DNA of 64,000 bases from NCBI GenBank assembly GCA_000091205.1, contig AP006496.2; one strand, written 5' to 3'. Numbering within the stretch: the first letter of the stretch is position 1; every line of letters starts with the position of its first letter. Below the pieces are notes generated by a model, which did no database searches, was not told the origin of the DNA, and saw only the letters and a list, made by a program, of their open reading frames with translations. Source of the stretch: Cyanidioschyzon merolae (Eukaryota). This document shows positions 1-64,000 of the stretch, one piece after another. A program made the position numbers and the translations under genes.

Positions 1-1150
1 AGTTCGGCTCCGACACAGAATCCACCAACAGAGGCGAGCGAAAACGCCACATCGACGACAACGATGTCGACATCACGACCGAGCTGGAGACCGAAATGTT
101 CGCAAGCACCTCGCCCGGTTGCACCAAGAACACCCATAGAGTGGCTTTCGTCCACAAATAGACGCAAGTTGCTGTGCCGACGCCTCACCGCAGCAAACTC
201 GTCCAATCGAGCAACCATCCCTGTATTTTGATAAATGCCTTCAACGATGATGAACTGACGATGCAGAAGATTTGATCTGCTTTTCGGCTGTGTTGACTCA
301 ATGGCCACAATTTTGCGTTCCAGATCAGCGGGATCATTGTGGTGGAACCAAACAATCATTGCCCGGCTTAACTGCATGCCGTTCTGGAGAGCATAGTGTA
401 AACATTCATCAGCGAAGATAATGTCGCCCTTTTTCGCAAAGGCATTAACAATACTAGTGGAGGTGGCTGACCCGAAACTGTAAAGAATGGCCTCATGTGT
501 ACCCATGAACTTTGCAATTTCGTACTCGCAGCGTAAATGGACATCCATCGTTCCATAAAAACCGCGAGGCCCGCAAGCACCGCAGCCATACTTGAGTAGT
601 ATGCGTCTGCATGCCTCTTCGATTCGTGGTTCCCTCTGGAAGCCCAAATAATTTGCAGACGCAAAGTTCAGACATCGTTTCAGGCCGTGGTCACCGATCT
701 GGACGACACAGTACCCACCGGGCTCGTAGGCATGAACGGTGGGCGCCTCTAGCAGGTCAGATGTCTCGGTGTCTGCGAGTTCACCGCTGCCAAGGGCAAT
801 GGAAACACTCGTACGAACCAGACTTAGAGTCGCTTCGGTCGACGCGCCGTTACGTGGACTCAAAATTGCGGACTCAGTACTCGGAGGAACCAGCGCCTCG
901 GGCGTCCATTCGTCGCAGAGCGCATCGATTTCCTCTTCCGTGAGATCATCCGCGCGCGATTTCAGAGCGAACCGTGCAGCCGCGCGACTCGGCGTGCCAC
1001 GTTCGCGTCGCTGACCCGGTGCATACGCTTTTTGCAGAAAAAAATAGGCAAGAAGCAATGCAAGGCTAATTTCCAAAGCAACGTGAAAGAGAAGAAAGGA
1101 TGTAACCTTTCCCCTGAGCTCGGAGAGAACCGATGAGAGCCATGTGGGAA
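1..1150 (-). CDS. LCB1: serine palmitoyltransferase subunit LCB1 (class II aminotransferase), partial; the C-terminus runs off the window start
   Basis: Manual minus-strand translation (codon boundaries such that 698-700 is one codon) is uninterrupted from an ATG pair at 1150-1145 to position 1: MMELPTWLSS...LEISLALLLAYFFL (N-terminal TM helix)...LTEEEIDALCDEWTPEALV...QIGDHGLKRCLNFASANYLGF...LLKYGCGACGPRGFYGTMDVHLRCEYEIAKFMGTHEAILYSFGSATS...GDIIFADECLHYALQNGMQLSRA..WFHHNDPADLE..IVEGIYQNTGMVARLDEFAAVRR..LFVDESHSMGVLGATGRGACEHFGL. This is collinear with the LCB1/SPTLC1 family. It is absent from the ORF track because there is no in-window stop. Confidence 0.8.
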
Positions 1151-2689
1151 GCTCCATCATCCAAGAGAGACCGGGCTAACTGAGAGGCTGCCTGAGCCCA
1201 AAAGCCTCGTCGTCGGGGGCCCGCCTGTGCACCGTGAAAGCAGCGCAGTCGTGCCACTAGCACAACCAAAGGCCGACTCGGCAACACGCGTCACGCAAAG
1301 ACGCCACTGAAACTCTGAAGAAATGCCAATGCCTCTTCGCTATTTCTGTTTCCAGTGAAGAAACTAGAACGTTGTGTGCAACGTTGTGCCGCCACTACCA
1401 GTGAGACTCAGAGTTCCCGCCTCGCCATCCGAACCCTGAGACGCATCCAGACGTGTCAAGCCAGAAAACAGCGACGTAGTCATACTTTGTACTGAAAAGT
1501 GTCCTTTGAATCCACGCACCATCACCCGCCGCGTATCGGGTCTGAGCGCTAAAGTCTGACGGTGCTCGGCGCAACGGCAACAGATGCGTGGTCATGGCGC
1601 CGGGAGCGGCACGCCTAGTGGCGAGTCGTGCATCCGCTAATCTTGGTACCGAGCAAATGCCACTTATGAACGGGCGATCGAGTCGGTGACCACTGTAGGC
1701 CGCGCGAGCGCAGTGTTTCGGCAACAGCAGAGATAACCTCAGTTTTCAATCGGGGGATACGTGCCGGACAGGTTTGGTTGGGGTTGATTTGGGCAATTTT
1801 CGCAGAAAAGTTGGCAAGGAACACATTTCATCTGCGTGCGTTGCAGTAAACTGCAGATCGAGACAAGTCCATGCATCAGACGAGCTCTCCGGAAAGGAAA
1901 GCGATTGCAGGTAGAATCTCGTGTAGAACGATTCGCTGTGCATGCTGAGGCCGAGGACCCGCATTCGAGCCTGTGCAGGGTACGGTGCATATCGAGACGA
2001 CGATCCTGTGCGGTGTGCTCCAGGACAAGTCGGTTTCCCGTGAAGACGTACGAGCGTGATACAGTTTTACCACTCACGCACAAGATCCTATTATTGGTTA
2101 CTCCGCGAACAAATCCATACGAGACTCGGCGACCTGATCTCAGAGCCGTTTCTCATAGTGTGCAGGCAGCTAGAAATCGGCCATATATAGCGAGAGCGCA
2201 GCGAAACGGGAAATGGCCCCAGACAGGTACAATGGGTTGAGTATACGAGCTCGCTGCAGCGCAGCGTGGATCAAACGGATCTTGCGAGAAATAATATTCA
2301 TGCCACAAATCGGAAGTACAATCCGTGAATATTAATATTAGACATGGGGCATAGCATGTGCAACAGATGATGCCAAGCGCCCAGAGTTCGGAATGCGCAA
2401 GCACGGCGTTTCGCTGGGTATCCAATGCATCGAAACCTCTGGTAGGATTCGTTTACAGATCGAATTGGCGTCAGGAAGCAGAGCGCTTGCCGCCCATCAG
2501 GCCGATTTGCGAGGCGTACGACGATGGATCTGCGGGTGCTGTGCCTCTCCTGGTTCGGGGCTCCCGTTCTACTCAGAGCAGCGAATTCTGGACAAGTGTA
2601 CCATGATCCCATCTTGTTGTTGTTTGTTTTCTAGCAGGTATTGAACGCCGGCAGTGTAGAGGATTGGCGAGTGACCTGCCCCAGACGAA

Positions 2690-5150
2690 ACGTCTCCAAC
2701 TGACGTGCCGACGCCTCCGCGTCGATTTGGACCGGCCACCCACTACTGCTTTCAACTTCTTCTCATATAGTTCCACTTTGAGCGGTTATCCAACAAAGCC
2801 CTCTCGTGTCAACTCCGGGCGTCTTCGTTCCACCAGCGCATATCGCCTTAGATAGATAGCGGCGTCAAAGTCTCGGTTCACGAATTCCATCCGTTTCTTG
2901 CCATTGATTGCATACGCCAGTGCAAGCAATCCACGAACTTTTGCCCTCCTTTCCATTTGCTCCTCCGTCAGCGCTCGGTACTTTTTTATATTCTCAGGGC
3001 TCCGCTGACACTTTTCCATCTCCACTCTCTGAAGTGCACACCCCGGTTCGTGGTGTGTATACATTGTTCGGAACTCGTCTACAGGCATCGTAACAATACG
3101 CCGTGCGCACTCCTTGCACGCTCTCGTTGTTGGAGCTGGCGTAGTTCCTTTTTTGGACGCCCAGCGCCCTGCCGCATACGCTCCTACGAGCCTCTGACTC
3201 GCGTCCTATTTGAGGGCGCTCAACTCATTGAAAACGTTCGCGAATGCCCGCTGCCTCCCACAGTATAGATTCATTCGCAAACAATCACACCGGGGCTTGG
3301 TATACTCCTCCCACAGCGCATCCCAATGGGCAACATGAACTTCCATGAATTTCCGAAAAGCTCGAAAGTCCGCTCCCCGGCTCATGACCTCGCTCAAGGC
3401 TTCCAGGTGATCCTTCATTCCTGAATTCCAAGTCTCGATTTTCTTCCTTTTATCATTGTACCGGATTCGCGGTAGTATCTCGCTCGCGAGAATCTCAAGA
3501 GACGCATGTCTTTCTTACGTAAGTTACCGTCAGTACCGTCTTCCGCACGTCTGGGTGCAGCAATGGTGATGATATTCGTATTGCCAGGGTCCGCGCCAAC
3601 GACAAAGTCGTTATCCTGCACTTTCTGCGTGGCAGGATCCGCCTCCTTCTTTTCTTTCTCCTTCGTCATGTCAACGACAAGGTCGTTATCCTCCACCTCC
3701 TGCGTCGCAAGACCCGCCTCCTTCTTTTCTTCATGCTTCGTCGTGCCAACGACAAGGTCGTCATCCTGCATTTTCTGTGTCAAAGGATCCGCCTCCTTCT
3801 CATCTTCATCCTTCGCCACGTCAACGACAAAGTCGTTATCCTCCACCTCCTGCATCGCAGGATCCGACTCCTCCTTTTCTCCATCCTTCGTCACGGGCGC
3901 AGCCGAGGGCGGAACTGGCCGATCTTTCTTCAACCGCCGATAGTGTACACACAAGGCTACTCCATCGGTTTCGATCAACCCAGTGAATACCGTTTGCTTG
4001 CTCACTCTCAGACGTTTGAAATCGAAGATATTCTTCCAGTGGGTCTCCCGGTTTTCGCCGGAGAACTCCTCCCTGCTAACATCGAACTCGGGACTGATCT
4101 CTTTCATGCGGCGTCAAGGACTCTGGAGTCGATACTCACAAAATGTGACTTGAGGTTGCACACTGGAACGCCGTTGAAGCGCTTCCCCATTAGGACAGCC
4201 TTCCGTCTCTCCCACTCTTCATTTTTTCGCCTCTCAGCTTCATCTCCGCCTTGCGTTCGAGTTCTAGATCCAAAAACAAGAAATAGCGCAGAATGTGGCG
4301 ATACCATCTTTCCTTATCTTTTTTCAACTCTGATATCTTTTCTATTGGGTTCGCCAACCCCAGAACCGCACGGCGCTCTTGAATAGCCGCGCGGATTATA
4401 GAATCTTCATTCGTGCTCTCTTTTGACACCTTCTTGTCAACGAATTCGACCTCATTTTCACGCTTGCAATCGTTCGTGATGCCACTGATAATCACCCATT
4501 TTCCTTTGCGAGACAGGCCCGTGTAGAGCGCAAACACGGCGCGTATCATAAAACGTTCCAGGGTCATTGTAGAATGGTTCTTCAGATTCTTGAGGTATTT
4601 CATCGCTCCGTGTGTGTAAATATCCCGGTCACCCTTGTATCGAGTACCGTTGAAGCTCTAGAAGGGGTATGTTTTTGTGGAGGGCATGCACTAGCTCATT
4701 TTCCCGCCGCGCTTCCCCTGTACAAAGCGTCAGGCGTCGAATAAAGGTCATGTGGAAAAACCAGTCCGGAACCTCGCCTATTTTGATGTCCGTAACGTCA
4801 TCGTACATCTCCCTCGCCGCATGCATCAGTTCTAAAAAAGCCTTACGAACAGTCCTGGATTACAATTCGACACTGTTTCTGATGGCCTCTTGCAACTTTT
4901 GCCTGCACGGATCCTTGATGTGGCGTAGAAAACAGGCTTTCATCATCCTCTCATCTTACTGGTGTCTCACTTCTAGCTCCTTCTCGCCATGCCATGCCGT
5001 ACTCGTGCATGGAACAAGGCCCCCAGCGATTGTAGACGCTCCGAAAGCAGCATCGCGTGTTTCTAAGCATGTCAAGTTATGGCCTGGATCGCGTTTCCCA
5101 GCAACGGCGAGATGCGCGTTTTGTCCGGTTGTTGCCAGATCTCCAGGCGC
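2690..5150 (-). mobile_element. Fanzor/TnpB-like element copy F1 (degenerate; ORF broken into at least 5 pieces by frameshifts)
   Basis: Minus-strand ORF pieces 2786..3088 (RuvC-III NRDFDAAIY, RGLLAL), 3206..3418, 3415..4107 (Ruv[19 protein letters not shown] preceded by 4 x 25-aa acidic repeats), 4190..4603 and 4629..4826 (N-terminal domain) are collinear with the 750-aa consensus from copies F3/F5. The 3' noncoding tail is truncated relative to other copies. The 5' UTR motif ggatcgcgtttccc..gatctcc lies at 5085-5150. Confidence 0.7.
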
Positions 5151-5383
5151 CAAGAACAAGACACTTCGACGGACAGCGCATCGCAACGACGATTCCGCGC
5201 TCGATGCATCAACGGCGACGAGAACAGCAGCTGCGGCGGCGGCGGAGGCGGCGCGACGGCGACACAGCGCGATCGGCTCAGATGGTTAATACGAGCTGCA
5301 GGATCAATTCTGACAAGTTGAAGGGAACACTCTCTATCACCAATCACAGAGGCAAAACCCATAACAAGATAAAGTCTTAGTCA

Positions 5384-6304
5384 ATGCAATATATATTGAA
5401 AGCACTCCTGTGCATACTCACGGTTATTGCCGTCGTAAGCAGTTGCAGCAACGGATTTCTGATCCCTCGGGCGGCCAGAGACGCAGCGGTGCGGGAGGAC
5501 GGCGCACCACGGCAAGCTGCTTTCGCTGGATATCGCTGGCTCCCCGAAGAGGAGCACAGTCTTCAGCACCTGGTGGAACGTGGACAGGTCTATGTCACGC
5601 AGTCGAAACCCCAAGCCACAAAGACTGTCGAGCCTTTGGTAACACCGAAGGCCACCGCGCTAGCAATAGCTACAAAAAAGGCAACGAAGAAACCAGAAAA
5701 AGTGCAGAAGGTCAAGAAAACAGTCGTCGTGACAGCTCCCCCGAAAGTCATTGTCAAGCCGACCGAGGTCGTCGTGACAGTTACAGCGGTTGCTACGGTC
5801 ACGAAGACACCGACGCCGACTCCCGTGCATGTCACAGTGACGGCTCTCGCAACTGAGGCTGTTACGGTGACCGCGTCCGTAGCAGTCGCAGCAGTATCAG
5901 TGACGCAAACACCCATACCGCAAAAAGTTATCTGCCGTTTTTGGATGAAAAATTGTAATATTCAGGAAATCAATCGGCAGATATGCTTCACGGGCGAGAA
6001 CATTGACCAGTTTACGTGTGAACAGATTGGTTGCTGCTGGCAACCTATCAAGTCGCAGAAGGCGCCCACGTGCTATCGAGCGATCTGGGCTCCGGTCTGC
6101 AATCTCCAATGTAACTTTCAGGCCTATCTTACCGGCGGCCAGGGCGTCTCTGAGACGCCGCTCGTTAAAGCAACGAGCGCGAAGACGGACTCCACGAGCG
6201 ATGCGCCGTCTGGCAGCTCGAATACAACCCAGACCAGCCAGTTGAGCAGTGGGAACGTGTTTTCTGGACTGCAGAATGCACTCAGCGGTCTTCCATCGTC
6301 ATAG
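5384..6304 (+). CDS. secreted Thr/Val/Lys-rich mucin-like protein with C-terminal trefoil (P-type)-like cysteine domain
   Basis: N-terminal signal peptide MQYILKALLCILTVIAVVSSCS. Low-complexity TVTAVATVTKTPTPTP repeats. C-terminal CRFWMKNCNIQEINRQICFTGENIDQFTCEQIGCCWQP matches the trefoil pattern C-x-R-x2-C-(G/F)-x-G-x-(I/T)-x2-Q-C-x3-GCC(W/F)(D/Q). Confidence 0.55.
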   Translation: MQYILKALLCILTVIAVVSSCSNGFLIPRAARDAAVREDGAPRQAAFAGYRWLPEEEHSLQHLVERGQVYVTQSKPQATKTVEPLVTPKATALAIATKKATKKPEKVQKVKKTVVVTAPPKVIVKPTEVVVTVTAVATVTKTPTPTPVHVTVTALATEAVTVTASVAVAAVSVTQTPIPQKVICRFWMKNCNIQEINRQICFTGENIDQFTCEQIGCCWQPIKSQKAPTCYRAIWAPVCNLQCNFQAYLTGGQGVSETPLVKATSAKTDSTSDAPSGSSNTTQTSQLSSGNVFSGLQNALSGLPSS

Positions 6305-6921
6305 AGCATGTGAGGTGGAGCGCCGCCTGCTCGATGGATAGATCAGTGCACACAAGGCAATAGCGGGTAGGGATCCACAGGAGGCGACGGCTGGGCGCCA
6401 CTTGCGGTGTGTTACCCCGGGCACCAGCAGATTGGGTAGTGACCTTTCCGTAAAACCAGCGTTTCGGAACAATCCAACCGACGCATTGGCATAATCTTTG
6501 GCTTTAGGACGTCTCGAATGAGGTTTAAATTTGTGTTTAGCAGTACCTTGGTACGAAATAAGCATGCATCCTCCGCGGACGAGTGCTCTCGTTCACGACT
6601 AGCTTGTTCGTTGAGTGGTATGGACGCATTTTTCGTCCAACTTTATAACTTTGCCTGCATTGCTCTTGAACCTGTCCTGCCTATTGAACTTCATGAAAGC
6701 AAGTTGCGTTACGAGCACAGCAACGCGGCGCTCGCACTGGCCCCGGTTCAGCGTTGCCGCTGGCAATAGAGCCGCACCATTGCGGGCAGGGTACGCGGCG
6801 CTGCGGCCCGCGTCACGATACCCACCGTTCTCCTCCGAAACGAAACACCGTCCAGGGACAGTACACGACGCTTCACGAACGTCTCCGCGAAAAGCGTCCC
6901 TGTGTGTGCAATCTTTCGACG

Positions 6922-8382
6922 ATGAGTGCTCAGATCCTTGCCCGAGTTGCTCGATCGGTGCATGTGCTATCGAAATCAGGTCAATGGTGGTACCTCGAAG
7001 CCCTCGTACCGCAGCGTCACTTTCGGAGGTGCTTTGCTGCAGCGAGCGCAGAGCTTCCGCCTCACATCAAGCTCCGTATGCCGGCTCTATCACCGACGAT
7101 GAAAGAGGGAAACCTGGTAAACTGGGTGAAAAAGGAGGGCGAACAGGTCTCGGCGGGCGACGTTCTTGCCGAAATTGAAACGGACAAGGCTACAGTGGAG
7201 TTTGAGTCTCAGGACGAAGGCATTCTGGCCAAGATTTTGGTGCCTGCTGGAACACAGAACGTTCCAGTGGGAACTCTTATTGCACTGCTGGCGGAAGAAG
7301 AAGCCGACGTTGCAAAACTTAGGGAAGCGCCTATTGAACCTGGAGAGAGCGAAGCGGCTTCTGTGAAGAAGCTGGAAACGCCGGCGCCGGAACAGCAGCC
7401 GGCTGAGGAAACCCCCCGAGCACCCGCAGAGGCGCGTACGGTTACCGCTCACGGGGGTGGCCCAGCTAAGCCTCGCACTGAGGCATCCAGAAACGAGACA
7501 TCGAGTGCTCCCAGTCGAGCCACGCCTGAGCCAGACTCGCGTCGTGCGCAGGTAGACGCGAGTCGGCATGCCGCGGATTCGACGGCGGCTCAGCGGCTCA
7601 AGGCTTCACCGTATGCACGGAAGCTTGCAGAGGAAAGCGGTGTTGATCTGTCCAGGGTGCAGGGATCGGGGCCCGACGGCCGCATTGTGGCTGCTGACCT
7701 CGAAGCCGCGCTCCGAACAGCAACACGACAAACCGTGCAGCAGCTACCCCTGGATCTGTTCGTTGAATCGAAGCGTACGATTCCGCACTACCAACTCGTG
7801 TCTGAAGTTCGACTGGACAGCGCGCAAGCTTGGCTGACTGCGCTCCAGAAGAAGCAAGAGCGTTCCACGGACGATGCTCTCGAACTGGAGGATTTCCTTG
7901 TCAAAGCACTGGCGACGGCTGCGCAACGTGTACCGTCGGTGAATGCGTCCTTTATGGGATCGAGCATCCGCGAGTATGCAAATGTCAATGTGCTGGTGCT
8001 CCCGAGCGACCCGAATTCGATGTACCGCGTGATACCAAATGCGCAAGCGATCGGTCTACGGGAAATTCACCGCATACGAACTGGTGGAGGTTCGGAACAA
8101 ACCCGCGAGAATGATGCCACCGATCTGGGCACCATCGGGTTTTCGCTGAATACCCACGTCTTACAAGAGATGGCAATCATTATCCCCCCGCATGCTGCGA
8201 TAGTGGTCTTCGGGAAACCAGATCAACGTGTGATCGCCGGCTCAAATGGAACGTTCGAAATCGGGACCTTCGCCCTGGTGACGGCTTCTTTTGATCACCG
8301 CGTTGTCGATGGTGCTGTTGGCGCTCAGTTCATGGCGCATCTCGCGGAGTATACGCGAGATCCCCTGTCGATGCTCGAGTAG
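6922..8382 (+). CDS. DLAT: dihydrolipoamide acetyltransferase, E2 of the pyruvate dehydrogenase complex (mitochondrial)
   Basis: Starting from the internal ATG at 6922: a presequence-like MSAQILARVARSVHVLSK, then the lipoyl domain MPALSPTMKEGNLVNWVKKEGEQVSAGDVLAEIETDKATVEFESQDEGILAKILV, an Ala/Pro/Glu linker, the E3-binding domain KASPYARKLAEESGVDLSRVQGSGPDGRIVAADLE, and a catalytic domain ending FDHRVVDGAVGAQFMAHLAEYTRDP. The ORF track extends 56 codons upstream (6754), which is probably untranslated. Confidence 0.8.
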   Translation: MSAQILARVARSVHVLSKSGQWWYLEALVPQRHFRRCFAAASAELPPHIKLRMPALSPTMKEGNLVNWVKKEGEQVSAGDVLAEIETDKATVEFESQDEGILAKILVPAGTQNVPVGTLIALLAEEEADVAKLREAPIEPGESEAASVKKLETPAPEQQPAEETPRAPAEARTVTAHGGGPAKPRTEASRNETSSAPSRATPEPDSRRAQVDASRHAADSTAAQRLKASPYARKLAEESGVDLSRVQGSGPDGRIVAADLEAALRTATRQTVQQLPLDLFVESKRTIPHYQLVSEVRLDSAQAWLTALQKKQERSTDDALELEDFLVKALATAAQRVPSVNASFMGSSIREYANVNVLVLPSDPNSMYRVIPNAQAIGLREIHRIRTGGGSEQTRENDATDLGTIGFSLNTHVLQEMAIIIPPHAAIVVFGKPDQRVIAGSNGTFEIGTFALVTASFDHRVVDGAVGAQFMAHLAEYTRDPLSMLE

Positions 8383-9333
8383 ATCGTGCGGGGACTCGCA
8401 CACGAGGACTACCACCCTCTCCACGGCATTCACAGCGGCGTATTCGCGCCTTGCATGGGTTCAGAGTGCCAGCTGCCGGGGCCGGTGTACATGATCCGAT
8501 CCTAGGCGAAGTACTCGGCCATCGGTACATCACGATGAACCGGTCGAGTGCGAGCTGCGCGGCTATGTCCATCGAAGGCACGGTGGCAAGCAGGTGTTCT
8601 CACGGTGTCGATTCGAGGCGTCAAAAGAGCTGCGCTCGGGTGTGCGAGTGCTGCCTTTACTCACGGAAGGGATGAACGCTATCTCCAATTGTGGCCACGT
8701 TCAAGAAAAAAACTCCACGGCAGTGTTCACGTCATGACTGCAAAAAAGATCGATTCAGCGGGTTTGGGGGTGCTGGTCACGAAGGATCGGCGCTGGGTAC
8801 AGTACGCGCGGGGCATATTGCTGGAGATCTGCTCAAAGGCCGATTGGTATCCAGCCCCAAGAAGATGGTGCATGTGTGCGCATAGCGCGTCCGCTGCGTG
8901 TCGCTACGCGGATTCACGACGGATAGCTGAACAAGCCCAGTGCTACTCTTATATTAGATCTCTATCTCTGGTGGTGTTGGAAGTGTGCATTGAAAGTTCG
9001 ACCCGTCGCCACGCTGATCGATATACCGAGTCTGTAGCTAGAGCTCGCATGCCGAAGGGTCGCCAGATCCCGGAAAATGCCCCGGAAACCGCGGAATCAA
9101 TACAGAATGAGGTAGGCGACCATCAGGCACTGCTGCTTTATCCTGCCGAACACGGACGATGTTCGCGCGAGACGGCATGCTGCAACAAGTAATCTGGTAT
9201 GGTTCGCAGCGTACCGGATTGGATTCTGGATTCATAGCATGAGCGACGCCGGCTGCCGCGGTACTCGGGGGAACAACGCGTACCACGCGGTGCCACAGGT
9301 TCCCAAAGCGCTCATTCATCCGCGAGCATTGAT

Positions 9334-10626
9334 TTACAGTGTGGTATCGAATGCGTGAACGCGGAGGTCTTTTCGACGATCGCGCTGCGCAGCCGCTTCG
9401 ATAAAGGACGCCCAGGTGTCCACCATTCGTAAAGCGTCCTGCAGAACGACGCCCAAAGAATCGGGCGGAAGCACTTTGTCTCCGTGCCCGATAAAACCGG
9501 TAATACAAAGCGCTGTGTCCATGCCCGCTGCTCGCAATTTGGCGTACAAAAGCTCGGCTTCCGATACCGGGACGACTTCGTCAAATTTTCCGTGCACGAG
9601 AACAACTCGACTACAACGCAAATCGTGGACATACTCGACTGGACTCAGGATGCGCATCAGATGCGCGGTCTCCGCCATGACGCGCTCGGCGATGTGCATC
9701 CGGTACGGGACGTCATTCTGGAGGCGCCAGTACGTGGACGCCACCTCTGCATCGACCTGTGCGAGGTATCCGGGGAGCGCCTCGGCAGCAGTGCCCCTTC
9801 GCAAAAAGTGATTGTCATGAATAGCTAAATAGAAAGCATGTTTCAGGGCATCGTTCGGACCCAGAGCGTATTCCACAAAGTTATAGAACATGACGTTGCG
9901 CCCGTAATCGTCCGCATCGGGCGGAAGCTTGAGGATTTCCTCGCTCACCGTGGCGGTGCTCGCGAAACCGCCCACAATGCAGATAGCTTTAATCCTGTCT
10001 CGGATGCTCGGACGCGTCGCAGCAATCAAGGACATGGCACCGCTTATGGACGCGCCAAAGAGACTCAGTCGACCATCGGGGCAGAGTTCACGCTGCCGTG
10101 TCAGGTTCAGAACGAGCTGCTCGATCTGGTCGACTCCCGATGGCTGTACGAGCAGCTGTTCCAATGCCGGAACGTTCGGCATAAACACATCGAAGCCAAT
10201 AGCCGCGAACGCCTTGGCGACGTGTTCCAGACGAGGGTCGAATGCGCCTCGCGGATTAATGCCGTGGACGACAACCAGCGTACCACGCGTGCTTTTCAAG
10301 CGCCGGAACCGTCGGACGAGGCTATTCAGCTGGAGCTTCGTCTCCACGACCTGAGGAAAGCGCTCGAGCGCGAGGCGTGCAAACAGTTCTGCGGATAACA
10401 GACGCGCAGACCAGTCCTGCCAGAGGCGCCTCGTAGCTTGTGGCAACGGCACCAGGCGCGTGCTTGCAGACCTCAGTGATAGTGCGCGAAGACGCGGCGC
10501 TTGTACTGGAGGTCTTTGTGGTTTGCCCGCACACCAAGCGCTCCGGCGCTTTCGGCGTAAATTTGGCACCGCTGGTACAAACATGAAGCTTTTCCCTGCA
10601 GACCAATACCGACAATACCGTCTCAA
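9334..10626 (-). CDS. alpha/beta-hydrolase fold protein (putative serine hydrolase), function unknown
   Basis: 430-aa ORF with VVVHGINPRGAF...GFDVF, a nucleophile elbow GASISG (GxSxG) and a C-terminal VLVHGKFDEVV...GHGD typical of alpha/beta hydrolases. The N-terminal ~80 aa are Arg-rich, so the start is uncertain. Confidence 0.45.
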   Translation of the reverse strand: MRRYCRYWSAGKSFMFVPAVPNLRRKRRSAWCAGKPQRPPVQAPRLRALSLRSASTRLVPLPQATRRLWQDWSARLLSAELFARLALERFPQVVETKLQLNSLVRRFRRLKSTRGTLVVVHGINPRGAFDPRLEHVAKAFAAIGFDVFMPNVPALEQLLVQPSGVDQIEQLVLNLTRQRELCPDGRLSLFGASISGAMSLIAATRPSIRDRIKAICIVGGFASTATVSEEILKLPPDADDYGRNVMFYNFVEYALGPNDALKHAFYLAIHDNHFLRRGTAAEALPGYLAQVDAEVASTYWRLQNDVPYRMHIAERVMAETAHLMRILSPVEYVHDLRCSRVVLVHGKFDEVVPVSEAELLYAKLRAAGMDTALCITGFIGHGDKVLPPDSLGVVLQDALRMVDTWASFIEAAAQRDRRKDLRVHAFDTTL

Positions 10627-11751
10627 ACAACGAAATTAACGTCCAGGGGCATTTGTATACTATAGAGCGTGAATGCCCTATGTGCTGATTGCGCGATCGA
10701 GGGCGCGCGCACGATACGAACGGATTCGGGAGCGCGCCGCATCCGGGCTCGTCCAGTCAGGGATATTCTGTGGCGCAGCGCGTGGGTATATTTTATACAT
10801 ATATGTTCTAATAGGATCATAGAGGCCTACTTGGCGAACTTGGGTGTCCACGCTCAGAACTTGGTCTCTTCGGAATCGTATGCAGTCCAGCTTTTGCAAA
10901 TGCTTCGGCTTCCCCGTGCTCAAAATTCGTTTTTTAAATACGCTGAGCTATTGGTCTAGACCAGTTGTCAATTGTCGAAGGAGGCTACTGGTAACGCTAG
11001 CATCCAGAGTTCGGAACTATCGGCCGCTCGTGAAATACGTGACCAACAACAGCGGGAAGCATCTGAGCCCGGACTTTAGCCCAGCCAACAACATCCTTCG
11101 CCCATTGACAATGAAGGTCGAGAGCAGGCGAAGAATGGCGTGTTCAAAGCCGAGGATAATTGAGAGGGTATGGAAGCAGTCGCAGAAAATGCCCGCAAAG
11201 GCTGGTGTTGATGTATTCTGGGAGCGAGCCAGGCTGCAGGCTTCTCACTCGAGTTACCCATGCATACTCCTTGGATTATAGCCTATCATGGGTGTAACCT
11301 TGCGCACCCGTGCGGCATATCGCGCGTTCCGCCTCGAGCGCAACATTCTATAGAGAAGCACGTCAGCACATGCGCCATGGATGCCAGGTCGCGCAGTGGG
11401 GCGTGCGCGCCCGCCCCTGTGTCGCTCTTGCCGGCCAGCAGCATGTCCCAGGGTGACGCGCTCAGGCAAGCGGGCATCCCTGGAAAGCGACTAGGCACGG
11501 TTATCGCCGAGACATGCAGCTCACACCTCGAGCAGGCAGCACATAGACTAGATTCAGGACTAACCTTTAAAAAATAGTCGTTCCTTCAATATCCTCGCTG
11601 GCAACGAATCTCGAGCTGCAAATCTCCGCCAATAGCCCGATTCTTCTCATCCAATGGTCAAAAGATCCGCCGAGACACAAACCTGGTACTGCTGTGACGA
11701 AGTAAGACATGATCAACATGGAAACTGCCTGGCTGCCGCCAGGCAGCCATC

Positions 11752-13698
11752 TTAGACACTCTTTCCACCCCGCTGGAGCTCCTCGTTGCGGAAACGTACC
11801 AACCAGCCCGGCTGATAATTCTTACCGCGGCCAGTCCAACGCTCGAACCGCGAGAGATGCTTCGGATTGATGCCCTCGCCGCCATACTCATTCAGCCGAC
11901 CACTAATGAGAAGCTCCCACTGTAAATCATACTCGTACAGCGAAAGGTTCGTCGTGTCCGGCAGAAAGACCCAGGTGAACACGGCGCCAAAAACACAGAG
12001 TGCGGCATTCACCCAGAACACTGTCCTGATATCGTTCGTGGTCTTTGTTTTGAACGCTGCAGTCGAGATGAGGGCACCGGCCTTACCGCTGAATGACGAC
12101 ATGCCGTGACACGTGCTGCGAATAACAGTCGGATACAGCTCTGCCGACACAATATAGGTCGTCACGTTTGGGCCCATCTGCGTGAAGAGGCTCGTCATGA
12201 TGTAGCAGAAGAGCAGCGCGCGCGGAGAGTGCTCTTGCATTTGGACGTAGGCACCGGCCGTGATGAAGAAGAACACCGCCTCCCAGAAGAATCCAAAGAT
12301 CTGAAGGCGAACGCGGCCGCACCACTTGCGATCGATGATGAAAGCAGAAATGAAGTATCCAATGAGCGCAACCGTATTCTTCAGCAGGATATAGCCGTTG
12401 ATGACGATGAGATTCTTGTCGGGAACTAACGCGGTGAAAATGGGTCCCGAGTAGAGTCCGTTTCCATAGAAGGAAATATCATTGATGAACCATCCCAAGC
12501 ATGTCGCCAGTAAACGAGACCAATAGAACCTAAAGATGTAGCCGAAATGACGTCTCATGCGTCCAGTTACGGAAAGGCCCTCTGCGCTCTCGTTCGTGTC
12601 ACGCCGCCGCTTGGCACTCAAATAGATCTCGTTTTCACGAAGGATCAGGAAACGATATAGGAGTATGAGCAGAATCAGAAATGCTCCAATCCCGTAGTAT
12701 GATCGCCAAACGTAGCCCAGTGCCTGGGTGGAATACCCCGCGCAGTTGTTCACATTGGTCGCAATCAAGGCCGTATCCGTGTTTGGCGAGGTCTGCTTCG
12801 AGATCGCAAACTCGATCAAAAGGAGCACGCTGCCAAACACGATACCCACGCCCTGCATGGCGAACGCCAGCGCTATCGTTTCTCCGCGACGCGCGGTGCG
12901 GGCTCGCTCGTCAGCACGTGCACGCTGGCGTGCAAGCGCGTCTGTGAAGTAGATCGTTGACTCGCCCTCGCCACCCGTCTCCTGCATGATGCGTGTCGCG
13001 CGCTTCTCCGATGCAACTGACGCGGTCAACGGGTACTCGCCGCCGATGCCGAAGCCAGTAAGCGCGTAGAAAATTGCAAATAGAACGAATATCGTATCCG
13101 CACTCTCCGAAATTGAGAAAGTAATGATGATCGCGCTGATAAAATACGTCGAAACCGTGAACAGCATCGAAAAGCGACGACCGATTCGATCGCCTAGCAG
13201 GCCAAAGAACAGCATACCGACAATTAACCCGGCGAATATTGAATACGTATTTGCCTTTTGGGTTCCTTTCGTGCAGCTAGACGCTGCAAGTCCTTGGCAG
13301 GTCGTCCCTGATATGGGTTTTGTGCCAAAACAGGTCGGATACGCATTCGTCCAGGCTGTCTTCACCTGGCCCGTGTTGACTGTAAAGTATCCCTCGATAA
13401 AGATACCAATGCCTGTGAACAAAGAAGCAGCCAAGTACTGGATAAAACCGGAAATACCGTTCTCCGACCGTGGTGGAATATCTTTCGGGGTCGAGGCGAT
13501 GGGTTTTCCGGTGTCGTCTGTTTCCATGTCAGTGTCGTACGCCAAGATCACGCCGGATCCGAACATGATTGGTGCGTACGCTGCAGACTCGCGGAAACTG
13601 GTACGCACAGCCGTAGCGTACTGCTGCCGCTCCTCCTCAGCCACGCCGTATTCTTCAGCATCAGCCATTTTATCCGCGGTGCACTGCGTTCGGAACAC
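11752..13698 (-). CDS. inorganic phosphate:H+ symporter, PHO84/PHT1 family (MFS)
   Basis: 648-aa ORF with about 12 predicted TM segments and the family signature GIGGEYPLTASVASE. Further motifs collinear with yeast Pho84: RIGRRFSMLFT, GPNVTTYIVSAELYPTVIRSTCHGMSSFSGKAGALI, FYGNGLYSGPIF. Confidence 0.85.
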   Translation of the reverse strand: MFRTQCTADKMADAEEYGVAEEERQQYATAVRTSFRESAAYAPIMFGSGVILAYDTDMETDDTGKPIASTPKDIPPRSENGISGFIQYLAASLFTGIGIFIEGYFTVNTGQVKTAWTNAYPTCFGTKPISGTTCQGLAASSCTKGTQKANTYSIFAGLIVGMLFFGLLGDRIGRRFSMLFTVSTYFISAIIITFSISESADTIFVLFAIFYALTGFGIGGEYPLTASVASEKRATRIMQETGGEGESTIYFTDALARQRARADERARTARRGETIALAFAMQGVGIVFGSVLLLIEFAISKQTSPNTDTALIATNVNNCAGYSTQALGYVWRSYYGIGAFLILLILLYRFLILRENEIYLSAKRRRDTNESAEGLSVTGRMRRHFGYIFRFYWSRLLATCLGWFINDISFYGNGLYSGPIFTALVPDKNLIVINGYILLKNTVALIGYFISAFIIDRKWCGRVRLQIFGFFWEAVFFFITAGAYVQMQEHSPRALLFCYIMTSLFTQMGPNVTTYIVSAELYPTVIRSTCHGMSSFSGKAGALISTAAFKTKTTNDIRTVFWVNAALCVFGAVFTWVFLPDTTNLSLYEYDLQWELLISGRLNEYGGEGINPKHLSRFERWTGRGKNYQPGWLVRFRNEELQRGGKSV

Positions 13699-13920
13699 AC
13701 ACGAGCTAGAGAAACGTGATCCGCCAAGCGTGCAAAGTTAATCGACGCCACGAGCCTGCGCAGCGACGTTGCAAATAAGGCTTTTCGACTAAAAACAAAA
13801 ACAGGAAACGTATTATACAAGATATAGAAAAACAGAAGCCGACGGAGGGTGCACCGTCGACGTACCGAGCTCAAGATTCCAGCGCACGATCGCATCTCGC
13901 GAATCTTGTCACCACCGCCT

Positions 13921-15850
13921 ATCTAAAGACGCGTCGCCGGCGGTGCGCAGTACTGGTGGCGAACGCGCCTTAGACAAATCGTCTCCAACTGACGTGCCGA
14001 CGCCTCCGCGTCTATTTGGACCGGCCACCCACTACTGCTTTCAACTTCTTCTCATATAGTTCCACTTTGAGCGGTTATCCAACAAAGCCCTCTCGTGTCA
14101 ACTCCGGGCGTCTTCGTTCCACCAGCGCATATCGCCTTAGATAGATAGCGGCGTCAAAGTCTCGGTTCACGAATTCCATCCGTCTCTTGCCATTGATTGT
14201 ATACGCCAGTGCAAGCAATCCACGAACTTTTGCCCTCCTTTCCATTTGCTCCTCCGTCAGCGCTCGGTACTTTTTTATATTCTCAGGGCTCCGCTGACAC
14301 TTTTCCATCTCCACTCTCTGAAGTGCACACCCCGGTTCGTGGTGTGTATACATTGTTCGGAACTCGTCTACAGGCATCGTAACAATACGCCGTGCGCACT
14401 CCTTGCACGCTCTCTTTGTTGGAGATGGCGTCATTCCTTTTTTGGACGCCAAGCGCCCTGCCGCATACGCTCCTACGAGCCTCTGACTCGCGTCCTATTT
14501 GAGGGCGCTCAACTCATTGAAAACGTTCGCGAATGCCCGCTGCCTCCCACAGTATAGATTCATTCGCAAACAATCACACCGGGGCTTGGTATACTCCTCC
14601 CACAGCGCATCCCAATGGGCAACATGAACTTCCATGAATTTCCGAAAAGCTCGAAAGTCCGCTCCCCGGCTCATGACCTCGCTCAAGGCTTCCAGGTGAT
14701 CTTTCATTCCTGAATTCCAAGTCTCGATTTTCTTCCTTTTATCATTATACCGGATTCGCGGTAGTATCTCGCTCTCGAGAATCTCAAGAGACGCATGTCT
14801 TTCTTACGTAAGTTACCGTCAGTACCGTCTTCCGCACGTCTGGGTGCAGCAATGGTGATGATCTTCGTATTGCCAGGGTCCGCGCCAACGACAAAGTCGT
14901 TATCCTGCACTTTCTGCGTGGCAGGATCCGCCTCCTTCTTTTCTTCCTCCTTCGTCATGTCAACGACAAGGTCGTTATCCTCCACCTCCTGCGTCGCAAG
15001 ACCCGCCTCCTTCTCATCTTCCTGCTTCGACGCGCCATCGACAAGGTCGTTATGCTGCACTTTCTGTTCTGTGTGGCAGGATCCTCCTCAATGTTTTCTT
15101 CATCCTTCGTCACGGACGCAGCCGAGGGATGGACTGGCCGATCTTTCTTCAACCGCCGATAGTGTATACACAAGGCTACTCCATCGGTTTCGATCAACCC
15201 AGTGAATACCGTTTGCTTGCTCACTCTCAGACGTTTGGAATCGAAGATATTCTTCCAGTGGGTCTCCAGGTTTTCGCCGGTGAAGTCCTCCCTGCTAACA
15301 TCGAACTCGGGACTGATCTCTTTCATGCGGCGTCAAGGACTCTGGAGTCGATACTCACAAAATGTGACTTGAGGTTGCACATTGGAACGCCGTTGAAGCG
15401 CTTCCCCATTAGGAAATCCTTCCGTCTCTCCCACTCTTCATTTGCCTCTTCACTCAGCTTCATTTCTGCCTTGCGTTCGAGCTCTCGGTCCAGAAACGCG
15501 AGGTACCGCAGGACGAGGCGATAGTATCTTTCCTTATCTTCTTTCAACTCTGATATCTTGTCTGTCGAATCCGCCAACCCCAGAACCGCAGGGCGCTCTT
15601 GAATAGCCGCGCGGATTACAGAATCTTCATTCGTGCTCTCGTTTGACGACCTCTTGTCAAAGAATTCAATCTTATCTTCATGCTTACGATGGTTCGTGAT
15701 GCCGTTGATAATCGCCCATAGCCACTTGCAAGAGATACCCTGGGTACAGTGCAAACACGGCACGTATCATAAAACGCTCCAGGTTCACGATCATATGATT
15801 CTTCAGATTCGTGATGTGCGTACTCGGCCTGTCACAATTTACTCTGGCAT
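13921..15850 (-). mobile_element. Fanzor/TnpB-like element copy F2 (5'-truncated, multiple frameshifts)
   Basis: Minus-strand ORF pieces 14075..14452 (CxxC-like region, RGLLAL, NRDFDAAIY), 14495..14707, 14704..15060 ([17 protein letters not shown] with 3 acidic repeats), 14955..15326 and 15323..15763 are collinear with the F3/F5 protein. The conserved 3' tail is at 13921-14074. The N-terminal ~250 codons are missing, and the copy abuts a partial X/R2 repeat at ~15850. Confidence 0.7.
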
Positions 15851-16240
15851 TAAGAGCGGGCGGCCTGCGTCATGGCGTCGCCCTGGTCCTAACAGACTCC
15901 TAGCACGTCGCTTCACGCTGTTGCAGGCAGCAGATCTGGCTGCCCAGTTGTCAGGCTCCCAGAATGATTACGTATTCCGACTCCGTATCAGGTGAAACCT
16001 TCCTCGATACGACGCCCTCAGTGGTATCGCAAAGCCGTTCTGTGTCCGTTCAGCATTGGCATCAGCGCTACAGGCGCTTTCGCTGGAGCTCAAATCAGAC
16101 ACTCGGGGCACAACAGGACGTACAAAACTACCGGTGTATCCAAAATGATGCATTAGTAATGGGCTTTGATGGTAGATGCGTCATGATGGACGCTTTTTCG
16201 ACTACCAATATCCATCTCGCCGGCTGAGATCCCCGGTCAA
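15850..16240 (+). repeat. X(partial)+R2 short interspersed repeat, copy A
   Basis: 15911-16240 aligns by eye with 42313-42650, 54114-54448 and the reverse complement of 60600-60835. Shared strings: ctcccagaatga, cgacgccctcagtggta, gcaaagccgttctgt, gatggacgcttt..ccaatatccatc. Confidence 0.6.
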
Positions 16241-16409
16241 TGTAAACGAATTTCGCCATCGAAAGAGAATCGATCGCAGCGCCCTGCGGATGCCGCCCCC
16301 CTCCCCTGCGAAATAACATCCAGACAAACATTACGTCTTTTCCCTTCAAAGGGAACACTGGTCCAAGATGCCGACCCTATGCTGATCGCAGAGCAAGCGT
16401 CGAAGGTCT

Positions 16410-17351
16410 TTGCATATGACACTCGCGCCGTGGGCTAGTGCGGCGCTTTATACGCTCACTTCTCTGCTAGGAGTGATTGTTAACAAGGCAGTTTTCTCGT
16501 CTTTTGACTTCGCGTACCCACTGGTAATCCTGCTGGCCCAGCTCGTTGTCACGAGCACAGCGTTACTACTCGTGTGGCGCAGATTTCCACCACTACCCGC
16601 AAACTGGGTCCCGTTGCTTCTCGTGGCAGCAACTTTCGTTCTGAACGTCTTCACCGGCCTCGTGGCGCTCGAGACTGCGAACCTGCCCATGTTCAGCGCG
16701 TTCCGTCGCCTCTCCGCTGTGGCAGTCATGATATTCGAGGCCATCTTCTTGGGCCGGCGAGAGACGGCTGCGGTAGAAAAGGCAGTCGCTGTGATGACGG
16801 TTGGGTCGGTGCTGGCGGCGATCGGAGAGATCAACGCCGACTGGCTAGGTTACAGCTACGTGATACTCAACAACTGCGCCACGGCCCTGTACCTGGTGGC
16901 GCTGAAACGTGCAACCCCGCGGCTGGGGCGTCGGCAACTGGACAGTCTGGTGATCACCTTCTACACCAACCTGTTCGCGATTCCAATGGCGCTGGTCGCT
17001 GCCTGGTTTCTGGAGATGCGGCGCACTGCCGATGCACCCAGTGCCCTGGACGCCCTGGCAACACAGCTGGAACGACGCGGTTTGGCGTTCGCCGCTGCAC
17101 TGCTCTTGTCCTCGGCGTCGGCGCTGGCGGTGAACGTTACGACACTCTGGTGCACCGCAACGAATACGCCACTGGTGACAGCGATCGCCGGTCAGACCAA
17201 GAACCTTCTCCAAACCGCATTAGGTTTTATCCTGTGGGAATATCACTTTACGGCTTTGAACGCTTTCGGATTAGCGCTCGCCGCTATCGGTTCCACGATG
17301 TTCGTCCATGCCAAGTTCATGAAAACACCGAAACCTTTCCAGAATACGTAA
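16410..17351 (+). CDS. nucleotide-sugar transporter / triose-phosphate-translocator family (DMT superfamily) membrane protein
   Basis: 313-aa ORF with ~9-10 hydrophobic helices; NST/TPT-like segments LGVIVNKAVFSSFDFAYPLVI, ANLPMFSAFRRLSAVAVMIFE, ALKRATPRLGRRQLDSLVITFYTNLF. Confidence 0.65.
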   Translation: MHMTLAPWASAALYTLTSLLGVIVNKAVFSSFDFAYPLVILLAQLVVTSTALLLVWRRFPPLPANWVPLLLVAATFVLNVFTGLVALETANLPMFSAFRRLSAVAVMIFEAIFLGRRETAAVEKAVAVMTVGSVLAAIGEINADWLGYSYVILNNCATALYLVALKRATPRLGRRQLDSLVITFYTNLFAIPMALVAAWFLEMRRTADAPSALDALATQLERRGLAFAAALLLSSASALAVNVTTLWCTATNTPLVTAIAGQTKNLLQTALGFILWEYHFTALNAFGLALAAIGSTMFVHAKFMKTPKPFQNT

Positions 17352-18630
17352 CGCCGGCCCCACCGAACGCCTTCAAGTGCATATGATACGCCCAATAGCT
17401 GCGCCACATCATTTCAGAGAACGTGTAGCCCTCGTAGGAGCCCTGGTAGACCTCGGCGATACGCTTCAGAACTTGCCTCACTGAGATGCAACCGAGATCA
17501 AGTGCCGATTTCAGGACGAGGCTCAGCTCGGCATGATCCGAGCGCGCTAGACGCTCAGTGACCGATTCGTTGCGCTGTCGCACGATAGCCTGCAGTGTGC
17601 GCGTCGCCTCGGCCTCGCTGGGGCATCGGTGTGTCCCGTGCTCCATACCTGTTCCGATTTGTCGCCAGCTGTCAGCCGCCAGCGCGCAGAGTGCCTCGGG
17701 GCAACTAAGGCGCTCGGGAGCAGGCTCCAGCTTAATGGAGACTTCTTTCCCTGTGCGTCTCTGACGGATGGTGCCCGCTACCGCTAGGAAGGACACGTTG
17801 CGCTTGCCGGCCTGGGCGGAAAGCTCCTGCACCATACCTTCGTCGAGGAGCGTGTTGCCTGCCCAGTAACCCTGGAGAGTCAACGCTAGCTCGTTTGCCT
17901 GTTCGACTGCTTCAACCATCGCTCGCTCGGCAAGGGCCCCGTCCCAGTTGACTGCGTGATTGAAAACGATGCGATCAATCTGGATCTGGAACTCGTTCCG
18001 CAGACGGGAAAGTAACGCCACCAGAGCGGCTCCACCGCCTTCGGGAATGACCAACAATTCGCTGCCTAATGCAACAAGTCTTTCGCGAAGGTCACGCAGC
18101 GCACAACGCGTCTCGCACGAGCGCACACTGCCGGTGTACACCGCAAGCAGCAAACCGCCACGTGCACGGTCCCGAGTCGCTCGCGCGGCTTCCGCTAAAG
18201 CAACGTTATCCGTAACGCGCTGGTCCTGATTCACCCACCAGATAACGCGAGCGTTGCCGGCACCACTGCCGACTTGGGGAAGAGGTGCGAAACTCGGTGG
18301 TGCAACCTGTAGCCAGTCCCGCAGCCGCAGCGCCGGGTCGCCGCCCGTGCGAACACCACTCGTTGTCGCCGTGCAGCCGCTCGACGCTACCAGCTGAAAC
18401 CAGTCTAGCGGCAAACGGCGGCTTACGGCAACGTCCGCACGCCTGCGACCGCCACGAGCCTTGTGCGGCCTGAAGCGAGTGCGTGTCGGGGTGTCGTTCC
18501 CGTGCGCTCCCAAGCAGGGCGTCGTCAGACGCGCCCCAGTGCTTGCACCCACAAAAGTCAGTTGTAGTTTGCTGATTGAGCAAGTAAGAAACATCCTATC
18601 GTGTGTGAAGCCGCCTTGAATTCGTAACAC
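17317..18630 (-). CDS. photolyase/cryptochrome-family N-terminal alpha/beta domain protein (C-terminal FAD domain absent; truncated or pseudogene?)
   Basis: Residues ~125-437 show ARVIWWVNQDQRVTDNVALAEA (cf. photolyase vVWFRrDLRl.DN.AL), RCALRDLRERLVALGSELLV (cf. R..FLlESL.DLr..L), IDRIVFNHAVNWDGALAERAMVEAV, LGCISVRQVL (cf. FGcLSvR), and an end ...EMMWRSYWAY (cf. ELiWRdFf) just before the stop. The first ~125 codons are Arg/Gly-rich and probably not coding. The ORF overlaps the 3' end of the convergent transporter gene by 35 bp. Confidence 0.4.
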   Translation of the reverse strand: MLRIQGGFTHDRMFLTCSISKLQLTFVGASTGARLTTPCLGAHGNDTPTRTRFRPHKARGGRRRADVAVSRRLPLDWFQLVASSGCTATTSGVRTGGDPALRLRDWLQVAPPSFAPLPQVGSGAGNARVIWWVNQDQRVTDNVALAEAARATRDRARGGLLLAVYTGSVRSCETRCALRDLRERLVALGSELLVIPEGGGAALVALLSRLRNEFQIQIDRIVFNHAVNWDGALAERAMVEAVEQANELALTLQGYWAGNTLLDEGMVQELSAQAGKRNVSFLAVAGTIRQRRTGKEVSIKLEPAPERLSCPEALCALAADSWRQIGTGMEHGTHRCPSEAEATRTLQAIVRQRNESVTERLARSDHAELSLVLKSALDLGCISVRQVLKRIAEVYQGSYEGYTFSEMMWRSYWAYHMHLKAFGGAGVTYSGKVSVFS

Positions 18631-19144
18631 CTGTAGACGTCAACACTGAGCACTGCACCGTACTGCACTGCACCGCACCGCACCGGCACAAACGTGTTGC
18701 GAGCGCTGGTCCACGAGAAGCCCAGAGAATGCGAGTCGCCACCACGAGCTCTCCGCCGATGCTGCCCACTGGCGCATGCAGATCAACTGGATCGATCGCC
18801 AAGTGGCGGTGCCTCCAGCAGTGCGGCATGGCTGCGGCGCGATGCGCGCATCGATGCTCCTCAGCGGCGCGCGCACGTACATGTGCGCACCGCAAGCGCT
18901 GGTATCTGGCGCTGGGTGCCTCGCATATACCCCGGGTACGGGGCCGGCGCCGCTGCACAGCACAGTAGCGAGCTGCGGCGGCTGCGGCGGCTGCGGCGGC
19001 TGCCATCGCCGGCGAGCGCTTGCCCCGCCTCCCGCAGTCGGAGCGTGCGCCTCGCGATCCGCCGTAGCGGTAGCGATCGGACTCGTGAGGCACGTTGTTG
19101 TTGTGCAGCTCGTCCAGTGTCTGCAGTGCAGTTGTGCAAGTATC

Positions 19145-19819
19145 ATGTCGTTCGCGCTACCCAGTCTGCTTTATGACTATGCGGCCTTGGAGCCACATAT
19201 TGATGCGTTGACGATGCAGATTCACCACACGAAGCATCATGGCACGTACATCAACAACTTGAACGGAGCTATCCAGGGTGAGCACGGCGGCTCGCTGAAA
19301 GGTCTCTCCCTGGAGGCCATCTGCCGGAACGTGAATTCGGCTCCAGAGGCAGTCCGGACTACGGTCCGTAACAACAGTGGCGGGCACTGGAACCACACCT
19401 TCTTCTGGACTATTATGGCACCAAGCGGCACAGCGGCGTCGGCGCCCAGCGGGGCACTCAAGAACGCCATCGAGTCGCAGTTTGGGAGCGTGGATTCATT
19501 CAAGGATCAGTTCAACAAGGCGGCTGCAGGACGTTTTGGATCCGGATGGGCCTGGCTCTGCATGAACCAGAATAAGCAGTTGTTCATCACGAGCACCCCG
19601 AACCAGGACAACCCGCTCATGAGCGGTATTGCGGAGAAACCCGGCTTGCCTATCCTGGGTCTCGATGTCTGGGAACACGCCTATTACCTCAAGTACCAGA
19701 ACCGTCGACCGGAATACATCGCTGCTTGGTGGAACGTTGTGAACTGGGACACTGTAGCCAAGTACTATGACGAAGCGTCTTCCGGGAAAGCGCCGGTACT
19801 CGATGTGCCTCTGCAGTGA
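19145..19819 (+). CDS. iron/manganese superoxide dismutase
   Basis: From ATG 19145: [40 protein letters not shown]...[10 protein letters not shown]...FGSGWAWL...[22 protein letters not shown], all canonical Fe/Mn-SOD metal-ligand and signature segments, 224 aa. The ORF track extends 123 codons upstream through a GC-rich (GGCGGCTGC)n stretch. Confidence 0.9.
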
Positions 19820-20016
19820 CTAGACAGCGTCACATCTTACCCTATGGCGTTCCGTGGGCGTCTTTAGGTCTGATAAGGAATGTCTTAAAAGGAATGCGTA
19901 TTGGTCGTTTGGTCCATGCGTCTCCAGAAGCAGGTTATTCGCCCGAAGTACCAGCAGCGCTTCGTTTTCAGCGCAGCAGCAGCAGCAGAAGCAGAAGCAG
20001 AAGCAGAAGCACTGCA

Positions 20017-20244
20017 GTGCTGCACATTTGCGCGGCGCCGAAGGATCACCTGCAAACACGCTCGTTTCGTCAAGGCGTTCAGCATCTAGGTACTGCCGCA
20101 GCGACAACGTCATACGAACAGGTGTTTGGTGTGCTGCACATTTGCGCGGCGCCGAAGGATCACCTGCAAACACGCTCGTTTCGTCAAGGCGTTCAGCATC
20201 TAGGTACTGCCGCAGCGACAACGTCATACGAACAGGTGTTTGGT
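20017..20244. repeat. tandem direct duplication, 2 x 114 bp, preceded by a (CAG/AAG)n microsatellite at ~19975-20010
   Basis: tgctgcacatttgcgcggcgccgaaggatcacctgcaaacacgctcgtttcgtcaaggcgttcagcatctaggtactgccgcagcgacaacgtcatacgaacaggtgtttggt occurs twice back to back. The ORF-track peptide VLHICAAPKDHLQTRSFRQGVQHLGTAAATTSYEQVFG is duplicated accordingly. Confidence 0.85.
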
Positions 20245-20557
20245 ATGGTGTCGAGCGCTCGTTGCTCCGAACAGCGCGCGCATCCCGATAGCAGCCACTG
20301 CACGCGCACAACGAGGAAACTGTTGTCTAGGCGCTTCGGATACGCCGCTTACTAGCCGCACTGATACCTCTGCAGTGTCTGACTGAATAGCCGAACCATC
20401 ACCGATACGGATTCGGTGTCTACTGTGCGACGTATGCCAAACAGGCCGTCGCTCATCGGCCCTGAAAAAAAGACGACACAAATCTTTTGCCGAATACTCT
20501 GGGCGGGGAGCAAACACAAGTCCCGCTGCTCGCACTCGGAGACACTACCAGGCCTTC

Positions 20558-23500
20558 TTACAGCCGCGACGGGCCATGTGTCGACGACGCGCTACTGAAC
20601 TGCACATCGGCAACGTCCTCCTCCAGCATCCATGGCTCCGCCTCGGCACGCAAACGCAGGAAAAGGTTCATCGCCTTCATTGCCTGTACATCGTCAACCG
20701 TTCCGAGTCCCAGATGACGCTCACCAACGACAACTGCCAGACACTGCGCCCGAGAGAGCGCCACATTCAAGCGTCGGGCGTCCAGGATGAAGGCAATACC
20801 CTCGTGGCTCGCGCGTGTGCGCATCTCAGCGTCGCCTCCAGATGCCGCGGTGCGATCCTGCTCGGGTGCGCAGAGACTCATTATGACAATGGGACGCTCT
20901 TGGCCCTGAAACTTATCGACGGTACCGATACGCGGTATATTGCTCGAAGCTGCATCTGCGCCCGTCTGTGGAGTGCGCGATGCAGCCCAGAGCGTAAAGG
21001 CAGTTTTCAGGGCATTCACCTGTTCGTTGTAGGGTGCCACAATCAGAATGTCGTCCACGGATACATGGCGCGGTGCCGCTGACTGCTCCGTTGCCGCCTG
21101 CGGACCGAGACGCAGTTCGAAGCGCGTCCCTTGCACCAGCATCGCAACCAGTCGCAGGACTGTAGCGACTTCCCGCTTCCAGCGCGAGCGCACGGTAGCA
21201 CTACCAGGGAACGTCGCTGTCGACGACGACGACGACGACGACACATCTACTGCGAGGAAGCCAAGCCCAGAGCGCGCTCGCCCCAGATGGTGATCCCAGA
21301 CCTGATGCTGCTCGGTACGGGCATGCCAGCGCAGCCGCCCCTGGTAAAAGGTCGTACCGATGAAGCGGCAGAGCTCAGGACAGAGGCGGTGCGTCGTCGG
21401 CAAGAACCAGCCCCAGGCGGGCCCAGCGACCGACGTGTCAGCTCCGAGCAGGTACGTCAGCGAAGACTCGCCACCGACGAGGGGTCGCCCGCTCGGCAGC
21501 AGCGAGTTATTCGCCGATACCGCCGCCAACTGCATCTGATCACCAACCAGCACCGCAGCACGCCGAACGTTCGGCAGCATGGCAACGAAATACGCTCGTG
21601 CCATCTGACCAGCTTCGTCTACGAAGAGGTAGTCGAGCCGCTCCCGCAGGTGCTCGTGTGAGAGCGCGAATGCCGTACCCGCGAGCACACTGAACGGGGG
21701 ATCCGCTTCCGACGACGTCGGCGCCATTCTCGGAACCCGAGTGGTTACGTGAACGGCGCCCGTCGGTAAACTGCACTGCTTGTGCTGGCCAATACGCCAA
21801 ATCAGCGCTGCGGTATGCGTACATCCGCGAATTCGAAGACGTTGCACCAGGGCGCCCAGTGCCTGGTCGATGGCCGCGTGGCTACTCGCACATACGCCAA
21901 TACAAAAGCGATGGCGACCAGTCGGCTGTGGCCCCAGCACCAGTTCCGCGATACACTCGGCGATGGTATGCGTTTTGCCGCAACCAGGCGGTCCCTGTAT
22001 CACCAGAACGCGCCCATCCGTGATCTGACGAAGCGATTCGACAACCTGTGGTACCTGCTCGGCAGTTCGAAAAGGTTCGTCAGACGCCACCAGAGAAGGA
22101 AATGGGCACTCGCGTCGCAAGTAGCGCGCAACCAGCGGTGTCTGTCGCGAGTGCATCGCTGCTGCACAGAGACCCAGAATGGACGACAGACGACGAAAGA
22201 AGGGCGGTCGTCGAACGATGCGCGGCAGACGCGTGCCCGCAGGGAGAAAGCGCTCGGCTGTCGCCCGGTCCACTTGAATGGATGCCGAATCGGGACCTGT
22301 GAACCGCAGACGCGCCAGCGGTACCATGAGGTAGCGCTCACCGATGAGCAAACAAGCCTGCCATTCGCCGGAATCCGAGTAGATTCGCTGCTCAGCGGGG
22401 AAGCATACGCGCAAGTTGACACGATCCGGTCGTGCGGGAGTCTCAGCGGGCGGACCGTTCATCGAAGATGCCTGCAGTTTTTTGCGCTGTGGGCGCGTCG
22501 CTTTCGATGCACTGGAATGCGTCGGCAGATCGGGCCCCTGATCCGCATACTGGACTCGAGGAGCGGCTCCTGGCGACCCAGACAGGTCACTGGATGCCTG
22601 CATCGTCGATATGGAACTGCCTTGGACATGCACGCCGCTCCCAGCCGACCCGTTGTCGTCGTGGTGCATACCCGCGATGCTGTCGACCGAGTCGCCACCC
22701 GCAACCCCCATCGGTTGTTCCAGTCGTGCTGGTGGTGTCAGCGCAGCGGATGGCGCTGTTTGGGATCGGGTTGTACTCGCCAGGCGCTCTGCAGCATCAA
22801 CGTCTCGTCCAGAGACGATAGATGTCTTTTGGGAGCTGGTACGTCGCCGCCGATCGCCAGCAGAGGCGTCGCTCGCGGACAAGGACGTTTCCGGGGACGC
22901 TGCATCCCAGTCAACTACGATCGCGTCCACAATCACATCAGGATGATCGTAGAGGTCGCGATCCAGCGCTACCTGCGGCCGCTGGCGCCATGCCAAATGC
23001 TGCAACTCTATTTTGGACTCTCGAAGGATGTAATCGACCAGATCCCGCATGGGATCATCGACCGGCAGCCGTTGCCGCACGTGCAGGGACAGCAGCATCG
23101 CGTCCCGCTCCGGTATCCCTGCAGCTCGTTCCGTGCGTAGCATCTCTATCATGGTAGCGTACGGTGTACTCGGCGCCACAGCGTGCCGAAATCGCGCAGA
23201 TCCCGAGGCATCCTCGTCGTTGTCCTCGTCGTCAGCATCACTATCACCACCATTACCACCAGCAGTAGCAGCAGCAGCAGCAGCACCAGCACCAGCATCG
23301 CTGCTGTTGACGTTCACGCAACGCCGCGCACCCGATTCCGATGATCCCGCAGCAGCACGCCACTCGCGGTGATCAGCGAGCTCCACATCTGAACCTGTTT
23401 GAACAGATTCGTTCGATAAGGTATCATTCGAATCCTGCGACGCTGCTGCTGCTGCTGATGCTGATGCTGATGCTGCCGATGATGATAAAAGCACTGGTGC

Positions 23501-25873
23501 ACGCATCCCAGCGCACGCAGCGCTGTAGACGTGGTCGTGCGTGCGCAGCCAGCCGGCGAGTGCGTGCAACGATCTGCAGATCGAGCCGCTCAGCGCCAGC
23601 AGGCGATTGCGCACGATACGCGCACGCTCAGCGTTGTTGTATCGACTGGCGATTCGATAGCGCTCATAGAGTTCTGTTGCTTCTGCTTGGGGCGCCATAA
23701 CTATAGTGCTGCAGGCGATAGCGCTACCACGAATGAGACTGTTCAGTGATCGCAAGTTGTACGGGTCGTGGTCACCGATGAGGAAGCTGGCCCGTACAAC
23801 CTGCCGCAAGTCGACTAGCGGTAACTGATCCACGGTTGCCTGCACGCCGGCATCGTGCGTCGCGAGCGCTACCTCCATCAGGGCGTGCCGATCCAGTTCG
23901 CCAAAGTGGTAGACGTGCAGCTGGGGATCCTCAAATAGCGCCGCGCGAACGTGGACCAGGAAACGCCGGAGGATGGATGTGGCTTCTTCTGGTGTGTATG
24001 CCCAGAAGGAGGTCGGCCGCGCGTACTGCCCCGGGCACCATATTCCGAGCAGAAAATACGAACCATCGTATGAAGTCATGTAGGCGATGTACATATCGTA
24101 AGGCGAAGCTGGTGGCAACAGTCGAGCAGGCTCGGCGTTCGCATGCGGCCGTGGCTCATAGGGCAGTCGGCTCGCATCGCCATGGCGATAACGCTGCAGT
24201 AAAAGGCGCGCTTGCAGCATGTACTCCGAAAGTCGCCATGGGGGAATGTCGGCAAGCTGGAGCTGCTCTGCGGCAGGCAGGCTCGCCAGCTGCTCGAGGT
24301 TGCGGAACCCTCTTTCCCATAACTGGCGCATGTCATGCAGGCGCATCTCGGTAACGAGCAACGGGCTCTGATGATAGCGCTCCAGGGCGCATGCTGCGTA
24401 GGCGTTCTGTGTGAGTCGGCGGCGGCACTCACGCATGGCAATGAGCATGTCCAAGCTGGAAGCGCTTTCCGCAATGCGCAGCGAAAGCTCCGCGAGGTTG
24501 GTCTTCAGTAGACGTGCGCCCTCACGACGAACCACGGACAGTAACTCCTCCAGTTTCGCTTCAAAGTAAAACGAGCAATCCGCTGTACGCCAACACTGAA
24601 CCTGCGCAACAACCGCATCCGATTCGCTGTCCAGACACAGATAGAAACGAGGCCAGTAGCCAAGGGTCTGCTCCTGACGTCGCTCCAAAGCCCGAACGAT
24701 CCACAGATACGCCATCGCCTGCATTGTAAACTGCGGCTGTGCTTTGCGAGCTAGTTTGCATTCAGCGACAGTGTAGCGGTACAGACGATATCGATCCCAC
24801 TGCGCCGCAGGTACGGAGGCAATCCAGCGCGCTTCAGGTGGTAGTGCAGTTGAGGGCAAACTGGCTTCTTCCCACGGATTCCACGGCGAGTCCGCAGGAC
24901 AGATTCCGCGCTGGTCGCCGAGCTGGACCCATTCTCGAACCAGCAAGTCACTGCGACCATGCAAGGTTCCGTGTTCAAGGGGCGCTTGCGCGATGATCGC
25001 AACCCCAGCTTCCATTGCTCGCAGCGTTTCCGCCACCGAGTGACAGCAGACAACCTCATGACCATGTTGTCGCAGCGCCTCAAGGAGCGTTTGCTCAAAC
25101 TCACGCCCACCCGCAATAAGGCCTTTCAAAATGGGCGCTCGGGGGCGTAAGCTCGACAAGCACGGCACCGACGCCTGCTGCGTCGAGTCCGACGGCGTGC
25201 CCCGCTGGAGGCGGCTTTGCAGGTACGCAGAGAGGCGAATCGCTCGATCCCAAGCGATGTCGCTGGGGTGCGCATTCGGCTCTTGCAAGACGAGACGTCT
25301 TGCATGGCGACGCTTGTATCCAAAACGAAAATTCATTACTCGATCTACGAGCATCATATGGAACTCGAAAGACGATTCGGTGAATCTGGCAAGCATCGTT
25401 GGTGGTAATGGCAGCAGCTGCTGCCACACGTCCGTGGACTCATCTCGCTGAATAGCTGGCGCGCCTGGCACGTCCGGAGGTGCTTCCGCTGCTGGAAGCG
25501 GCTCCTCTGGCGCCGACGCTTCCAGGCTAGCCACCAGTCGTATGCAGGACCCAGTAGCAGCACCTTTCCTACGTACAGATCGCACGAGCGATAAACTGGA
25601 CTTCTCAGGCGCCCTGTCCAGGCACTGCCTCCAAAGAAGCAGAACCGAATCGTTCCTACGGCGACGACACAGAGTGGCGTGACACCTGCCGCTGCTGTCG
25701 GAGGTGCCAAGTGTGCAGAAGATGAAGCCGCTCTGGCGGCTTGCAGACGAACTGCGGGGCGGAGCTCCGCTTCCGCGCACAGGCGCGACTGCTAGCAGCG
25801 GGATCCATCCGTCGTCTTTGCCTCCGAAAGACTCGATTAGAGACGAGTGAAGGGAGGAGGTCGCCATGGTCAA
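20558..25873 (-). CDS. large superfamily-1 DNA/RNA helicase, Upf1/Sen1/DNA2-like (AAA_11/AAA_12 type), with ~1200-aa uncharacterised N-terminal region
   Basis: 1771-aa uninterrupted ORF. The C-terminal third carries motif I VLVIQGPPGCGKTHTI, motif II YLFVDEAGQ, VLVGDQMQLAAV, motif V GTVDKFQGQERPIVIMSL and motif VI ARRLNVALSRAQCLAVVVGE. The N-terminal region has acidic/Ala/Ser low-complexity inserts encoded by trinucleotide repeats at ~21222-21242 and ~23221-23300. Confidence 0.8.
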   Translation of the reverse strand: MTMATSSLHSSLIESFGGKDDGWIPLLAVAPVRGSGAPPRSSSASRQSGFIFCTLGTSDSSGRCHATLCRRRRNDSVLLLWRQCLDRAPEKSSLSLVRSVRRKGAATGSCIRLVASLEASAPEEPLPAAEAPPDVPGAPAIQRDESTDVWQQLLPLPPTMLARFTESSFEFHMMLVDRVMNFRFGYKRRHARRLVLQEPNAHPSDIAWDRAIRLSAYLQSRLQRGTPSDSTQQASVPCLSSLRPRAPILKGLIAGGREFEQTLLEALRQHGHEVVCCHSVAETLRAMEAGVAIIAQAPLEHGTLHGRSDLLVREWVQLGDQRGICPADSPWNPWEEASLPSTALPPEARWIASVPAAQWDRYRLYRYTVAECKLARKAQPQFTMQAMAYLWIVRALERRQEQTLGYWPRFYLCLDSESDAVVAQVQCWRTADCSFYFEAKLEELLSVVRREGARLLKTNLAELSLRIAESASSLDMLIAMRECRRRLTQNAYAACALERYHQSPLLVTEMRLHDMRQLWERGFRNLEQLASLPAAEQLQLADIPPWRLSEYMLQARLLLQRYRHGDASRLPYEPRPHANAEPARLLPPASPYDMYIAYMTSYDGSYFLLGIWCPGQYARPTSFWAYTPEEATSILRRFLVHVRAALFEDPQLHVYHFGELDRHALMEVALATHDAGVQATVDQLPLVDLRQVVRASFLIGDHDPYNLRSLNSLIRGSAIACSTIVMAPQAEATELYERYRIASRYNNAERARIVRNRLLALSGSICRSLHALAGWLRTHDHVYSAACAGMRAPVLLSSSAASASASAAAAASQDSNDTLSNESVQTGSDVELADHREWRAAAGSSESGARRCVNVNSSDAGAGAAAAAATAGGNGGDSDADDEDNDEDASGSARFRHAVAPSTPYATMIEMLRTERAAGIPERDAMLLSLHVRQRLPVDDPMRDLVDYILRESKIELQHLAWRQRPQVALDRDLYDHPDVIVDAIVVDWDAASPETSLSASDASAGDRRRRTSSQKTSIVSGRDVDAAERLASTTRSQTAPSAALTPPARLEQPMGVAGGDSVDSIAGMHHDDNGSAGSGVHVQGSSISTMQASSDLSGSPGAAPRVQYADQGPDLPTHSSASKATRPQRKKLQASSMNGPPAETPARPDRVNLRVCFPAEQRIYSDSGEWQACLLIGERYLMVPLARLRFTGPDSASIQVDRATAERFLPAGTRLPRIVRRPPFFRRLSSILGLCAAAMHSRQTPLVARYLRRECPFPSLVASDEPFRTAEQVPQVVESLRQITDGRVLVIQGPPGCGKTHTIAECIAELVLGPQPTGRHRFCIGVCASSHAAIDQALGALVQRLRIRGCTHTAALIWRIGQHKQCSLPTGAVHVTTRVPRMAPTSSEADPPFSVLAGTAFALSHEHLRERLDYLFVDEAGQMARAYFVAMLPNVRRAAVLVGDQMQLAAVSANNSLLPSGRPLVGGESSLTYLLGADTSVAGPAWGWFLPTTHRLCPELCRFIGTTFYQGRLRWHARTEQHQVWDHHLGRARSGLGFLAVDVSSSSSSSTATFPGSATVRSRWKREVATVLRLVAMLVQGTRFELRLGPQAATEQSAAPRHVSVDDILIVAPYNEQVNALKTAFTLWAASRTPQTGADAASSNIPRIGTVDKFQGQERPIVIMSLCAPEQDRTAASGGDAEMRTRASHEGIAFILDARRLNVALSRAQCLAVVVGERHLGLGTVDDVQAMKAMNLFLRLRAEAEPWMLEEDVADVQFSSASSTHGPSRL

Positions 25874-25907
25874 ACGCGTGCCCGCTTGAGACGACCCGCA
25901 CCATCAA

Positions 25908-26000
25908 CGCCGCTCGAAAGTCGAACGGCGCCAACGGTGTACAGTAGTGGCGGCAACCGCGCCCTAGACGAGACGTCTCCAACGGGCGTGCAGACGCCTC
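25908..26000 (-). ncRNA. candidate omega-RNA (fRNA) scaffold region of copy F3: the conserved 3' end of the ORF plus the noncoding tail
   Basis: Sense sequence after the stop, ...ctagggcgcggttgccgccactactgtacaccgttggcgccgttcgactttcgagcggcg, is conserved with copies F2, F4 and F5 and then diverges exactly at the element end. No structure or expression evidence is available. Confidence 0.25.
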
Positions 26001-28318
26001 CCAGTTTGTTTGAACCGGAAACCCACTACTGCTTCCAACTTCTTCTCATATTGTCCCACTTTAAGAGGTTGTCCAAGAAAATTCTCTCGTGTCCACTCTG
26101 GAGGTCTTTTCTCCAGGACCGCACATTTCCTTGTATTGATGGCGGCATTCAAATCTCGGTTCACAAACTCCATCCGTTTCTTCCCATTGGTAGTTGTACT
26201 TCCTAGTGCACCTAGTCCTCGCACTTTCACTCTCCTTTCCATTTGCTCTTCCGTCAGCGGTCCGTACTTTTTCATATCCTCAGGGCTCCGTTGGCACGTT
26301 TCCATCTCGACCCTCTGAAGTATACACCCCAGTTCATGGTATGTATAGGACGTTCGGAACTCACCTACAGGTAGTGTAACAAACCGGTGTGCGCACTCCT
26401 TGTACGTTCTTGTCGTTGGAGCTGGTGTACACAATTTTTGGGTCTTCCATCGCCCCGCCCCATACGCTGCTACGAGCCTCTGACTTTCATCCTCCTTCAG
26501 GGCGCTCAACTGATTGAAAAAGTTGGCAAACGCCCGCTGCTTCCCACAATACAAATTCATTCGGAAACGAGCCCACCGGGGCTTGGTATACTCCTCCCAC
26601 GGCGCATCCCAATGGGCAACATGAACTTTCATGAATTTCCGAAAAGCTTCAAAGTCCGCTCCTCGGCTCGCCACCTCGCTCAAAGCTTCTAGGTCATCCT
26701 TCATTCCTGAATTCCGGCTCTCGATTTTCTCCCTCGCATTCATTATACCCGATTCTCGATTGTATCTCGCTATCGAGAACCTCAATAGACGCATGTCTTT
26801 CCGACGTAAACTACCGTCAGTACCATCTTCCGCACACTTCGGTGCTGCGATGGTGATGATATTTGTGTTTCCGGGGTCCGCGCCAACGACAAAGTCGTTA
26901 TCGTGCACTTTCTACGTCACAGGGCCCGCCTCCTTCTTTTCTTCATGCATCACCGCGTCAACGACAAGCACGTTATCCTCCACCTCCTGCGTCTCAGGAC
27001 CCGCCTGCTTCTTTTCTTCATGCATCGCCGCGTTAACGACAAGGTCGTTATGTTGCACTTTCTGTGTGGCAGGATCCGCCTCCTCCTTTTCTTTATCCAT
27101 TGTCACGGGCACACCCGAGGGCGGGACTAAACGATCTGCCTTCAAACGCCGATTGTGTACTCACGTGGCTACTCCATCAGTTTCGATCAACCCAGTAAAT
27201 ACCGTTTGCTTGCTCACTCTCAGACGTTTGAAATCGAAGATATTCTTCCAGTACGTCTCCCGGTTTTCGCCGGAGAGTTCCTCACTGTTGAAATTAAACT
27301 CGGGACTGATCTCCTTCATGATGCCGTAAAGGACGCCTGAATCGATACTCACCAAATGTGACTTGAGGTTGCACATTGGAACACCGTTGAAGCGCTTCCC
27401 CATTAGGAAAGCCTTCCGTCTCCCCCACTCTTCAGTGTTTTCCTCACTCAGCTTTATCTCCGCCTTGCGTCCAAGTTCTAGATCCAGAAACAAGAAATAG
27501 CGAAGAATGAGGCGATAGTGTCTTTCCTTATCTTTTTTCAACTCTGATATCTTTTCTGCTGGACTCGGCAGCCCCAGTACCCCACGGCGCTCTTGAATAG
27601 CCGCACGGATGACAGAAGTTTTACACCTTCTCCTGCGTGACGCCTTCTCTCCGACGAATTCGATCTCATCTTCATGCTTGTGATCGTTCGTGATGCCATT
27701 GATAATCGACCATACTCCTTTGCGAGACAGGCCCGGGTACAGCGCAAACACGGCGCGTATCATGAAACGTTCGAGGTTCATCGTCAAATGGTTCCTCAGG
27801 TTCGTGAGGTAATTCATTGCCCCGTGTTCGTAAATATCCCGGTTACCAATGTATCGAGTGCCCTCGAAGCGGAATTCCGCGAAGTTTTCGTGGAGGGCGT
27901 GTACCCGCTCATTTTCCCTCCGCGTTTCCCTTGCGCCGAGCATCAAGTGACGAACAAAGATATTGTCGAAAAACTCGTCTGGAATCTCGACTGTTTCCAT
28001 GTGCGTCACATCGCGATACATCTCCCTCGCCATACGCATCAGTCCTGAAGACGCCCTGACAATACTCTTGGAGTACGAATCGAGACGTTTTTTGATAGCG
28101 TCTCGCAACTTTTCCCTGTACGGATCCTTGATATGTTCAAGAAGACCGGCTTTCACCACCATATCGTCGTACAGTTGTCTTTCTTTCCGCCTTCGACGTA
28201 GGGCCTCTCCCCTTTGCTTCTTCTTCTCTTCCTTTTCTACTCGACTCGGCACTGTTTTTTGTTTTTTTCTAGCAGCCGGCGACCCTGGGCCTCCAGGATC
28301 GTCGACTTGCTTTTTCAT
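25964..28318 (-). pseudogene. Fanzor1-like TnpB-family RuvC nuclease gene of copy F3 (about 750 codons, 2 frameshifts)
   Basis: N-terminus is basic (KKQKTVPSRVEKEEKKKQRGEALRRRRKERQ). RuvC-I is [17 protein letters not shown] (D at 26878-26876). The Zn-finger-like region is YKECAHRFVTLPVGEFRTSYTYHELGCILQRVEMETCQRSPE. RGLGAL follows. RuvC-III is FVNRDLNAAINTRKC (D at 26155-26153). Confidence 0.7.
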
Positions 28319-28572
28319 AGGTTTCCTTTTTTTTTAGTTTTTTGAAAAAGAACGCTCTTTGAACCCTTATGTAATATACTGCGAACAAACACTTGACTAG
28401 ACTTATTTGAGGGTGAAACACAAATGAACTCAAAAACTGTACTTTGCTACGACTTTAACGCAAATAAAACTTGTACAGTAGAGCAGTGCGCTCCTGATCA
28501 GGATCGCGTTTCCCTTCAATGGCGACATGCGCGTCGTGTCAGGTGACTGCCTGATCTCCCGGGTGCGCTCAC

Positions 28573-29150
28573 CGAGCGCGATTTTTAGAATGGACAAAAC
28601 GTTTCCTTGTGCCAGCGTTCTCCGATTGTGCGCATTTTTCTTTTCTTTCTCTCTTTTTGTGTTTTTTTCAGTGCGCGGTGAGGTATCCATCAACCCCCTA
28701 CCTCCATGTTACATTACCGATACTTCATCGCGGATATTCTGGTCGTTTCATACGTCCTATGATGTGTGCCTAGTACCTGCCGTGCCGTACCCGCCTTTGG
28801 ACCTTAACAGCTGGGGCAGATAGTTCATAGAGACAGAACGGCTTTTCCATACCACAGAGGGCGCCGGCTCGAGGCGTGGTTTACCCGACGTAGAATTGGG
28901 TGTCGCCGTCAGTTTGTGCTCAGACAGTCTGCGGATGCAGGTTTGTCTTCGCTGCACGAAACGCTGGAGACACTTGGCTGTTAGGATATATCGTGGGAGC
29001 CGCCTCTCTCTTTCGTGATCATGCATGGAATGCGTTGTTGTCGGTTGGCAATGTGGCTTCGTGCTTGACACCCACCCACCACTGTGGGTAGGCGCAGAAA
29101 GCACTGGGCCCGTGTGCGCATCCGATTCGCTAGACCTTCCGCCTAGAAGG
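28573..29150 (+). repeat. R3 interspersed repeat (~590 bp), copy 1
   Basis: Near-identical by eye to 48990-49575. The first ~150 bp (gccagcgttctccgattgtgcgc..polypyrimidine..cagtgcgcggtgaggtatccatcaaccccctacc) are also at 60420-60600. Confidence 0.7.
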
Positions 29151-30386
29151 TAGCATGTGAGTTTCTTCGCCACTAATGAGCGCTGAGGCTCGGTTAGCGG
29201 ACCATAAGTTGCCAGTGCTACACTCAGAGTGAGTGTCCGGTCTTCGACTATCACGATGATGCCCAGCTGCTGGTGTCCTCCAAGGAGCTCGCTGCGCTCC
29301 TGCTTCCAGCGCGGGCACTGTAAGCCTAAATATGTCAGCGTCTCGGGGATCTCGTCTCGACAGCAGGGACAGTGTGATTCCCAGTGCGATTCCAGTGTTC
29401 CTATACGGCTTAGAGACGGTGCTGGTAGCCAGAAGCCACCAACGCGGATTTTGGCGAGCCACTGGGTACCTCGAGCAAGTCCCGGGAATTCCAGCGCCTC
29501 CTACCAGTGCCTGCATGTGTATGCTAGGTTGTAGTTCCGGTATAGAGTCAAGCCGGCGTTAAGGGCGCGACTGGTACCGTGTCTACGTTCCCATATTGTT
29601 GTTTGGACCGTTCGCTTCAGGCGGTGGGAGCCTTCTACATTTCTGGGGAACGATTCGAGCGCATTTTCGCCTAAGAGGCGCTTCAACCAAATATGCGTCC
29701 ATTTCATCCTTCTTGCGACGCACCTACCGGTACCGAGTACGTCTCGAGCCTCGTACGCGCTACCGCGGCATATGCCGACCTGCCTCTCTCTCTTCAGTGC
29801 AGAGCGGAGGACTCGACGCTGGACCTCTTAACGACACCGAAAGGCGCTGCTGTTGCTTCTGGGGAAGCACCCGCGACTATCCGTCCAACGGTCCGTACCA
29901 GAGACGTTTGGCACTAGCCCCTAGCGCACTGACAGCTTCGTGCTGCTTGCCGGGTTCGTTATTCGGGCTGCCGAGCGTTTCGGGACGGTAGTCACAGCGA
30001 GCGCCTCCGCTGAGGCAGTTTCACGCTCTTGGGGAAGGGGCGCGCACTTTGCAGGTCGCCAACGTGTCCAGCGTCAAGCCCAACGACTGAACTGCCGTCG
30101 ACTGAGTCGCACACGTACACATGCTCACTGGGACATCAGCGCCTTTCGCCGCTTTGGACTGAGGCTTTGGCGGCGTTTACTACCCGAGTCGGAGAAAAGT
30201 GCGGCGGGTCCGTGAATACTGGGCGGTTTATTGCAGCACTTGACCAGGGAGAAGGGTTGCAGTGAACAGCAGCACGCTACGACTACTGCGCAAAGCTGTT
30301 CGCGCGCGTCTGGTAGCGCTTCCAAGTTGTGTCGAGCGCAGCATAGGCACGAAGCAACGACCCCAAAACGGACGCCCTGAACCTGC

Positions 30387-30701
30387 ATGGAGTCTGAAGA
30401 CGAGCTTCTGCCGAGCGTCCCCGCGGTACTGGTGGACGAGTCGAGCCCCGGCGCGTTCGCGGAACTGGCGAACGAGAAGGCGCGCCTCGAGTCTCGGAGA
30501 GCGCTGCTTCAGCGAGAACTGGAACGACTACAGGCGCCTGTCCTTCAACAAAGCCCCTACTACAGAGAACGTAGAGCTTGTTGCTTGAGAATGCTGGAGA
30601 TCATTGACGTGAGCATCGCACAACTGGATTCTGGGATGCACGCGCCAGCAGCGTTGAATGCTGAACTGGAGACCCTGTTTCAGAGCTTGCATATCGACTG
30701 A
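30387..30701 (+). CDS. hypothetical small coiled-coil protein (104 aa), speculative
   Basis: ORF with heptad-like LLQRELERLQAPVL..LETLFQSL. No family recognised. Confidence 0.15.
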   Translation: MESEDELLPSVPAVLVDESSPGAFAELANEKARLESRRALLQRELERLQAPVLQQSPYYRERRACCLRMLEIIDVSIAQLDSGMHAPAALNAELETLFQSLHID

Positions 30702-31435
30702 GCGTTGCGGGCTCGTGCCAGCACACGCCACCTACTCGATAGCGCAGTGAGATGCGCACTTTATCCGGGGTCGCAGTCCTGGAGGCGTCATGCGCGCACA
30801 CACACAACCACACAACACCGGGATACTGTGTGTAGCAGCTACAACCCGTGATCAAAGTCTAGAATACCTGGCATACGGTCATGCCAGAGTATCCATGCGC
30901 TCCAAGTCGGGTTCGTATGGAGCCAGACGCGGCGTCGCTCGCCCTGCAGACAGTGAACGACCAGTATACTGGCTGGAAACGCTGCAAGTCCACGTCGACG
31001 CCGCCGGTGTTCGCCGCACTCGGCACATCGCTGCAGCACCAGAAGGGATTCGCTTTGGTGCGTCCGACGGGGATAGCGCACACGGCGCTCTGGTCTCGAT
31101 CCTGTATCCCTTGGATCAAGGGCAAAAAACGCGGTATGACGTTATCGAGCAGCGCTAGGAGAGCAGCCATGGCGAGTGCGAGCCCCCAGCCGCCCGCAGC
31201 CCGTGAACCTGCCCTGTTGGATCGGGTACGCAAGCACCGCGAGGAGACGGCTTGCCGAGAGCCCCCGCTGCAACATGCTCGATGATCGCGCTACAGAGAG
31301 TGAGCACACACACCTCGTCGATGTGGATGTGCATCGAGCGACGCTCGTACTGTCGTCCGCGCTTCCACGTACATGCGGCTGCCTCGTATCCGGACGATGA
31401 ACGGCGAGCGGTAGGCTTCCCGATCCCCTATCAAC

Positions 31436-34400
31436 CTAAACTGCATCGCTTGGCATTTGTTCTAGGGCGAGTCGCGCACACTCTGGTCGACAGTGCGTGG
31501 TTACAAACTTGACGGTATCGATAGATGATCCGCAGTGCTGGTGCAGGCTTCGGAACGCCAAGCGCAGGGGATGCGTAACCTCCGGACACGGATCCAGAGG
31601 CGGAATCTGGGCACAGCGCAGCTCGGCGTGCTCAACGGAGTAATCAAGGATGAACTGTTCCTCGACATCTGCTGCGTCGTCTGGGTGAAGATTGCGCTCT
31701 GCGTGACGCGCCTGCACCCGGCTATTCGGCGGCGCTGATGCCGGTCCAAGTTGCGCCTCCACGACGAGGCAGCAGGCCAGGATGGTGTCCAGTAACTTGA
31801 CCCAAAGCGCAGGGCGAGCGTCCGCCGTCATAATCATCGCGCAGCATATTGTCTTCCCCATGAGCGGATCACAGAGCACTGGGCTCCGCTCTGGGGCGGC
31901 GAGTTCCGGAACCCAGACCTGCTCGAGGAAATGTTCAAGCAGCGCTGGCTGCAGGGCATCTGCGGCGCGTAAAATCTTCGCAGCACCAAGCCGGACGATA
32001 AATCTGGCCATGAATGGGAGCAGGTGGCGCACGAACTTGGGTGTGCGAGCGTTCTGCAACCGAAGGAAGAGCACTTGCAAGATGGCACCAAGATAAGCAT
32101 CGAGACGGTCACCGGAAGCACAGGCATCAACGATCGCACTCAGCAGCCGCAGACCATCATGGTCGTGAGCGCGGAAAGCAACCAGCCTTTGGAAGACGCC
32201 AAGCACGCGAGGCAGGTGCTCTGCATCGCAGAGCAGATCAGGGCTGGTGCGTAGGAAACAAACCAACAACGACACCATGCTGGGGATGTAGCTGTGTCGA
32301 TCCCAGAGAGGCGGCGCCAGGAGCGGCGGCACCAATCGCTGGTAGGCGGGCGTCAGACCTTCGTCGCGCCAGAGAACCATTTGACCCAGCGTCTGGAATA
32401 CGTACGGCGCTAACTCGACGATGTCCTGCTGAAGGATCCTTTCGAAGACTGGAAAGAGCAGCGATTCTATCGCCGACACGCCTGCATGACGCAGCAGCAG
32501 CACCAGAGTCTCGAAGAGGTTGTGGGCGTACAGCGCATTCGCGTAGCCCCCGAGATGCTGTTCTAGATCCATGACCAGCAACTGCGCAACTGCCGGACCC
32601 TCTTTGACGGGTACAAAAGCCGCCAGCTGAAGCAACAGTTTCATGAGGTATTCATTTTCGGGGTCCCGAACCATCTGTCGAGCAATCGCCTCGATACAGG
32701 GCTTGATCTGGCTGCTGTCCATCTTCAGCTGCTGCATTTGCGGCTCCTGATGAGCGCTGGCTAGCACTCGTTCCAGGAAACGGGCCGCATAGCTGTGCAC
32801 GACCGGATCCGCGTCATCCAAGAGGCGGACGAGGTAGGGCTCCAGACCCTTCAAATCCGCAGCCGTCAGTCGCGTACGAAACATGAGCAGGAACTTCAAC
32901 GCCTCTGCAGTGAGGAGCGGTGGCGAACGTTGGCGCTTCGTCTGTGATACAACCTGGGTGATCTCGGGAAGTATATGTGTCTTGGTGAAGCTTGCCACAT
33001 CGATGAATTCGCTGGTGTTGACCGCACCGGATGTACGGGTGCCTGCTCGCCAGCTCAAAGCCGCTACAATCAATATGGCATTCACCTTTTGTCGCCAGTT
33101 GTGCCTGGGGTCCGATTCACATGCCTCCAGCATGCTGCGCACGTACCCCGAGAACACGTGTACGATGCGCTCCTCGAAACGCTCGAGCAGGGCCCGCAGA
33201 AGCTCACCGGCCGCCCGTCGCCGATTGGACACGTCACTTCCGTCGAGCTCTAGGCGGATAAAGTCTCGCGGCATCTCTGAGAAGAGATCGAGATCAGCCT
33301 GTCGAAGCTGCATGTTCGGTGCTACGACGCGTTCACAAACATAGTGGAGTAAACTCGTTCCACTGGCACTCTCTGAAGCCTCAATCAACGTATGCAGCAG
33401 CAGCAGATGATCCACGCCCCGCGCGATCGTTGTCAAGAACCGAATGCCCGCAATCACAACGCTGTCGTAGCGACTGCGCAAACCGCGATGAACCAGCAAG
33501 ACACAGATCGTCGTGAGAAAGTTGGGCAACAAAGAGCGAAACTCTTCTTCATACTTTTCAGCATAAAGAATCAGACATTCGATGATGCGGGCCTGGAGCG
33601 TGTCCAGCGGTGCTGGCTCCGCCTCGTCGTCGCTGTCGAGGTTGTAGGCGGCACCAGCAGCGCTTGACGCTGCCGGCGCTGACAATCCTGCGGTCGTAGG
33701 TGCGTCGCTCAGTGCCTGATCGGCCTGAAGAATCCACCCGAATTCACTCATCCATTCCGCCATGTGATCTTCGAAAAATTCCGGCAAATCCTGGTAGTTC
33801 AATGAATAGAATATCTCGGTAATGTGCTGCATCGCGGAGAGCACCAGCGTCGCCGTTGCGGTCTCCAATGGATTCGAGCCGCTGCGCCAAAACATACACA
33901 AGCGCTGGAAAAGACGTAGCAGGAGCGACTGCGTTGCCTGCAGAACGAGCAGAATTTCCTGGAAAAGCGGATCGCTGCGTGTCTCGTGTCGATACCGCTC
34001 AACCAGCGCCTCCAGCGTCTCGAGTGAACCAAGCAGAAGAGCGCTATCCCAGTGTTCGAAAGGCTGTTCCACACAGCGCTCCAGGCCGCCGCTAACGAAC
34101 GGCAATAGCTCTGGCCAGTTGTGCGGAAAGTCTTGCGCCGCGATGACAGCCACTGCTTCGATCAGCTGACGACGCACTGCCGCTTGACGCACTGTTGTGA
34201 GCGGCAGTATCATAGCGCGTAGCGCTGCCCGATCAGTCGGAGACTCGTCCTCCCAGCGTCTCTTCACCACATTTTTAAAGTATATCGCAGCTGCCTGGCG
34301 TACAGCCACTGCTGAGCCCGCTTGTGTCGCGGCAACTGGATCGGCCTCCGCAGAAGCGATCAGTTGCAGGAGCTGTGCCAGGAAGCCCGGTTTGCTAGAC

Positions 34401-34486
34401 GCCGACTCTAGCACCGCCTCCGCGCCACGTCTCGTTTCCGTTACAGGAGAGAGCGTAGCAAGCACATAACTGTACAGATCATCCAT
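31436..34486 (-). CDS. importin-beta family nuclear transport receptor (importin-7/8/Nmd5-like)
   Basis: From the internal ATG at 34486: MDDLYSYVLATLSPVTETRRGAEAVLESASSKPGFLAQLLQLI...AGSAVAVRQAAAIYFKNVVKRRWED is a canonical importin N-terminal (IBN_N) domain, followed by ~1000 aa of HEAT-like helical repeats. The 73 codons upstream in the ORF track run through a (CA)n microsatellite and are probably 5' UTR. Confidence 0.8.
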   Translation of the reverse strand: MDDLYSYVLATLSPVTETRRGAEAVLESASSKPGFLAQLLQLIASAEADPVAATQAGSAVAVRQAAAIYFKNVVKRRWEDESPTDRAALRAMILPLTTVRQAAVRRQLIEAVAVIAAQDFPHNWPELLPFVSGGLERCVEQPFEHWDSALLLGSLETLEALVERYRHETRSDPLFQEILLVLQATQSLLLRLFQRLCMFWRSGSNPLETATATLVLSAMQHITEIFYSLNYQDLPEFFEDHMAEWMSEFGWILQADQALSDAPTTAGLSAPAASSAAGAAYNLDSDDEAEPAPLDTLQARIIECLILYAEKYEEEFRSLLPNFLTTICVLLVHRGLRSRYDSVVIAGIRFLTTIARGVDHLLLLHTLIEASESASGTSLLHYVCERVVAPNMQLRQADLDLFSEMPRDFIRLELDGSDVSNRRRAAGELLRALLERFEERIVHVFSGYVRSMLEACESDPRHNWRQKVNAILIVAALSWRAGTRTSGAVNTSEFIDVASFTKTHILPEITQVVSQTKRQRSPPLLTAEALKFLLMFRTRLTAADLKGLEPYLVRLLDDADPVVHSYAARFLERVLASAHQEPQMQQLKMDSSQIKPCIEAIARQMVRDPENEYLMKLLLQLAAFVPVKEGPAVAQLLVMDLEQHLGGYANALYAHNLFETLVLLLRHAGVSAIESLLFPVFERILQQDIVELAPYVFQTLGQMVLWRDEGLTPAYQRLVPPLLAPPLWDRHSYIPSMVSLLVCFLRTSPDLLCDAEHLPRVLGVFQRLVAFRAHDHDGLRLLSAIVDACASGDRLDAYLGAILQVLFLRLQNARTPKFVRHLLPFMARFIVRLGAAKILRAADALQPALLEHFLEQVWVPELAAPERSPVLCDPLMGKTICCAMIMTADARPALWVKLLDTILACCLVVEAQLGPASAPPNSRVQARHAERNLHPDDAADVEEQFILDYSVEHAELRCAQIPPLDPCPEVTHPLRLAFRSLHQHCGSSIDTVKFVTTHCRPECARLALEQMPSDAV

Positions 34487-34602
34487 GCTCACGGTGTAAC
34501 GTACTCGGAACTGGCAGTCCAAAGACTTGTCGGGTCGCACACTGGCGGTACGCCGTAGACACGGCAGGCGCCGCGCGCGCAGCGCCACACGGCGGGACAG
34601 GA

Positions 34603-34636
34603 CACACACACACACACACAGAGCGAGAGCGAGAGA
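34603..34636. repeat. (CA)n followed by (GAGC/GA)n microsatellite in the importin 5' region
   Basis: gacacacacacacacacacacagagcgagagcgagag seen directly. Confidence 0.9.
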
Positions 34637-36370
34637 AACACAGCAGTGCGGCAGTGGGTCTAGTTGACGCCTTGCCAACTTTAACCAGGAGATGCTATGC
34701 GTCACCGGGAGCAGCTGGTGTGCTCGACACTCAAACGAGCGTATGAACGAGGCAAAGGCATGTCTGGTCTGTGGATCGGAGAACTTGAGAGGTTTTGCAT
34801 GGAATATGGAGAATGCCTCCGCAGACGCCGATACGCATCGCGCACTCCAGGATGCCCTGTATATTGGTCAATCCTAAATCCTAGATAGAAAATAGATAAT
34901 CGTCAGGGATGAATTTATCGTTTAGATCATCGAGTGAGCGCTCTCCCACGTGCGATGGTTCGGCATATTTTAATGGGTAGGCGCATTGAGGACACGACTA
35001 CTTTCGGATACACTGGCTGGAACGATCCATGGCTAACACTGGTGACGTTATCTTAACCATTGGACTCTAGCGTAACGTGAAAATGAGCTGAAACTGGTGT
35101 GTGTTTCTCAATGTATCGAGACTCGACGCGAACTAGATGCATGACTGATGCATCGACTGTAATAAAAAAGGCTTGACTGCTGGCGGCAGCAAGTGCTAAC
35201 CGCTCCATGCTGAACGTCTCTGGGATCTACTCGGTTGAGTGCAGTCGTTCCGAAGAGCGCTTTCTTTGCAAAACTTGCACCTGCATATCGGTACACGCGC
35301 ACCTGTGAGCAGGTTTTCTGTGCTGCAAGTATTGACGTTCGTGGTGGCGCTCGGGCCCCAGGCAGCGTTCCAAGGCAGGACAAAGCACTGACAACAGACA
35401 AGGTTGCTTGGCTGGACAGAGTATTCGGAACGCGTGTCTAAGCTATTCCTCCGCTCGAGCCGGGTCCCTGGGCTTGAGAGCGTTCGTTTCGCTTTCGTGA
35501 ACGCTGCACTGCCGCCGTTGTTGGTGACTGCTCTGAACCCTGTTCCAGTGTCGTTTTGCAGCGTTAGAACAGCTGTGCGCGTTCCAAAGGTCCAGCTGAC
35601 GGGGGGCTCCTCTCACAGACGACTGTGAGCAGATCAGTGCTGGTTTCAGGAAACCCAGTTGGACGCTGGGCGGTATCCTACGATGGGCGAGGAGTCTGCC
35701 GGGCGAACGCAAGCAGTCTCTCACGGTGTCTGAAGGGAGCGCTCGCGCCGCTTGCTATGCGGGACGGCGCCGGCAAGCCAGCGAAACCCTCCGAACTGGG
35801 CGGCGGTAGTCGCACTCGCTGCTGGGGATATGTGGACATCGGGCGTGAGCTATGCGGCTCAACGCCCAAGGCAGGCAGAGGGAACGCGTCGACACGCAGC
35901 GCAGTGTTTGTGATCGAAAATGCAAGGTGCACGAGGGACTAGTCTCGCGGGCCGGATTGCCACATAAACATTGAAGGAAGGTAAGCGGGATTTCGGGTGC
36001 CATTTTTTCACCGAATTTTCCGGAGAAACGGAATAGACTCTATCGCCTTTTTTTTGTGACGCTGGCGGCGAAGCATTGGACCAGACCTGCAGCGACTGCA
36101 CGGCAGTCTGGTTTCCGGTCGGCCAGCAGCGCGCACCGCGTCCTCATTCAGAGCATGCGTCGGGACAGAGGCCTTCGACCAGAGAGCCGCCTGGAGCCTT
36201 GGGTGTCTATGAGCGCGTCATGCTTGCGCTGCGAAGGCTGCTTGGCACGCAACCCTGGAATCCAGTGGCCATGTACACGACGCTGCGCTCTGCAAGAGAC
36301 AAGCAGCACACCTGTGATCACCGTGCAGTCGTTCTGCAGCTTGTCGCGTACGGATGCAAGTTAGTTATTA

Positions 36371-37882
36371 TCATTTCCGATGAGGCACGGAGGTTTCAGA
36401 GGGCTTCCCGAGACCTCGCCATTCGAAGCGCTGCAGTTGATCGAGAGCGCCGAACGGACCTCGAACTGGCCGCAGGAAACGCTGCAAATCCGATTCGGGA
36501 ATATCAGCTATGTACGGGTCAAGCTCTGTGCGTGTCCACTGTTTCTTGAGACCAAAGAGCATTGCGAGGCGCGTTTCTGGTTTCTGTGGCAAAGCATCGG
36601 CTTCCAAGAGCTGCACGCGCATGGATGCACTCGGGCATGATGGTAGAAGTGTTGCGGGGTCAGATAACAGCGAGCTCTGCTCTGACGAAACCAAGTGCTC
36701 AGGTGCAGGCGACGATTTGCTAGAGTTGCGGAAGCGCTCCAGCGATGGGAGCATGATTGCCACCCCATGGAGCGACTGCAGCGCATGCTCGGTGTCAAAA
36801 GATGTATCGGATGGTAGTCGTCGCTGGATCTGCTCCATGAGTTCTTTCAGATCCATTGAGGCGTTGCGTTGTCGTCGCAGCAAACATGGGACCAAGTCGC
36901 GAACGACATCCGAAATGTGCAGGTCGAGCATATCTGGTGTCTGTGGATTCGGGCGGAACCATCTGGCGATTGCAAAGGCCGCGAGATTTCCGTCAATAAT
37001 GTCCATTTCGAGGAGAGCCGTCTCCAACAACGGTCTTGAAACATTCGTGACCGGCAAACGGTGCACGAGGATTGTGTCAAGAAGATGCTCTAGAAGACGC
37101 TCGCGGCCCCGGGGGTCGAGGATCCAATACTTGGACGAAACGGGATCGAAGATGATGCCTATCTCTGACATGCTGGCACGCAGTTCGCTTTCGGAGGCAT
37201 GACTCAAACACAGGAGCGTTTCCCAGGAGACTCCTTCGAGATCCATTTCGTACACCGCGAAAGTCTTCATGAACTTGATTAGGGTACGAAATCGCGGTAC
37301 CATGCGTTGGCATTGCAAGACGCTGTGAAGCGCAGCGCGCAGGCGCAAGCAACGCGACTGCTTGGCGCCCGACGCCGACTCGCAAGGCTCAAAGACCAAC
37401 AACGAGTTGGAGGTTTCTTGTCGCCAGAGCGAAAAGACCGCATTTTTGCTGCAAAGCACAGACCGGCGCTCCTCGTCGTCCACGGTGAAACCTGTGTCCG
37501 AAGATATGGTATCTGGGGCGGTTGGACCGTCACAGTTACCGCGGCCTCGGCTGGTCGCGCCCATATCGTGCCTCATCCGCTCGACCAGAAACGACACCTC
37601 GTCCGGCAGCAAACCATCGAACACGAGTCCTTCGCCCGCACTGAAAGCGCCGTGAACAAAGTTTGCGAGAGGATCTTCCGAGTTCGCTGTATCGCCGGGC
37701 GGTGTGTCGGTTTTCAGAAGCATATCGAGGCTCAGGAGCAGGTACTCATTCTCTGCCACATTGCCGTCAAGAAAAAGCGGGAGAGCGTTACAGCGCGCTT
37801 CGGGTAAACTGCCCATAGTACTCGTCTGCGCTGAAGCGACAGTGAGCTGCAGCACCGCCAGAAAGCGAGTCGCGCGCGCCAA
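36371..37882 (-). CDS. conserved hypothetical protein; C-terminus weakly reminiscent of sister-chromatid-cohesion protein DCC1
   Basis: 503-aa uninterrupted ORF in a region where other frames are closed. The C-terminal LAMLFGLKKQWTRTELDPYIADIPESDLQRFL resembles the DCC1 C-terminal winged-helix region. Assigned from memory only. Confidence 0.35.
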   Translation of the reverse strand: MARATRFLAVLQLTVASAQTSTMGSLPEARCNALPLFLDGNVAENEYLLLSLDMLLKTDTPPGDTANSEDPLANFVHGAFSAGEGLVFDGLLPDEVSFLVERMRHDMGATSRGRGNCDGPTAPDTISSDTGFTVDDEERRSVLCSKNAVFSLWRQETSNSLLVFEPCESASGAKQSRCLRLRAALHSVLQCQRMVPRFRTLIKFMKTFAVYEMDLEGVSWETLLCLSHASESELRASMSEIGIIFDPVSSKYWILDPRGRERLLEHLLDTILVHRLPVTNVSRPLLETALLEMDIIDGNLAAFAIARWFRPNPQTPDMLDLHISDVVRDLVPCLLRRQRNASMDLKELMEQIQRRLPSDTSFDTEHALQSLHGVAIMLPSLERFRNSSKSSPAPEHLVSSEQSSLLSDPATLLPSCPSASMRVQLLEADALPQKPETRLAMLFGLKKQWTRTELDPYIADIPESDLQRFLRPVRGPFGALDQLQRFEWRGLGKPSETSVPHRK

Positions 37883-40800
37883 TGTAAGATAATTCGGAGC
37901 AGGCGTGAAGTGGCCCTGGTCGAGCCTGATACTCCTTCAGGTGCGTGCCTCGAAGAACGGAGTTTATATTAGAACTTGCGGATCGGTGCGAAGAGTCGGT
38001 TGCAAGAGCGTACACGACTCGAGCGCCACAAACGAGCGCGGCGCACCCGAGTGCCTGCACCTGCACTACCGCGACCCGCGCCAGCGAAGTTTTTATGCTG
38101 TAGAATTATTGAGGAGAATCGTAGAAGTAAGCGTGCCTGCACCCGTGATGTTTTTGATGCGATAGGCTCGTTGAAGAGAGTCTGAGGCGTGCAGCTGCCC
38201 TCCGCTCACAAGAATCGAGCGGTATTCCACGAGCGCCTCTGTCGATGGCGCGCGATGTTGCCGCCCATGCGGGCACATCAACGACCTCAGGCTCGATTTG
38301 GCGTGCGCGCGCGCTCGTAGCGCCAGCGGGGCGTCTATGCGCAATGCTATCGACTGAAGGAACACTTTGATGGTCTACCACTTGTACTGGAATACTTCTC
38401 CGACTCTATCTATAGATATATGCGGTGCTTGATGTTCTATGGAGTGTTGAGGGCACCATGAACGTGCCTGGATCCGGACGGAATACTATGCAATGCATAT
38501 TGGGCACTGATTTTTCCAACGAGAGTTTGGAGCGTTGCAGCGCAGCGTCTGCATCAGTAAGAGTCGCTTCCCTGGCAAGCTCGCTCGACGTAAAGCCGGT
38601 GGACGATCTGGAAGCACGAGATATTGCCTGAGGTTGATCGAGGGGTTCAAGTCTCGATGCAGTATGGACGGGTATGTGTGTGTACTTGCTGCTGGCGTCA
38701 CGACGCAGCGAGCCTCACGCCTTTGATTGCCGCTGCATCTCATGGTCGAGCGGCTTACCGTACGCCATCTCGTGCGTCTGTCTCTGTTTCGCTCTCTGAT
38801 TCTCTACCGGATTCGGCACGCGCCCGTGCTCATGACACGTGTATGCCGTCCTGAACACATCGGCGGGCATCGTGCAGCGCGCATTTCTGTATTTACTTCT
38901 GTATTTCGGCATGCTCATTGCATGAGCAGGCGTCCAGCATTTCTGCGTTATAGCGCGCCCTGCTCCATGGGTTACCTATCAAAGAAAACTGAGCAGCTTC
39001 ATCTGCTTCGCACTGAGGCCTTCGGCTCCGTCCCCGCGCTCTAGACGCACAGCGAAGGCCATGGCGCTATCTGACCTGGGAATCACGCGCACAGCGAAGC
39101 CTTTCCCCGCATCTAGCTTGAACAGTTGGAAATGCGTCGCGCTGCCCGAAAGGATACTTTTCGGCACCTGCGCTGTCGAGGTCCCGTTCAAGGACGTGGT
39201 GCGTCGACCTTTCAAGGTATTCTGCGGGCTGTAGGTGCGAGTCTCTGACCCGACGCTCAGGCCGTGTTGCGGGTTTTGTTCCGGGCTTCATTCACGCTGT
39301 CCCTCGGGGAGGGTTCAGCCATAAAAAGCGCAGAGCAATGTGGACAGCTGGCAGCCCTGCGCCCGCAACACGTACGCATTGTTGGTGAACGAGCTGCGTC
39401 ACAGCGCGCGAAACTGAGAGAGTCCTCATCGAGTGCGAAGCAACGCGACGCCATTTGGCGACCTGTATCTCGCTTTACTGAATATTCTCCCTGCTAATGT
39501 GTCTTTGCAGGGAGGCGTCGAGAGTGGTTCCGGCGTCATGCGCCCGATCCGTGAGCTTTTCCTTCCTGTCCCTGCACATCCTCTTCGTCTGAGGGATCCT
39601 CCTGCTCGTGGCGGAGCGGCCTCTTCGCCTTTGCGTCCGCTCGGCTGCGCGCGCCTTGAGCGCTTTCGAGTAAGGGGGCGCATCGTACCCAACGATCAAC
39701 CCAGAAGAATGCGTGATAGAGACGCAACGGAGCGCTTCGACGGAGTATGAGGTGCTGAACGAAGCCGTCTGCTTGGCGATCACTAGGTGGCTCGGCAATG
39801 AAGTCGCCTCTGGGCCTGATGGTGTCGGAATGCTCGCTTATTTGTGCTTTGGGATCCGTCGTTCGCGCCTCGTTGGGTACCCTTGTGCGGGTCCACCATC
39901 GCTCCCGAACAAGTCCCTTTGCGGCGTTATACGGAAATCGAGCACCTCATGTGAGAATCATTGGCGCCGCAGTGCGAAATCGATAAATTGTGTCGTTCAG
40001 CACGAAACAGTCTCCCATACAAGTGCATTCCCTTCTGTATCCGTCTGTGTCTCTTCGGAGCAGCTCGTACCGACGGTACGGCATCATCACAGTCGATGAC
40101 TGCTTCCGTGGAATTCCGTATCGAAGAAATGGAGTGGCATAAATTGACGAGGAGACACACTGATCAACACAGGGTTTGGTACCGTCCGCATTGAGTGCGA
40201 ATCGTTCATCATGCAGAATACGAGTGGGTAGCTGCATCCAGCCGCTGACCCTGGACTGGCTGACTTGTACAAATCATGTCGCCTTTGGTACACCAGCACT
40301 GACACCATAGAAACTTTACGCCAACTCTCTCCAATCGATAGGCTCCATTCTCTTTGTCTTAGGCATGCGACAACCATGGATAAAGACGAAACCTGACCTG
40401 CTGGTACAGTTGGTACAAAATTCGCTGCTCGGATTATATCGATGATGCGCTGTGTGCCGAGGACAAGGTGCGCGGACATTACCGGCTGCCGCTGTGGTCA
40501 CTGCAAGCACCCGCTCATAGCTATGCACCCGCTCGAGTCAAGCATGTGTGGTTCACGCGTCATCGCTTAGGAACGAATATTTCATCGTCGCTGCATTATA
40601 TCGCAGGAGATCGATATCACGATGCAACTGACCGTATAGATCGTAGACGAATTGACTCCAGGATATATTCTTTACTGAATAGTTCAAGGAGGATTGCGTC
40701 CCTTTTTCAGATCAGTCATGCCATAGGACGCAGATGATTGAGGAACACTGTAAGGAACCAGTATATGCGATCTGCGTCAAAAACCGATATTTTTAAAGAC

Positions 40801-41399
40801 TGCTTGCCGTTTATGCTAGAAAACTTCCGATTGATCAAACTACGGAAAGCAAAACTGACGATCAGAGCCATCCCGGGCGTCACTGTTTCTCAACAGATCA
40901 ATTGTATGGTCCTGGAAACAGTAGGATAGTCTCAAGAGTCATAATTCACGCACGGCCATCTTCCATGGAGATCGCAATGTCGACGTTCCTCGAACGTCGC
41001 GATCTTCATCAAGCAGAGTGACGTCAGTCTGTTTTTCAGTTGATGCGACATCCTCCGGACGAAAAGGTTGGAGTATACATGAGTATTCGTGGAGCTGGGA
41101 ACCCGTTGTATGTACGATCGAACTCGAAGAGAACGAGGACGTCATCCATTCTTGCTGCAATCGATCCATTTGGCTGTCTCAGATTCGCTTGTGGAGAAGG
41201 CTGAAAGAAAAGCACCTGCTTCGTCTACTACTTGGAAACTTTTCTCCTGACATCTGGTGACGCCATCCTATTGGACAGTGTCGAATTTCGCCATCCGCTT
41301 TCCGTTCGAGCATTTGCCGATTCTATCGGGGAACGAGCTGTCTTTCATTCCTCAGTGTGCTGCGTGGTTCATCCCCATCAGAGGAATGTTTTTGATCAT

Positions 41400-42010
41400 G
41401 AAACGCAGTGATCGCTCCACTGGGTGAATCGCTGAAGCGTTCAGCACACGCTGGCACAACGGAGCACATAAAATCTTCCTTCTGCATGTGCGTCTGTCTC
41501 TGGGAAGGTCAGCACCTAAGGGCATAAACAAGGGCGTTCGTTTGAATACATTAAAAAATCCAGGGAAAGTTATGGACTCGGAAGTCCGAGATGTTTGAGG
41601 CCCGGTGTTGCCAGCTGCCGGATAAAAAACGGAAAGAATCCTTTTCTCGACAAACATCAAGCGAACAAGAGTATGTGACGAAGAAGAAAAAGAAAAGAGG
41701 GGACACAGCACAGCAAAGATGTTTGGCCGACGGGATAGTGACGATCCTGTTATGTCACAGAGGACACGAGTTCGAGGAATCCTTGCTTTGGTGAGTTCCA
41801 CCAGCGGCAATAAACGCATGAAGTTCGTGAACCGAGAATTCAACGTCACCATCAGGATCAGACGATCTGCGGTGCTAAACACGGGGACCGAGGACCCCGG
41901 GCGATTTAACTTCATGGGGCAGCCTCTCAGACTCGACTTGTACCCAGATAATTCGAAATCGATAGCAGACGGCCGGTCCAGGAAAAGCTGGGAGACGTCG
42001 GTGTAAGTTT
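41400..42010 (+). pseudogene. Fanzor/TnpB-like fragment F7 (C-terminal RuvC-III region only, truncated on both sides)
   Basis: ORF 41719..42006 encodes RVRGILALVSSTSGNKRMKFVNREFNVTIRIRR...GQPLRLDLY, a degenerate RGLLAL and NRDxNAAINI region. There is no conserved 3' tail. X/R2 repeat copy B starts at 42030. Confidence 0.5.
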
Positions 42011-42029
42011 CTCCTTGATTCATTGAGAG

Positions 42030-42650
42030 GAACAGAAACTAACCATTCACTATCAACTCGATAACAATTTCTTCCCTGCTCTACCGTACACGTTTACAAG
42101 GGGAAAAGATTTCCGTATTTTCGAAAGCTTTCCTTCTAAGCGGAAGGTCCCGCGAGCCGGACGAGTCTGATGGGCTCGTGCTCCGTGCACCTCTGAAGTG
42201 CCCGGTGCTATAGTGAGGCCTGAACAGCTCCTCCGCAACGCACTATATTCTGGGACCAGGAGCAGGTAGGATGCATCCAGGTGTCGCCATAATCACAGAG
42301 GTCTCCGGGAATATCGCTTCGCGCTGTCGCAGGAAGTAGGCCTGTCTGCGCAGTTTGCAGACCCCCAGAATGCTGACAAGTCTGAATTCCGTATCGGATG
42401 AACCAAGCATCAAACCGACGCCCTGAGTGGTATGGCAAAGCCGTTCTGTCTCCGTGCAGCATCTGCTTCAACGGCATACGCGCGATTGCGGATGCAGCAA
42501 GACAGGTACCCGGCGCACGATCGAGCGTACATAACGACCGGTACATCCGAGAGGAACTATGGATCAGGGAACTTGCAAGTAGGTTGCAGCATGAAGGATG
42601 CTTTCTCGGTAACCAATATCCATCCCACAATCTGCGATCCATGGTCCAAG
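42030..42650 (+). repeat. X + R2 composite short repeat, copy B
   Basis: 42030-42312 (X: aacagaaactaaccatt...cccgcgagccggacgagt...) matches 53815-54113. 42313-42650 (R2) matches copies A, C and D. Confidence 0.65.
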
Positions 42651-44915
42651 GGATCATTCTACCGAATAACAACAAAATCGTGCGCAGGTCGCCGACGGCG
42701 CCCGCGCCTCTACCAGCCACAGACGTATGCGCTTTGCGTAGGCTCTTTGCTGGAGGCCTGTCGCTCAACACTGCACGTGCTGCTTTTCCCTCTGTGTGTG
42801 ATGCGGAAACGACGCAGCAGTTTAGGTTTCGTTGAGAATGTCTGCCTTGTGTCGGGCGTCGGGAGCGTCACGCGCTGGAGCGCTCGCGCTTCATCCCAGC
42901 GTGCCACCTCGGAAGCGCTGGTGTTTCGTCAGCCACGTGTTAGGGTTACTCGGCAACCGTCGAGGCGCTTGCGGCACCCTTTGGATGGCACTGGTGCGGG
43001 ACTGCGGGGCGCACAGCACATGCACTGTGTTTCAAGGCTCACGGAGCGGTCCCTGGCTGTGATTCATCCAGGGAGCGCTCTGCAGACAGTGCGCCAAGTG
43101 CTCACGACGCTCCTGGTCGCGTGCAGCTCGGACGCTGCTGTTGTCACCGCTGCAATAGTTTGTCTCTCCGTGTACTTGTCGTTGCACGTTAACCAAGCAC
43201 GCCGGGCCGAAATCGCGCAGAACAGGCCAACCGACGGCCACGCTCAACGGCATGCACCTGGACTCTCAGATAAAGCGACCGCTAGACTAGTAGCAATAGA
43301 GATAGGACGTTCGAGCCGAACACTCTATGTTGACAAGGGCCCGCTGGATACAACAGCCTCAGAGCGATTGCTGCTGGCTATATCGGACGCAAGCTCCTTT
43401 CGCGCACGCGGAAGAAATGTATGGCGCGCTCTCGTGGGGTCGCTCTTGCCGGAGGGATTCGGCGACAAGACACGCTTCCCGCCCGTTGTTTCAGATGACT
43501 ACCTGCCGTATACCGTCCTTCACTTTATGCAGAACCTCGTCCACGCTGCAGCGTCAGTCATTGCGACGCAGTCGATGCTGATTGCCATCGGCGTCGCCAA
43601 GCAGGCCACCATCGGCGTCTCCGCTGCAGTGCAGTGGGTTCTCAAGGACGGGCTTGGGCGCATCGCTGCGATCATCTTCGGTTCGCTTCTGGGGAACCGC
43701 TACGACGCCGATCCGAAGCGTTGGCGAATGCGCGGCGATATGTTGTACACGCTGGGTGTGGGCACGGAGATCGCCACGCGCCTGGTACCGCAGTACTTTC
43801 TGCTGGTAGGCACCATGGCAAATGCCATCAAGTCCGTATCCTATATGATGCGATTGCCAACAGCTGCCGCCATTCGGAGGCATTTCTCCTTACGGGAAAA
43901 CTTTGGTGATCTATCTGCAAAGGCGAATTCGCAGGAGGTTCTCAGCATGTTGCTGGGTACTTTTGTAGGCATCGGCCTATCCTACATGATCGACAATAGT
44001 CTGAAGGCTCTCTTTGCATTCTACATCATTTATGTACAGATGTTCATTCTTTTTAACTACTGGTCACTTCGCGTTTTGCGGATGCGGACGCTGAACTTGC
44101 AGCGAACGCTCATTGTCATGAGGCGCTACTGGAACTCGGGTGGCGTTGAAACCTGCTCAGTGGCGATGGCGAACCAGGCGGAGAACTTTCTACTGCCATC
44201 GCGTTTGGGGCCCGCCCGCAGAGTGCGTTTCGGGTGTCGGCTGGGGGAAGCATTTCGAACGGTAGGCGAATTCGAAGAAGCGATTGCCAGGCAGCGATTA
44301 TGGCGAGGACAGTACCTCCAACAAACAGATGTCAGCAAGCGAAACGGCAATGCAGATGCTGACTTCACCAGTGTACCGGATGATGTACTCGATGAGCGCT
44401 ATTTGCTCGGCGTAGATGCAAAGCGTGGCCGAGTCTTCGTTGTCCTGCACCGGGACGCCAAAGTTGCAGATGAGCTGCAAGCGCTCATGCATGCGACCTA
44501 CTTGGTGCGTGCTGACTGGGGCCCGCCTCCCGACATGTCCATAGACAGGGTACGTGACGGCTACTTGCTGGCATGTGCAGAGACACCAGTCCTGGTTCAG
44601 CGCATGCGAGCAGTCGGTTGGAATGTGGACGAATTTGTGCACGCAGGCGGAGAGCGGGCAAGAGCCATCTGGGGAACGGAAATCGAACAGCTCGGCACAG
44701 CCGCTGCCGACGTCGAGCACCCGACGTCTGCGCTGACGCGCCTGCTTCATCCGGCAGTCACGAAGCAACCCTCATCGGTAGGTTCGTACGAGCTTCTCAC
44801 GACCGTTCAGGAATCAGCAGAGGCGACGGCAGCGGAGGAGTCGCTTGCCATGTCGCCATGGGGCCCTACGTTCCCCGAAGTGTCCTTCGGGTCCGAACTG
44901 GATATCGTATCTTGA
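42432..44915 (+). CDS. RUS family protein (DUF647; root-UVB-sensitive-like); the true start is probably well downstream of 42432
   Basis: The conserved block LPEGFGDKTRFPPVVSDDYLPYTVLHFMQNLVHAAASVIATQSMLIAIGVAKQATIGVSAAVQWVLKDGLGRIAAIIFGSLLGNRYDADPKRWRMRGDMLYTLGVGTEIATRLVPQYFLLVGTMANAIKSVSYMM matches DUF647 from memory. The first ~70 codons of the ORF lie inside R2 repeat copy B. Confidence 0.6.
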   Translation: MAKPFCLRAASASTAYARLRMQQDRYPAHDRAYITTGTSERNYGSGNLQVGCSMKDAFSVTNIHPTICDPWSKGSFYRITTKSCAGRRRRPRLYQPQTYALCVGSLLEACRSTLHVLLFPLCVMRKRRSSLGFVENVCLVSGVGSVTRWSARASSQRATSEALVFRQPRVRVTRQPSRRLRHPLDGTGAGLRGAQHMHCVSRLTERSLAVIHPGSALQTVRQVLTTLLVACSSDAAVVTAAIVCLSVYLSLHVNQARRAEIAQNRPTDGHAQRHAPGLSDKATARLVAIEIGRSSRTLYVDKGPLDTTASERLLLAISDASSFRARGRNVWRALVGSLLPEGFGDKTRFPPVVSDDYLPYTVLHFMQNLVHAAASVIATQSMLIAIGVAKQATIGVSAAVQWVLKDGLGRIAAIIFGSLLGNRYDADPKRWRMRGDMLYTLGVGTEIATRLVPQYFLLVGTMANAIKSVSYMMRLPTAAAIRRHFSLRENFGDLSAKANSQEVLSMLLGTFVGIGLSYMIDNSLKALFAFYIIYVQMFILFNYWSLRVLRMRTLNLQRTLIVMRRYWNSGGVETCSVAMANQAENFLLPSRLGPARRVRFGCRLGEAFRTVGEFEEAIARQRLWRGQYLQQTDVSKRNGNADADFTSVPDDVLDERYLLGVDAKRGRVFVVLHRDAKVADELQALMHATYLVRADWGPPPDMSIDRVRDGYLLACAETPVLVQRMRAVGWNVDEFVHAGGERARAIWGTEIEQLGTAAADVEHPTSALTRLLHPAVTKQPSSVGSYELLTTVQESAEATAAEESLAMSPWGPTFPEVSFGSELDIVS

Positions 44916-45556
44916 GGTCCGCTGAATAAAAGCCAGGATCTTGACGAGCGTGGCCGCAGGAACGCTTGGTGGTACGTTACGGCATCAGTCACGAATGCGG
45001 TTCACGAGGGCCGCGAAGAGCCTCCGCGGCAACCGAAAGACGCACGTGCTTTCGCAGCGGTTTACGGATACGAGCGCGTCGTACCAAGTGCACCTTTGCG
45101 GGGGATTTTGTGGGTAAGCACCGCTACCACCACCACCCCCACGATTTCCGTTGCGCAGCGAAACGAGGAGCAGTCCCTCCAGAAGCCGCGATCATTTGCA
45201 AGGCCAGAGGCTTTACGACACAGTAGAGCGGAATCATCGCAGATCCAAGGGAGAGTTGCACAATCGCAGGTAAGAGTTGGACCCAGTACGTCCAGAATCG
45301 ACCAAGCACCAACGCCTCTGCAGTGGCGGTGCGGTCCGTCGAGACGTTCCCGAGACAGCGTGCCCGTGCCAACCCAGCGAGGCGCCCTTTCTAGTTGTGA
45401 TATGTGTGACCGGCGATTCTCGAGGCGTCTAGGATGCACTGATCAACGAACGGTTTTCGATCGAAGCGATACGACTCCAGCGTAAACTGGCTCGCGCTCA
45501 CGTGCAACGGAATGGTAGGCATGAAGGTCGTTTCCCATCCCGCGCGCTTGCGTCCG

Positions 45557-46219
45557 TCACGTAGGGAAATAGCGCACCATCTGGAGACCTTTCCGCTCCA
45601 GACCGAGTTTCGCATAAAAGGCCTCGTTTTCTTCGACGCAGTCCAGGGTAACCTTGTAGCACTTGAACTGGTCCCGCGCTCGTGCACACAGCTCTCGAAC
45701 GAGGCGTGAGCCCAGGTTCCGCCGTCGATGCGCTGCGTCAACCACAACGTCCTCAATGTGACCGGCTTGCCCGCAGCTTCGCGTGAATTTGTACTCGATA
45801 AGCAGCGTTGCTGTCGCTGTTACGCGCTTTGTGGCGCTTTCGACGGCCACCAGCGTCACGTACGTGCCCGGCAGCTGCTGGCGAAGGCGGTAGCGTTCGC
45901 GCCAAAAGGACAACGGCAGCGTACCCGTCTGTGTAAGCTGGGCAAGCAACTCTGGAAACCCGTGCTCAAGATCTGTTTCGCATAGTTCACGTACTTCGTA
46001 TGAAGCAGTCTCGTCCATGCGCTGCTTCAACGTAGTGCGCTCGAGCAAGGTACGCAGCGCATGCCGCTTGGCATGCCGCAGCGCCAGCACCAACTGCAGT
46101 CGAGTGCGAGCGCATCCGCCTTGCAAGCGTAACGTCCTTAGGTCCGACTGTCCGCTCAGCGACTCGAGTGCTGCTATGCTGGTGCGCTTTATGGATTGTA
46201 CGCTTGTCATTGAGTACAC
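45557..46219 (-). CDS. GNA1: glucosamine-6-phosphate N-acetyltransferase (GNAT family)
   Basis: YEVRELCETDLEHGFPELLAQLTQTGTLP...YVTLVAVESATKRVTATATLLIEYKFTRSCGQAGHIEDVVVDAAHRRRNLGSRLV...FKCYKVTLDCVEENEAFYAKLGLERKGLQMVRYF is collinear with GNA1. The probable true start is the internal ATG near 46018 (MDETASYEV). Confidence 0.8.
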   Translation of the reverse strand: MYSMTSVQSIKRTSIAALESLSGQSDLRTLRLQGGCARTRLQLVLALRHAKRHALRTLLERTTLKQRMDETASYEVRELCETDLEHGFPELLAQLTQTGTLPLSFWRERYRLRQQLPGTYVTLVAVESATKRVTATATLLIEYKFTRSCGQAGHIEDVVVDAAHRRRNLGSRLVRELCARARDQFKCYKVTLDCVEENEAFYAKLGLERKGLQMVRYFPT

Positions 46220-46231
46220 TGAGCTGGGCTA

Positions 46232-47401
46232 ATGGCATCCGAGCAGCCTGCGGGCGTCGAAGACCCCGCGCAAGCGCACGACGCGGCAACCTTCAACCAG
46301 TCGGAGGAGCGACCAGTCAGCGCCCTAGCTTCGCAGCAGCGCTTACCATGGCAGCTACGCTGGCAACGAACCTTCAACGCACTGGGCGGCGTCGTGTCCA
46401 GGGCTCACGGCGGTATTACCGAGCAGTTTCGGGCTCTCTTTGCGCGCCGGATGGCCGCTGCCACTCCAGTGCTGCTATTTCTGGGTGACTCGCTGACACG
46501 TCGCGGCCTCGATATCAACGAATACGCTGGATACACCTCCGTTGGCTGGGGTCTGCGACTCGTTCACGCATACAACGGTGCGGCGGACTGCATCTTTCGT
46601 GGTCTGTCGGGTTATAACACGCGGTGGGCGCTGCCAGTGGTCCGGCATCACCTGTCGGATGTGGCACAGGAGCGTCTGCTGCTCGTTGGGATCTGGTTTG
46701 GAGCGAATGATGCCGCAGCACCCGGTACTGCACAGTGCATTCCACTGGATGAATACGCAAGCAATCTTTACGAGATGCTTCGGCTCATACTGGAGCGCTC
46801 GCACGACGCATCCCTGACCCTGACCAGCGAGAGGCATCCGCGGCGGCAGCAGCACGGTCGAACGCCACCGTCGCTCGCAGCGGCACCGGCACCTGATGCA
46901 TCGGAGGCGAATGAGATAGAGTCTGTTCGATACCCTCGTGTTCTGCTGATGACGCCACCGTGGGTAGACGAGGAAGCTCGGCGGCGCCATATCCAAAGCA
47001 GTCTCGCAGCGGAGCGCGCTGCGCCCGACGCCCACCAGCCATCGGACTCAGGTCAACGAACTGAGTCTGATCGTATGTGTGCACGAACTAGACAGTACGC
47101 GGCTGCTTGTCGCCGTGTTGCTGCGCAGATTCGACCCCGAGATCGAGTCTTGCTCCTAGATCTCTTTACGCAAATCGAGCAGCTGCCTCCAGCGGAACGT
47201 TCCGGCCTCTTCATCGATGGACTTCACCTGAGTGATCGAGGTCAGCGCTTCGTTTACGATGCCATTTTGGAGCTCATCGCCCGCGAGGCACCGGAGCTGT
47301 CACCGTCGAGCCTGGGTCAGTTTGCGATCCCGTGGTGCGATATAAATCCAGTTCGCCCACAGGAGCAACTGGCTGTGTATGACCAGCAGCGATGGTGGTA
47401 G
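46232..47401 (+). CDS. IAH1: SGNH/GDSL hydrolase, isoamyl-acetate-hydrolysing esterase IAH1-like
   Basis: Block I LLFLGDSLT, GWG..L, block II RGLSGYNTRWAL, block III WFGANDAA, and block V DGLHLSDRGQRFV together give the SGNH signature with catalytic Ser, Gly, Asn and Asp-x-x-His. Confidence 0.8.
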   Translation: MASEQPAGVEDPAQAHDAATFNQSEERPVSALASQQRLPWQLRWQRTFNALGGVVSRAHGGITEQFRALFARRMAAATPVLLFLGDSLTRRGLDINEYAGYTSVGWGLRLVHAYNGAADCIFRGLSGYNTRWALPVVRHHLSDVAQERLLLVGIWFGANDAAAPGTAQCIPLDEYASNLYEMLRLILERSHDASLTLTSERHPRRQQHGRTPPSLAAAPAPDASEANEIESVRYPRVLLMTPPWVDEEARRRHIQSSLAAERAAPDAHQPSDSGQRTESDRMCARTRQYAAACRRVAAQIRPRDRVLLLDLFTQIEQLPPAERSGLFIDGLHLSDRGQRFVYDAILELIAREAPELSPSSLGQFAIPWCDINPVRPQEQLAVYDQQRWW

Positions 47402-48285
47402 CGCTACCCTGCATGAGTGCCGCTGACGGGCTCCGAGCCCGAACGGAAGCCGAGGAAGGTGCACGCGCATCTACACTGCCGATTGATGCATGGTAGGACA
47501 AGAAGCACGCTGTTCTCAGTATGAATAGGAAACGAGTCTCGAATGTGGATACGTGCGACAAATAGGAAGCAGGCGCACCTGACAAAGCATTTGAAGTATC
47601 CGGGGTAAATCCAGACACCAAAATTTGACGCAGCATCCGAAGGTTTCATTCTGAGCGCGCACTACGGCGATGTGGTAGCACGCTGTGCCGTCTGCGTGCA
47701 GTGTACCGCACATCGTTCCCGTTGATATAGTCGATGACGCCTTTTCTTGGTCTCAGACTGGTGTCGAATGTATCCAGGAGACTGCGTGAGCGACGCTTGA
47801 GCGCACGTACGCGCACATGTATCCATGCATACATACGTCTAGGCACTGGCCAGTGATTACGACGCCTTGCGCAGTATGTCAGTTGCCGCGAGACCGGTGA
47901 GCGGGCGTTCACCAGCGAGCCATACCCGTGCACTCATGAACGTTTCGTGGCCAGGTGCGGCTCGCGCTGCCGTGTCCACCCTTGTGGCTCCAGCTGTTCC
48001 ACAGACGGGGAGCTTTCTGCGTTCGCGCGCTTCGGTATACGTGGTCGACACGCGCTCCCTCGTGAGTGGCAACTGCGGTCCACTTGGGCGATGCAGCGCC
48101 CTGGACCTGGCATTCTTACGGTCTCGGGAGCTTCATAGCATGAGTCGACGTTCGCAGCAGCCATCAAAGCATATGGAATGCTGCATGAATGACGTACGAG
48201 CGAATCCCGCCATGCATTGAAGCTGCGGGGCTGACGTTTTGCATCCTACACCTCCGAGGCCGCCAGCATACGTCCACGGTCCGCG

Positions 48286-48711
48286 CTAGAGTCGGAACGG
48301 CGCCATCGCGAGACCCTTTCCGCGCAACGCCTGTCGATAGACGACTTCGAAGAGGTCCACCAGCTGCTGCACGCTCGGCACCGGACGGGTCAGACGCGCC
48401 GTGTCTCCAGTACCACAGTCCACCTTGATGAGGCGCTTTCGATAATAGAACTGGAGCGACAGGGGTCGCCACGCCTCAACGCCGAAGCGCCGCGCAGCCT
48501 GCGGAACCTGCCGCAAGTCCACACCGTACACCACTGCGAACCTCCGCACGCGCGCTGCTGATCTTGCGAGGATTTCGTCCATGAAGACACAATCTACAGC
48601 TGCTGGATCGCTACTAAAGCGCAGGGCAACCAGACGCTCGGTTTCCTCAGCCAGTGCTTGTTGAATCGCCGCCATGGAGCCCAGTACCGGCACCAACGGT
48701 GCACTGTCCAT
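48286..48711 (-). CDS. Dim1/Dim2 (TXNL4A/TXNL4B) thioredoxin-like U5 snRNP family protein
   Basis: EETERLVALRFSSDPAAVDCVFMDEILARSAARVRRFAVVYGVDLRQVPQAARRFGVEAW..LSLQFYYRKRLIKVDCGTGDTARLT...QQLVDLFEVVYRQALRGKGLAMAPF is collinear with Dim1/DLP. Confidence 0.8.
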   Translation of the reverse strand: MDSAPLVPVLGSMAAIQQALAEETERLVALRFSSDPAAVDCVFMDEILARSAARVRRFAVVYGVDLRQVPQAARRFGVEAWRPLSLQFYYRKRLIKVDCGTGDTARLTRPVPSVQQLVDLFEVVYRQALRGKGLAMAPFRL

Positions 48712-48989
48712 ACCATCGGAGGTGTATGCAACCCCAACAAACAGCTATCGTTCACTGCAAGTCCATCGGCTGACGTTTGGCGTCACACGAGCGCTCGAGT
48801 CTGACGCTCGTGATACCACACGCGCATACGCAAGTCCGCACGCCCAGCCTTTCCTCTTCAATGGACAGCGTCCGCACAGGCGCACGTTTTCTGCCGCCTG
48901 CGCTGGCGCAGTTGCGCGCACGCAATCTGAAACGGTATGCACCTCTCCATTTACGCACCATCATGAATCTATAGTACTATGAATATACA

Positions 48990-49575
48990 TAAATATATCA
49001 TTAGGTATCTATATGCCACCACAGCAGCACGTTCGGATTTTTTCGCTGACAAAACGTTTACTTCGGCCAGCGTTCTCCGATTAAGCGCATTTGTTTCTTA
49101 CTTTTTTTGTGGTTTTTTTCAGTGGGCGGTAAGGTGTCCATCAAACCCCCGACCTCCAAGTTACATTGCCGATACCTCTTCTCGGATATTCCGGTCGTTT
49201 CATACGTCCCATCGGGTGTGCCTAGTGCCTGCCGTTCCGTATCCGCCTTTGGACCTTAAATGCTAGAGCAGATAGTTCATAGAGCTAGAACAGCTTTTCT
49301 ATACCCGAGAGGACGTCGGCTCGAGGCGTGCTTCACCCAACGTAGAATCGGGTCTCGTCGTCAGTTTGTGCTCGGACAGTCTGCGGATGCAGGCTTGCCT
49401 TCGCTGCACGACACGCTGGAGAAACTTGGCTGTTAGGATGAATGCTGGGAGCCGCCTCTCTCCTTCGTGATCATGCATGGAATGCGTTGTTGTCGGTTGG
49501 CAATGCGGGTTTGTGCTTGACACCCACCACAGTGGGTAGGCGCAGAAAGCGCACTGGCCCCGTATGCGTATCCGA
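48990..49575 (+). repeat. R3 interspersed repeat, copy 2 (no adjacent Fanzor gene)
   Basis: Aligns along its full length with 28573-29150. It lies ~280 bp upstream of the start of the minus-strand Dim1-like gene. Confidence 0.7.
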
Positions 49576-49905
49576 TTCGCTGGACCTTGCGCCCAGAAGG
49601 TACCCTTGATGCCGATGCGCGTCGCGCACATTAGCATAAGCGCATAACCTGGACAATCCGACACCATCCACCATGCAAGCTGCGGAAGGCAGTTTGGTGG
49701 CGCCATTCGTGCCAGAGGCGCTGCTGCGCTTTCGGTTGCGCGCGCTGGCCATCGAGGTAGCGCGAATGCTCGCCAAAGTGCGCGCACAGCTCGCGCAACG
49801 GAATCCTGTGTGGGGTGTAGCGAATTCTCCCCCCCAGGTACCGCTACGCTGCTGCACTGAGGTCGACTCCAAAAGGGTGCCTGTTGGAGGCGTGAACCGC
49901 CATCA

Positions 49906-50541
49906 ATGCTGGTATCACTTGCTTCTAGTCCTTCTTTGGGTCTGAATTATTTGCGTTACCCAGCCAAAGCAGTGCGGGTAACGCGCTGTGAACGGCTTCG
50001 CCTCGCAAACGCGCGCCGGGGTGCAGGTCCCGCCAAGCTTGACGCGTGTGCACCTCGACCGGCCGGGGGCGACACGCTTCGCTGGCGTGATACTGTTGCG
50101 CTTTATGCACAGCTTTCCGCTGAACAAACTGTGGAGCACTTGCTCGAAGGTCTCTCGCGTCGACAGGCACTCACCACCGCGCAGGAGTGTGATGAGGGTA
50201 TTGAAGCGTTGTATGCCTTTGCGAACTTTGACGTCTGGTCGATCAAGAATGAGTTCTTCGGAAAGCGAATTGATTTGGGTCAGTTTGAACGCTTTAAGCG
50301 CATCATGATGGCGAGGCCGTATTCCGCGCTGCTCCGTCACAAGTGTCGATGCGTGCTTAGCTCAATGCGAGTCACCCCATACCTCTACCACTGCCGTATC
50401 CAGGTTCTCTCGAGCGTGGACGACGTTGCCGTTTTCAGGTTTTGCCTCAGCCGCCGAGCGTTGCCAGGCGCTCCACGTGCACCACGCCGTCCGCGTTTGT
50501 ACTGGATGGTTGACCAAATTCTCCATGAGCAAGTTTCATGA
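49906..50541 (+). CDS. hypothetical protein (211 aa), speculative
   Basis: ORF in otherwise closed surroundings. No recognisable family. Confidence 0.15.
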   Translation: MLVSLASSPSLGLNYLRYPAKAVRVTRCERLRLANARRGAGPAKLDACAPRPAGGDTLRWRDTVALYAQLSAEQTVEHLLEGLSRRQALTTAQECDEGIEALYAFANFDVWSIKNEFFGKRIDLGQFERFKRIMMARPYSALLRHKCRCVLSSMRVTPYLYHCRIQVLSSVDDVAVFRFCLSRRALPGAPRAPRRPRLYWMVDQILHEQVS

Positions 50542-51285
50542 TGTCACTTCTTTGCACAGTCACATAAAGGCCGCCAATGGTGCCCCTTCATGTTTATGAT
50601 GTAGAAGGCTTGCTGTGCGCCATGCAGCGCAGGAGGCTGCTTCGTTCCGCTGCGCACTCTGGTGCGTGCTCGCTACCGAACGCTTGCATGCATCTCCATA
50701 GCGGGGCGCAGTCGCACGTCTCCACAGAGCCATTCCGGACATGATCGTCTTGAATGGTTTGTGTGTTGGAATACAACCCGTGGTGAAGCGTGATGCCGGC
50801 GAGGGTGACGCTTACCACGAAAACACCTCCTGCGACCAGTCGTCTTGCGGGCAGCTCCAGCCAGCGCTTTCCTGACAGTAACTGTCTTCCGAGCAAACTC
50901 GCGTACGTCATATAATTCTGCAGACACGTCCCCGTTTCACGGAAGGGAAAATCTCGAGGAGCAAAGCGGAGCCGCCCGCACGCCCACACACACACATCTA
51001 TGATAGGGACGAGAACGGATCACCCAGCACTTGTGTGACGAACAGTGCTCCGTGTCGCGTTCTGTTTCCGTGCACGAAAGGCTTGCTTTCAGCGCTACTT
51101 GTCGTAATTAAGGACCGGCCAGACCGTTGGAGCAGTGTCCGGTGCAGTAGACCGCGTACCTGAAAGCCACAAAAGGCGCACAGGGCAGAGCGCCGTACTG
51201 CGTCCAGCTCGCGAAACCGGTCGCTTCTTTCGGGCGATGGGCGCGGTCGCCTGCTGCTGGTCCGTGGTATCGCCGACACAAGGAG

Positions 51286-51400
51286 CGCCTTAAAAGTCGA
51301 ACGTCGCCGGCGGCCGTGTACAGTAGTGGCGAGAAACCCGCCCTAGATAAAACGTCTTCAGCTGACGTGCAGACGCCTCCCAGCTTTTTTGGACAGGCTA
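51286..51400 (-). ncRNA. candidate omega-RNA scaffold region of copy F4
   Basis: Sense tail after the stop, agacgttttatctagggcgggtttctcgccactactgtacacggccgccggcgacgttcgacttttaaggcg, is conserved with F2, F3 and F5 up to the last base and then diverges. Confidence 0.25.
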
Positions 51401-53790
51401 CCTACTACTGCCTCCAACTTTTTCTCATACAGCTCCACTTTGAATGATTGCGCAACAAAGTTCTCTCGTGTCAACTCTGGAGGTCTTCTTTCCACCACGG
51501 CACATCTCCTTATATTGATAGCGGCGTTAAAGTCACGATTCACAAACTCCATACGTTTCTTGCCATCTTTGTTTGTACACAGTAATGCGAGTAGTCCACG
51601 AGCTTTCGCCCTGCTTTCCATTTGCTCCTCCGTCAACGCTCCGTACTTTTTTACATCCTCAGGGCTTCACTGGTACTTTTCCATCTCCACTCTCTGAAGC
51701 GTACAACCCACTTCATGGTGTGTATACGACGTCCGGAACTCATCTACAGGTATCGTAACGAGATGCCTTTCACACACCTTGTGCGTTCTTGTAGCTGGAG
51801 CTAGCCTAGTCCCTTTTTCCCACGCCTACCGCCCTGCCCAATACGCTTCTACTAGCCTCTGACTGTCGCTCTCCTTCAAGGCGCTCAACTCATTGAAAAA
51901 ACTCGTGAACGCACGCTGCCTCCCACCGTGTAGATTCATACACAACCGAGCCCACCGGGGCTTTGTATACTCCTCCTACAGCGCCTCGCAATGAGCAACA
52001 CGAACTTCCATAAACTCCCGGAAAGCGTGAAAGTCCGCTCCCCGGCCCGTCACCTGGCTGATCGCTTCCAGGTGCTCTTTCAATCCTGCGTTCCACGCCC
52101 CACTTTTCTTCCTTTATTCATTACACTGAATTCTCGGTAATATCTCGTTCTTGAAAGCTTTAAAACACGCATGTGTTTTTGACGTAGGTTGCCGTCGATG
52201 CCATCATCCCCGCAATTGCGTGTTGTGATGGTCATGATATTCGTGTTCCCAGGGCCCGCGCCAACGACAAAGTGGTTCTCATGCACCTCCTGCTTCGTGG
52301 GGCTAGCCTCTTTGTTTTCTTCACGCTTTGCCAGCGACGGCAACGAAGACAGAACTGGACGATCCGCCTTCAAGCGCCGATAATGTACACGCATGGCTAT
52401 CGCATCACTTTCGATCATCCCAGTAAAGTCCTTTTTCTTGCTCGTTCTGAGACGTTTGGAATCGAAGATATTCTTCTTCCAGTACGTCTCCTGGTTTTCA
52501 CCGGTGAACTCCTTGTTGCTTACATCGAACACTGGACAGATCTCCGTAATGATGCCGTAAGGGATTTCGGAGTCGATACTCACAAAATGTGACTTGATGT
52601 TGCACAACGGAACGACGTTGAAGCGCTTCTCCAGAAGCGCAGCTTTCCGTTTCTCCGTCACTGCATTTGCTTCAACACCCTGCTCCATATCGGTCTTGCA
52701 TTTCAGTTGTCGGTTCAGGAATATGGTATAGCGCAAGATGAGGCGATCGTATCTTTCCGAATCTTTTTTCAACTCTGATATCTTTTCTGCTGGACTCGCC
52801 AGCCCCAAGACCACACGATGCTCTTTAATAGCTGCACGGATTACAGAATCCTCATTTGCTCTCCTGCGTGATGTCTTCTCGTGAACAAATTCGATCTACT
52901 GTTCATTCTTACTATCGTTTGTGATGCCATCGATGATGGTCCATATCCCTTTGCGAGAGGGGCCCGGGTAGCGCGTACAGACGGCGCGTATCATGAAACG
53001 TTCCAGGTTCATGGTCAAATAGTTCTTCAGGTTCGTGAGGTGCTTCATAACCCCGACGGTGTAAATACGCGAGTCACCCCTGTCTCGAGTACCGTTGAAG
53101 CGGAATTCGGCGTAATTTTCGTGGAGGGCATGCACCCGCTCATTTCTCCTCGACGTTTCCCCTGTACCAAGCATCAGGTGACGAATAAAGGTTTTGCCGA
53201 AAAATTCTTCCAGAACCTCGACTGTTTTGATGCCCGTTGCGTCGTCGCGCATCTCCTTCACCAAATGCATTATACCTGCAGAAGCCATCATAACACTCAT
53301 GGAGTCTGACTCGATACGGTTTCTGATGGCCTCTCGCAGCTTTCGCCGGGACGGATCCTTGATATGTGCGAGAAGACAGGTTTTCACCACCATCTGGTCG
53401 TACTGTCGTGTTTCGTTCAGCTTCTGACCTCGGGCCTCCCTCTTTTGCTCCATCGTCTTCTCATGTTCCTTTTAGCTCCGCCATGTTTTTCCTTAGTCTC
53501 CGGCAGTCGACGACACCAGATGTCCAGGATCCTCCAGTTTCTTTTCCACAACTTTTTCATTATTTTTGAAGAAGAAGAAGGCTCTTTCAACGCTTCTGAT
53601 ATGAATCGCTAAAATTGATTTGAATACACTAACTTGAGGTTTGAAACACAATTGCATTAAACAACTTTAATTTGTTACGACTTTAACGCAAATACAACTT
53701 GTACGGTAGAACAATAAGAAAACGGATTTTCACAATTTCGCGTTTCCTTTCAACGGCGACACGTGCGTCTTGTCTCGTACGACCTGATCT
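51286..53790 (-). mobile_element. Fanzor/TnpB-like element copy F4 (full length, frameshifted)
   Basis: Minus-strand ORF pieces 51358..51636 (RGLLAL..FVNRDFNAAINIRRCAVVE), 52080..52814 ([14 protein letters not shown] with a single acidic repeat unit) and 52896..53453 (N-terminal domain, starting MEQKREARGQK...). The conserved 3' tail is 51286-51357. The 5' UTR (gactttaacgcaaatacaacttgtac, cgcgtttcctttcaacggcgacacgtgcg...ctgatctccccggcgcgc) ends at ~53790, where repeat X begins. Confidence 0.75.
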
Positions 53791-53814
53791 CCCCGGCGCG
53801 CTAACCGACCGCAG

Positions 53815-54448
53815 CATACAGAGCAAAGAACAGAGACTAACCATTAACTAGCAACGATATACCAATTTATCTTCCCTGCACGATAAACGATAAAAAGGAA
53901 ACACGATTCCCGTTTTGTCGAAAGTTGAATTTCTCGACGGAAAAACCCGCGAGCCAGACGAGTACCCCAGGCACGTGCTTCGTGCTCGCCTCCCAGTGGC
54001 GGGTGCTGCACTGAAATCTGAGCAATTCGTCTGCAGCACTGTTTATTCTGGTACTAGCGGCAGTTAAACTGCATCTGGGCGTCGATCCGGTCGCGGTGGA
54101 GTCCTAGTATAGAGCTTCACGCTATCGCAGGCAGTGTGTCTGTCTGCGGAGCTTGCTGGCTCCCAGAATGATCCTATACTCCAACTCTGTGTCAGGTGGA
54201 GCATTCCTCGATCCGACGCCCTCAGTAGTACGGCAACGCTGCTCTGTATCTGTGATGCATCGGCATCAGCGGATTAGACGCTAAGGCGGGTGCATCAACG
54301 CATGCACCCGGCGAATGACAGGAAGCACGAGACGAGTAGTACATCTGAAAGGAAGTATACGTAATGGAATCTGGAGTTAGAATGCAGCATGATGGACGCT
54401 TTCGCTGAATCCGATACCCATTTATAGCACAATCTGGGATCCATTGTC
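53815..54448 (+). repeat. X + R2 composite repeat, copy C, lying between the head-to-head Fanzor copies F4 and F5
   Basis: 53815-54113 matches 42030-42312. 54114-54448 matches R2 copies A, B and D. Confidence 0.65.
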
Positions 54449-54802
54449 AATATAAGTGTTTTTCCATCGGAAAAATGAAGCGTGTAGCTCTAACGTACAA
54501 ATTGTAACGATGTTCAAGTCGTAGAAAAATACATTGTTTGTCCTCAATCGTGTTTCAACCTTCACTCTAGTGTATTCAAGTGCTTTTTCGTGCGTAATAG
54601 CTGTCCCATCCAAAGTGGTTTCGGTTTTTATATTGAAAAAGGAAAGTTACGGAAGTGGAAGTGTAGGATCCTGGGCGTCAATGTCGCCGGCAGCCCGAAA
54701 AAACGAAGAACAGTGCCAAGTGCAAAGGAACAGGATAAGAAGAAGAAGTAAAAGTGGAAGGCCCTACGTCAAAGGCTACACAAAAGACGACGGTACGACG
54801 AG

Positions 54803-56838
54803 ATGGCGGTGAAAGCCTGTCTTCTTCAACATACCAAGGATCCGTACAGGGAAAACGTTCGAGAGGCAATATGGAACCGTGTCGAGCCGAACTCCAGCGG
54901 TGTTCGTGATGCTTCTCAAGGAATGTTGCATTTCCTAAGAAAATGGTATCATGACGTTACGGACATCAAAACAGTCGATATTCTGGGTGAATTTTTCAAC
55001 AAAACCTTTATTCATCACTTTATGCTTGGCACCGGGGAAACGTCTAGGTGAAATGAGCGAGTTCATGCCCTCCACAAAATTTACGCCGAGTTCCGCTTCG
55101 ACGGTACTCGATACAGGGGGGATTGGGATATTTACATCTACGGGGCGATGAAGTACCTCACCAGTCTAAAGAACCATTTAACAATGAACCTCAAAAGCTT
55201 CATGATACGCTCCATCTTTGCACTCTACCCCGGTCTCACTCGTCAGGGGATATGGGCGATTGTCAATGGCAACACGAACGATCGCAAGCATGAAGATGAG
55301 ATTGAATTCATCGACGAGAAGAAATCACTCAGGAGCATGAATGAGGATTCCGTCATCCGAGCGGCTATACAAGAGCATCGTACGGTACTGGGGTTGGCGA
55401 ACCGAGCAGCAAAGATATCAGAGTTGAAAAAAGATAACGAAAGATACTATCGCCTCGTCCTGCGTTACTTTGTGTTTCTGGGCCGTGAGCTCGAACGCAA
55501 GGCAGAGATGAAGCTGAGTGAGGAAAAAATGAAGAGCGGGGGAAACGAAAGGCTGCGCTTCTGGGTAAGCGCTTCAACGTCGTTCCGTTGTCCAACATCA
55601 AGTCACGTTTTGTGACTATCGATTCCAGAATCCTTTACGGCATCATGAAAGACTTCAGCCCCGAGTTTAATGTCAGCAGGAAGGAGAGTACCGGTGAAAA
55701 CCGGGAGACGTACTGGAAGAATATGTTTGATTTCACACGTCTGAAAGTGGGCAAACAAAAGGTATTCACAGGGGTGATCGAAACCGATGGAGTAGCCATG
55801 TGTATTCACTATCGGCGCTTGAAGGCGGATCGTCCAGTTCCGTCTTCGATAGTGTCCGTGACGAAGCATGAAGATGAGAAGGAGGCGGATTGTGCCACAC
55901 AGAAAGTGCAGGATAACAACTTTGTCGTTGGCGCGGACCCTGGGATTACGAATATCGTAACCATCGCTGCTCCCAAGCGTGCGGAAGATGGTAACGACGG
56001 TAACACACGTCAGAAAGGCATGCGTCTGTTGAGGTTCTCGAGAGCGAGATACCACCGAGGATCCGGCGTAATGAATGCAAGGAAGAAAATCATTACATGG
56101 AATTCAGGAATGAAAGAGCACCTGGAAGCTTTGAGCGAGGTGACGAGCCGAGGAGCGGACTTTAACGCTTTTCGGGAGATTATGGAAGTTCGCGTTGCTC
56201 ATTGGGATTCGCTGTGGGAGGAGTATACAAAGCCTCGACGGGCTCGTCTGCTTATGAACCTGTATTGTGGGAAGCGGCTTGCATTCGCCAACTTTTTCAG
56301 TCAGTTGAGCGCCTTGAAGGAGGATGAAAGTCAGAGGCTCGTAGTAGCATACCGAGCAGGGCGCTGGGCGTCGAAAAAAGGAACTACGCCAACTCCAACG
56401 ACAAGAACGTACAAGGAGTGCGCACGGCGCTTCGCTACGATACCTGTAGATGAGTTCCGAACATCCTATACAAACCATGAACTGGGGTGCACGCCTCAGA
56501 CGGTCGAGATGGAGAAGTGTCAGCGAAGCCCTGAGGATATACAAAAGTACGGACCGCTGACGGAAGAGCATATGGGAAGGAGGGCGAAAGTTCGAGGGCT
56601 ACTTGCACTAATGAGTACAACCAATGATAGTAAGAAACGTATGGAGTTTGTGAATCATGACTTAAATGCCGCGATCAATATCAAGAGATGTGCGGTGCTG
56701 GAGAAGAGACCTCCAAACTGGACAAGAATGAACTTTATTGGACAACCTCTCAAAGTCAAACTATATGAGAAGAAGTTGGAAGCAGTAGTAGGCGGCCGGT
56801 CCAAGAAAACTGCGAGGCGTCTGTACGTAAGTTGGTGA
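54803..56838 (+). pseudogene. Fanzor1-like TnpB-family RuvC nuclease gene of copy F5
   Basis: RuvC-I is [18 protein letters not shown] (D at 55936-55938). The Cys-containing region is YKECARRFATIPVDEFRTSYTNHELGCTPQTVEMEKCQRSPE. RGLLAL follows. RuvC-III is FVNHDLNAAINIKRCAVLEKR (D at 56659-56661). Confidence 0.7.
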
Positions 56839-56907
56839 TGTCTAGTCTGGGGCGCGGCGATCGCCACTACTGTACCACTGGCGACAGCGTTTTTCTTTTG
56901 AAAGGCG
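56740..56907 (+). ncRNA. candidate omega-RNA scaffold region of copy F5
   Basis: After the stop at 56836-56838: tgtctagtctggggcgcggcgatcgccactactgtaccactggcgacagcgtttttcttttgaaaggcg. This is conserved with the other copies and diverges at 56908. Confidence 0.25.
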
Positions 56908-56944
56908 TTGGTTTCCAGGGGCGCGCGCTACAGCAACGCCTCTG

Positions 56945-57517
56945 GTGCGCCTGCTGGGTATGACGGCAGACGCAGCTTGGCCAGCGCTCGTGGTTAGCTT
57001 TCTCCTGGGGCTTTTCGCAGGGCGCCGCAGCAAGCACCAACGAACTGGTGCCAGCGGGCTGGACACGAGTGCATCGGGCGCGCCTGCTGGGTCAGTGATC
57101 GACAGCACGCCCGCTGATGCACCGTTCGCCTCGCTGGTGCCGCTCGCGTCGGCGCCGTCAGGGACCACCGCTGACGTTAAACTGATGCTCATCGTACGTC
57201 GTGACCTGAAGATGAGCCCTGGCAAAATTGCCGCTCAATGCGGGCATGCCTCTGTCGGTGCTTTTAGAGGGTGTACGGATCGCGCGCTGCTGGCTGCTTG
57301 GGATCGAAACGGCCAGCCGAAAATTGCGCTGCGCTGCAGCTCACTGAAAGAGCTGTTGGCGATCGAACGGGCGGCCCGGCAGCTTCGTATACCGACTTTT
57401 GCCGTACGCGACGCGGGGAGAACGCAGGTCGTGGCGGGCACGATTACGGTGCTGGCTGTTGGGCCTGCCGAGAGTGCCAAACTCCAGAGAATCACCGGCC
57501 ATTTGAAGCTACTTTAA
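56945..57517 (+). CDS. PTH2: peptidyl-tRNA hydrolase 2 (PTH2 family) with N-terminal membrane anchor
   Basis: The N-terminal TM helix is AAWPALVVSFLLGLFAG. The domain VKLMLIVRRDLKMSPGKIAAQCGHASVGAF...GQPKIALRCSSLKELLAIERAARQLRIPTFAVRDAGRTQVVAGTITVLAVGPAESAKLQRITGHLKLL is collinear with PTH2. Confidence 0.85.
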   Translation: MRLLGMTADAAWPALVVSFLLGLFAGRRSKHQRTGASGLDTSASGAPAGSVIDSTPADAPFASLVPLASAPSGTTADVKLMLIVRRDLKMSPGKIAAQCGHASVGAFRGCTDRALLAAWDRNGQPKIALRCSSLKELLAIERAARQLRIPTFAVRDAGRTQVVAGTITVLAVGPAESAKLQRITGHLKLL

Positions 57518-58141
57518 AAACATCGAAGTGCTGCGAGTATAAAGACGACACCCAGGGGCCAGAACACGTGCGCTGATGCTAGCGTCCAGTGTTGAGACGC
57601 CAAGGAGCCGCTGCTGAGAAGCCGGCAGCGCGAGACGCGGCTCGCAGTATCGCGCTGCACACCAGGATTCGAGTTCGCGAATCAGTGCAGTCGGCAGTTT
57701 ACGAGAACGGGCGGCAGGCTGCATCTGAGTGCATGTCGATGCACTCTCCGTGCTGCAGCGCGTCGTCACGCAAGGCTATCGCCATCATAGCGGAGCGCGG
57801 TGCTGGCCGTGCCTTTGTGCCGCATGCCATAGCCTAGCACTTGCCCGGTATTTTGGTTGGTCAAGTGCCGCGCTGACGCGTATTCACGCGAGTTGCGTTC
57901 TACATAAAAACACTAGATACAGCAGCTGAGCCTGTATCCACTCCTTTGCCCGTTAGCAGCCACACTTGGCGCTATGCTTTACGTTGCTGTGAAAGCGTGC
58001 AGCTTCAGCAGCAAGGCTTGCCTCCATGCGCGCACTCGTCTACACGCGATCCAATCAGCTCCCTCATTGTCGATAACGAGCGCGTTTCTAAAGATGCCCA
58101 TTCATGCCTAGCATGGTATCGCCAGGTTTCCAATCGCATCC

Positions 58142-60403
58142 CTACTCCATGCGATTCAGGAATCGTAAAAGAGCAGCGAGAACGCTGTCCACCCGGGGCG
58201 TCGATGCATCCGGCAACGCCGTTTCAAGACGCGCTTCCGCAATCTGATTTGCACCCAACGATTGGAGCAGGGATCCAAACCCCGTTTCAAGCAGGAGCGC
58301 CCCCATATTCTCTAGGAGGCTCGCAAGAAGCCCTGTCGATCGTGGACGCACCTCCATGAAACGCAGCGGTCGATCTGCGGCTAGTTCAAGACGTTCCCGA
58401 CACAGCTCGACAGCGCGATCAAAGCCGCCGAGTGCATCGACGAGCCCCACGGCGAGCGCTTGCGTACCCGACCAGACACGTCCTTGTGCGTAGCGATCGA
58501 ACTCGTGATGTTGGCGACCACGGCTCTCCGCTGCCTTGCGCACAAACGACTCGTAGACTCGCTCCGTACTCCGCGTGAAATAGGCATCCTCTTCGGGTGT
58601 GAAGGGCCGAAAATCCACATCGAGCTCCGCATAGCGCCCCCTACTCAAAACCTCTCGACGAAATCCAATGCGCTCAAAGAGTTGTTGCAGAGACGGTTTG
58701 GCAGTTACAACGCCGATGCTGCCTGTTAGGGTGAGAGGTTCCGCCACGATCGCCTGGCATCCCATGCTGATGTAGTAACCACCGCTACCGGCAACGTCGC
58801 CCATACTCGCAATGACCGGCTTGCGCTTGGCCAGCTCGCGGATGGAGTTCCAGATCAGGTCCGATGCTAGCGCGGAGCCTCCGGGCGAATCAACACGAAG
58901 TATCACAGCTGCGAGGCTTCGATCGTTTTTCGCTCGCTCCAACTGCTCCACAAGCGTGTCCGAGCCTATGCTGGGACTGAATAACGGGTTCGACGAGCTG
59001 CGTCCCGTTTGGATAGCGCCCAACGCCCGAATCACCCCAATTTTCGTGACACCTCGGCGACGCCCTTCGGGCAGGCCTAACACAGACGGACGCACCCGCC
59101 GATAGCGCTTAGCGGCCACTGCTCGCAATGGACGCACCAACAATCGTCGCAGGCGACGGTCTGCACTGCTCGAGCTGCTCTCCTTTTCGCTGGTTTCGGA
59201 TAGACCCCAGGCTTTGCCGACAAACCGCATTTTGAGCTTGTCTAGAAGATCATTCTCATAGGAGATACCATCTACGAATCCGAGCGCTTTCCATTCGGCT
59301 ACCGTCATGGGCGGATCGTCCAGGATGCGATGCACGACGGCTGCAGGGTCTGGCTCTGAACCCACTCGTGTGCTCAGCTCGCTGCACAGATGTTCATACT
59401 GTTGCTCCAGAAGCGATGTGAGGACTTCACGTTGGGCGTCGCTCATCGTGCGTCTGGCAAGCTGATCGCCTGCTGATTTATAGGCGCCAATGCGCTTCAC
59501 TTGCGGCTCAATGCCGATCTTGTCAAGGACGCCGCGTAGAAAGCTCGCGGAGACTTTCATGCCCCGAAGCGACAGGATACCCTCCGGAGGCATGTAGATC
59601 TCATCTGCGCCGAGCGCCAGATAGTACTCTCGTTCGGAAGCTACCGCCATGTAAACGATCACCGGTTTGCCTGATTGTCGGAAGTAGTCGAGATAGCGGC
59701 GCGCTTCCTGCAAACGAGCGTAGCCGCATGCCAGTGGACCTATCTTGACGTACATGGCGCAGATTCGCGGATCATGCGCTCCATTCCGGCATATTCGCTT
59801 CCAGTCTTCCAGCGAGATGCTGCTGGCGGCGGGGAAGGTAGCCGCGTGGCTGTCGGGAAACGGGCCCTCGAGATCGACGGTTATTGTCGTATAGCGACGA
59901 AGGCGGACGCGCACGAACACGAGCTTCCATGCAAGCCATACCCGCCATAGCCAACCCGTCTGTGGCTTGAACTCCAAACGATGTGCCTCCAGCGCACCCG
60001 GCACGCGCACATGGTTCACCGCGGACGGCTCAGGGAAGTTCACCGTGCCAGCGGCCTCGCCGAGTTCGCTGACGACGCTGTTTGGCGGGTCGCGCGAAGC
60101 TCCAGCCTCGTGAAGACTCGCGGACAGCGGGAGCCGTGGAGCACGCCCGCGTCGCGTTCTTGCCAAACGAGGAGCACGGGAAGTGCTCTCTCTGTGGCGC
60201 TGCACGCCGCTCCTGTTCGAGCGCTGACGGAGACGCGAAGCGCTGCCGGCCGGCGCCGCTACGAACGCCGCCGCTGACACGAGCATCGCGGGCTCCGTTC
60301 CAAACACGTTGGCAGACTGCGAAAACCTTCGTTCCAGCGAACAAACGACAAGCGGAAAGCGGTGGAATTCGCAACTGCGTCCACAACGCAGCTGTCGTTG
60401 CAC
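58142..60403 (-). CDS. sppA: signal peptide peptidase A / protease IV (MEROPS S49, ClpP/crotonase fold), two-domain form
   Basis: 753-aa ORF. The C-terminal domain has KPVIASMGDVAGSGGYYISMGCQAIVAEPLTLTGSIGVV with the catalytic Ser in the GSGGY context and a Lys dyad partner. The N-terminal domain has GKPVIVYMAVASEREYYLA. Confidence 0.8.
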   Translation of the reverse strand: MQRQLRCGRSCEFHRFPLVVCSLERRFSQSANVFGTEPAMLVSAAAFVAAPAGSASRLRQRSNRSGVQRHRESTSRAPRLARTRRGRAPRLPLSASLHEAGASRDPPNSVVSELGEAAGTVNFPEPSAVNHVRVPGALEAHRLEFKPQTGWLWRVWLAWKLVFVRVRLRRYTTITVDLEGPFPDSHAATFPAASSISLEDWKRICRNGAHDPRICAMYVKIGPLACGYARLQEARRYLDYFRQSGKPVIVYMAVASEREYYLALGADEIYMPPEGILSLRGMKVSASFLRGVLDKIGIEPQVKRIGAYKSAGDQLARRTMSDAQREVLTSLLEQQYEHLCSELSTRVGSEPDPAAVVHRILDDPPMTVAEWKALGFVDGISYENDLLDKLKMRFVGKAWGLSETSEKESSSSSADRRLRRLLVRPLRAVAAKRYRRVRPSVLGLPEGRRRGVTKIGVIRALGAIQTGRSSSNPLFSPSIGSDTLVEQLERAKNDRSLAAVILRVDSPGGSALASDLIWNSIRELAKRKPVIASMGDVAGSGGYYISMGCQAIVAEPLTLTGSIGVVTAKPSLQQLFERIGFRREVLSRGRYAELDVDFRPFTPEEDAYFTRSTERVYESFVRKAAESRGRQHHEFDRYAQGRVWSGTQALAVGLVDALGGFDRAVELCRERLELAADRPLRFMEVRPRSTGLLASLLENMGALLLETGFGSLLQSLGANQIAEARLETALPDASTPRVDSVLAALLRFLNRME

Positions 60404-60419
60404 GTTTCACCAAGACGCG

Positions 60420-60835
60420 CAACGAAAGATGCTGCAAATTTTTTCCCATTGCCAAGACGCGTACCAAGGCCAGCGTCCTCCGATTGTGCGCTTTTGCTTT
60501 TTTCTTTTTCTTTTCATTTTTTTTCAGCGCGCGGTTAAGCATCCATCAAACCCCCTACTTCCAAACTCCGTAACCCATACTACTCCTCGGATACACTGAT
60601 CGCTTCATAGGCTGTATCGTTCGCTGAGCGCATGCCGCAAGCGTCCCTTGTGGAGCTTGTACCGTTGGCACGAATGCATCTCAATGACAGAACGGCTTTG
60701 CCGTACTAATGAGGACGCCGCCTCGGTGCTTGGTTTATCCAACATGGAATCGGGATTCACTATCATTACGAGAGCCTGCAAGCTGCGCAGACAGACCTAC
60801 TGCCTGCAACAGCGCGAAGAGATTTACCAGGATAA
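60420..60835. repeat. R3 5' fragment (plus orientation, 60420-60600) abutting R2 copy D (minus orientation, 60600-60835) in the SppA promoter region
   Basis: 60455-60600 matches the first ~150 bp of R3. The reverse complement of 60600-60835 matches R2 (cttcgcgctgttgcaggcag...ctcgtaatgatag...ggcaaagccgttctgt). Confidence 0.6.
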
Positions 60836-61089
60836 TCCTGCGAACACGGGCGACTCCTAGACGCAGCGCACCAGCTCCTAGTCCCGAACTGAACTGCGTT
60901 GCGGGCGAGCTGCTCAAGTCTCGCCATTGCACCCACCACTTGGTGGAGCATGAAGTTTCAGCGCGGCGGAGTCGTCTGGCTCGCGGGACGCCCCGACTAA
61001 AAGGTGAACTTTCGACCATGCGAAACAATTTTGCCAGCTTCAACACGTACCGTCGAGGCAAATATTCGTATATCGTTGCTAGGTAGCGT

Positions 61090-62000
61090 TCGTTTCCGTG
61101 ATTATTTTCTACAGCGCAGTCGATACGCACACCATCATATTTGGGAGATGACATTGACGGCAGCCTGCGCCACAATGAGATGCGTCTTTTGAAGTTCTCG
61201 AGAGCTGCATATTGCCGACAGTCGGAGATAATGAAGCCCAAGAAATACTGCACCCTGCAACGCTGAACAGAAGGAGTACCTGGACGCGATGAGCAAAGTC
61301 GCGTCGCGCGGAGCGGACTTTCGAGCTTTTCTCGAATTCACGGAAACTCAAGCTGCTCATGCCGAGGAGCTGTGGAAAGAGAGTATCCAAAGCCCCGGTG
61401 GGCTCGTCAGCGCATGAACCTTCGCAGAGGGAAGAAGCGGGTACGCGGCATGTTCATGAATCAGTTGAGCGCCCTCAAGCAGGACAAGAGTCAAAGGCTC
61501 GTAATTGGATACGCAGCAGGGCGCCGGGTGTCCAAAAAGCTAGCGTACCAGCTCCATCGACAAGAGCGCGCAAGGAGTGCACACACCGTTTCATCGCAAT
61601 ACCGACAGATGAGTTCTGAACGTCCTACGTGCACCAGGGGCTGTGGTATACGCTTCTGGAGGTCGAGATGGAAAAGTGCCAGCGGAGGGCTGAGCATATA
61701 CAAAAGTGCGGAGACCTGACGGTGCAGGAAATGGCACGAAGGGCGCGAGTTCGAGTACTCCTCGCTCTAGTGGGTTCAAGCAGCGGCAACAAACACATGC
61801 AGATCGTGAATCGAGACTTTAACGCCGCTTTCAATATCAGGTGATGTGCGGTACTGGAGAAGAGATTCGAGGGGTTGACACGATCCAATTTTGTGCCACA
61901 AACTCTCCGAGTCCAACTGTAAAACGAGAACTTGAAACCAATAACAGGCGGCCGGTCGATAGAGACGGAGCGGCGTCAGCACGTCGGTACATAGGTACCC
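61090..62000 (+). pseudogene. Fanzor/TnpB-like fragment F6 (5'-truncated, degenerate C-terminal half)
   Basis: Plus-strand frames encode ..MRLLKFSRAAY.., ..YPKPRWARQRMNL..GKKRVRGMFMNQLSALKQDKSQRLVIGYAAGRR.., RFIAIPTDEF.., and LLEVEMEKCQRRAEHIQKCGDLTVQEMARRARVRVLLALVGSSSGNKHMQIVNRDFNAAFNIR, the last two being the Cys region and RuvC-III. Confidence 0.6.
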
Positions 62001-62347
62001 GCGCGATCATCGTACCGTATTCAAACGCGATCCCCAGAAGCAGCGCGCAATCGCAACCGCAGCTGTGCACTGCATCGGTGCGCGCGGAGGCGGCGGCGCG
62101 ATGCGTGAATCTGCTGCGGGCGTACGCTCGTCTGCCGGAGGCATCCAGCGCCTCCAGGTGACACTTCAGGGCTGGTAACGTCTTCGAAAAGCCAGAGCAA
62201 GGGATAGCTGTGTGTACCGAAGCACCGCCATAGATTGCTAAAGTCTTTTGCGGTACTTGTTTTTAGCACCTGGCTCGAGTCCCGGGCGCTCGTCGGGGCC
62301 ACTGTAGTTCGTGCGCGCGCGCGTTTCCGGAGTAACCAGTACTGCGG

Positions 62348-62366
62348 TGTGTGTGTGTGTGTGTGG
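62348..62366. repeat. (GT)n microsatellite
   Basis: gtgtgtgtgtgtgtgtgtg seen directly. Confidence 0.9.
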
Positions 62367-62401
62367 AAAGCGAGCCTCTGACCGCCTTCAACAGATTCCC
62401 A

Positions 62402-64000
62402 TGACGCAAGGAGTGAGCGTTGTCGGAGAGCGTGTTGCGATGGAGCCGCCAGCAACCGAGGCTGAGTTGCGGCTCCTCCCGGAGCTACTTGCAGTTCTCA
62501 AGGGCGCACCCAGTGAAGTTCTTCGGCATGAAGGAGAAACGTCTTTCTTTCAGGTCGCAAACTTGAGCCACGCAATTGATGACTCTGTCGTACACTTGGT
62601 GCGGTCGGTTGCCGAGGCTGGTTGGCTGTATGCTCACCGAATCCGGCCGTTTGTGCAGCCGCATCCACTCCCGGGATCGATGAAAGAGCGCTGGCGTGTC
62701 TGCAAGGATTCAACCCCTGCGCAAGAGAGTCGAACGCGAGCTGCTCTACGAAGTGCGCTCGTTGCAGAGCTCCAGCCCTACCATTTGACTTTGGATCAAG
62801 CGGAACGCATGCTTCTCCAGAATCGACTCTGTCTCCAGCAACTGGCAATGCTCATTGAGCCTCATCGTTGTACGCTGCTGCGTTGGTTAGCCATGATCGC
62901 TGAAGCTGCCGCTGAGGCAGCAAATACCGCAAACGATGCAGTTTCCATTCTGAACCTCGTGGGGAGGTTGCAGAACCATGGCGACCCCGCGGTCATTCAC
63001 ACCATGGGTCGAATCTTTTCCGAAGTTGTTCAGCCCTTACAAAGAATGGTGATTTCCTGGGTCGCGTACGGCGATCTCAAGGATGCGGGCTTCGAGTTTT
63101 TCATCCAGCTTGATGACCGAAAATTCCCTGCTTTGCACCCCGAATGCGTACCATATTGGATACCAAAACCGCTTGTAGAGCGTTTGTTCCACGCGGGACT
63201 CTCGCGGTTTCTCTGGGACAAATGGGCACAGTGCGCAACTTTCCAGAACGATGCGGTGCTTCTTGATTCGCAATACAGTCCGCCCGCAACGCTTGCCCGT
63301 ACCTCATCGTTCCTTGCATGGCTCGGATCGTTGTGCGCATCGGATGGACCTGGCAGCGGAGTCCCGGTTCGCTCGCTCTTTCTGGACCAATATCATCTCG
63401 TGCACCATCTGAGTATCCATCGCCATTTCGTGTTGCTCGAAGACGGCGATTTCGCCCTGCATTTGACAGAAAAGTTGGAGCCTGTCATGCTGCGTGCAAC
63501 CGCGAGTGTTGAACGCAGTGCCCTTCTGCAGGCACTGGTTGAAGCGCTGACGCACACTGGGCTGCATCGCGCGGGGCGAGCTGCCACAGAGCACCTGCTC
63601 GACCGCCTCGATGTGTATCTCGCGCGTCCCCAGACTCGCGATCAGGACTGTATCGCCAATGCGTTTACGCTTACCTATCTATTTCCGGATCCGATTGATT
63701 ACCTTATTCGGCAATGCCCCCATTTTGGAGAGTACAAGCGCCTCTACGGCGTTTTTTGGAAACTACGCCTTACCCAGTACCAGCTTGCTGTAGCGGCGCA
63801 CGAGCACAGCCGCCTCTATCAGGACCTCAAGCGCTGGGCGGCCCCAGGTCGTCGAATGCCGGCCCCAGCAGCGCATGACCGTGCCGGAAGCGCCGCCATT
63901 CGAACGCCGCTGGCGAACTGTGCACTCTTTCGTGCACATCTTCATCAATGCCTGCAAGCTGTTATCCAGTGTTTCTACCGGGATGTCGTGGACCCAGCCT
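62402..64000 (+). CDS. gamma-tubulin complex component (GCP/Spc97-Spc98 family), partial; continues beyond the window end
   Basis: Manual translation from ATG 62402 is open to the window end (533 codons). Segments: ..ILNLVGRLQNHGDPAVIHTMGRIFSEVVQPLQRMVISWVAYGDLKDAGFEFFIQLDD (cf. GRIP motif ..W..eG.L.DpygEFFv), HLSIHRHFVLLEDGDFALHLTEKLEP (cf. YfLLgqGDF..hl.d.l), YKRLYGVFWKLRLTQYQLAVAA. Not in the ORF track because there is no stop. Confidence 0.65.

Follow-up and report, generated by a model that had tools for sequence, protein, structure and literature searches.

The R3 repeat of Cyanidioschyzon merolae is most probably the 3' end of a LINE retrotransposon and of its short non-autonomous derivatives

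LINE/SINE partners with a common 3' tail are exemplified by the eel pair UnaL2/UnaSINE1 and by the CR1-type SINEs. The Dictyostelium TRE elements and yeast Ty1/Ty3 insert near pol III genes, and TnpB/Fanzor systems place the guide RNA at the gene's 3' end. For the red alga Cyanidioschyzon merolae 10D, the parts of the genome report that treat repeats give 26 non-LTR class I elements, three of them reported to be intact LINE copies, and a 3.2-kb repeat at 253 copies, now known to carry Fanzor; elements related to reverse transcriptase are only counted in those parts, and tail-only copies of the kind analysed here are not described in them (Nozaki et al., 2007, PMC1955436). The commonest C. merolae repeat, CMe-1A (about 150-250 copies, about 5% of the genome), opens with 635 bp that constitute TE-N2_CMe, an element of about 70 copies. 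The class of TE-N2 and CMe-1A and the way in which CMe-1A spreads are listed as unknown, and their orientation relative to a LINE is not given (Bao and Jurka, 2013, Mob DNA 4:12, PMC3627910; Repbase).

The repeat called R3 was studied in a window of 64,000 nt, the whole stretch of DNA that was analysed (contig AP006496.2 of assembly GCA_000091205.1). The gene content of this window is of eukaryotic type and nearly without introns, with single-ORF genes for a Cse1 exportin, an SF1 helicase, a RUS-domain protein and SppA, the last of which is identical at 714 of 714 residues to XP_005537213.1 of C. merolae 10D. We conclude, with a probability of roughly 90%, that R3 represents the 3' terminal part of a non-LTR (LINE) retrotransposon, together with short non-autonomous derivatives, in the C. 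merolae nuclear genome. It is a stretch that the copies of a LINE family have in common rather than an independent unit, and amounts to ordinary retrotransposon debris from known families (5'-truncated LINE tails and TE-N2_CMe) in a known genome.

The initial annotation recognised three copies of R3, each in plus orientation. Sensitive self-comparison finds six, three per strand, so that a uniform plus orientation is wrong; what holds in all six is the orientation relative to the neighbouring gene. The sense strand of the element, used from here on, is the reverse of the orientation first adopted. Copy 1 (28576..29717, minus strand) is a 5'-truncated LINE of 1.14 kb that matches LINE consensus positions 3155-4294 at 92.6%. 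What had been delimited as R3 (28573-29150) is the 3' half of this copy; homology to other copies continues beyond 29150 to 29717, and the 1.1-kb unit recurs at more than 20 other loci at 85-90% identity. Its tail, ...TTGTCCATTCTAAAAAT, stops at about 28580, against the left end of a Fanzor unit, F3. Copy 2, a LINE-tail element of 0.57 kb previously placed at 48990-49575, spans 49038..49602 (minus) and matches consensus positions 3726-4287 at 91.2%; its 5' start is common to several independent insertions elsewhere that are flanked by target-site duplications. The close likeness first seen between these two copies is upheld, with 86.5% identity across 563 nt (28593-29152 versus 49048-49602, E=0). 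A third relative in the same orientation does lie beside SppA; rather than a 5' fragment of about 180 nt at 60420-60600, it is a diverged copy of about 60427..61140 (minus), recovered at full length by nhmmer at about 70-75% identity, in which a TE-N2-type head is combined with an A-type tail bearing a purine tract (CMe-1A 65-617 against 60537-61086, 74.7%).

The three copies that had been missed lie on the plus strand and are all of the TE-N2_CMe type. Copy 4 (42030..42687; CMe-1A 22-630 against 42646-42033, 81.1%) has its tail just upstream of the RUS-domain gene and its head against a Fanzor 3' fragment at 41769-42009. Copy 5 (53828..54489; CMe-1A 1-630 against 54469-53831, 79.4%) sits between two Fanzor units, its head 15 nt from the left end of F4 and its tail against F5, whose left end is short by about 95 nt. 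Copy 6 (15802..16279; CMe-1A 1-423 against 16261-15835, 77%; nhmmer profile positions 83-542) is headless, the head having been removed by a deletion that extends into Fanzor F2.

The family was followed beyond the window in metagenome contigs. A scan with a degenerate R3 motif, which matched all eight copies then known, gave 120 loci. Some of them, together with their flanks, show 97% identity or more to the window, so that close relatives of this organism are present in those samples. A profile search gave 165 matches that reduced to 78 distinct loci. When the copies are aligned, one end is constant and the other variable. The constant terminus reads, in sense, ...AAACGTTTTGTCAATG and is followed by an A-run of 4-10 bases whose length varies; on the opposite strand the true end of R3 reads ...AAACGTTTTGTCAATGA(n)T and lies 25-30 nt outside the "gccagcg..." at which the repeat had been thought to start. 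Most A-type copies run well beyond R3 as first drawn, and in L076, L030, L045 and L102 they pass into an element of at least 4 kb. The full element, of about 4.3 kb, encodes a reverse transcriptase and then a C-terminal zinc knuckle, and its last 570 nt or so, consisting of the end of ORF2 and the 3' UTR, is what had been named R3.

The coding part of the element is that of a non-LTR retrotransposon. The Pfam domain RVT_1 is matched at E=5e-14 in a single copy and at E=1.3e-28 in a 13-copy consensus, where the match covers profile positions 6-203 of 205; the enzyme carries the motif FADD, and the knuckle has the form CPCC...H...C. At E<=0.001 the PDB yields 10 matches, every one of them to a non-LTR enzyme (R2, LINE-1 ORF2p or a related reverse transcriptase). 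The closest named relatives of the reverse transcriptase consensus are proteins annotated as "retroelement, alive [Cyanidioschyzon merolae strain 10D]", at 77-81% identity. The R3-bearing elements thus agree with the annotated non-LTR retrotransposons of strain 10D in their protein and in their nearest solved structures, R2 and LINE-1 ORF2p, and copies 1 and 2 match the 3' end at 91-93%. Within copy 1, a remnant of the ORF2 C-terminus is preserved at 29057..29656 (minus), where the C-terminal piece of the consensus aligns by tblastn at 87.5% over 200 aa and where the zinc-knuckle motif ...ETLTYLGLQCPRWKQER is found. The 5' third of the LINE consensus rests on 2-3 degenerate copies only, and in its N-terminal region, built from these, no endonuclease domain was matched in Pfam; PF03372 is present in distant relatives of the reverse transcriptase.

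The variable end is truncated at many points, some of which recur. The copies begin at eight or more different points of the consensus, among them positions 2182, 3023, 3155, 3204, 3216, 3517, about 3726 and about 4000, with roughly 10 copies starting at about 3726 and 5 at about 4000. The recurring starts mark discrete sub-elements and not random truncations, and each of the two classes is represented by several independent insertions, some of them flanked by duplications. Target-site duplications of 8-16 bp were found at related metagenome copies (ATCGATCACGCG, CATCACGCG, TCCAGTCTACG, TCGAAAGAGTATC and ACTCGCCG..ATCC), and an exact word of at least 8 nt is shared across the junctions of 7 of 20 distinct copies, compared with 2.9% of mismatched control pairs. 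Duplications at the copy boundaries are thus a property of the family, but no clear duplication of their own was found at the two A-type copies of the window. Inspection of the TE-N2-type copies, older and 15-25% diverged, brought up no convincing duplications. No terminal inverted repeats or long terminal repeats were seen, and no empty pre-insertion sites for the window copies were present among 122 loci.

Taken together, the constant 3' end, the variable 5' end, the reverse transcriptase and the target-site duplications argue strongly for R3 as a LINE 3' end. The earlier suspicion that R3 belongs to a mobile element is borne out by the same features, the varying A-run included. By analogy with LINE biology, the copies would arise by target-primed reverse transcription, in which reverse transcription of the RNA begins at its 3' end on a nicked target, a process that would typically yield 5'-truncated copies unable to move again alone. 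For the short elements, mobilisation in trans by the enzyme of the LINE, via the common tail, is probable, as the homology of the tails suggests.

The relation of the copies to TE-N2_CMe was established with the CMe-1A consensus taken from the supplement of PMC3627910. The first 630 nt of CMe-1A align with copies 3-6 at 75-81% identity over 427-641 nt, which identifies these four copies as TE-N2_CMe; they come from the same organism and show the divergence reported for the family (about 80% identity). Copies 1 and 2 are not members. They match TE-N2 only in blocks of 193-213 nt and 81 nt, at 74-79%, and so 28576-29717 and 49038-49602 differ from the published family in being similar to it in patches only; they are related to TE-N2 but, at 91-93% identity to the LINE consensus, belong to the LINE proper. 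The same 630 nt of CMe-1A align with the tail of the LINE consensus in reverse orientation, in two blocks of 77-82% identity. TE-N2_CMe, of about 650 nt, has a head of 100 nt of its own, which shows likeness to no known RNA family, and a LINE-like tail about 65-80% identical to that of the LINE. TE-N2 thus proves to be a LINE-type 3' tail read in reverse complement.

This arrangement resembles that of the known LINE/SINE pairs in that the 3' region of a LINE in the same genome recurs in a short element (TE-N2 of about 650 nt, or one of the two classes of about 570 and about 290 nt), which shares with that LINE the terminal motif and the A-run and outnumbers it. It differs from them in two respects. 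First, the short elements have no tRNA, 7SL or 5S-type pol III head according to ARAGORN and Rfam. Second, no conserved stem-loop was detected in the tail of R3.

The position of the copies relative to genes bears on whether R3 might act on its neighbours. All six window copies point, in element sense, at a gene start lying about 115-325 nt away, and two of the six "genes" are Fanzor pseudogenes in inherited composites with R3. Copy 1 is about 262 nt from the ATG of Fanzor F3 and copy 5 about 200-330 nt from that of Fanzor F5, measured from the tail. Copy 2 lies about 324 nt, instead of about 280 bp, from the start of the gene for Dim1, a U5 snRNP thioredoxin-like protein (48286..48711, minus; Pfam DIM1, E=2.5e-31), whose ATG is at 48711 and which follows copy 2 on its 3' side. 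Copy 3 is followed on its 3' side by the host gene for SppA, a peptidase of Pfam family S49 (58142..60286, minus). The distance here had been given as about 20 bp from a start at 60403, which is the GTG start of an ORF and an artefact of bacterial ORF calling; the annotated ATG is at 60286, about 150 nt from the tail. For copy 4 the distance is about 115-130 nt to the start of the gene for the RUS (Root UVB sensitive) domain protein, with that start inferred as the first ATG outside the repeat, at about 42801; a bacterial-style ORF call for this gene, at 42432, begins within copy 4. Copy 6 ends about 140-150 nt from the ATG at 16416 of a TPT-family transporter ORF (16416-17351; Pfam TPT match), which lies beyond its tail.

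A census at 78 distinct metagenome and window loci counted the host ORFs, of 200 aa or longer, that lie no more than 1 kb from the element end. Before merging, the tail side faced 21 ORF starts and 9 ORF ends; with duplicates merged and two window cases added, it faced 22 starts and 8 ends, at a median distance of 262 nt. This 22:8 ratio differs from a 50% null (binomial p=0.016) but not from a 60% null (p=0.19), and the head side, with 9 starts and 6 ends, is not significantly different from the tail (Fisher p=0.50). The insertion bias towards gene starts that was proposed earlier is therefore visible as a trend but is not established. There is a weak, suggestive tendency of R3 tails to sit just upstream of genes and to point towards them.

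These positions could also be read as showing that R3 is a promoter-carrying module, which donates, or has been recruited to serve as, the promoter or 5' leader for Dim1, SppA, the RUS-domain gene, the transporter and Fanzor. The aim of all six window copies at a gene start 115-325 nt away and the 22 starts against 8 ends on the tail side of the census are consistent with such a role, as is an A/G-rich tract near the tail in one subfamily, since A/G-rich tracts can exclude nucleosomes. That tract is the sense-strand counterpart of the polypyrimidine tract followed by cag that had been described as a general part of R3. It is present, but in one subfamily only: A-type copies carry a purine tract near the element end, and it is missing from TE-N2-type copies sitting at the same position, from the three window copies that run minus in the orientation first adopted, and from the CMe-1A consensus. 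(A trypanosomatid-style trans-splice acceptor, as the combination of polypyrimidine tract and CAG might suggest, was discarded, the host being a red alga and the tract a one-subfamily feature on the antisense strand of the element.) Moreover, R3 is the end of the element's 3' UTR, and the truncated copies are without the LINE 5' region, where an internal promoter would be expected. About a quarter of the copies are turned to the 3' end of a gene, the bias is lost when the null is set at 60% and does not differ from that on the head side, and the host genes are of the conserved housekeeping kind and have upstream DNA of their own, 115-325 nt long. We thus consider a promoter function improbable, and the view of R3 as a promoter-carrying element that was offered initially has found no support.

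With R3 taken as a LINE 3' end, the nearness to gene starts is best read as the outcome of copies inserting, and persisting, in the short intergenic stretches on the promoter side of genes in a very compact genome; an orientation that reads towards the gene may be preferred, and a promoter role of R3 would not be required. The situation would then be comparable to that of TRE and Ty1/Ty3 in the compactness of the genome, the insertions in upstream intergenic DNA and a possible orientation rule. It differs from theirs in that the neighbours of R3 are protein-coding pol II genes, in that ARAGORN found no tRNA genes in the window, and in the weakness of the bias (22:8).

The second association of R3 is with the F family, a TnpB-like Fanzor1 gene with the motifs VGADPG, VDEFRTS and NRDLNAAIN. 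The window contains eight pseudogenised copies or fragments of it, and the family corresponds both to the 3.2-kb repeat of Nozaki et al. (2007, PMC1955436) and to the CMe-1A element of Bao and Jurka (2013, PMC3627910). The F3 unit (25870..28579, minus) is a pseudogene with RuvC-like motifs and in-frame TGA and TAG stops, about 80% identical by eye to the published CMe-1 protein; the coordinate 25870 is an approximation, and in BLAST the homology with other F copies ceases at 25905. Its left end, ATCGCGCTCGGTGAGCGCACC..., begins directly after the tail of copy 1, so that the junction of the two that had been described is exact, at 28579/28580. The F4 unit (51293..53812, minus) forms with copy 5 a complete composite of the CMe-1A type, TE-N2 followed by Fanzor; their junction is conserved in L002, and the pair reproduces the layout of the CMe-1A consensus. 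The head of copy 3 is joined to an internally deleted Fanzor copy, F6, at a junction homologous to L002. A seventh Fanzor copy, F1, may carry a remnant of a TE-N2 head.

R3 could on this basis be taken for a functional part of the Fanzor transposon, either its left end or a gene for its guide (omega) RNA, with the solo copies as Fanzor remnants. Of the eight Fanzor copies or fragments in the window, six adjoin an R3 copy, with F1 possibly a seventh; the published CMe-1A consensus opens with TE-N2 as its initial 635 bp; and the TE-N2/Fanzor junction, in which the TE-N2 head stands 15 nt away from the left end of Fanzor, is inherited between loci as CMe-1A. Yet R3 is continuous with a reverse transcriptase-encoding LINE in which there is no Fanzor, it is also found without Fanzor in solo copies that have their own A-runs and target-site duplications, and where the two do touch they do so through either end of R3 and in both orientations. 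A guide RNA would be expected at the 3' end of the gene, where the Fanzor unit keeps 100-130 conserved nt of its own past the stop codon, and R3 shows no conserved RNA structure. A function of R3 within the Fanzor transposon is, in our judgement, very unlikely.

The left end of Fanzor (A, then TCGCGCTCGGTGAGCGCACC...) follows directly on the A-run of LINE copies with different 5' truncations (position 28580 of the window, L074, L055, L038, L083 and L030), and it also lies directly against LINE 5' ends (L076, L009 and L001); it carries a small hairpin with compensatory changes between copies. All 11 TE-N2+Fanzor composites seen reach the Fanzor 3' end, which speaks against retro-copying of a simple kind with 5' truncation at random. 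A target duplication that encloses a whole composite has one 8-bp candidate, TGCGATCG (F2 with copy 6), in about nine composites, which is insufficient. Two further models were set aside. A duplication spanning the LINE copy 1 and F3, as a 3'-transduction model would have it, was dropped, the shared GGTGCG being internal to Fanzor; and a Helitron-like reading of Fanzor, prompted by a TC start after A and by a hairpin and CTAG seen by eye near the 3' end, was abandoned, homology extending about 90 nt beyond the CTAG.

The coding and RNA-folding capacity of R3 was examined as well. The antisense ORF of about 160 aa in copy 1 (28757-29254) overlaps the end of the LINE ORF2, and its remainder is 3' UTR. 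The three copies first regarded as plus-oriented have ORFs of 162-172 aa on one and the same strand; the stops of these ORFs differ in place, and other copies lack such ORFs. R3 shows no 3-base periodicity and no shared frame, indels between subfamilies break the frame, and the antisense ORFs have no Pfam match, in agreement with the initial view that the ORF is not conserved as a reading frame. Over the whole window no Rfam family was matched and ARAGORN found no tRNA-like sequence, RNAalifold over the full repeat in eight copies gave a covariation term of only -0.45 kcal/mol, and over 56 non-redundant tails it gave no consensus pairs. R3 is therefore non-coding and lacks a detectable conserved RNA fold. 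An IS605/IS607-type tnpA upstream of the TnpB-like gene was discarded for want of a Pfam match, periodicity or a conserved frame, and a known or structured RNA, including a Fanzor guide RNA, was discarded with Rfam empty, covariation almost nil and no pairs in the 56 tails. That R3 encodes a small protein of about 160 aa or is a family of structured non-coding RNA genes can be dismissed almost entirely: the 162-172-aa ORFs on the same strand in three copies, and conservation over about 550 nt in copies just 65-70% identical, are countered by ORF ends that vary, by ORFs absent from other copies, by the lack of periodicity, Pfam and Rfam matches and by the near absence of covariation, with only the first part of the copy 1 ORF, the end of the LINE ORF2, being truly derived from coding sequence.

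With R3 understood as a LINE 3' end, as stated no new mechanism is needed, the repeats of this genome having been catalogued already. What is modestly new is the recognition of TE-N2, the 5' part of CMe-1A, as a LINE-type tail in reverse, along with a possible sense-oriented bias upstream of genes. It is conceivable, although we put this forward only tentatively and think it rather unlikely, that CMe-1A depends on the LINE system, by one of two routes. First, the whole 3.3-kb composite, an antisense Fanzor with TE-N2 as its LINE-type tail, may be copied through RNA by the LINE enzyme, which would explain why TE-N2 shares just one end with CMe-1A. Second, Fanzor units may insert specifically at the ends of the LINE family, as is suggested by a left end (A, then TCGCGC...) with a compensated hairpin that lies exactly against LINE A-run tails, LINE 5' ends and TE-N2 heads. 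As a weaker addition, the LINE family may prefer sense-oriented insertion 100-400 nt upstream of protein-coding genes.

In summary, TE-N2 as a reversed LINE tail provides a testable idea for how a Fanzor element without a transposase became the most abundant repeat of C. merolae. The sense-oriented bias upstream of genes, if true, would mean that a LINE targets the promoter side of pol II genes in a very compact genome.

The left end of the Fanzor1 (TnpB-like) unit, A/TCGCGCTCGGTGAGCGCACC..GGGAGATCAGG with the slash marking the junction, directly abuts LINE A-run tails, LINE 5' ends and the heads of TE-N2, the short non-autonomous relative of the LINE whose 3' tail is R3. Junctions with A-run tails lie at 28555-28582 in the window and, among the metagenome-contig loci, at L074 11571, L055 12187, L038 1054, L083 904 and L030 4281, and the LINE copies whose tails meet the Fanzor left end in this way differ in their 5' truncation; junctions with LINE 5' ends lie at L076 6798, L009 1792 and L001 9673. 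Within the left end is a hairpin whose stem shows compensatory changes among copies (GCGCTC/GAGCGC, GCGCA/TGCGC, GCGCG/CGCGC and GTGTA/TACAC).

Eight copies or fragments of the Fanzor1 unit were found in the 64 kb and occupy roughly 25-30% of it; the repeat has been reported at about 5% genome-wide. All eight are pseudogenes: F1 (2646-5147), F2 (13910-15817), F3 (25870-28579), F4 (51293-53812), F5 (54487-56910), F6 (61143-61984), a fragment at 41769-42009 and a further copy or fragment at 38549-38969. F3 carries TGA and TAG stops in frame, and F5 contains frameshifts. The left end of F1 is slightly truncated. F1 may be a copy of CMe-1A, the published composite of TE-N2 followed by Fanzor, that has lost most of its TE-N2 part, because a TE-N2 head-like stretch (...gtgtcttgttcttg) is located upstream of it at 5148-5230.

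Alignment of 25870-25964 with the 3' ends of the other copies revealed that approximately 100-130 nt past the Fanzor stop codon are conserved, including small hairpins (GACGTTTCGTC followed by TAG, and GGCGCGGTTGCCGCC). This region is a candidate guide RNA (omega RNA) or right-end region. The Fanzor ORF itself contains internal 75-nt tandem repeats at 26878-27105, with equivalents in F1 and F2, which encode a repeated acidic/lysine-rich segment and vary in number among copies.

As for the host genes, the reading frames of SppA and RUS run into the repeat, to 60403 and 42432, respectively, when ORFs are called in the bacterial manner (starts at GTG or TTG, first ATG); the annotated start of SppA is the ATG at 60286, and that of RUS is probably the ATG near 42801. 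The SF1 helicase ORF (1771 aa, 20558-25873, minus strand) has a perfect tandem duplication of 2 x 114 nt, 100% identical (coordinates as given, 20017-20244).

Elsewhere, R3 elements are paired tail to tail with a constant spacer of 52-53 nt (L049 7245-8364, L107 from 12323, L052 from 2312, and L042); the spacer of the L087 pair is 65 nt. Internally deleted LINE derivatives, which fuse a 5' segment of the LINE, ~850 nt long, directly to its last ~570 nt (L009 1588-2432, L055 12750-13384 and L110 14200-14798), are another non-autonomous form of the R3-bearing LINE family.

Follow-up and report, generated by a model that had tools for sequence, protein, structure and literature searches.

A head-to-head pair of decayed Fanzor1 copies around one TE-N2-type module in Cyanidioschyzon merolae

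In a stretch of 64,000 nucleotides of Cyanidioschyzon merolae DNA (GCA_000091205.1, AP006496.2; here called the window), two Fanzor copies, F4 and F5, diverge from a common repeat core, which raises the question of how such a structure is formed and why its junctions recur. An earlier note, made from the sequence alone, had offered two answers: segmental duplication of a composite unit, or a strong preference of the Fanzor element for a target site at the edge of the repeats, as expected of TAM-directed insertion.

Self-BLAST of the window recovered F4 (minus) and F5 (plus) as an inverted pair with 76.6% identity over 2.4 kb, the matches extending over 51293-53812 and 54487-56912, respectively. 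They are separated by a non-F segment with matches at 42030-42646 (+, 68%), 60537-61099 (-, 63%) and, truncated on the left, 15833-16264 (+). Base-level reading gave the boundaries listed in Table 1, and the limits proposed earlier for the locus (51286-56907) and its centre (53454-54803) were accurate. The description of the pair as two full-length head-to-head copies is right as to the inverted arrangement; full length applies at the DNA level only, and both ORFs are broken. The centre had been read as two repeats, X and R2, and is in fact one unit. It runs in reverse relative to F4, the two together making up a standard A-type composite of 3.2 kb, and its opposite end is joined to F5; judging from the sequence, this would be a second standard junction, between R2 end and F 5' end, like that between F3 and R3 and that at one independent head-to-head locus. 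The conserved 3' tail of F5 is the sharp 3' boundary of the family.

The gene adjoining F5 encodes PTH2, an exact match to BAM81176.1 of C. merolae 10D, and the 3' end of F5 lies about 40 nt upstream of its start codon. An orthologous locus (L004, 98.6% identical) has kept the head-to-head arrangement, which is far beyond chance. As to consequences, the arrangement at most places the F5 3' end near the PTH2 start.

Table 1. Positions of F copies, modules and related units in the window
Feature	Coordinates	Strand	Description
F1	2646..5150	-	5' region rearranged or truncated; no module upstream
F2 + module	13910..16270	-	A-type composite with one deletion across the junction
F3 + B-type 5' module	25902..29709	-	F3 25902-28579; module 28580-29709, including R3 28593-29152
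Old F relic 3' end + nested solo TE-N2-type unit	41680..42689	+	Relic 41680-42005, 41% aa identity; solo unit 42012-42689
Solo R3 unit without F	49037..49602	+	Homology stops exactly where F begins in F3
F4	51285..53812	-	Near full-length Fanzor1 copy, subfamily A, pseudogene
F4 5' terminal GC-rich palindrome	53798..53812	-	GCGGTCGGTTAGCGC in sense; homologous to GCGCTCGGTGAGCGC
TE-N2-type module (X + R2)	53813..54479		667 bp; includes 18-nt terminal stretch 53813-53830
F5	54480..56921	+	Fanzor1 copy without the element's first ~95 nt; start at ~54480
F5 non-coding 3' tail	56840..56921	+	GGCG-loop-CGCC hairpin, ACTACTGTACC, terminal hairpin ACGTTTTTCTTTTGAAAGGCGT, tail GTTGGTTTCCAGGGG
Module + F6	60440..61988	+	A-type composite; module on minus strand, 60440-61099

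The assignment of the F copies to Fanzor was borne out both by profile search and by fold. Searched singly against Pfam, NCBIfam, PHROGs and PDB, the 416-aa ORF of F5 had no significant match, and a profile of the family had to be used. The profile of 13 family members matched SpuFz1 (8gkh, E=6.4e-18) and GtFz1 (9cer, E=1.8e-4), and the Pfam domain Cas12f1-like_TNB was present in a distant member, P0062. Additionally, an AF2 model of the relative P0047 (43% identical to the consensus; pLDDT 80.8, pTM 0.71) was submitted to Foldseek, and the top seven PDB matches were all Fanzor1 proteins (SpuFz, PpFz and GtFz; E 5e-16 to 1e-13, TM 0.52-0.69). The catalytic RuvC columns D398, E569 and D636 were invariant in the family alignment (A1) and aligned with the SpuFz motifs. 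It is clear from profile and fold that the protein encoded by the F family is Fanzor1.

The family itself has already been published. Nozaki et al. (2007, BMC Biol 5:28) described a WSV486-like interspersed repeat of C. merolae, about 3.2 kb long and present in 253 copies, in all of which the ORF is truncated, and Bao and Jurka (2013, Mob DNA 4:12) named a C. merolae repeat the Fanzor1 element CMe-1A, the 5' 635 bp of which is TE-N2_CMe. The F family is this repeat, and the module between F4 and F5 is probably of the TE-N2_CMe type, an identification made by length, position and copy behaviour only.

Neither copy at the locus has an intact, expressible ORF. Remnants of the F4 ORF occupy 51358-53453 and contain four premature stops and one frameshift; those of F5 occupy 54803-56838 in pieces of 82, 155 and 416 aa, with one premature stop and one frameshift. 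The D/E/D motifs are present in the consensus (GADPG, VDEF, NHDLNAAINI) and can still be read in F5 (GADPG, VDEFRTS, NHDLNAAINI), and the first Asp of F4, that of RuvC-I, is Gly (GAGPG). F4 and F5 are thus pseudogenes derived from the Fanzor1 family and not functional members of it. A majority consensus of F1-F5 restored an ORF of about 690 aa, intact except for one near-terminal stop which F5 and other copies read through. Divergence by codon position was 0.19/0.15/0.25 versus 0.30 in non-coding parts, indicating past purifying selection. Presumably the ancestral protein, which F4 and F5 cannot make, was an RNA-guided nuclease that helped the element to persist. The copies are 85-93% identical to the local five-copy consensus and 75-81% identical pairwise, and the F4-F5 distance of 0.241 ranks 20 of 38 among family pairs, so the two are not each other's close relatives.

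The F 3' end carries a conserved non-coding tail of about 110 nt with two hairpins, one of them in two alternative self-complementary versions. In characterised Fanzors, this is the region that encodes the guide RNA. RNAalifold on the last 170 nt of F returned no pairs and no consensus structure. Long-range stems proposed by hand for the 5' region were not conserved when the alignment of F 5' ends was inspected by eye. Scanning the window for Rfam families and tRNAs gave no hits, so the module is not a known RNA gene.

A-type composites, a reverse-oriented module joined base-precisely to F, were the commonest architecture, with at least 14 distinct loci and four deletion derivatives; the A-type loci counted outside the window are loci from related hot-spring populations. 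There were also five B-type composites and two independent head-to-head F-module-F loci, the second of which (L060/L076) has a module only 71% identical. L030/L081 were rejected as a third such locus: they are mosaics whose centre is 92-98% identical to the window, with an F body of about 82% identity and a different 3' flank, and represent either a chimeric assembly or a converted paralogue. In the search for empty sites, two divergent PTH2 contigs (L094, L095) turned out to be 99% orthologues with chimeric or variant ends.

The F 5' terminus varied by no more than a few bases across six upstream contexts (A, B, N1, N2, L014 and L018), the homologue of the F4 terminal palindrome being the start of F in every one. 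A triplet A[T/G]C recurs just upstream and may be part of F itself. The 3' flanks, on the other hand, are unique and unrelated between copies. Solo module and solo R3 units end exactly at the junction position. The family has at least four alternative 5' modules, with the module reverse-oriented in the common form; the N1 and B modules contain no credible coding sequence or transposase-like ORF, and these two modules resemble each other at least as closely as their F copies do (86-88% identity). On its right, the window module ends in the XR and not the R3 form.

Within the window, the junctions which the earlier note had listed as the same were found to differ at base resolution. The F(minus)-X-R2 order at F2 does belong to such a composite, and the F2/X boundary itself results from a deletion across the standard junction (F begins near position 770 of the F3-based reference, the reverse complement of window 25902-28579, and the module near position 210). 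The F-fragment(plus)-X-R2 order at 41400-42650 is a different junction, because there a solo module is nested in the 3' tail of an old relic. In F3, the orthologue of which (L016) is 99% identical, F position 1 directly adjoins the R2-like part of R3, which runs in the sense direction. The F6 composite has kept the junction and the F 5' palindrome and has an internal deletion of about 1.7 kb, and the 3' 1.1 kb of F1 is 96.6% identical to F2.

Is the module inherited together with F? We found 33 class-A-associated columns, all of them in the first 606 nt of F (permutation mean 0.9), and copies linked to the module have 22-33 diagnostic alleles in common, none of them beyond the first ~600 nt. 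F4 carries 22 of 22 subfamily-A alleles and F5 10 of 20; the right arm of L060 has a non-A haplotype, whereas left arms have a pure A haplotype. Module divergence (0.33-0.35) was close to that of non-coding F (0.30). Whole-F distances did not cluster by 5' context, the tree being star-like (permutation p=0.86), and Mantel tests of co-divergence between module and F, run both with branch lengths and with these removed, gave no significant result, owing to the star-like shape of the two trees. With no co-variation of distances once branch lengths are taken out, the case for composite inheritance is therefore made by the 5' 600-nt haplotype and not by the whole element. Since copies adjoining the module share these alleles, the composite seems to have been inherited as a unit; independent insertion from a pool of F copies is unlikely, as it would not give shared 5' alleles. 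Duplication of a composite unit is thus supported in the form of copy-and-paste of a composite element, by the number of A-type loci, the relationship of CMe-1A and TE-N2_CMe and the shared 5' alleles.

The ends of the element were examined for signatures of mobility. No TSD was detected in 32 loci (observed mean 6.19, null 6.01), TIR scores were at the null level, and no convincing shared flank motif was seen at the F ends beyond the possible A[T/G]C. Palindromes are present at both F termini. As to non-LTR retroposition (TPRT), only a bias to 5' truncation (~7-8 versus 2 copies) and short TG-rich tails were observed, with no TSD and no poly(A) at the F 3' end. As established for IS200/IS605 elements, TnpB-family nucleases cut DNA and do not perform its insertion. 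For this reason among others, namely the unlike junctions, the unique 3' flanks and the lack of TSDs, TIRs and a convincing motif, the suggested TAM-directed target preference is not supported, and what the locus shows is a known transposon family in an ordinary arrangement, not evidence for RNA-guided targeting.

It seems likely that the locus consists of two independently decayed copies of a known repeat, head to head, with one TE-N2-type module between them, and that the junctions recur through composite propagation. We propose that they do so because module and F spread as one unit, and not because Fanzor was inserted by its TAM at the module edge. The unit would be copied by copy-and-paste, its 3' end being precise and its 5' extent variable. 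F4 and the module would represent a subfamily-A composite, in which the terminus of the reversed module and the palindromic F 5' terminus meet at base precision. F5 would be a second copy on the opposite module end, attached by an R2-end/F-5'-end junction across which about 100 nt were later lost; it may have arrived at the outer end of F4's module by insertion there or by recombination between the modules of two elements. Several observations speak against this explanation. Besides the star-like F tree and the lack of co-variation between module and F distances, chance adjacency would not give as many as two independent F-module-F loci among about 13 informative A-type copies, and no single-armed module(+)->F element turned up to act as a recombination partner. 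A constant F 5' terminus in six unrelated contexts, and solo module and R3 units that stop exactly at the junction, would also follow from end-specific joining. The constant terminus and the two loci with F on both module ends make a minority case for such joining.

Under end-specific targeting, F units or their mobilising machinery would insert site-specifically, the F 5' terminus coming to lie against either end of TE-N2-type repeats, and A-type, B/C-type and head-to-head structures would form repeatedly and independently. The base-precise boundary in all six contexts, the coincidence of solo R3 and solo module ends with the junction, F on both module ends at two loci and an F tree not partitioned by context all fit this. 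We nevertheless consider it rather unlikely: the class-A alleles are linked to the module, the likeness of the N1 and B modules is that expected under co-propagation, the only candidate motif is perhaps F's own, the 3' flanks are unrelated, and proteins of the TnpB family are cutters and not integrases. It is also unlikely that the family moves by a hairpin-dependent, 3'-anchored single-strand copy-and-paste process of the HUH/IS200-IS605 kind, with no recognisable transposase, TE-N2-type ends being preferred landing sites of the palindromic F 5' terminus. If it did, the F-module-F structures and multiple 5' modules would be footprints of targeting and not of inheritance alone.

Ectopic recombination, a crossover or inversion between a reversed A-type module and the R2-type module of a B/C-type element with a solo module as the reciprocal product, is very unlikely. 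Both junction types and solo modules do exist in the family, and the non-A right arm of L060 beside the pure-A left arms would be explained, but no single-armed module(+)->F element that could serve as partner was present among about 45 loci, the XR-type right end of the window module does not fit, and two independent occurrences would be required. Local inverted duplication of one copy around the module, suggested by the inverted arrangement with its shared centre, is effectively refuted by arms 24% diverged and no closer than random family pairs, with unlike 5' haplotypes and different stops and frameshifts. Nesting of F4 and module inside F5 was also considered and rejected, since the missing 95 nt of F5 were not found beyond the 3' end of F4.

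The locus thus leads back to the main interspersed repeat of C. merolae (~5% of a famously repeat-poor genome) and to its Fanzor1 nature, both of which are in the literature. Its anatomy as added here could be of use in classifying a Fanzor1 transposon given as of 'unknown' superfamily since 2013; useful characters are the precise palindromic 5' terminus, the sharp hairpin-bearing 3' end, the alternative 5' modules, the 5' 600-nt alleles and the absence of TSD and TIR. The consensus ORF and 3' tail are now to hand for tests of a thermo-acidophile Fanzor, and there are metagenomic relatives with an intact (P0047) or near-intact (P0001) ORF.

Compared with the solved Fanzor1 nucleases (SpuFz1, 8GKH; PpFz; GtFz1), intact relatives of the C. 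merolae family have the same RuvC D/E/D arrangement and fold, whereas the window copies are pseudogenes and the zinc-finger cysteines are down to two. The solved nucleases have an omega/fRNA; the C. merolae family is known here from sequence and predicted fold alone. HUH and other ssDNA transposons (IS200/IS605, IS91, Helitrons, Replitrons) resemble the family in behaviour only: they lack TIRs and TSDs, have palindromes at the termini or close to them, end precisely on one side and imprecisely on the other, and multiply by copy-and-paste. They differ in that no HUH/Y1 transposase was found in or beside any C. merolae copy and there are no CTRR/TC Helitron ends, and Craig (2023) reports that red algae lack Replitrons. 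Eight bacterial-like 'transposase' elements are listed by Nozaki et al. (2007). From CMe-1A/TE-N2_CMe, compared by published description and not by consensus sequence, there is no essential difference: genome and length (about 3 kb) agree, and so do the ~80% likeness of the copies, the Fanzor1 ORF truncated in all of them, the lack of a TIR and of a detectable TSD, and a 5' repeat of ~635-670 bp which also exists alone. New with respect to the published element are the reversed module in the common form, the alternative 5' modules (at least four), F on both module ends at two loci and subfamily alleles only in the first 600 nt. In the MCi-2 Fanzor1 of Mucor circinelloides, a constant 3' Fanzor region is combined with differing 5' regions that define subfamilies, with no TIR and 'fuzzy' 5' ends (Bao and Jurka, 2013). 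MCi-2 has 11-12-bp TSDs and near-identical copies, whereas the C. merolae copies are old and have no TSD, but both families combine a constant 3' part with alternative 5' parts and no TIR.

Comparison of the window with itself recovered a single repeat family, F, whose copies are 75–81% identical to one another (F1 and F2 partly 96.6%). The head-to-head arrangement of F4 and F5 and its coordinates, as described in the earlier note, were confirmed by this comparison and by reading the junctions base by base; the two copies form an inverted pair with 76.6% identity across 2.4 kb. In the base-by-base reading, F4 terminates at 53812 in the palindrome GCGGTCGGTTAGCGC (sense strand) and F5 starts at about 54480. 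The intervening module had been taken for two repeats, X and R2, and is instead one 667-bp unit that aligns end to end elsewhere in the window; its R2 half is also present in the related repeat R3.

F copies and related units in the window
Feature	Coordinates	Strand	Remark
F1	2646–~5150	-	large copy
F2	13910–15819	-	5'-truncated
F3	25902–28579	-	large copy
F4	51293–53812	-	large copy
F5	54487–56912	+	large copy (self-comparison bounds)
F6	61100–61988	+	internal deletion
Old F relic	38567–38969	-	36–41% aa identity to consensus (range for both relics)
Old F relic	41680–42005	+	36–41% aa identity to consensus (range for both relics)
Module	53813–54479		667 bp (base-by-base reading)
Module match	42030–42646, 60537–61099 (reverse)		end to end
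Module match	15833–16264		left-truncated
R3	28593–29152, 49037–49602		shares R2 half

Identity between F1 and F2 (2683–4596 versus 13972–15817) is 96.6% in the 3' 1.1 kb and only 86% in the adjoining 0.9 kb; such a mosaic, in copies 11 kb apart, suggests that gene conversion took place or that part of one copy was recently duplicated. A solo unit of the TE-N2 type (42012–42689) is inserted into the 3' tail of the old plus-strand relic, so the module is able to move on its own. The 64-kb window contains about 8 F-derived segments, whereas the genome as a whole averages about 1 per 65 kb (253 copies/16.5 Mb). The region is locally enriched in F, despite an earlier description of the family's distribution as random. 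At 20017–20250, within GC-rich sequence that has no relation to F, a 114-nt unit is perfectly duplicated in tandem (two copies, 98–100% identical).

The head-to-head locus is an ordinary configuration for a Fanzor1 repeat family that has already been published from this very genome. Nozaki et al. (2007) reported a transcribed 3.2-kb interspersed repeat, with 253 copies making up about 5% of the genome, in all of which the ORFs were truncated and similar to WSSV WSV486. Bao & Jurka (2013) identified it as the Fanzor1 element CMe-1A, for which they gave some 150 copies, about 80% identity to a consensus of about 3 kb, no terminal inverted repeat (TIR) and an undetermined target-site duplication (TSD), and the 5' 635 bp of which are 95% identical to a separate repeat of about 70 copies, TE-N2_CMe. 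The 667-bp module is probably TE-N2_CMe, which it fits by size, position and behaviour. A small residual interest lies in how the F family transposes.

Stops or frameshifts were found in every F copy of the window. In the majority consensus of F1–F5 the reading frame is open for about 690 aa, broken only by one near-terminal stop that is read through in F5 and other copies; a frame restored in this way is the signature of one source whose copies decayed independently. Single-sequence searches were uninformative. The consensus retrieved 62 relatives, mostly from hot-spring metagenomes, among them intact proteins of 620–730 aa with basic N-termini. A 13-sequence profile matched Spizellomyces Fanzor1 (8gkh, E=6e-18) with the three RuvC motifs aligned, and also Guillardia Fanzor1; the seven best PDB matches of the AlphaFold model of one relative (P0047, pLDDT 80.8) were all Fanzor1 structures. 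The Fanzor assignment made from the sequence is borne out by the 8gkh match and these structural matches. Pairwise divergence in class A (defined below) was 0.19/0.15/0.25 at codon positions 1/2/3 versus about 0.30 in untranslated parts, so purifying selection acted on the ORF during the spread of the family. At the head-to-head locus the ORF is dead and both copies are pseudogenes: F4 carries four premature stops, one frameshift and a Gly in place of the first RuvC Asp, and F5 one stop and one frameshift. Just upstream of RuvC-I the ORF contains a 75-nt tandem repeat (25 aa, acidic/lysine-rich; 3591–3895, 14880–15112, 26878–27105) that varies in copy number and is absent or single in F4 and F5.

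A metagenome scan yielded 80 loci, which represent about 50 different copies of F. L004 and L016, at 98.6–99.4% identity, are true orthologues of the window, so the remaining loci are paralogues that come from organisms closely related to strain 10D. In class A (at least 14 loci and four deletion derivatives, F2 being one; F6, from self-comparison only, is a further one) a reverse-oriented module abuts the F terminus base to base. Class B (5 loci including F3) has a 1.13-kb R3-type module with its R2-like part in sense orientation, N1 (4 loci) another module, at least 1.25 kb long, and N2 (7 loci) yet another with nested extents of 48–650 nt; L014, L018 and F1 have unique upstream sequence. 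A sense-orientation module (class C) is confined to the right-hand arms at two head-to-head loci, that of the window and L060/L076. The L060/L076 module is only 71% identical to the window's, so the two loci are independent. L060 has a complete right-hand F with a junction homologous to that of class B, and F5 shows this junction with about 100 nt missing. F4 and the module are thus the canonical composite, with F5 at its outer end.

The ~40 nt between the F5 3' end and the start codon of the conserved host gene PTH2 (56921–56960; protein identical to C. merolae 10D BAM81176.1) place the repeat tail in the likely PTH2 promoter/5'-UTR region, and this arrangement is kept in orthologues from several hot-spring metagenomes (98.6–99.4% identity). 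L030 and L081 are 92–98% identical to the F4 5' end and module and only about 82% in the F body (versus 53377–56883), and their 3' flank differs from that of the window; they represent either assemblies chimeric across repeats or a converted paralogue. L094:1–316, AT-rich, foreign and encoding ribosomal protein S27e, joins the window sequence at 56858, exactly inside the F5 3' hairpin, and is probably an assembly chimera.

The earlier note explained the recurring junctions by duplication of a composite unit or by TAM-directed target preference. Two tests, a whole-F tree (star-like, no sorting by context) and module versus F distances (no co-variation), were without resolving power. Thirty-three alignment columns separate class A from the rest (permutation mean 0.9, maximum 20), all within the first 606 nt of F. 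F4 and the L060 left arm carry 22/22 A alleles and F5 10/20, and B, N1 and N2 copies 0–27%. Module divergence (0.33–0.35) is close to that of non-coding F (0.30), and N1 and B modules resemble each other as much as their F copies do. The module was therefore inherited with the adjacent part of F, which favours composite copy-and-paste over a scenario in which a common F inserted independently beside pre-existing modules. In all copies the diagnostic alleles are limited to the 5' UTR plus the initial ~190 nt of the ORF (F4: 53207–53812), and the remaining 2 kb of F is without subfamily structure, which suggests that subfamilies exchanged segments near F position 600.

Of the two further junctions listed in the earlier note, that at F2 was produced by a deletion spanning the canonical junction, and that near 42 kb is a different one, formed by a solo module lying within the 3' tail of an old relic. 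Nothing supports a TAM or guide driving insertion; flanks beyond the 3' end are unique, and neither TSDs nor TIRs were found for F copies. TnpB-type nucleases of IS200/IS605 elements cleave the empty donor or target site and are not known to integrate DNA.

F lies at both module ends in two independent loci, about 2/13 of informative A-type copies, which is too many for chance, and the head-to-head arms are without mutual kinship. Either the F 5' end lands preferentially at the outer end of a module, or recombination occurred between the modules of two elements. The missing 5' end of F5 was searched for beyond F4 and is absent there.

The 3' end of F is sharp and bears a hairpin (e.g. 56880–56921; alignment A2) in two self-complementary versions of different register, CGTTCGACTTTCGAACG and ACGTTTTTCTTTTGAAAGGCGT, and behind it stands a short tail of about three kinds, TTGATGGTG, TTTGTTTCCAGGGG and TTTGTTGTCGCTGCC, which are common to copies with different 5' modules. 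At its 5' terminus F has the same GC-rich palindrome in all of six unrelated contexts, and solo R3 and solo module units stop exactly at the junction. Copies truncated at the 5' end with the 3' end kept predominate (about 7–8 versus 2). No transposase was found in the 5' modules. The nested 5' extents, the truncation bias, the terminal palindromes and the lack of TSD and TIR suggest that copying may be 3'-anchored and 5'-imprecise. Such a mode would be reminiscent of HUH/rolling-circle elements, and F might, speculatively, be copied in a similar way.

Follow-up and report, generated by a model that had tools for sequence, protein, structure and literature searches.

The window, a stretch of 64,000 nt from Cyanidioschyzon merolae (contig AP006496.2), carries host genes for PTH2, an SGNH esterase, PDH E2, and a phosphate transporter, all four with products identical to C. 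merolae 10D proteins, together with five diverged repeat copies, F1 to F5, which are 2.3-3.3 kb long and share ~75-85% pairwise identity (Table 1). No tRNA was found in it by ARAGORN. The five repeats are decayed copies of CMe-1A, which the sections of Bao & Jurka 2013 on which we draw (PMC3627910) present as a Fanzor1 element of C. merolae with ~150 copies, each ~80% identical to the consensus, without inverted repeats or recognisable target-site duplications, and with a 5′ part in common with TE-N2_CMe, an element of ~635 bp. That study is older than the discovery of omega-RNA, and the same sections describe neither the 3′ tail, nor its two hairpins, nor the exact right end. Likewise, a literature search combining Cyanidioschyzon with Fanzor or TnpB returned no publication on an RNA from the tail. 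The F4 copy is a composite, and its 5′ module is of the kind to which Bao & Jurka (PMC3627910) give the name TE-N2_CMe. An insertion of F4 into F5 was considered and rejected, since the sequence to the left of F4 is not a continuation of F5. An allele free of the element upstream of PTH2 was not found, the insertion being present in all 10 of the 10 contigs.

By its sequence, the nuclease of the window repeats is a Fanzor1. Specifically, the F5 reading frame has the RuvC motifs GADPG, VDEFRTS, and NHDLNAAINI in the order D ... E ... D. An exhaustive HMMER search gave 1,489 relatives, and a profile built from 50 of them matched the solved Fanzor1 proteins PpFz1 of Parasitella (9cf0, E = 1.9e-18), SpuFz1 of Spizellomyces (8gkh, E = 8.5e-12), and GtFz1 of Guillardia (9cer, E = 2.3e-5). 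Among these 50 relatives D117 and E289 were invariant, and D358, N360, A362, and N364 were at least 90% conserved; the family motif NRDxNAAxN was nearly invariant and took the form N(R/H)DxNAAIN in the CMe copies. A PDB search with a shallow family profile produced a chance match only, the local Pfam search returned nothing for the ORF pieces or the longer metagenome homologues, and an AlphaFold2 model from a shallow alignment reached a mean pLDDT of 31, too low for use. The Fanzor1 ORF was broken by frameshifts or stops in 5/5 window copies, and no intact version was present among the window copies and 80 metagenome loci, the longest having 722 aa and lacking both ends; Bao & Jurka do mention intact ORFs for the family. 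In F5 the stop codon TGA at 56836-56838 is premature, and the canonical stop position of the family (56848-56850) now reads TGG, from TAG.

Table 1. Features of the CMe-1A copies in the window, with revised right ends and the positions given for them in the preliminary description.
Feature	Position	Strand	Details
F1 copy	~2640-5167	-	from repeat comparison
F1 tail	2640-2684	-	truncated: SL1 and start of SL2, then unrelated sequence
F2 copy	~13910-15817	-	from repeat comparison
F2 tail	13910-13973	-	decayed; fold z -0.21
F2 right end	about 13910	-	revised from 13921; homology to F3 ends there
F3 common core of CMe-1A	25896-28582	-	5′ hairpin ATCGCGCTCGGTGAGCGC, Fanzor1 ORF in two pieces, then tail
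F3 upstream repeated module	~870 nt, up to about 29450	-	beyond common core
F3 SL1	25945-25966	-	includes stop codon TAG 25966-25964
F3 SL2	25896-25944	-	22 bp: 19 contiguous, 2-nt bulge, 3 outer pairs; 6 G.U
F3 right end	25896	-	revised from 25908
F3 flank	25880-25895	-	candidate guide position
F4 composite	51271-54475	-	core up to 53815 plus ~660-nt 5′ module 53816-54475
F4 tail	51266-51345	-	SL1 intact, SL2 decayed; covariance-model score 36.7 bits; fold z 0.02
F4 right end	about 51271	-	revised from 51286; SL2 3′ arm ends there
F5 copy	~54476-56921	+	from repeat comparison
F5 ORF, C-terminal half	55588-56838	+	decayed Fanzor1; RuvC motifs; upstream parts split into separate frames
F5 SL1	56848-56869	+	short GC-rich hairpin, GGCG...CGCC core; begins at canonical stop position, closes with ACUA
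F5 SL2	56870-56921	+	long terminal hairpin; paired bases 56875-56920; 3′ end is the element right end
F5 right end	about 56921	+	revised from 56907
F5 flank	56922-56937	+	first ~16 nt outside element, CGCGCGCTACAGCAAC; ends 23 nt before PTH2 ATG at 56960

Behind the nuclease stop codon lies a non-coding tail, which had been noted in the preliminary description and was located as quoted for F5, at 56839-56907. The tails named there as its equivalents in F4, F3, and F2 all align with it, and that of F1 is truncated as described, its homology being lost ~45 nt past the stop. The motif said to be shared by the tails was also read correctly: its core 14-mer, CGCCACTACTGTAC, has three exact occurrences in the window (in F3, F4, and F5) and 12 matches at ≤3 mismatches, against 4.06 ± 2.15 expected in the window, a count that 0 of 100 shuffles reached. 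We extended the sample with 80 loci from one scan of hot-spring metagenomes, which brought the total with the window to 86 tails from 53 distinct insertion sites; at 49 of these 53 independent sites the tail was kept. The conservation of the tail is thus real, although the common descent of the repeats is enough to account for conservation as such. When copies reduced to the tail ('ghost' copies) were sought, the result was one orthologous pair, L018/L019, near position 2024, and an Rfam scan of the tail gave chance-level matches only (E = 1.1 and 5.5).

The right end of the element had to be moved. According to the preliminary description, the tails diverge at exactly the same point, after ...GAAAGGCG (56907), whereas we found that homology runs 11-15 nt further. 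In the tail alignment, the information content past ...GGCG stays mostly at ~0.25-1.0 bit over ~9-16 more positions, and subfamilies share 3′ extensions beyond GGCG (TTGWTGGTGYRCGG, TTTGTTTCCAGGGG, and TTTGTTGYTGCTGG) that pair with the conserved upstream 5′ arm CTGTACACCGYTGG and so form the 3′ arm of a long hairpin, SL2. Sequence conservation stops at the base of SL2, and with ends set by the covariance model the next 20 flank positions hold ≤0.21 bit. The elements end in ...GGTGYRCGG or ...CCAGGGG, and five copies of the F5 subfamily diverge after CAGGGG. Because homology continues past 56907, the four guide-equivalent intervals proposed earlier are all misplaced and consist largely of element sequence; positions 56908-56921, for example, are the 3′ arm of SL2 and common to other copies. 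For the annotation of the window this means that element boundaries move by 11-15 nt, and that the DNA immediately in front of the PTH2 and helicase start codons still forms part of the transposon, the right end of F3 lying 29 nt upstream of the first ATG (25867) of the SF1 helicase ORF.

On the sense strand, the tail is predicted to fold into two stems, SL1 followed by SL2. SL1 has the form UAG-GGCGNN-loop-NNCGCC-A-CUA, with 6-9 predicted bp and one bulge, includes the canonical stop codon, and has outer pairs that are conserved across copies. SL2 has 22-26 predicted bp and ends at the element boundary; in F5 it comprises the 5′ arm CTGTACCACTGGCGACAGCG, the apex TTTTTCTTTTGAAAGG, and the 3′ arm CGTTGGTTTCCAGGGG. 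From stop codon to right end, the tail spans 71 nt in F3, whose tail is the best kept of the window (covariance-model score 83.5 bits), and 74 nt in F5. Relative to dinucleotide shuffles, three well-preserved metagenome copies had sense-strand z-scores of -6.2 (L028, MFE -41.6 kcal/mol), -5.5 (L024, -37.8 kcal/mol), and -5.4 (L047, -38.5 kcal/mol), with antisense values of -1.5 for L028 and -2.9 for L047, while in the window F3 reached -4.0 (MFE -40.9 kcal/mol; antisense -1.56) and F5 -2.67 (MFE -32.2 kcal/mol; antisense -0.78); folding of the F4, F2, and F1 tails was not above background. The sense strand was the more stable one in 36 of 39 non-redundant copies, averaging -21.5 against -14.3 kcal/mol for the antisense strand, an asymmetry inherited from ancestors, such that the 39 copies do not amount to 39 independent observations. 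Each subfamily consensus also folds as SL1 and SL2, that of B1 resembling F5, and the A1 consensus forms a single uninterrupted 24-bp helix of -50.0 kcal/mol that beats every individual copy, as expected if the copies decay from a structured master. A long hairpin is kept in subfamilies A and B alike, despite indels in both arms and a shift of register at the apex between the two.

Two alignment-free tests bear on the pairing within SL2. The 5′ arm of a copy finds a better partner in its own 3′ arm than in foreign ones (-23.4 versus -20.9 kcal/mol, permutation p = 2e-4), and for the outer 5′ arm pairing was stronger with the 24 nt immediately following GGCG (-11.1) than with later windows (-8.3 and -8.9; p = 4e-4 for the first versus the next 24-nt window). 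For covariation, we built a covariance model from six A1 copies and aligned 38 matches to it, covering 33 pairs. The share of pairing cells in this alignment is 81.2% (77.6 ± 0.6 in shuffles), changes on both sides occur in 22 of the 33 pairs (11.2 ± 2.0 in shuffles), and 58 further pair types are present (48.2 in shuffles), none of these values being reached in any of 500 shuffles; when the partners are slid, only 33-49% of cells pair. Since the alignment was fitted to the model, these counts lean towards structure, a bias from which the alignment-free tests are exempt. SL1 alone gave no significant covariation (76.5% of cells pair, 75.3% in shuffles), and when plain MAFFT alignments, either of all tails or of a single subfamily, were given to RNAalifold, the consensus was absent or trivial. 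Pairing registers differ between subfamilies, and indels are present in the 3′ arms. An extra stem inside the ORF end (CGTCT/AGACG) was dropped, its pairing being no commoner than in shuffles. The conserved secondary structure and covariation on which the preliminary description had made its proposal depend were therefore both found, the former as two stems specific to the sense strand and the latter in the tests on SL2.

The composition of the pairs speaks to the time at which the structure was selected. G.U is the majority pair in 7 of the 33 pair columns, and A.C in none; the fold therefore works on the sense strand only, and the master sequence was built for that strand. Where Watson-Crick pairs form the majority of a column, the minority cells are about equally G.U (45) and A.C (41), which indicates neutral decay since insertion. 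Between orthologous copies of different strains, divergence was 1.01% in the ORF end, 0.74% in the tail, and 0.38% in the flank; purifying selection acting on the tail at present was not detected, the value for the tail not being clearly lower than that for the dead ORF. Collectively, the majority G.U pairs, the neutral minorities, and the ortholog divergence point to a structure that was selected in the active lineage, inserted copies having since decayed neutrally. The five window copies are fossils, with broken ORFs, three of five tails that no longer fold, and no sign of present constraint.

At the opposite side, the common core begins sharply, at position 28582 in F3, with the small hairpin GCGCTCGGTGAGCGC. 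The sequence upstream of it is a mosaic of at least five recurrent module classes. In the class with the ~660-nt module, the sequences outside the five independent 5′ junctions are unrelated (...CTTCA, ...GGGCG, ...TGCTG, ...CTGATT, and ...ATTCG). No TAM-like motif could be defined at the 5′ boundary, because the 5′ side is a mosaic in which the flanks are themselves recurrent modules, and the five true junctions share nothing. The terminus of the 5′ module matched the tail, at the SL2 apex, weakly and not robustly (p ~0.01 in two of 10 comparisons). No DDE ORF was present in the CMe copies, and no HUH or Rep (Rep/Y1) transposase was encoded in any copy or locus examined, nor did such an ORF lie beside the copies.

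We compared the tail with systems in which a guide RNA is known. In bacteria, the omega-RNA (reRNA) of TnpB in IS200/IS605 elements such as ISDra2 has its scaffold encoded by the 3′ end of the nuclease gene together with the element's right end, its guide coming from the adjacent flank; the right-end hairpin of these elements forms part of the omega-RNA. The predicted C. merolae RNA would resemble it in the origin of the scaffold, in the use of the adjacent flank as guide, and in having the right-end hairpin within the RNA. However, bacterial TnpB RNAs overlap the ORF extensively and are accompanied by the Y1 transposase TnpA, whereas the predicted RNA overlaps the stop codon only and no transposase is encoded.

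Among eukaryotic systems, every Fanzor tested by experiment binds an RNA that originates in the 3′ non-coding region next to the right end (PMC10530073), and the three solved Fanzor1 RNAs consist of an SL1 of 7 bp, a linker, a variable SL2, and then the guide (PMC11423790). The C. merolae tail, as predicted, matches them in position, size, and two-stem layout. The omega-RNA of SpuFz1 from Spizellomyces punctatus (Saito et al. 2023, PMC10432273; 8gkh, 9ceu-9cez) has a scaffold of 75 nt, compared with ~71-74 nt for the CMe tail, and belongs to a nuclease of the same protein family. Each has two stems as well as a linker; the second stem is long, and in SpuFz1 partly dispensable. In both, conservation stops where the variable, flank-derived guide begins or would begin. 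In contrast, the SpuFz1 element has intact inverted repeats and the TAM CATA, while CMe-1A is without inverted repeats, yielded no TAM, and has dead ORFs; moreover, small RNA-seq and cryo-EM have revealed the SpuFz1 RNA, whereas that of the CMe tail is a prediction from sequence.

The closest intact relatives that we found were the brine-metagenome Fanzor1 proteins P0181, P0328, and P0329 (loci L091-L096), the first of which is 42% identical to the F5 ORF. They reside in DDE_3 (Tc1/mariner-like) elements which, unlike the CMe copies, encode a DDE_3 transposase and have inverted repeats (TATACTC...GGAACA). Conservation of their non-coding tail, which at ~183 nt is more than twice as long as that of CMe, extends as far as the right inverted repeat, directly after which copies diverge. 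Sequence similarity between the CMe tail and the tails of these relatives was not significant (p = 0.07-0.36).

Taken together, we consider the tail to be the 3′-terminal non-coding module of the Fanzor1 family CMe-1A, which in the once-active master copies probably encoded an omega-RNA (fRNA) scaffold. This is our best explanation, held with some reserve; it concerns the element in its active, ancestral form and not the fossil copies in the window. The candidate scaffold proposed in the preliminary description thereby gains a Fanzor1 nuclease, an omega-RNA-like position, and a sense-strand two-stem fold with covariation, whereas the element end and the guide intervals that accompanied it are replaced. 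If the tail is an omega-RNA, the guide position in F5 would be the flank at 56922-56937, and that in F3 the corresponding flank listed in Table 1.

The alternatives, namely a DNA end signal, a plain 3′-UTR element, and chance structure, are less likely. The terminal hairpin could be a cis-acting signal for transposition at the DNA level, one strand of which is recognised by a transposase supplied in trans, and not, or not only, an RNA scaffold; such a signal would be comparable to the hairpins that lie subterminally in IS200/IS605 or at the 3′ end of Helitrons. It would be in keeping with an element end that coincides exactly with the base of the hairpin, with a second small hairpin at the opening of the common core, and with the want of terminal inverted repeats and recognisable target-site duplications in the family (PMC3627910). 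Against this, the 3′ end is not CTRR, as would be looked for in hairpin-end elements of the Helitron kind, none of the copies or loci examined encodes an HUH or Rep transposase, and the closest intact relatives sit in DDE_3 elements with inverted repeats and not in hairpin-end elements. We regard a DNA signal as unlikely. G.T wobbles can be tolerated in single-stranded DNA hairpins as well, so the strand specificity of the fold is no proof of RNA. In bacterial IS200/IS605, right-end hairpin and omega-RNA overlap, and a DNA signal would consequently be compatible with an omega-RNA scaffold in the same tail.

Structure might also be a by-product of GC-rich, G/T-skewed sequence and model-fitted alignments, the tail being conserved merely as part of a repeat family. 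Copies that are ~80% identical through descent alone (PMC3627910) would agree with this, as would the undetected present-day constraint, the non-significant covariation of SL1, and the failure of RNAalifold on unfitted alignments. It is, however, difficult to reconcile with z-scores down to -6.2 against dinucleotide shuffles, with subfamily consensuses that outfold their members despite different arm sequences and indels on both arms, with significance in the alignment-free comparisons of own versus foreign arms and adjacent versus distal flank, and with double-change pairs and further pair types, measures that are rarely false-positive, exceeding 500/500 shuffles; we judge it rather more doubtful than the DNA signal. 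Lower still we place the notion that the two stems are ordinary 3′-UTR elements of the Fanzor mRNA, serving 3′-end formation or stability and having no guide function. A structure that is specific to the sense strand and starts at the stop codon fits this well, and neither guide nor TAM evidence was obtained, but the structure reaches the last base of the element, such that a signal for the transcript end would put the 3′ end in flanking DNA. In addition, the size and two-stem layout match the solved Fanzor1 omega-RNAs, and it is from this same region that the RNA bound by all tested Fanzors derives (PMC10530073).

For an active ancestor with an omega-RNA scaffold in its tail, the mechanism would be as follows. 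Transcription through the ORF would yield an RNA with a scaffold of ~71-74 nt and ~15-20 nt from the DNA flanking the right end. Fanzor1 would bind SL1 via its RuvC/TNB surface, and the flank-derived 3′ segment would guide it to cut matching, TAM-adjacent DNA, namely the same site in a copy lacking the element, after which recombinational repair would restore or spread the element. It is conceivable, though improbable in our estimation, that CMe-1A spread without a transposase of its own, mainly by RNA-guided cutting and homologous recombination. Such spread would fit the want of inverted repeats and target-site duplications, a right end set solely by the hairpin base, the interchangeable 5′ modules, and gene conversion between copies. 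C. merolae is an alga known for efficient homologous recombination.

Should the tail prove to derive from an omega-RNA scaffold, the only Fanzor family reported from a red alga would gain its first concrete RNA partner and an exact right end. Its host, C. merolae, is a model organism with a compact genome and easy gene targeting, and a consensus scaffold could be resurrected together with a consensus protein for testing. The ~150 genomic copies would, furthermore, constitute a natural data set on the decay of a guide-RNA module.

At the F5 locus, one of the decayed copies of the Fanzor1 element CMe-1A, two haplotypes were present in natural populations (positions 56825-56960 compared with metagenome loci L081-L090). 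The haplotypes did not differ from the 3′ half of the stop-codon hairpin SL1 (CGCCACTACTG...) across the long terminal hairpin SL2, the flank, and PTH2, and were clearly unlike each other upstream of it, over the remaining 5′ half of SL1 and the end of the ORF. This pattern suggests that element copies have undergone ectopic gene conversion with one another, the breakpoint lying within SL1. Such conversion would also explain why orthologous elements diverged faster than their flanks (1.0% versus 0.38%).

The middle of the Fanzor ORF contained an acidic tandem repeat with a unit of 75 nt (25 aa), the copy number of which ranged from one to at least five among element copies. Many homologous proteins (P0002 and others; loci L082-L084 and L091-L095) carried the precomputed Pfam tag PF26935 (DUF8286); on the evidence of a profile that matched solved Fanzor1 structures, the domain of "unknown function" is part of Fanzor1 proteins. 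At least five recurrent modules made up a mosaic on the family's 5′ side. The ~660-nt module, flanked by the heads of F4 and F5, met the F4 core precisely at the core's 5′ end; at other loci it also adjoined the core, in reversed orientation (e.g., F3, 28583-29450). A small hairpin at the start of the common core, found at the equivalent position in most loci and replaced in one subfamily by GCGCG-CTCGATA-CGCGC, likewise a hairpin, is a candidate left-end signal or transcription start.

Positions of element-derived and host features (window coordinates unless a locus is named)
Feature	Position	Strand	Remarks
75-nt acidic repeat sites	3597-3971, 26878-27105, 14880-15109		Columns 270-390 of alignment A1
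F2 right end to phosphate transporter first ATG	13668-13910		~240 nt upstream
Tandem duplication, 114 bp	20017-20244		Perfect; two copies, 100% identical
Large SF1 helicase ORF	20558-25873	-	
F3 right end to SF1 helicase first ATG	25867-25896		29 nt upstream
Core-start hairpin	28560-28582	-	AT-CGCGCTC-GGT-GAGCGCA
Solo copy of ~660-nt module	49048-49602		
Repeated module, ~660 nt	53816-54475		Between F4 and F5 heads; probably TE-N2_CMe
F5 right end to PTH2 first ATG	56921-56960		39 nt upstream
Sixth Fanzor-like remnant, more divergent	60450-62010	+	Also ~41800-41890 and 42290-42590
Tail-only copy (SL1 and SL2, no adjacent ORF end)	L018 2024-2102		Orthologue L019; 53 bits with model

The sixth remnant was ~70% identical across 61143-61906, and its 3′ tail was unrelated to the SL1 and SL2 tail. 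Comparably different tails occurred in three metagenome copies (L069, L002 near 6516, and L004 near 8470), and together these point to a sister subfamily that probably exists with a tail of its own. The single tail-only copy lay ~700 nt upstream of a further complete element.

Tails of subfamily B, to which F5 belongs, had runs of U5 and U4 in the SL2 apex (e.g., 56890-56899, TTTTTCTTTT). Since these runs would be expected to stop RNA polymerase III, read-through of a polymerase II transcript is the more likely source of any subfamily B RNA.

About 300 nt past the stop codon of the SF1 helicase ORF lay the 114-bp duplication, overlapping two shorter ORFs (19816-20355, + strand, and 19820-20311, - strand).

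F3, F5, and F2 were each aimed at a host gene of the same orientation, such that any read-through from these copies would run into the SF1 helicase, PTH2, and phosphate transporter genes, respectively.
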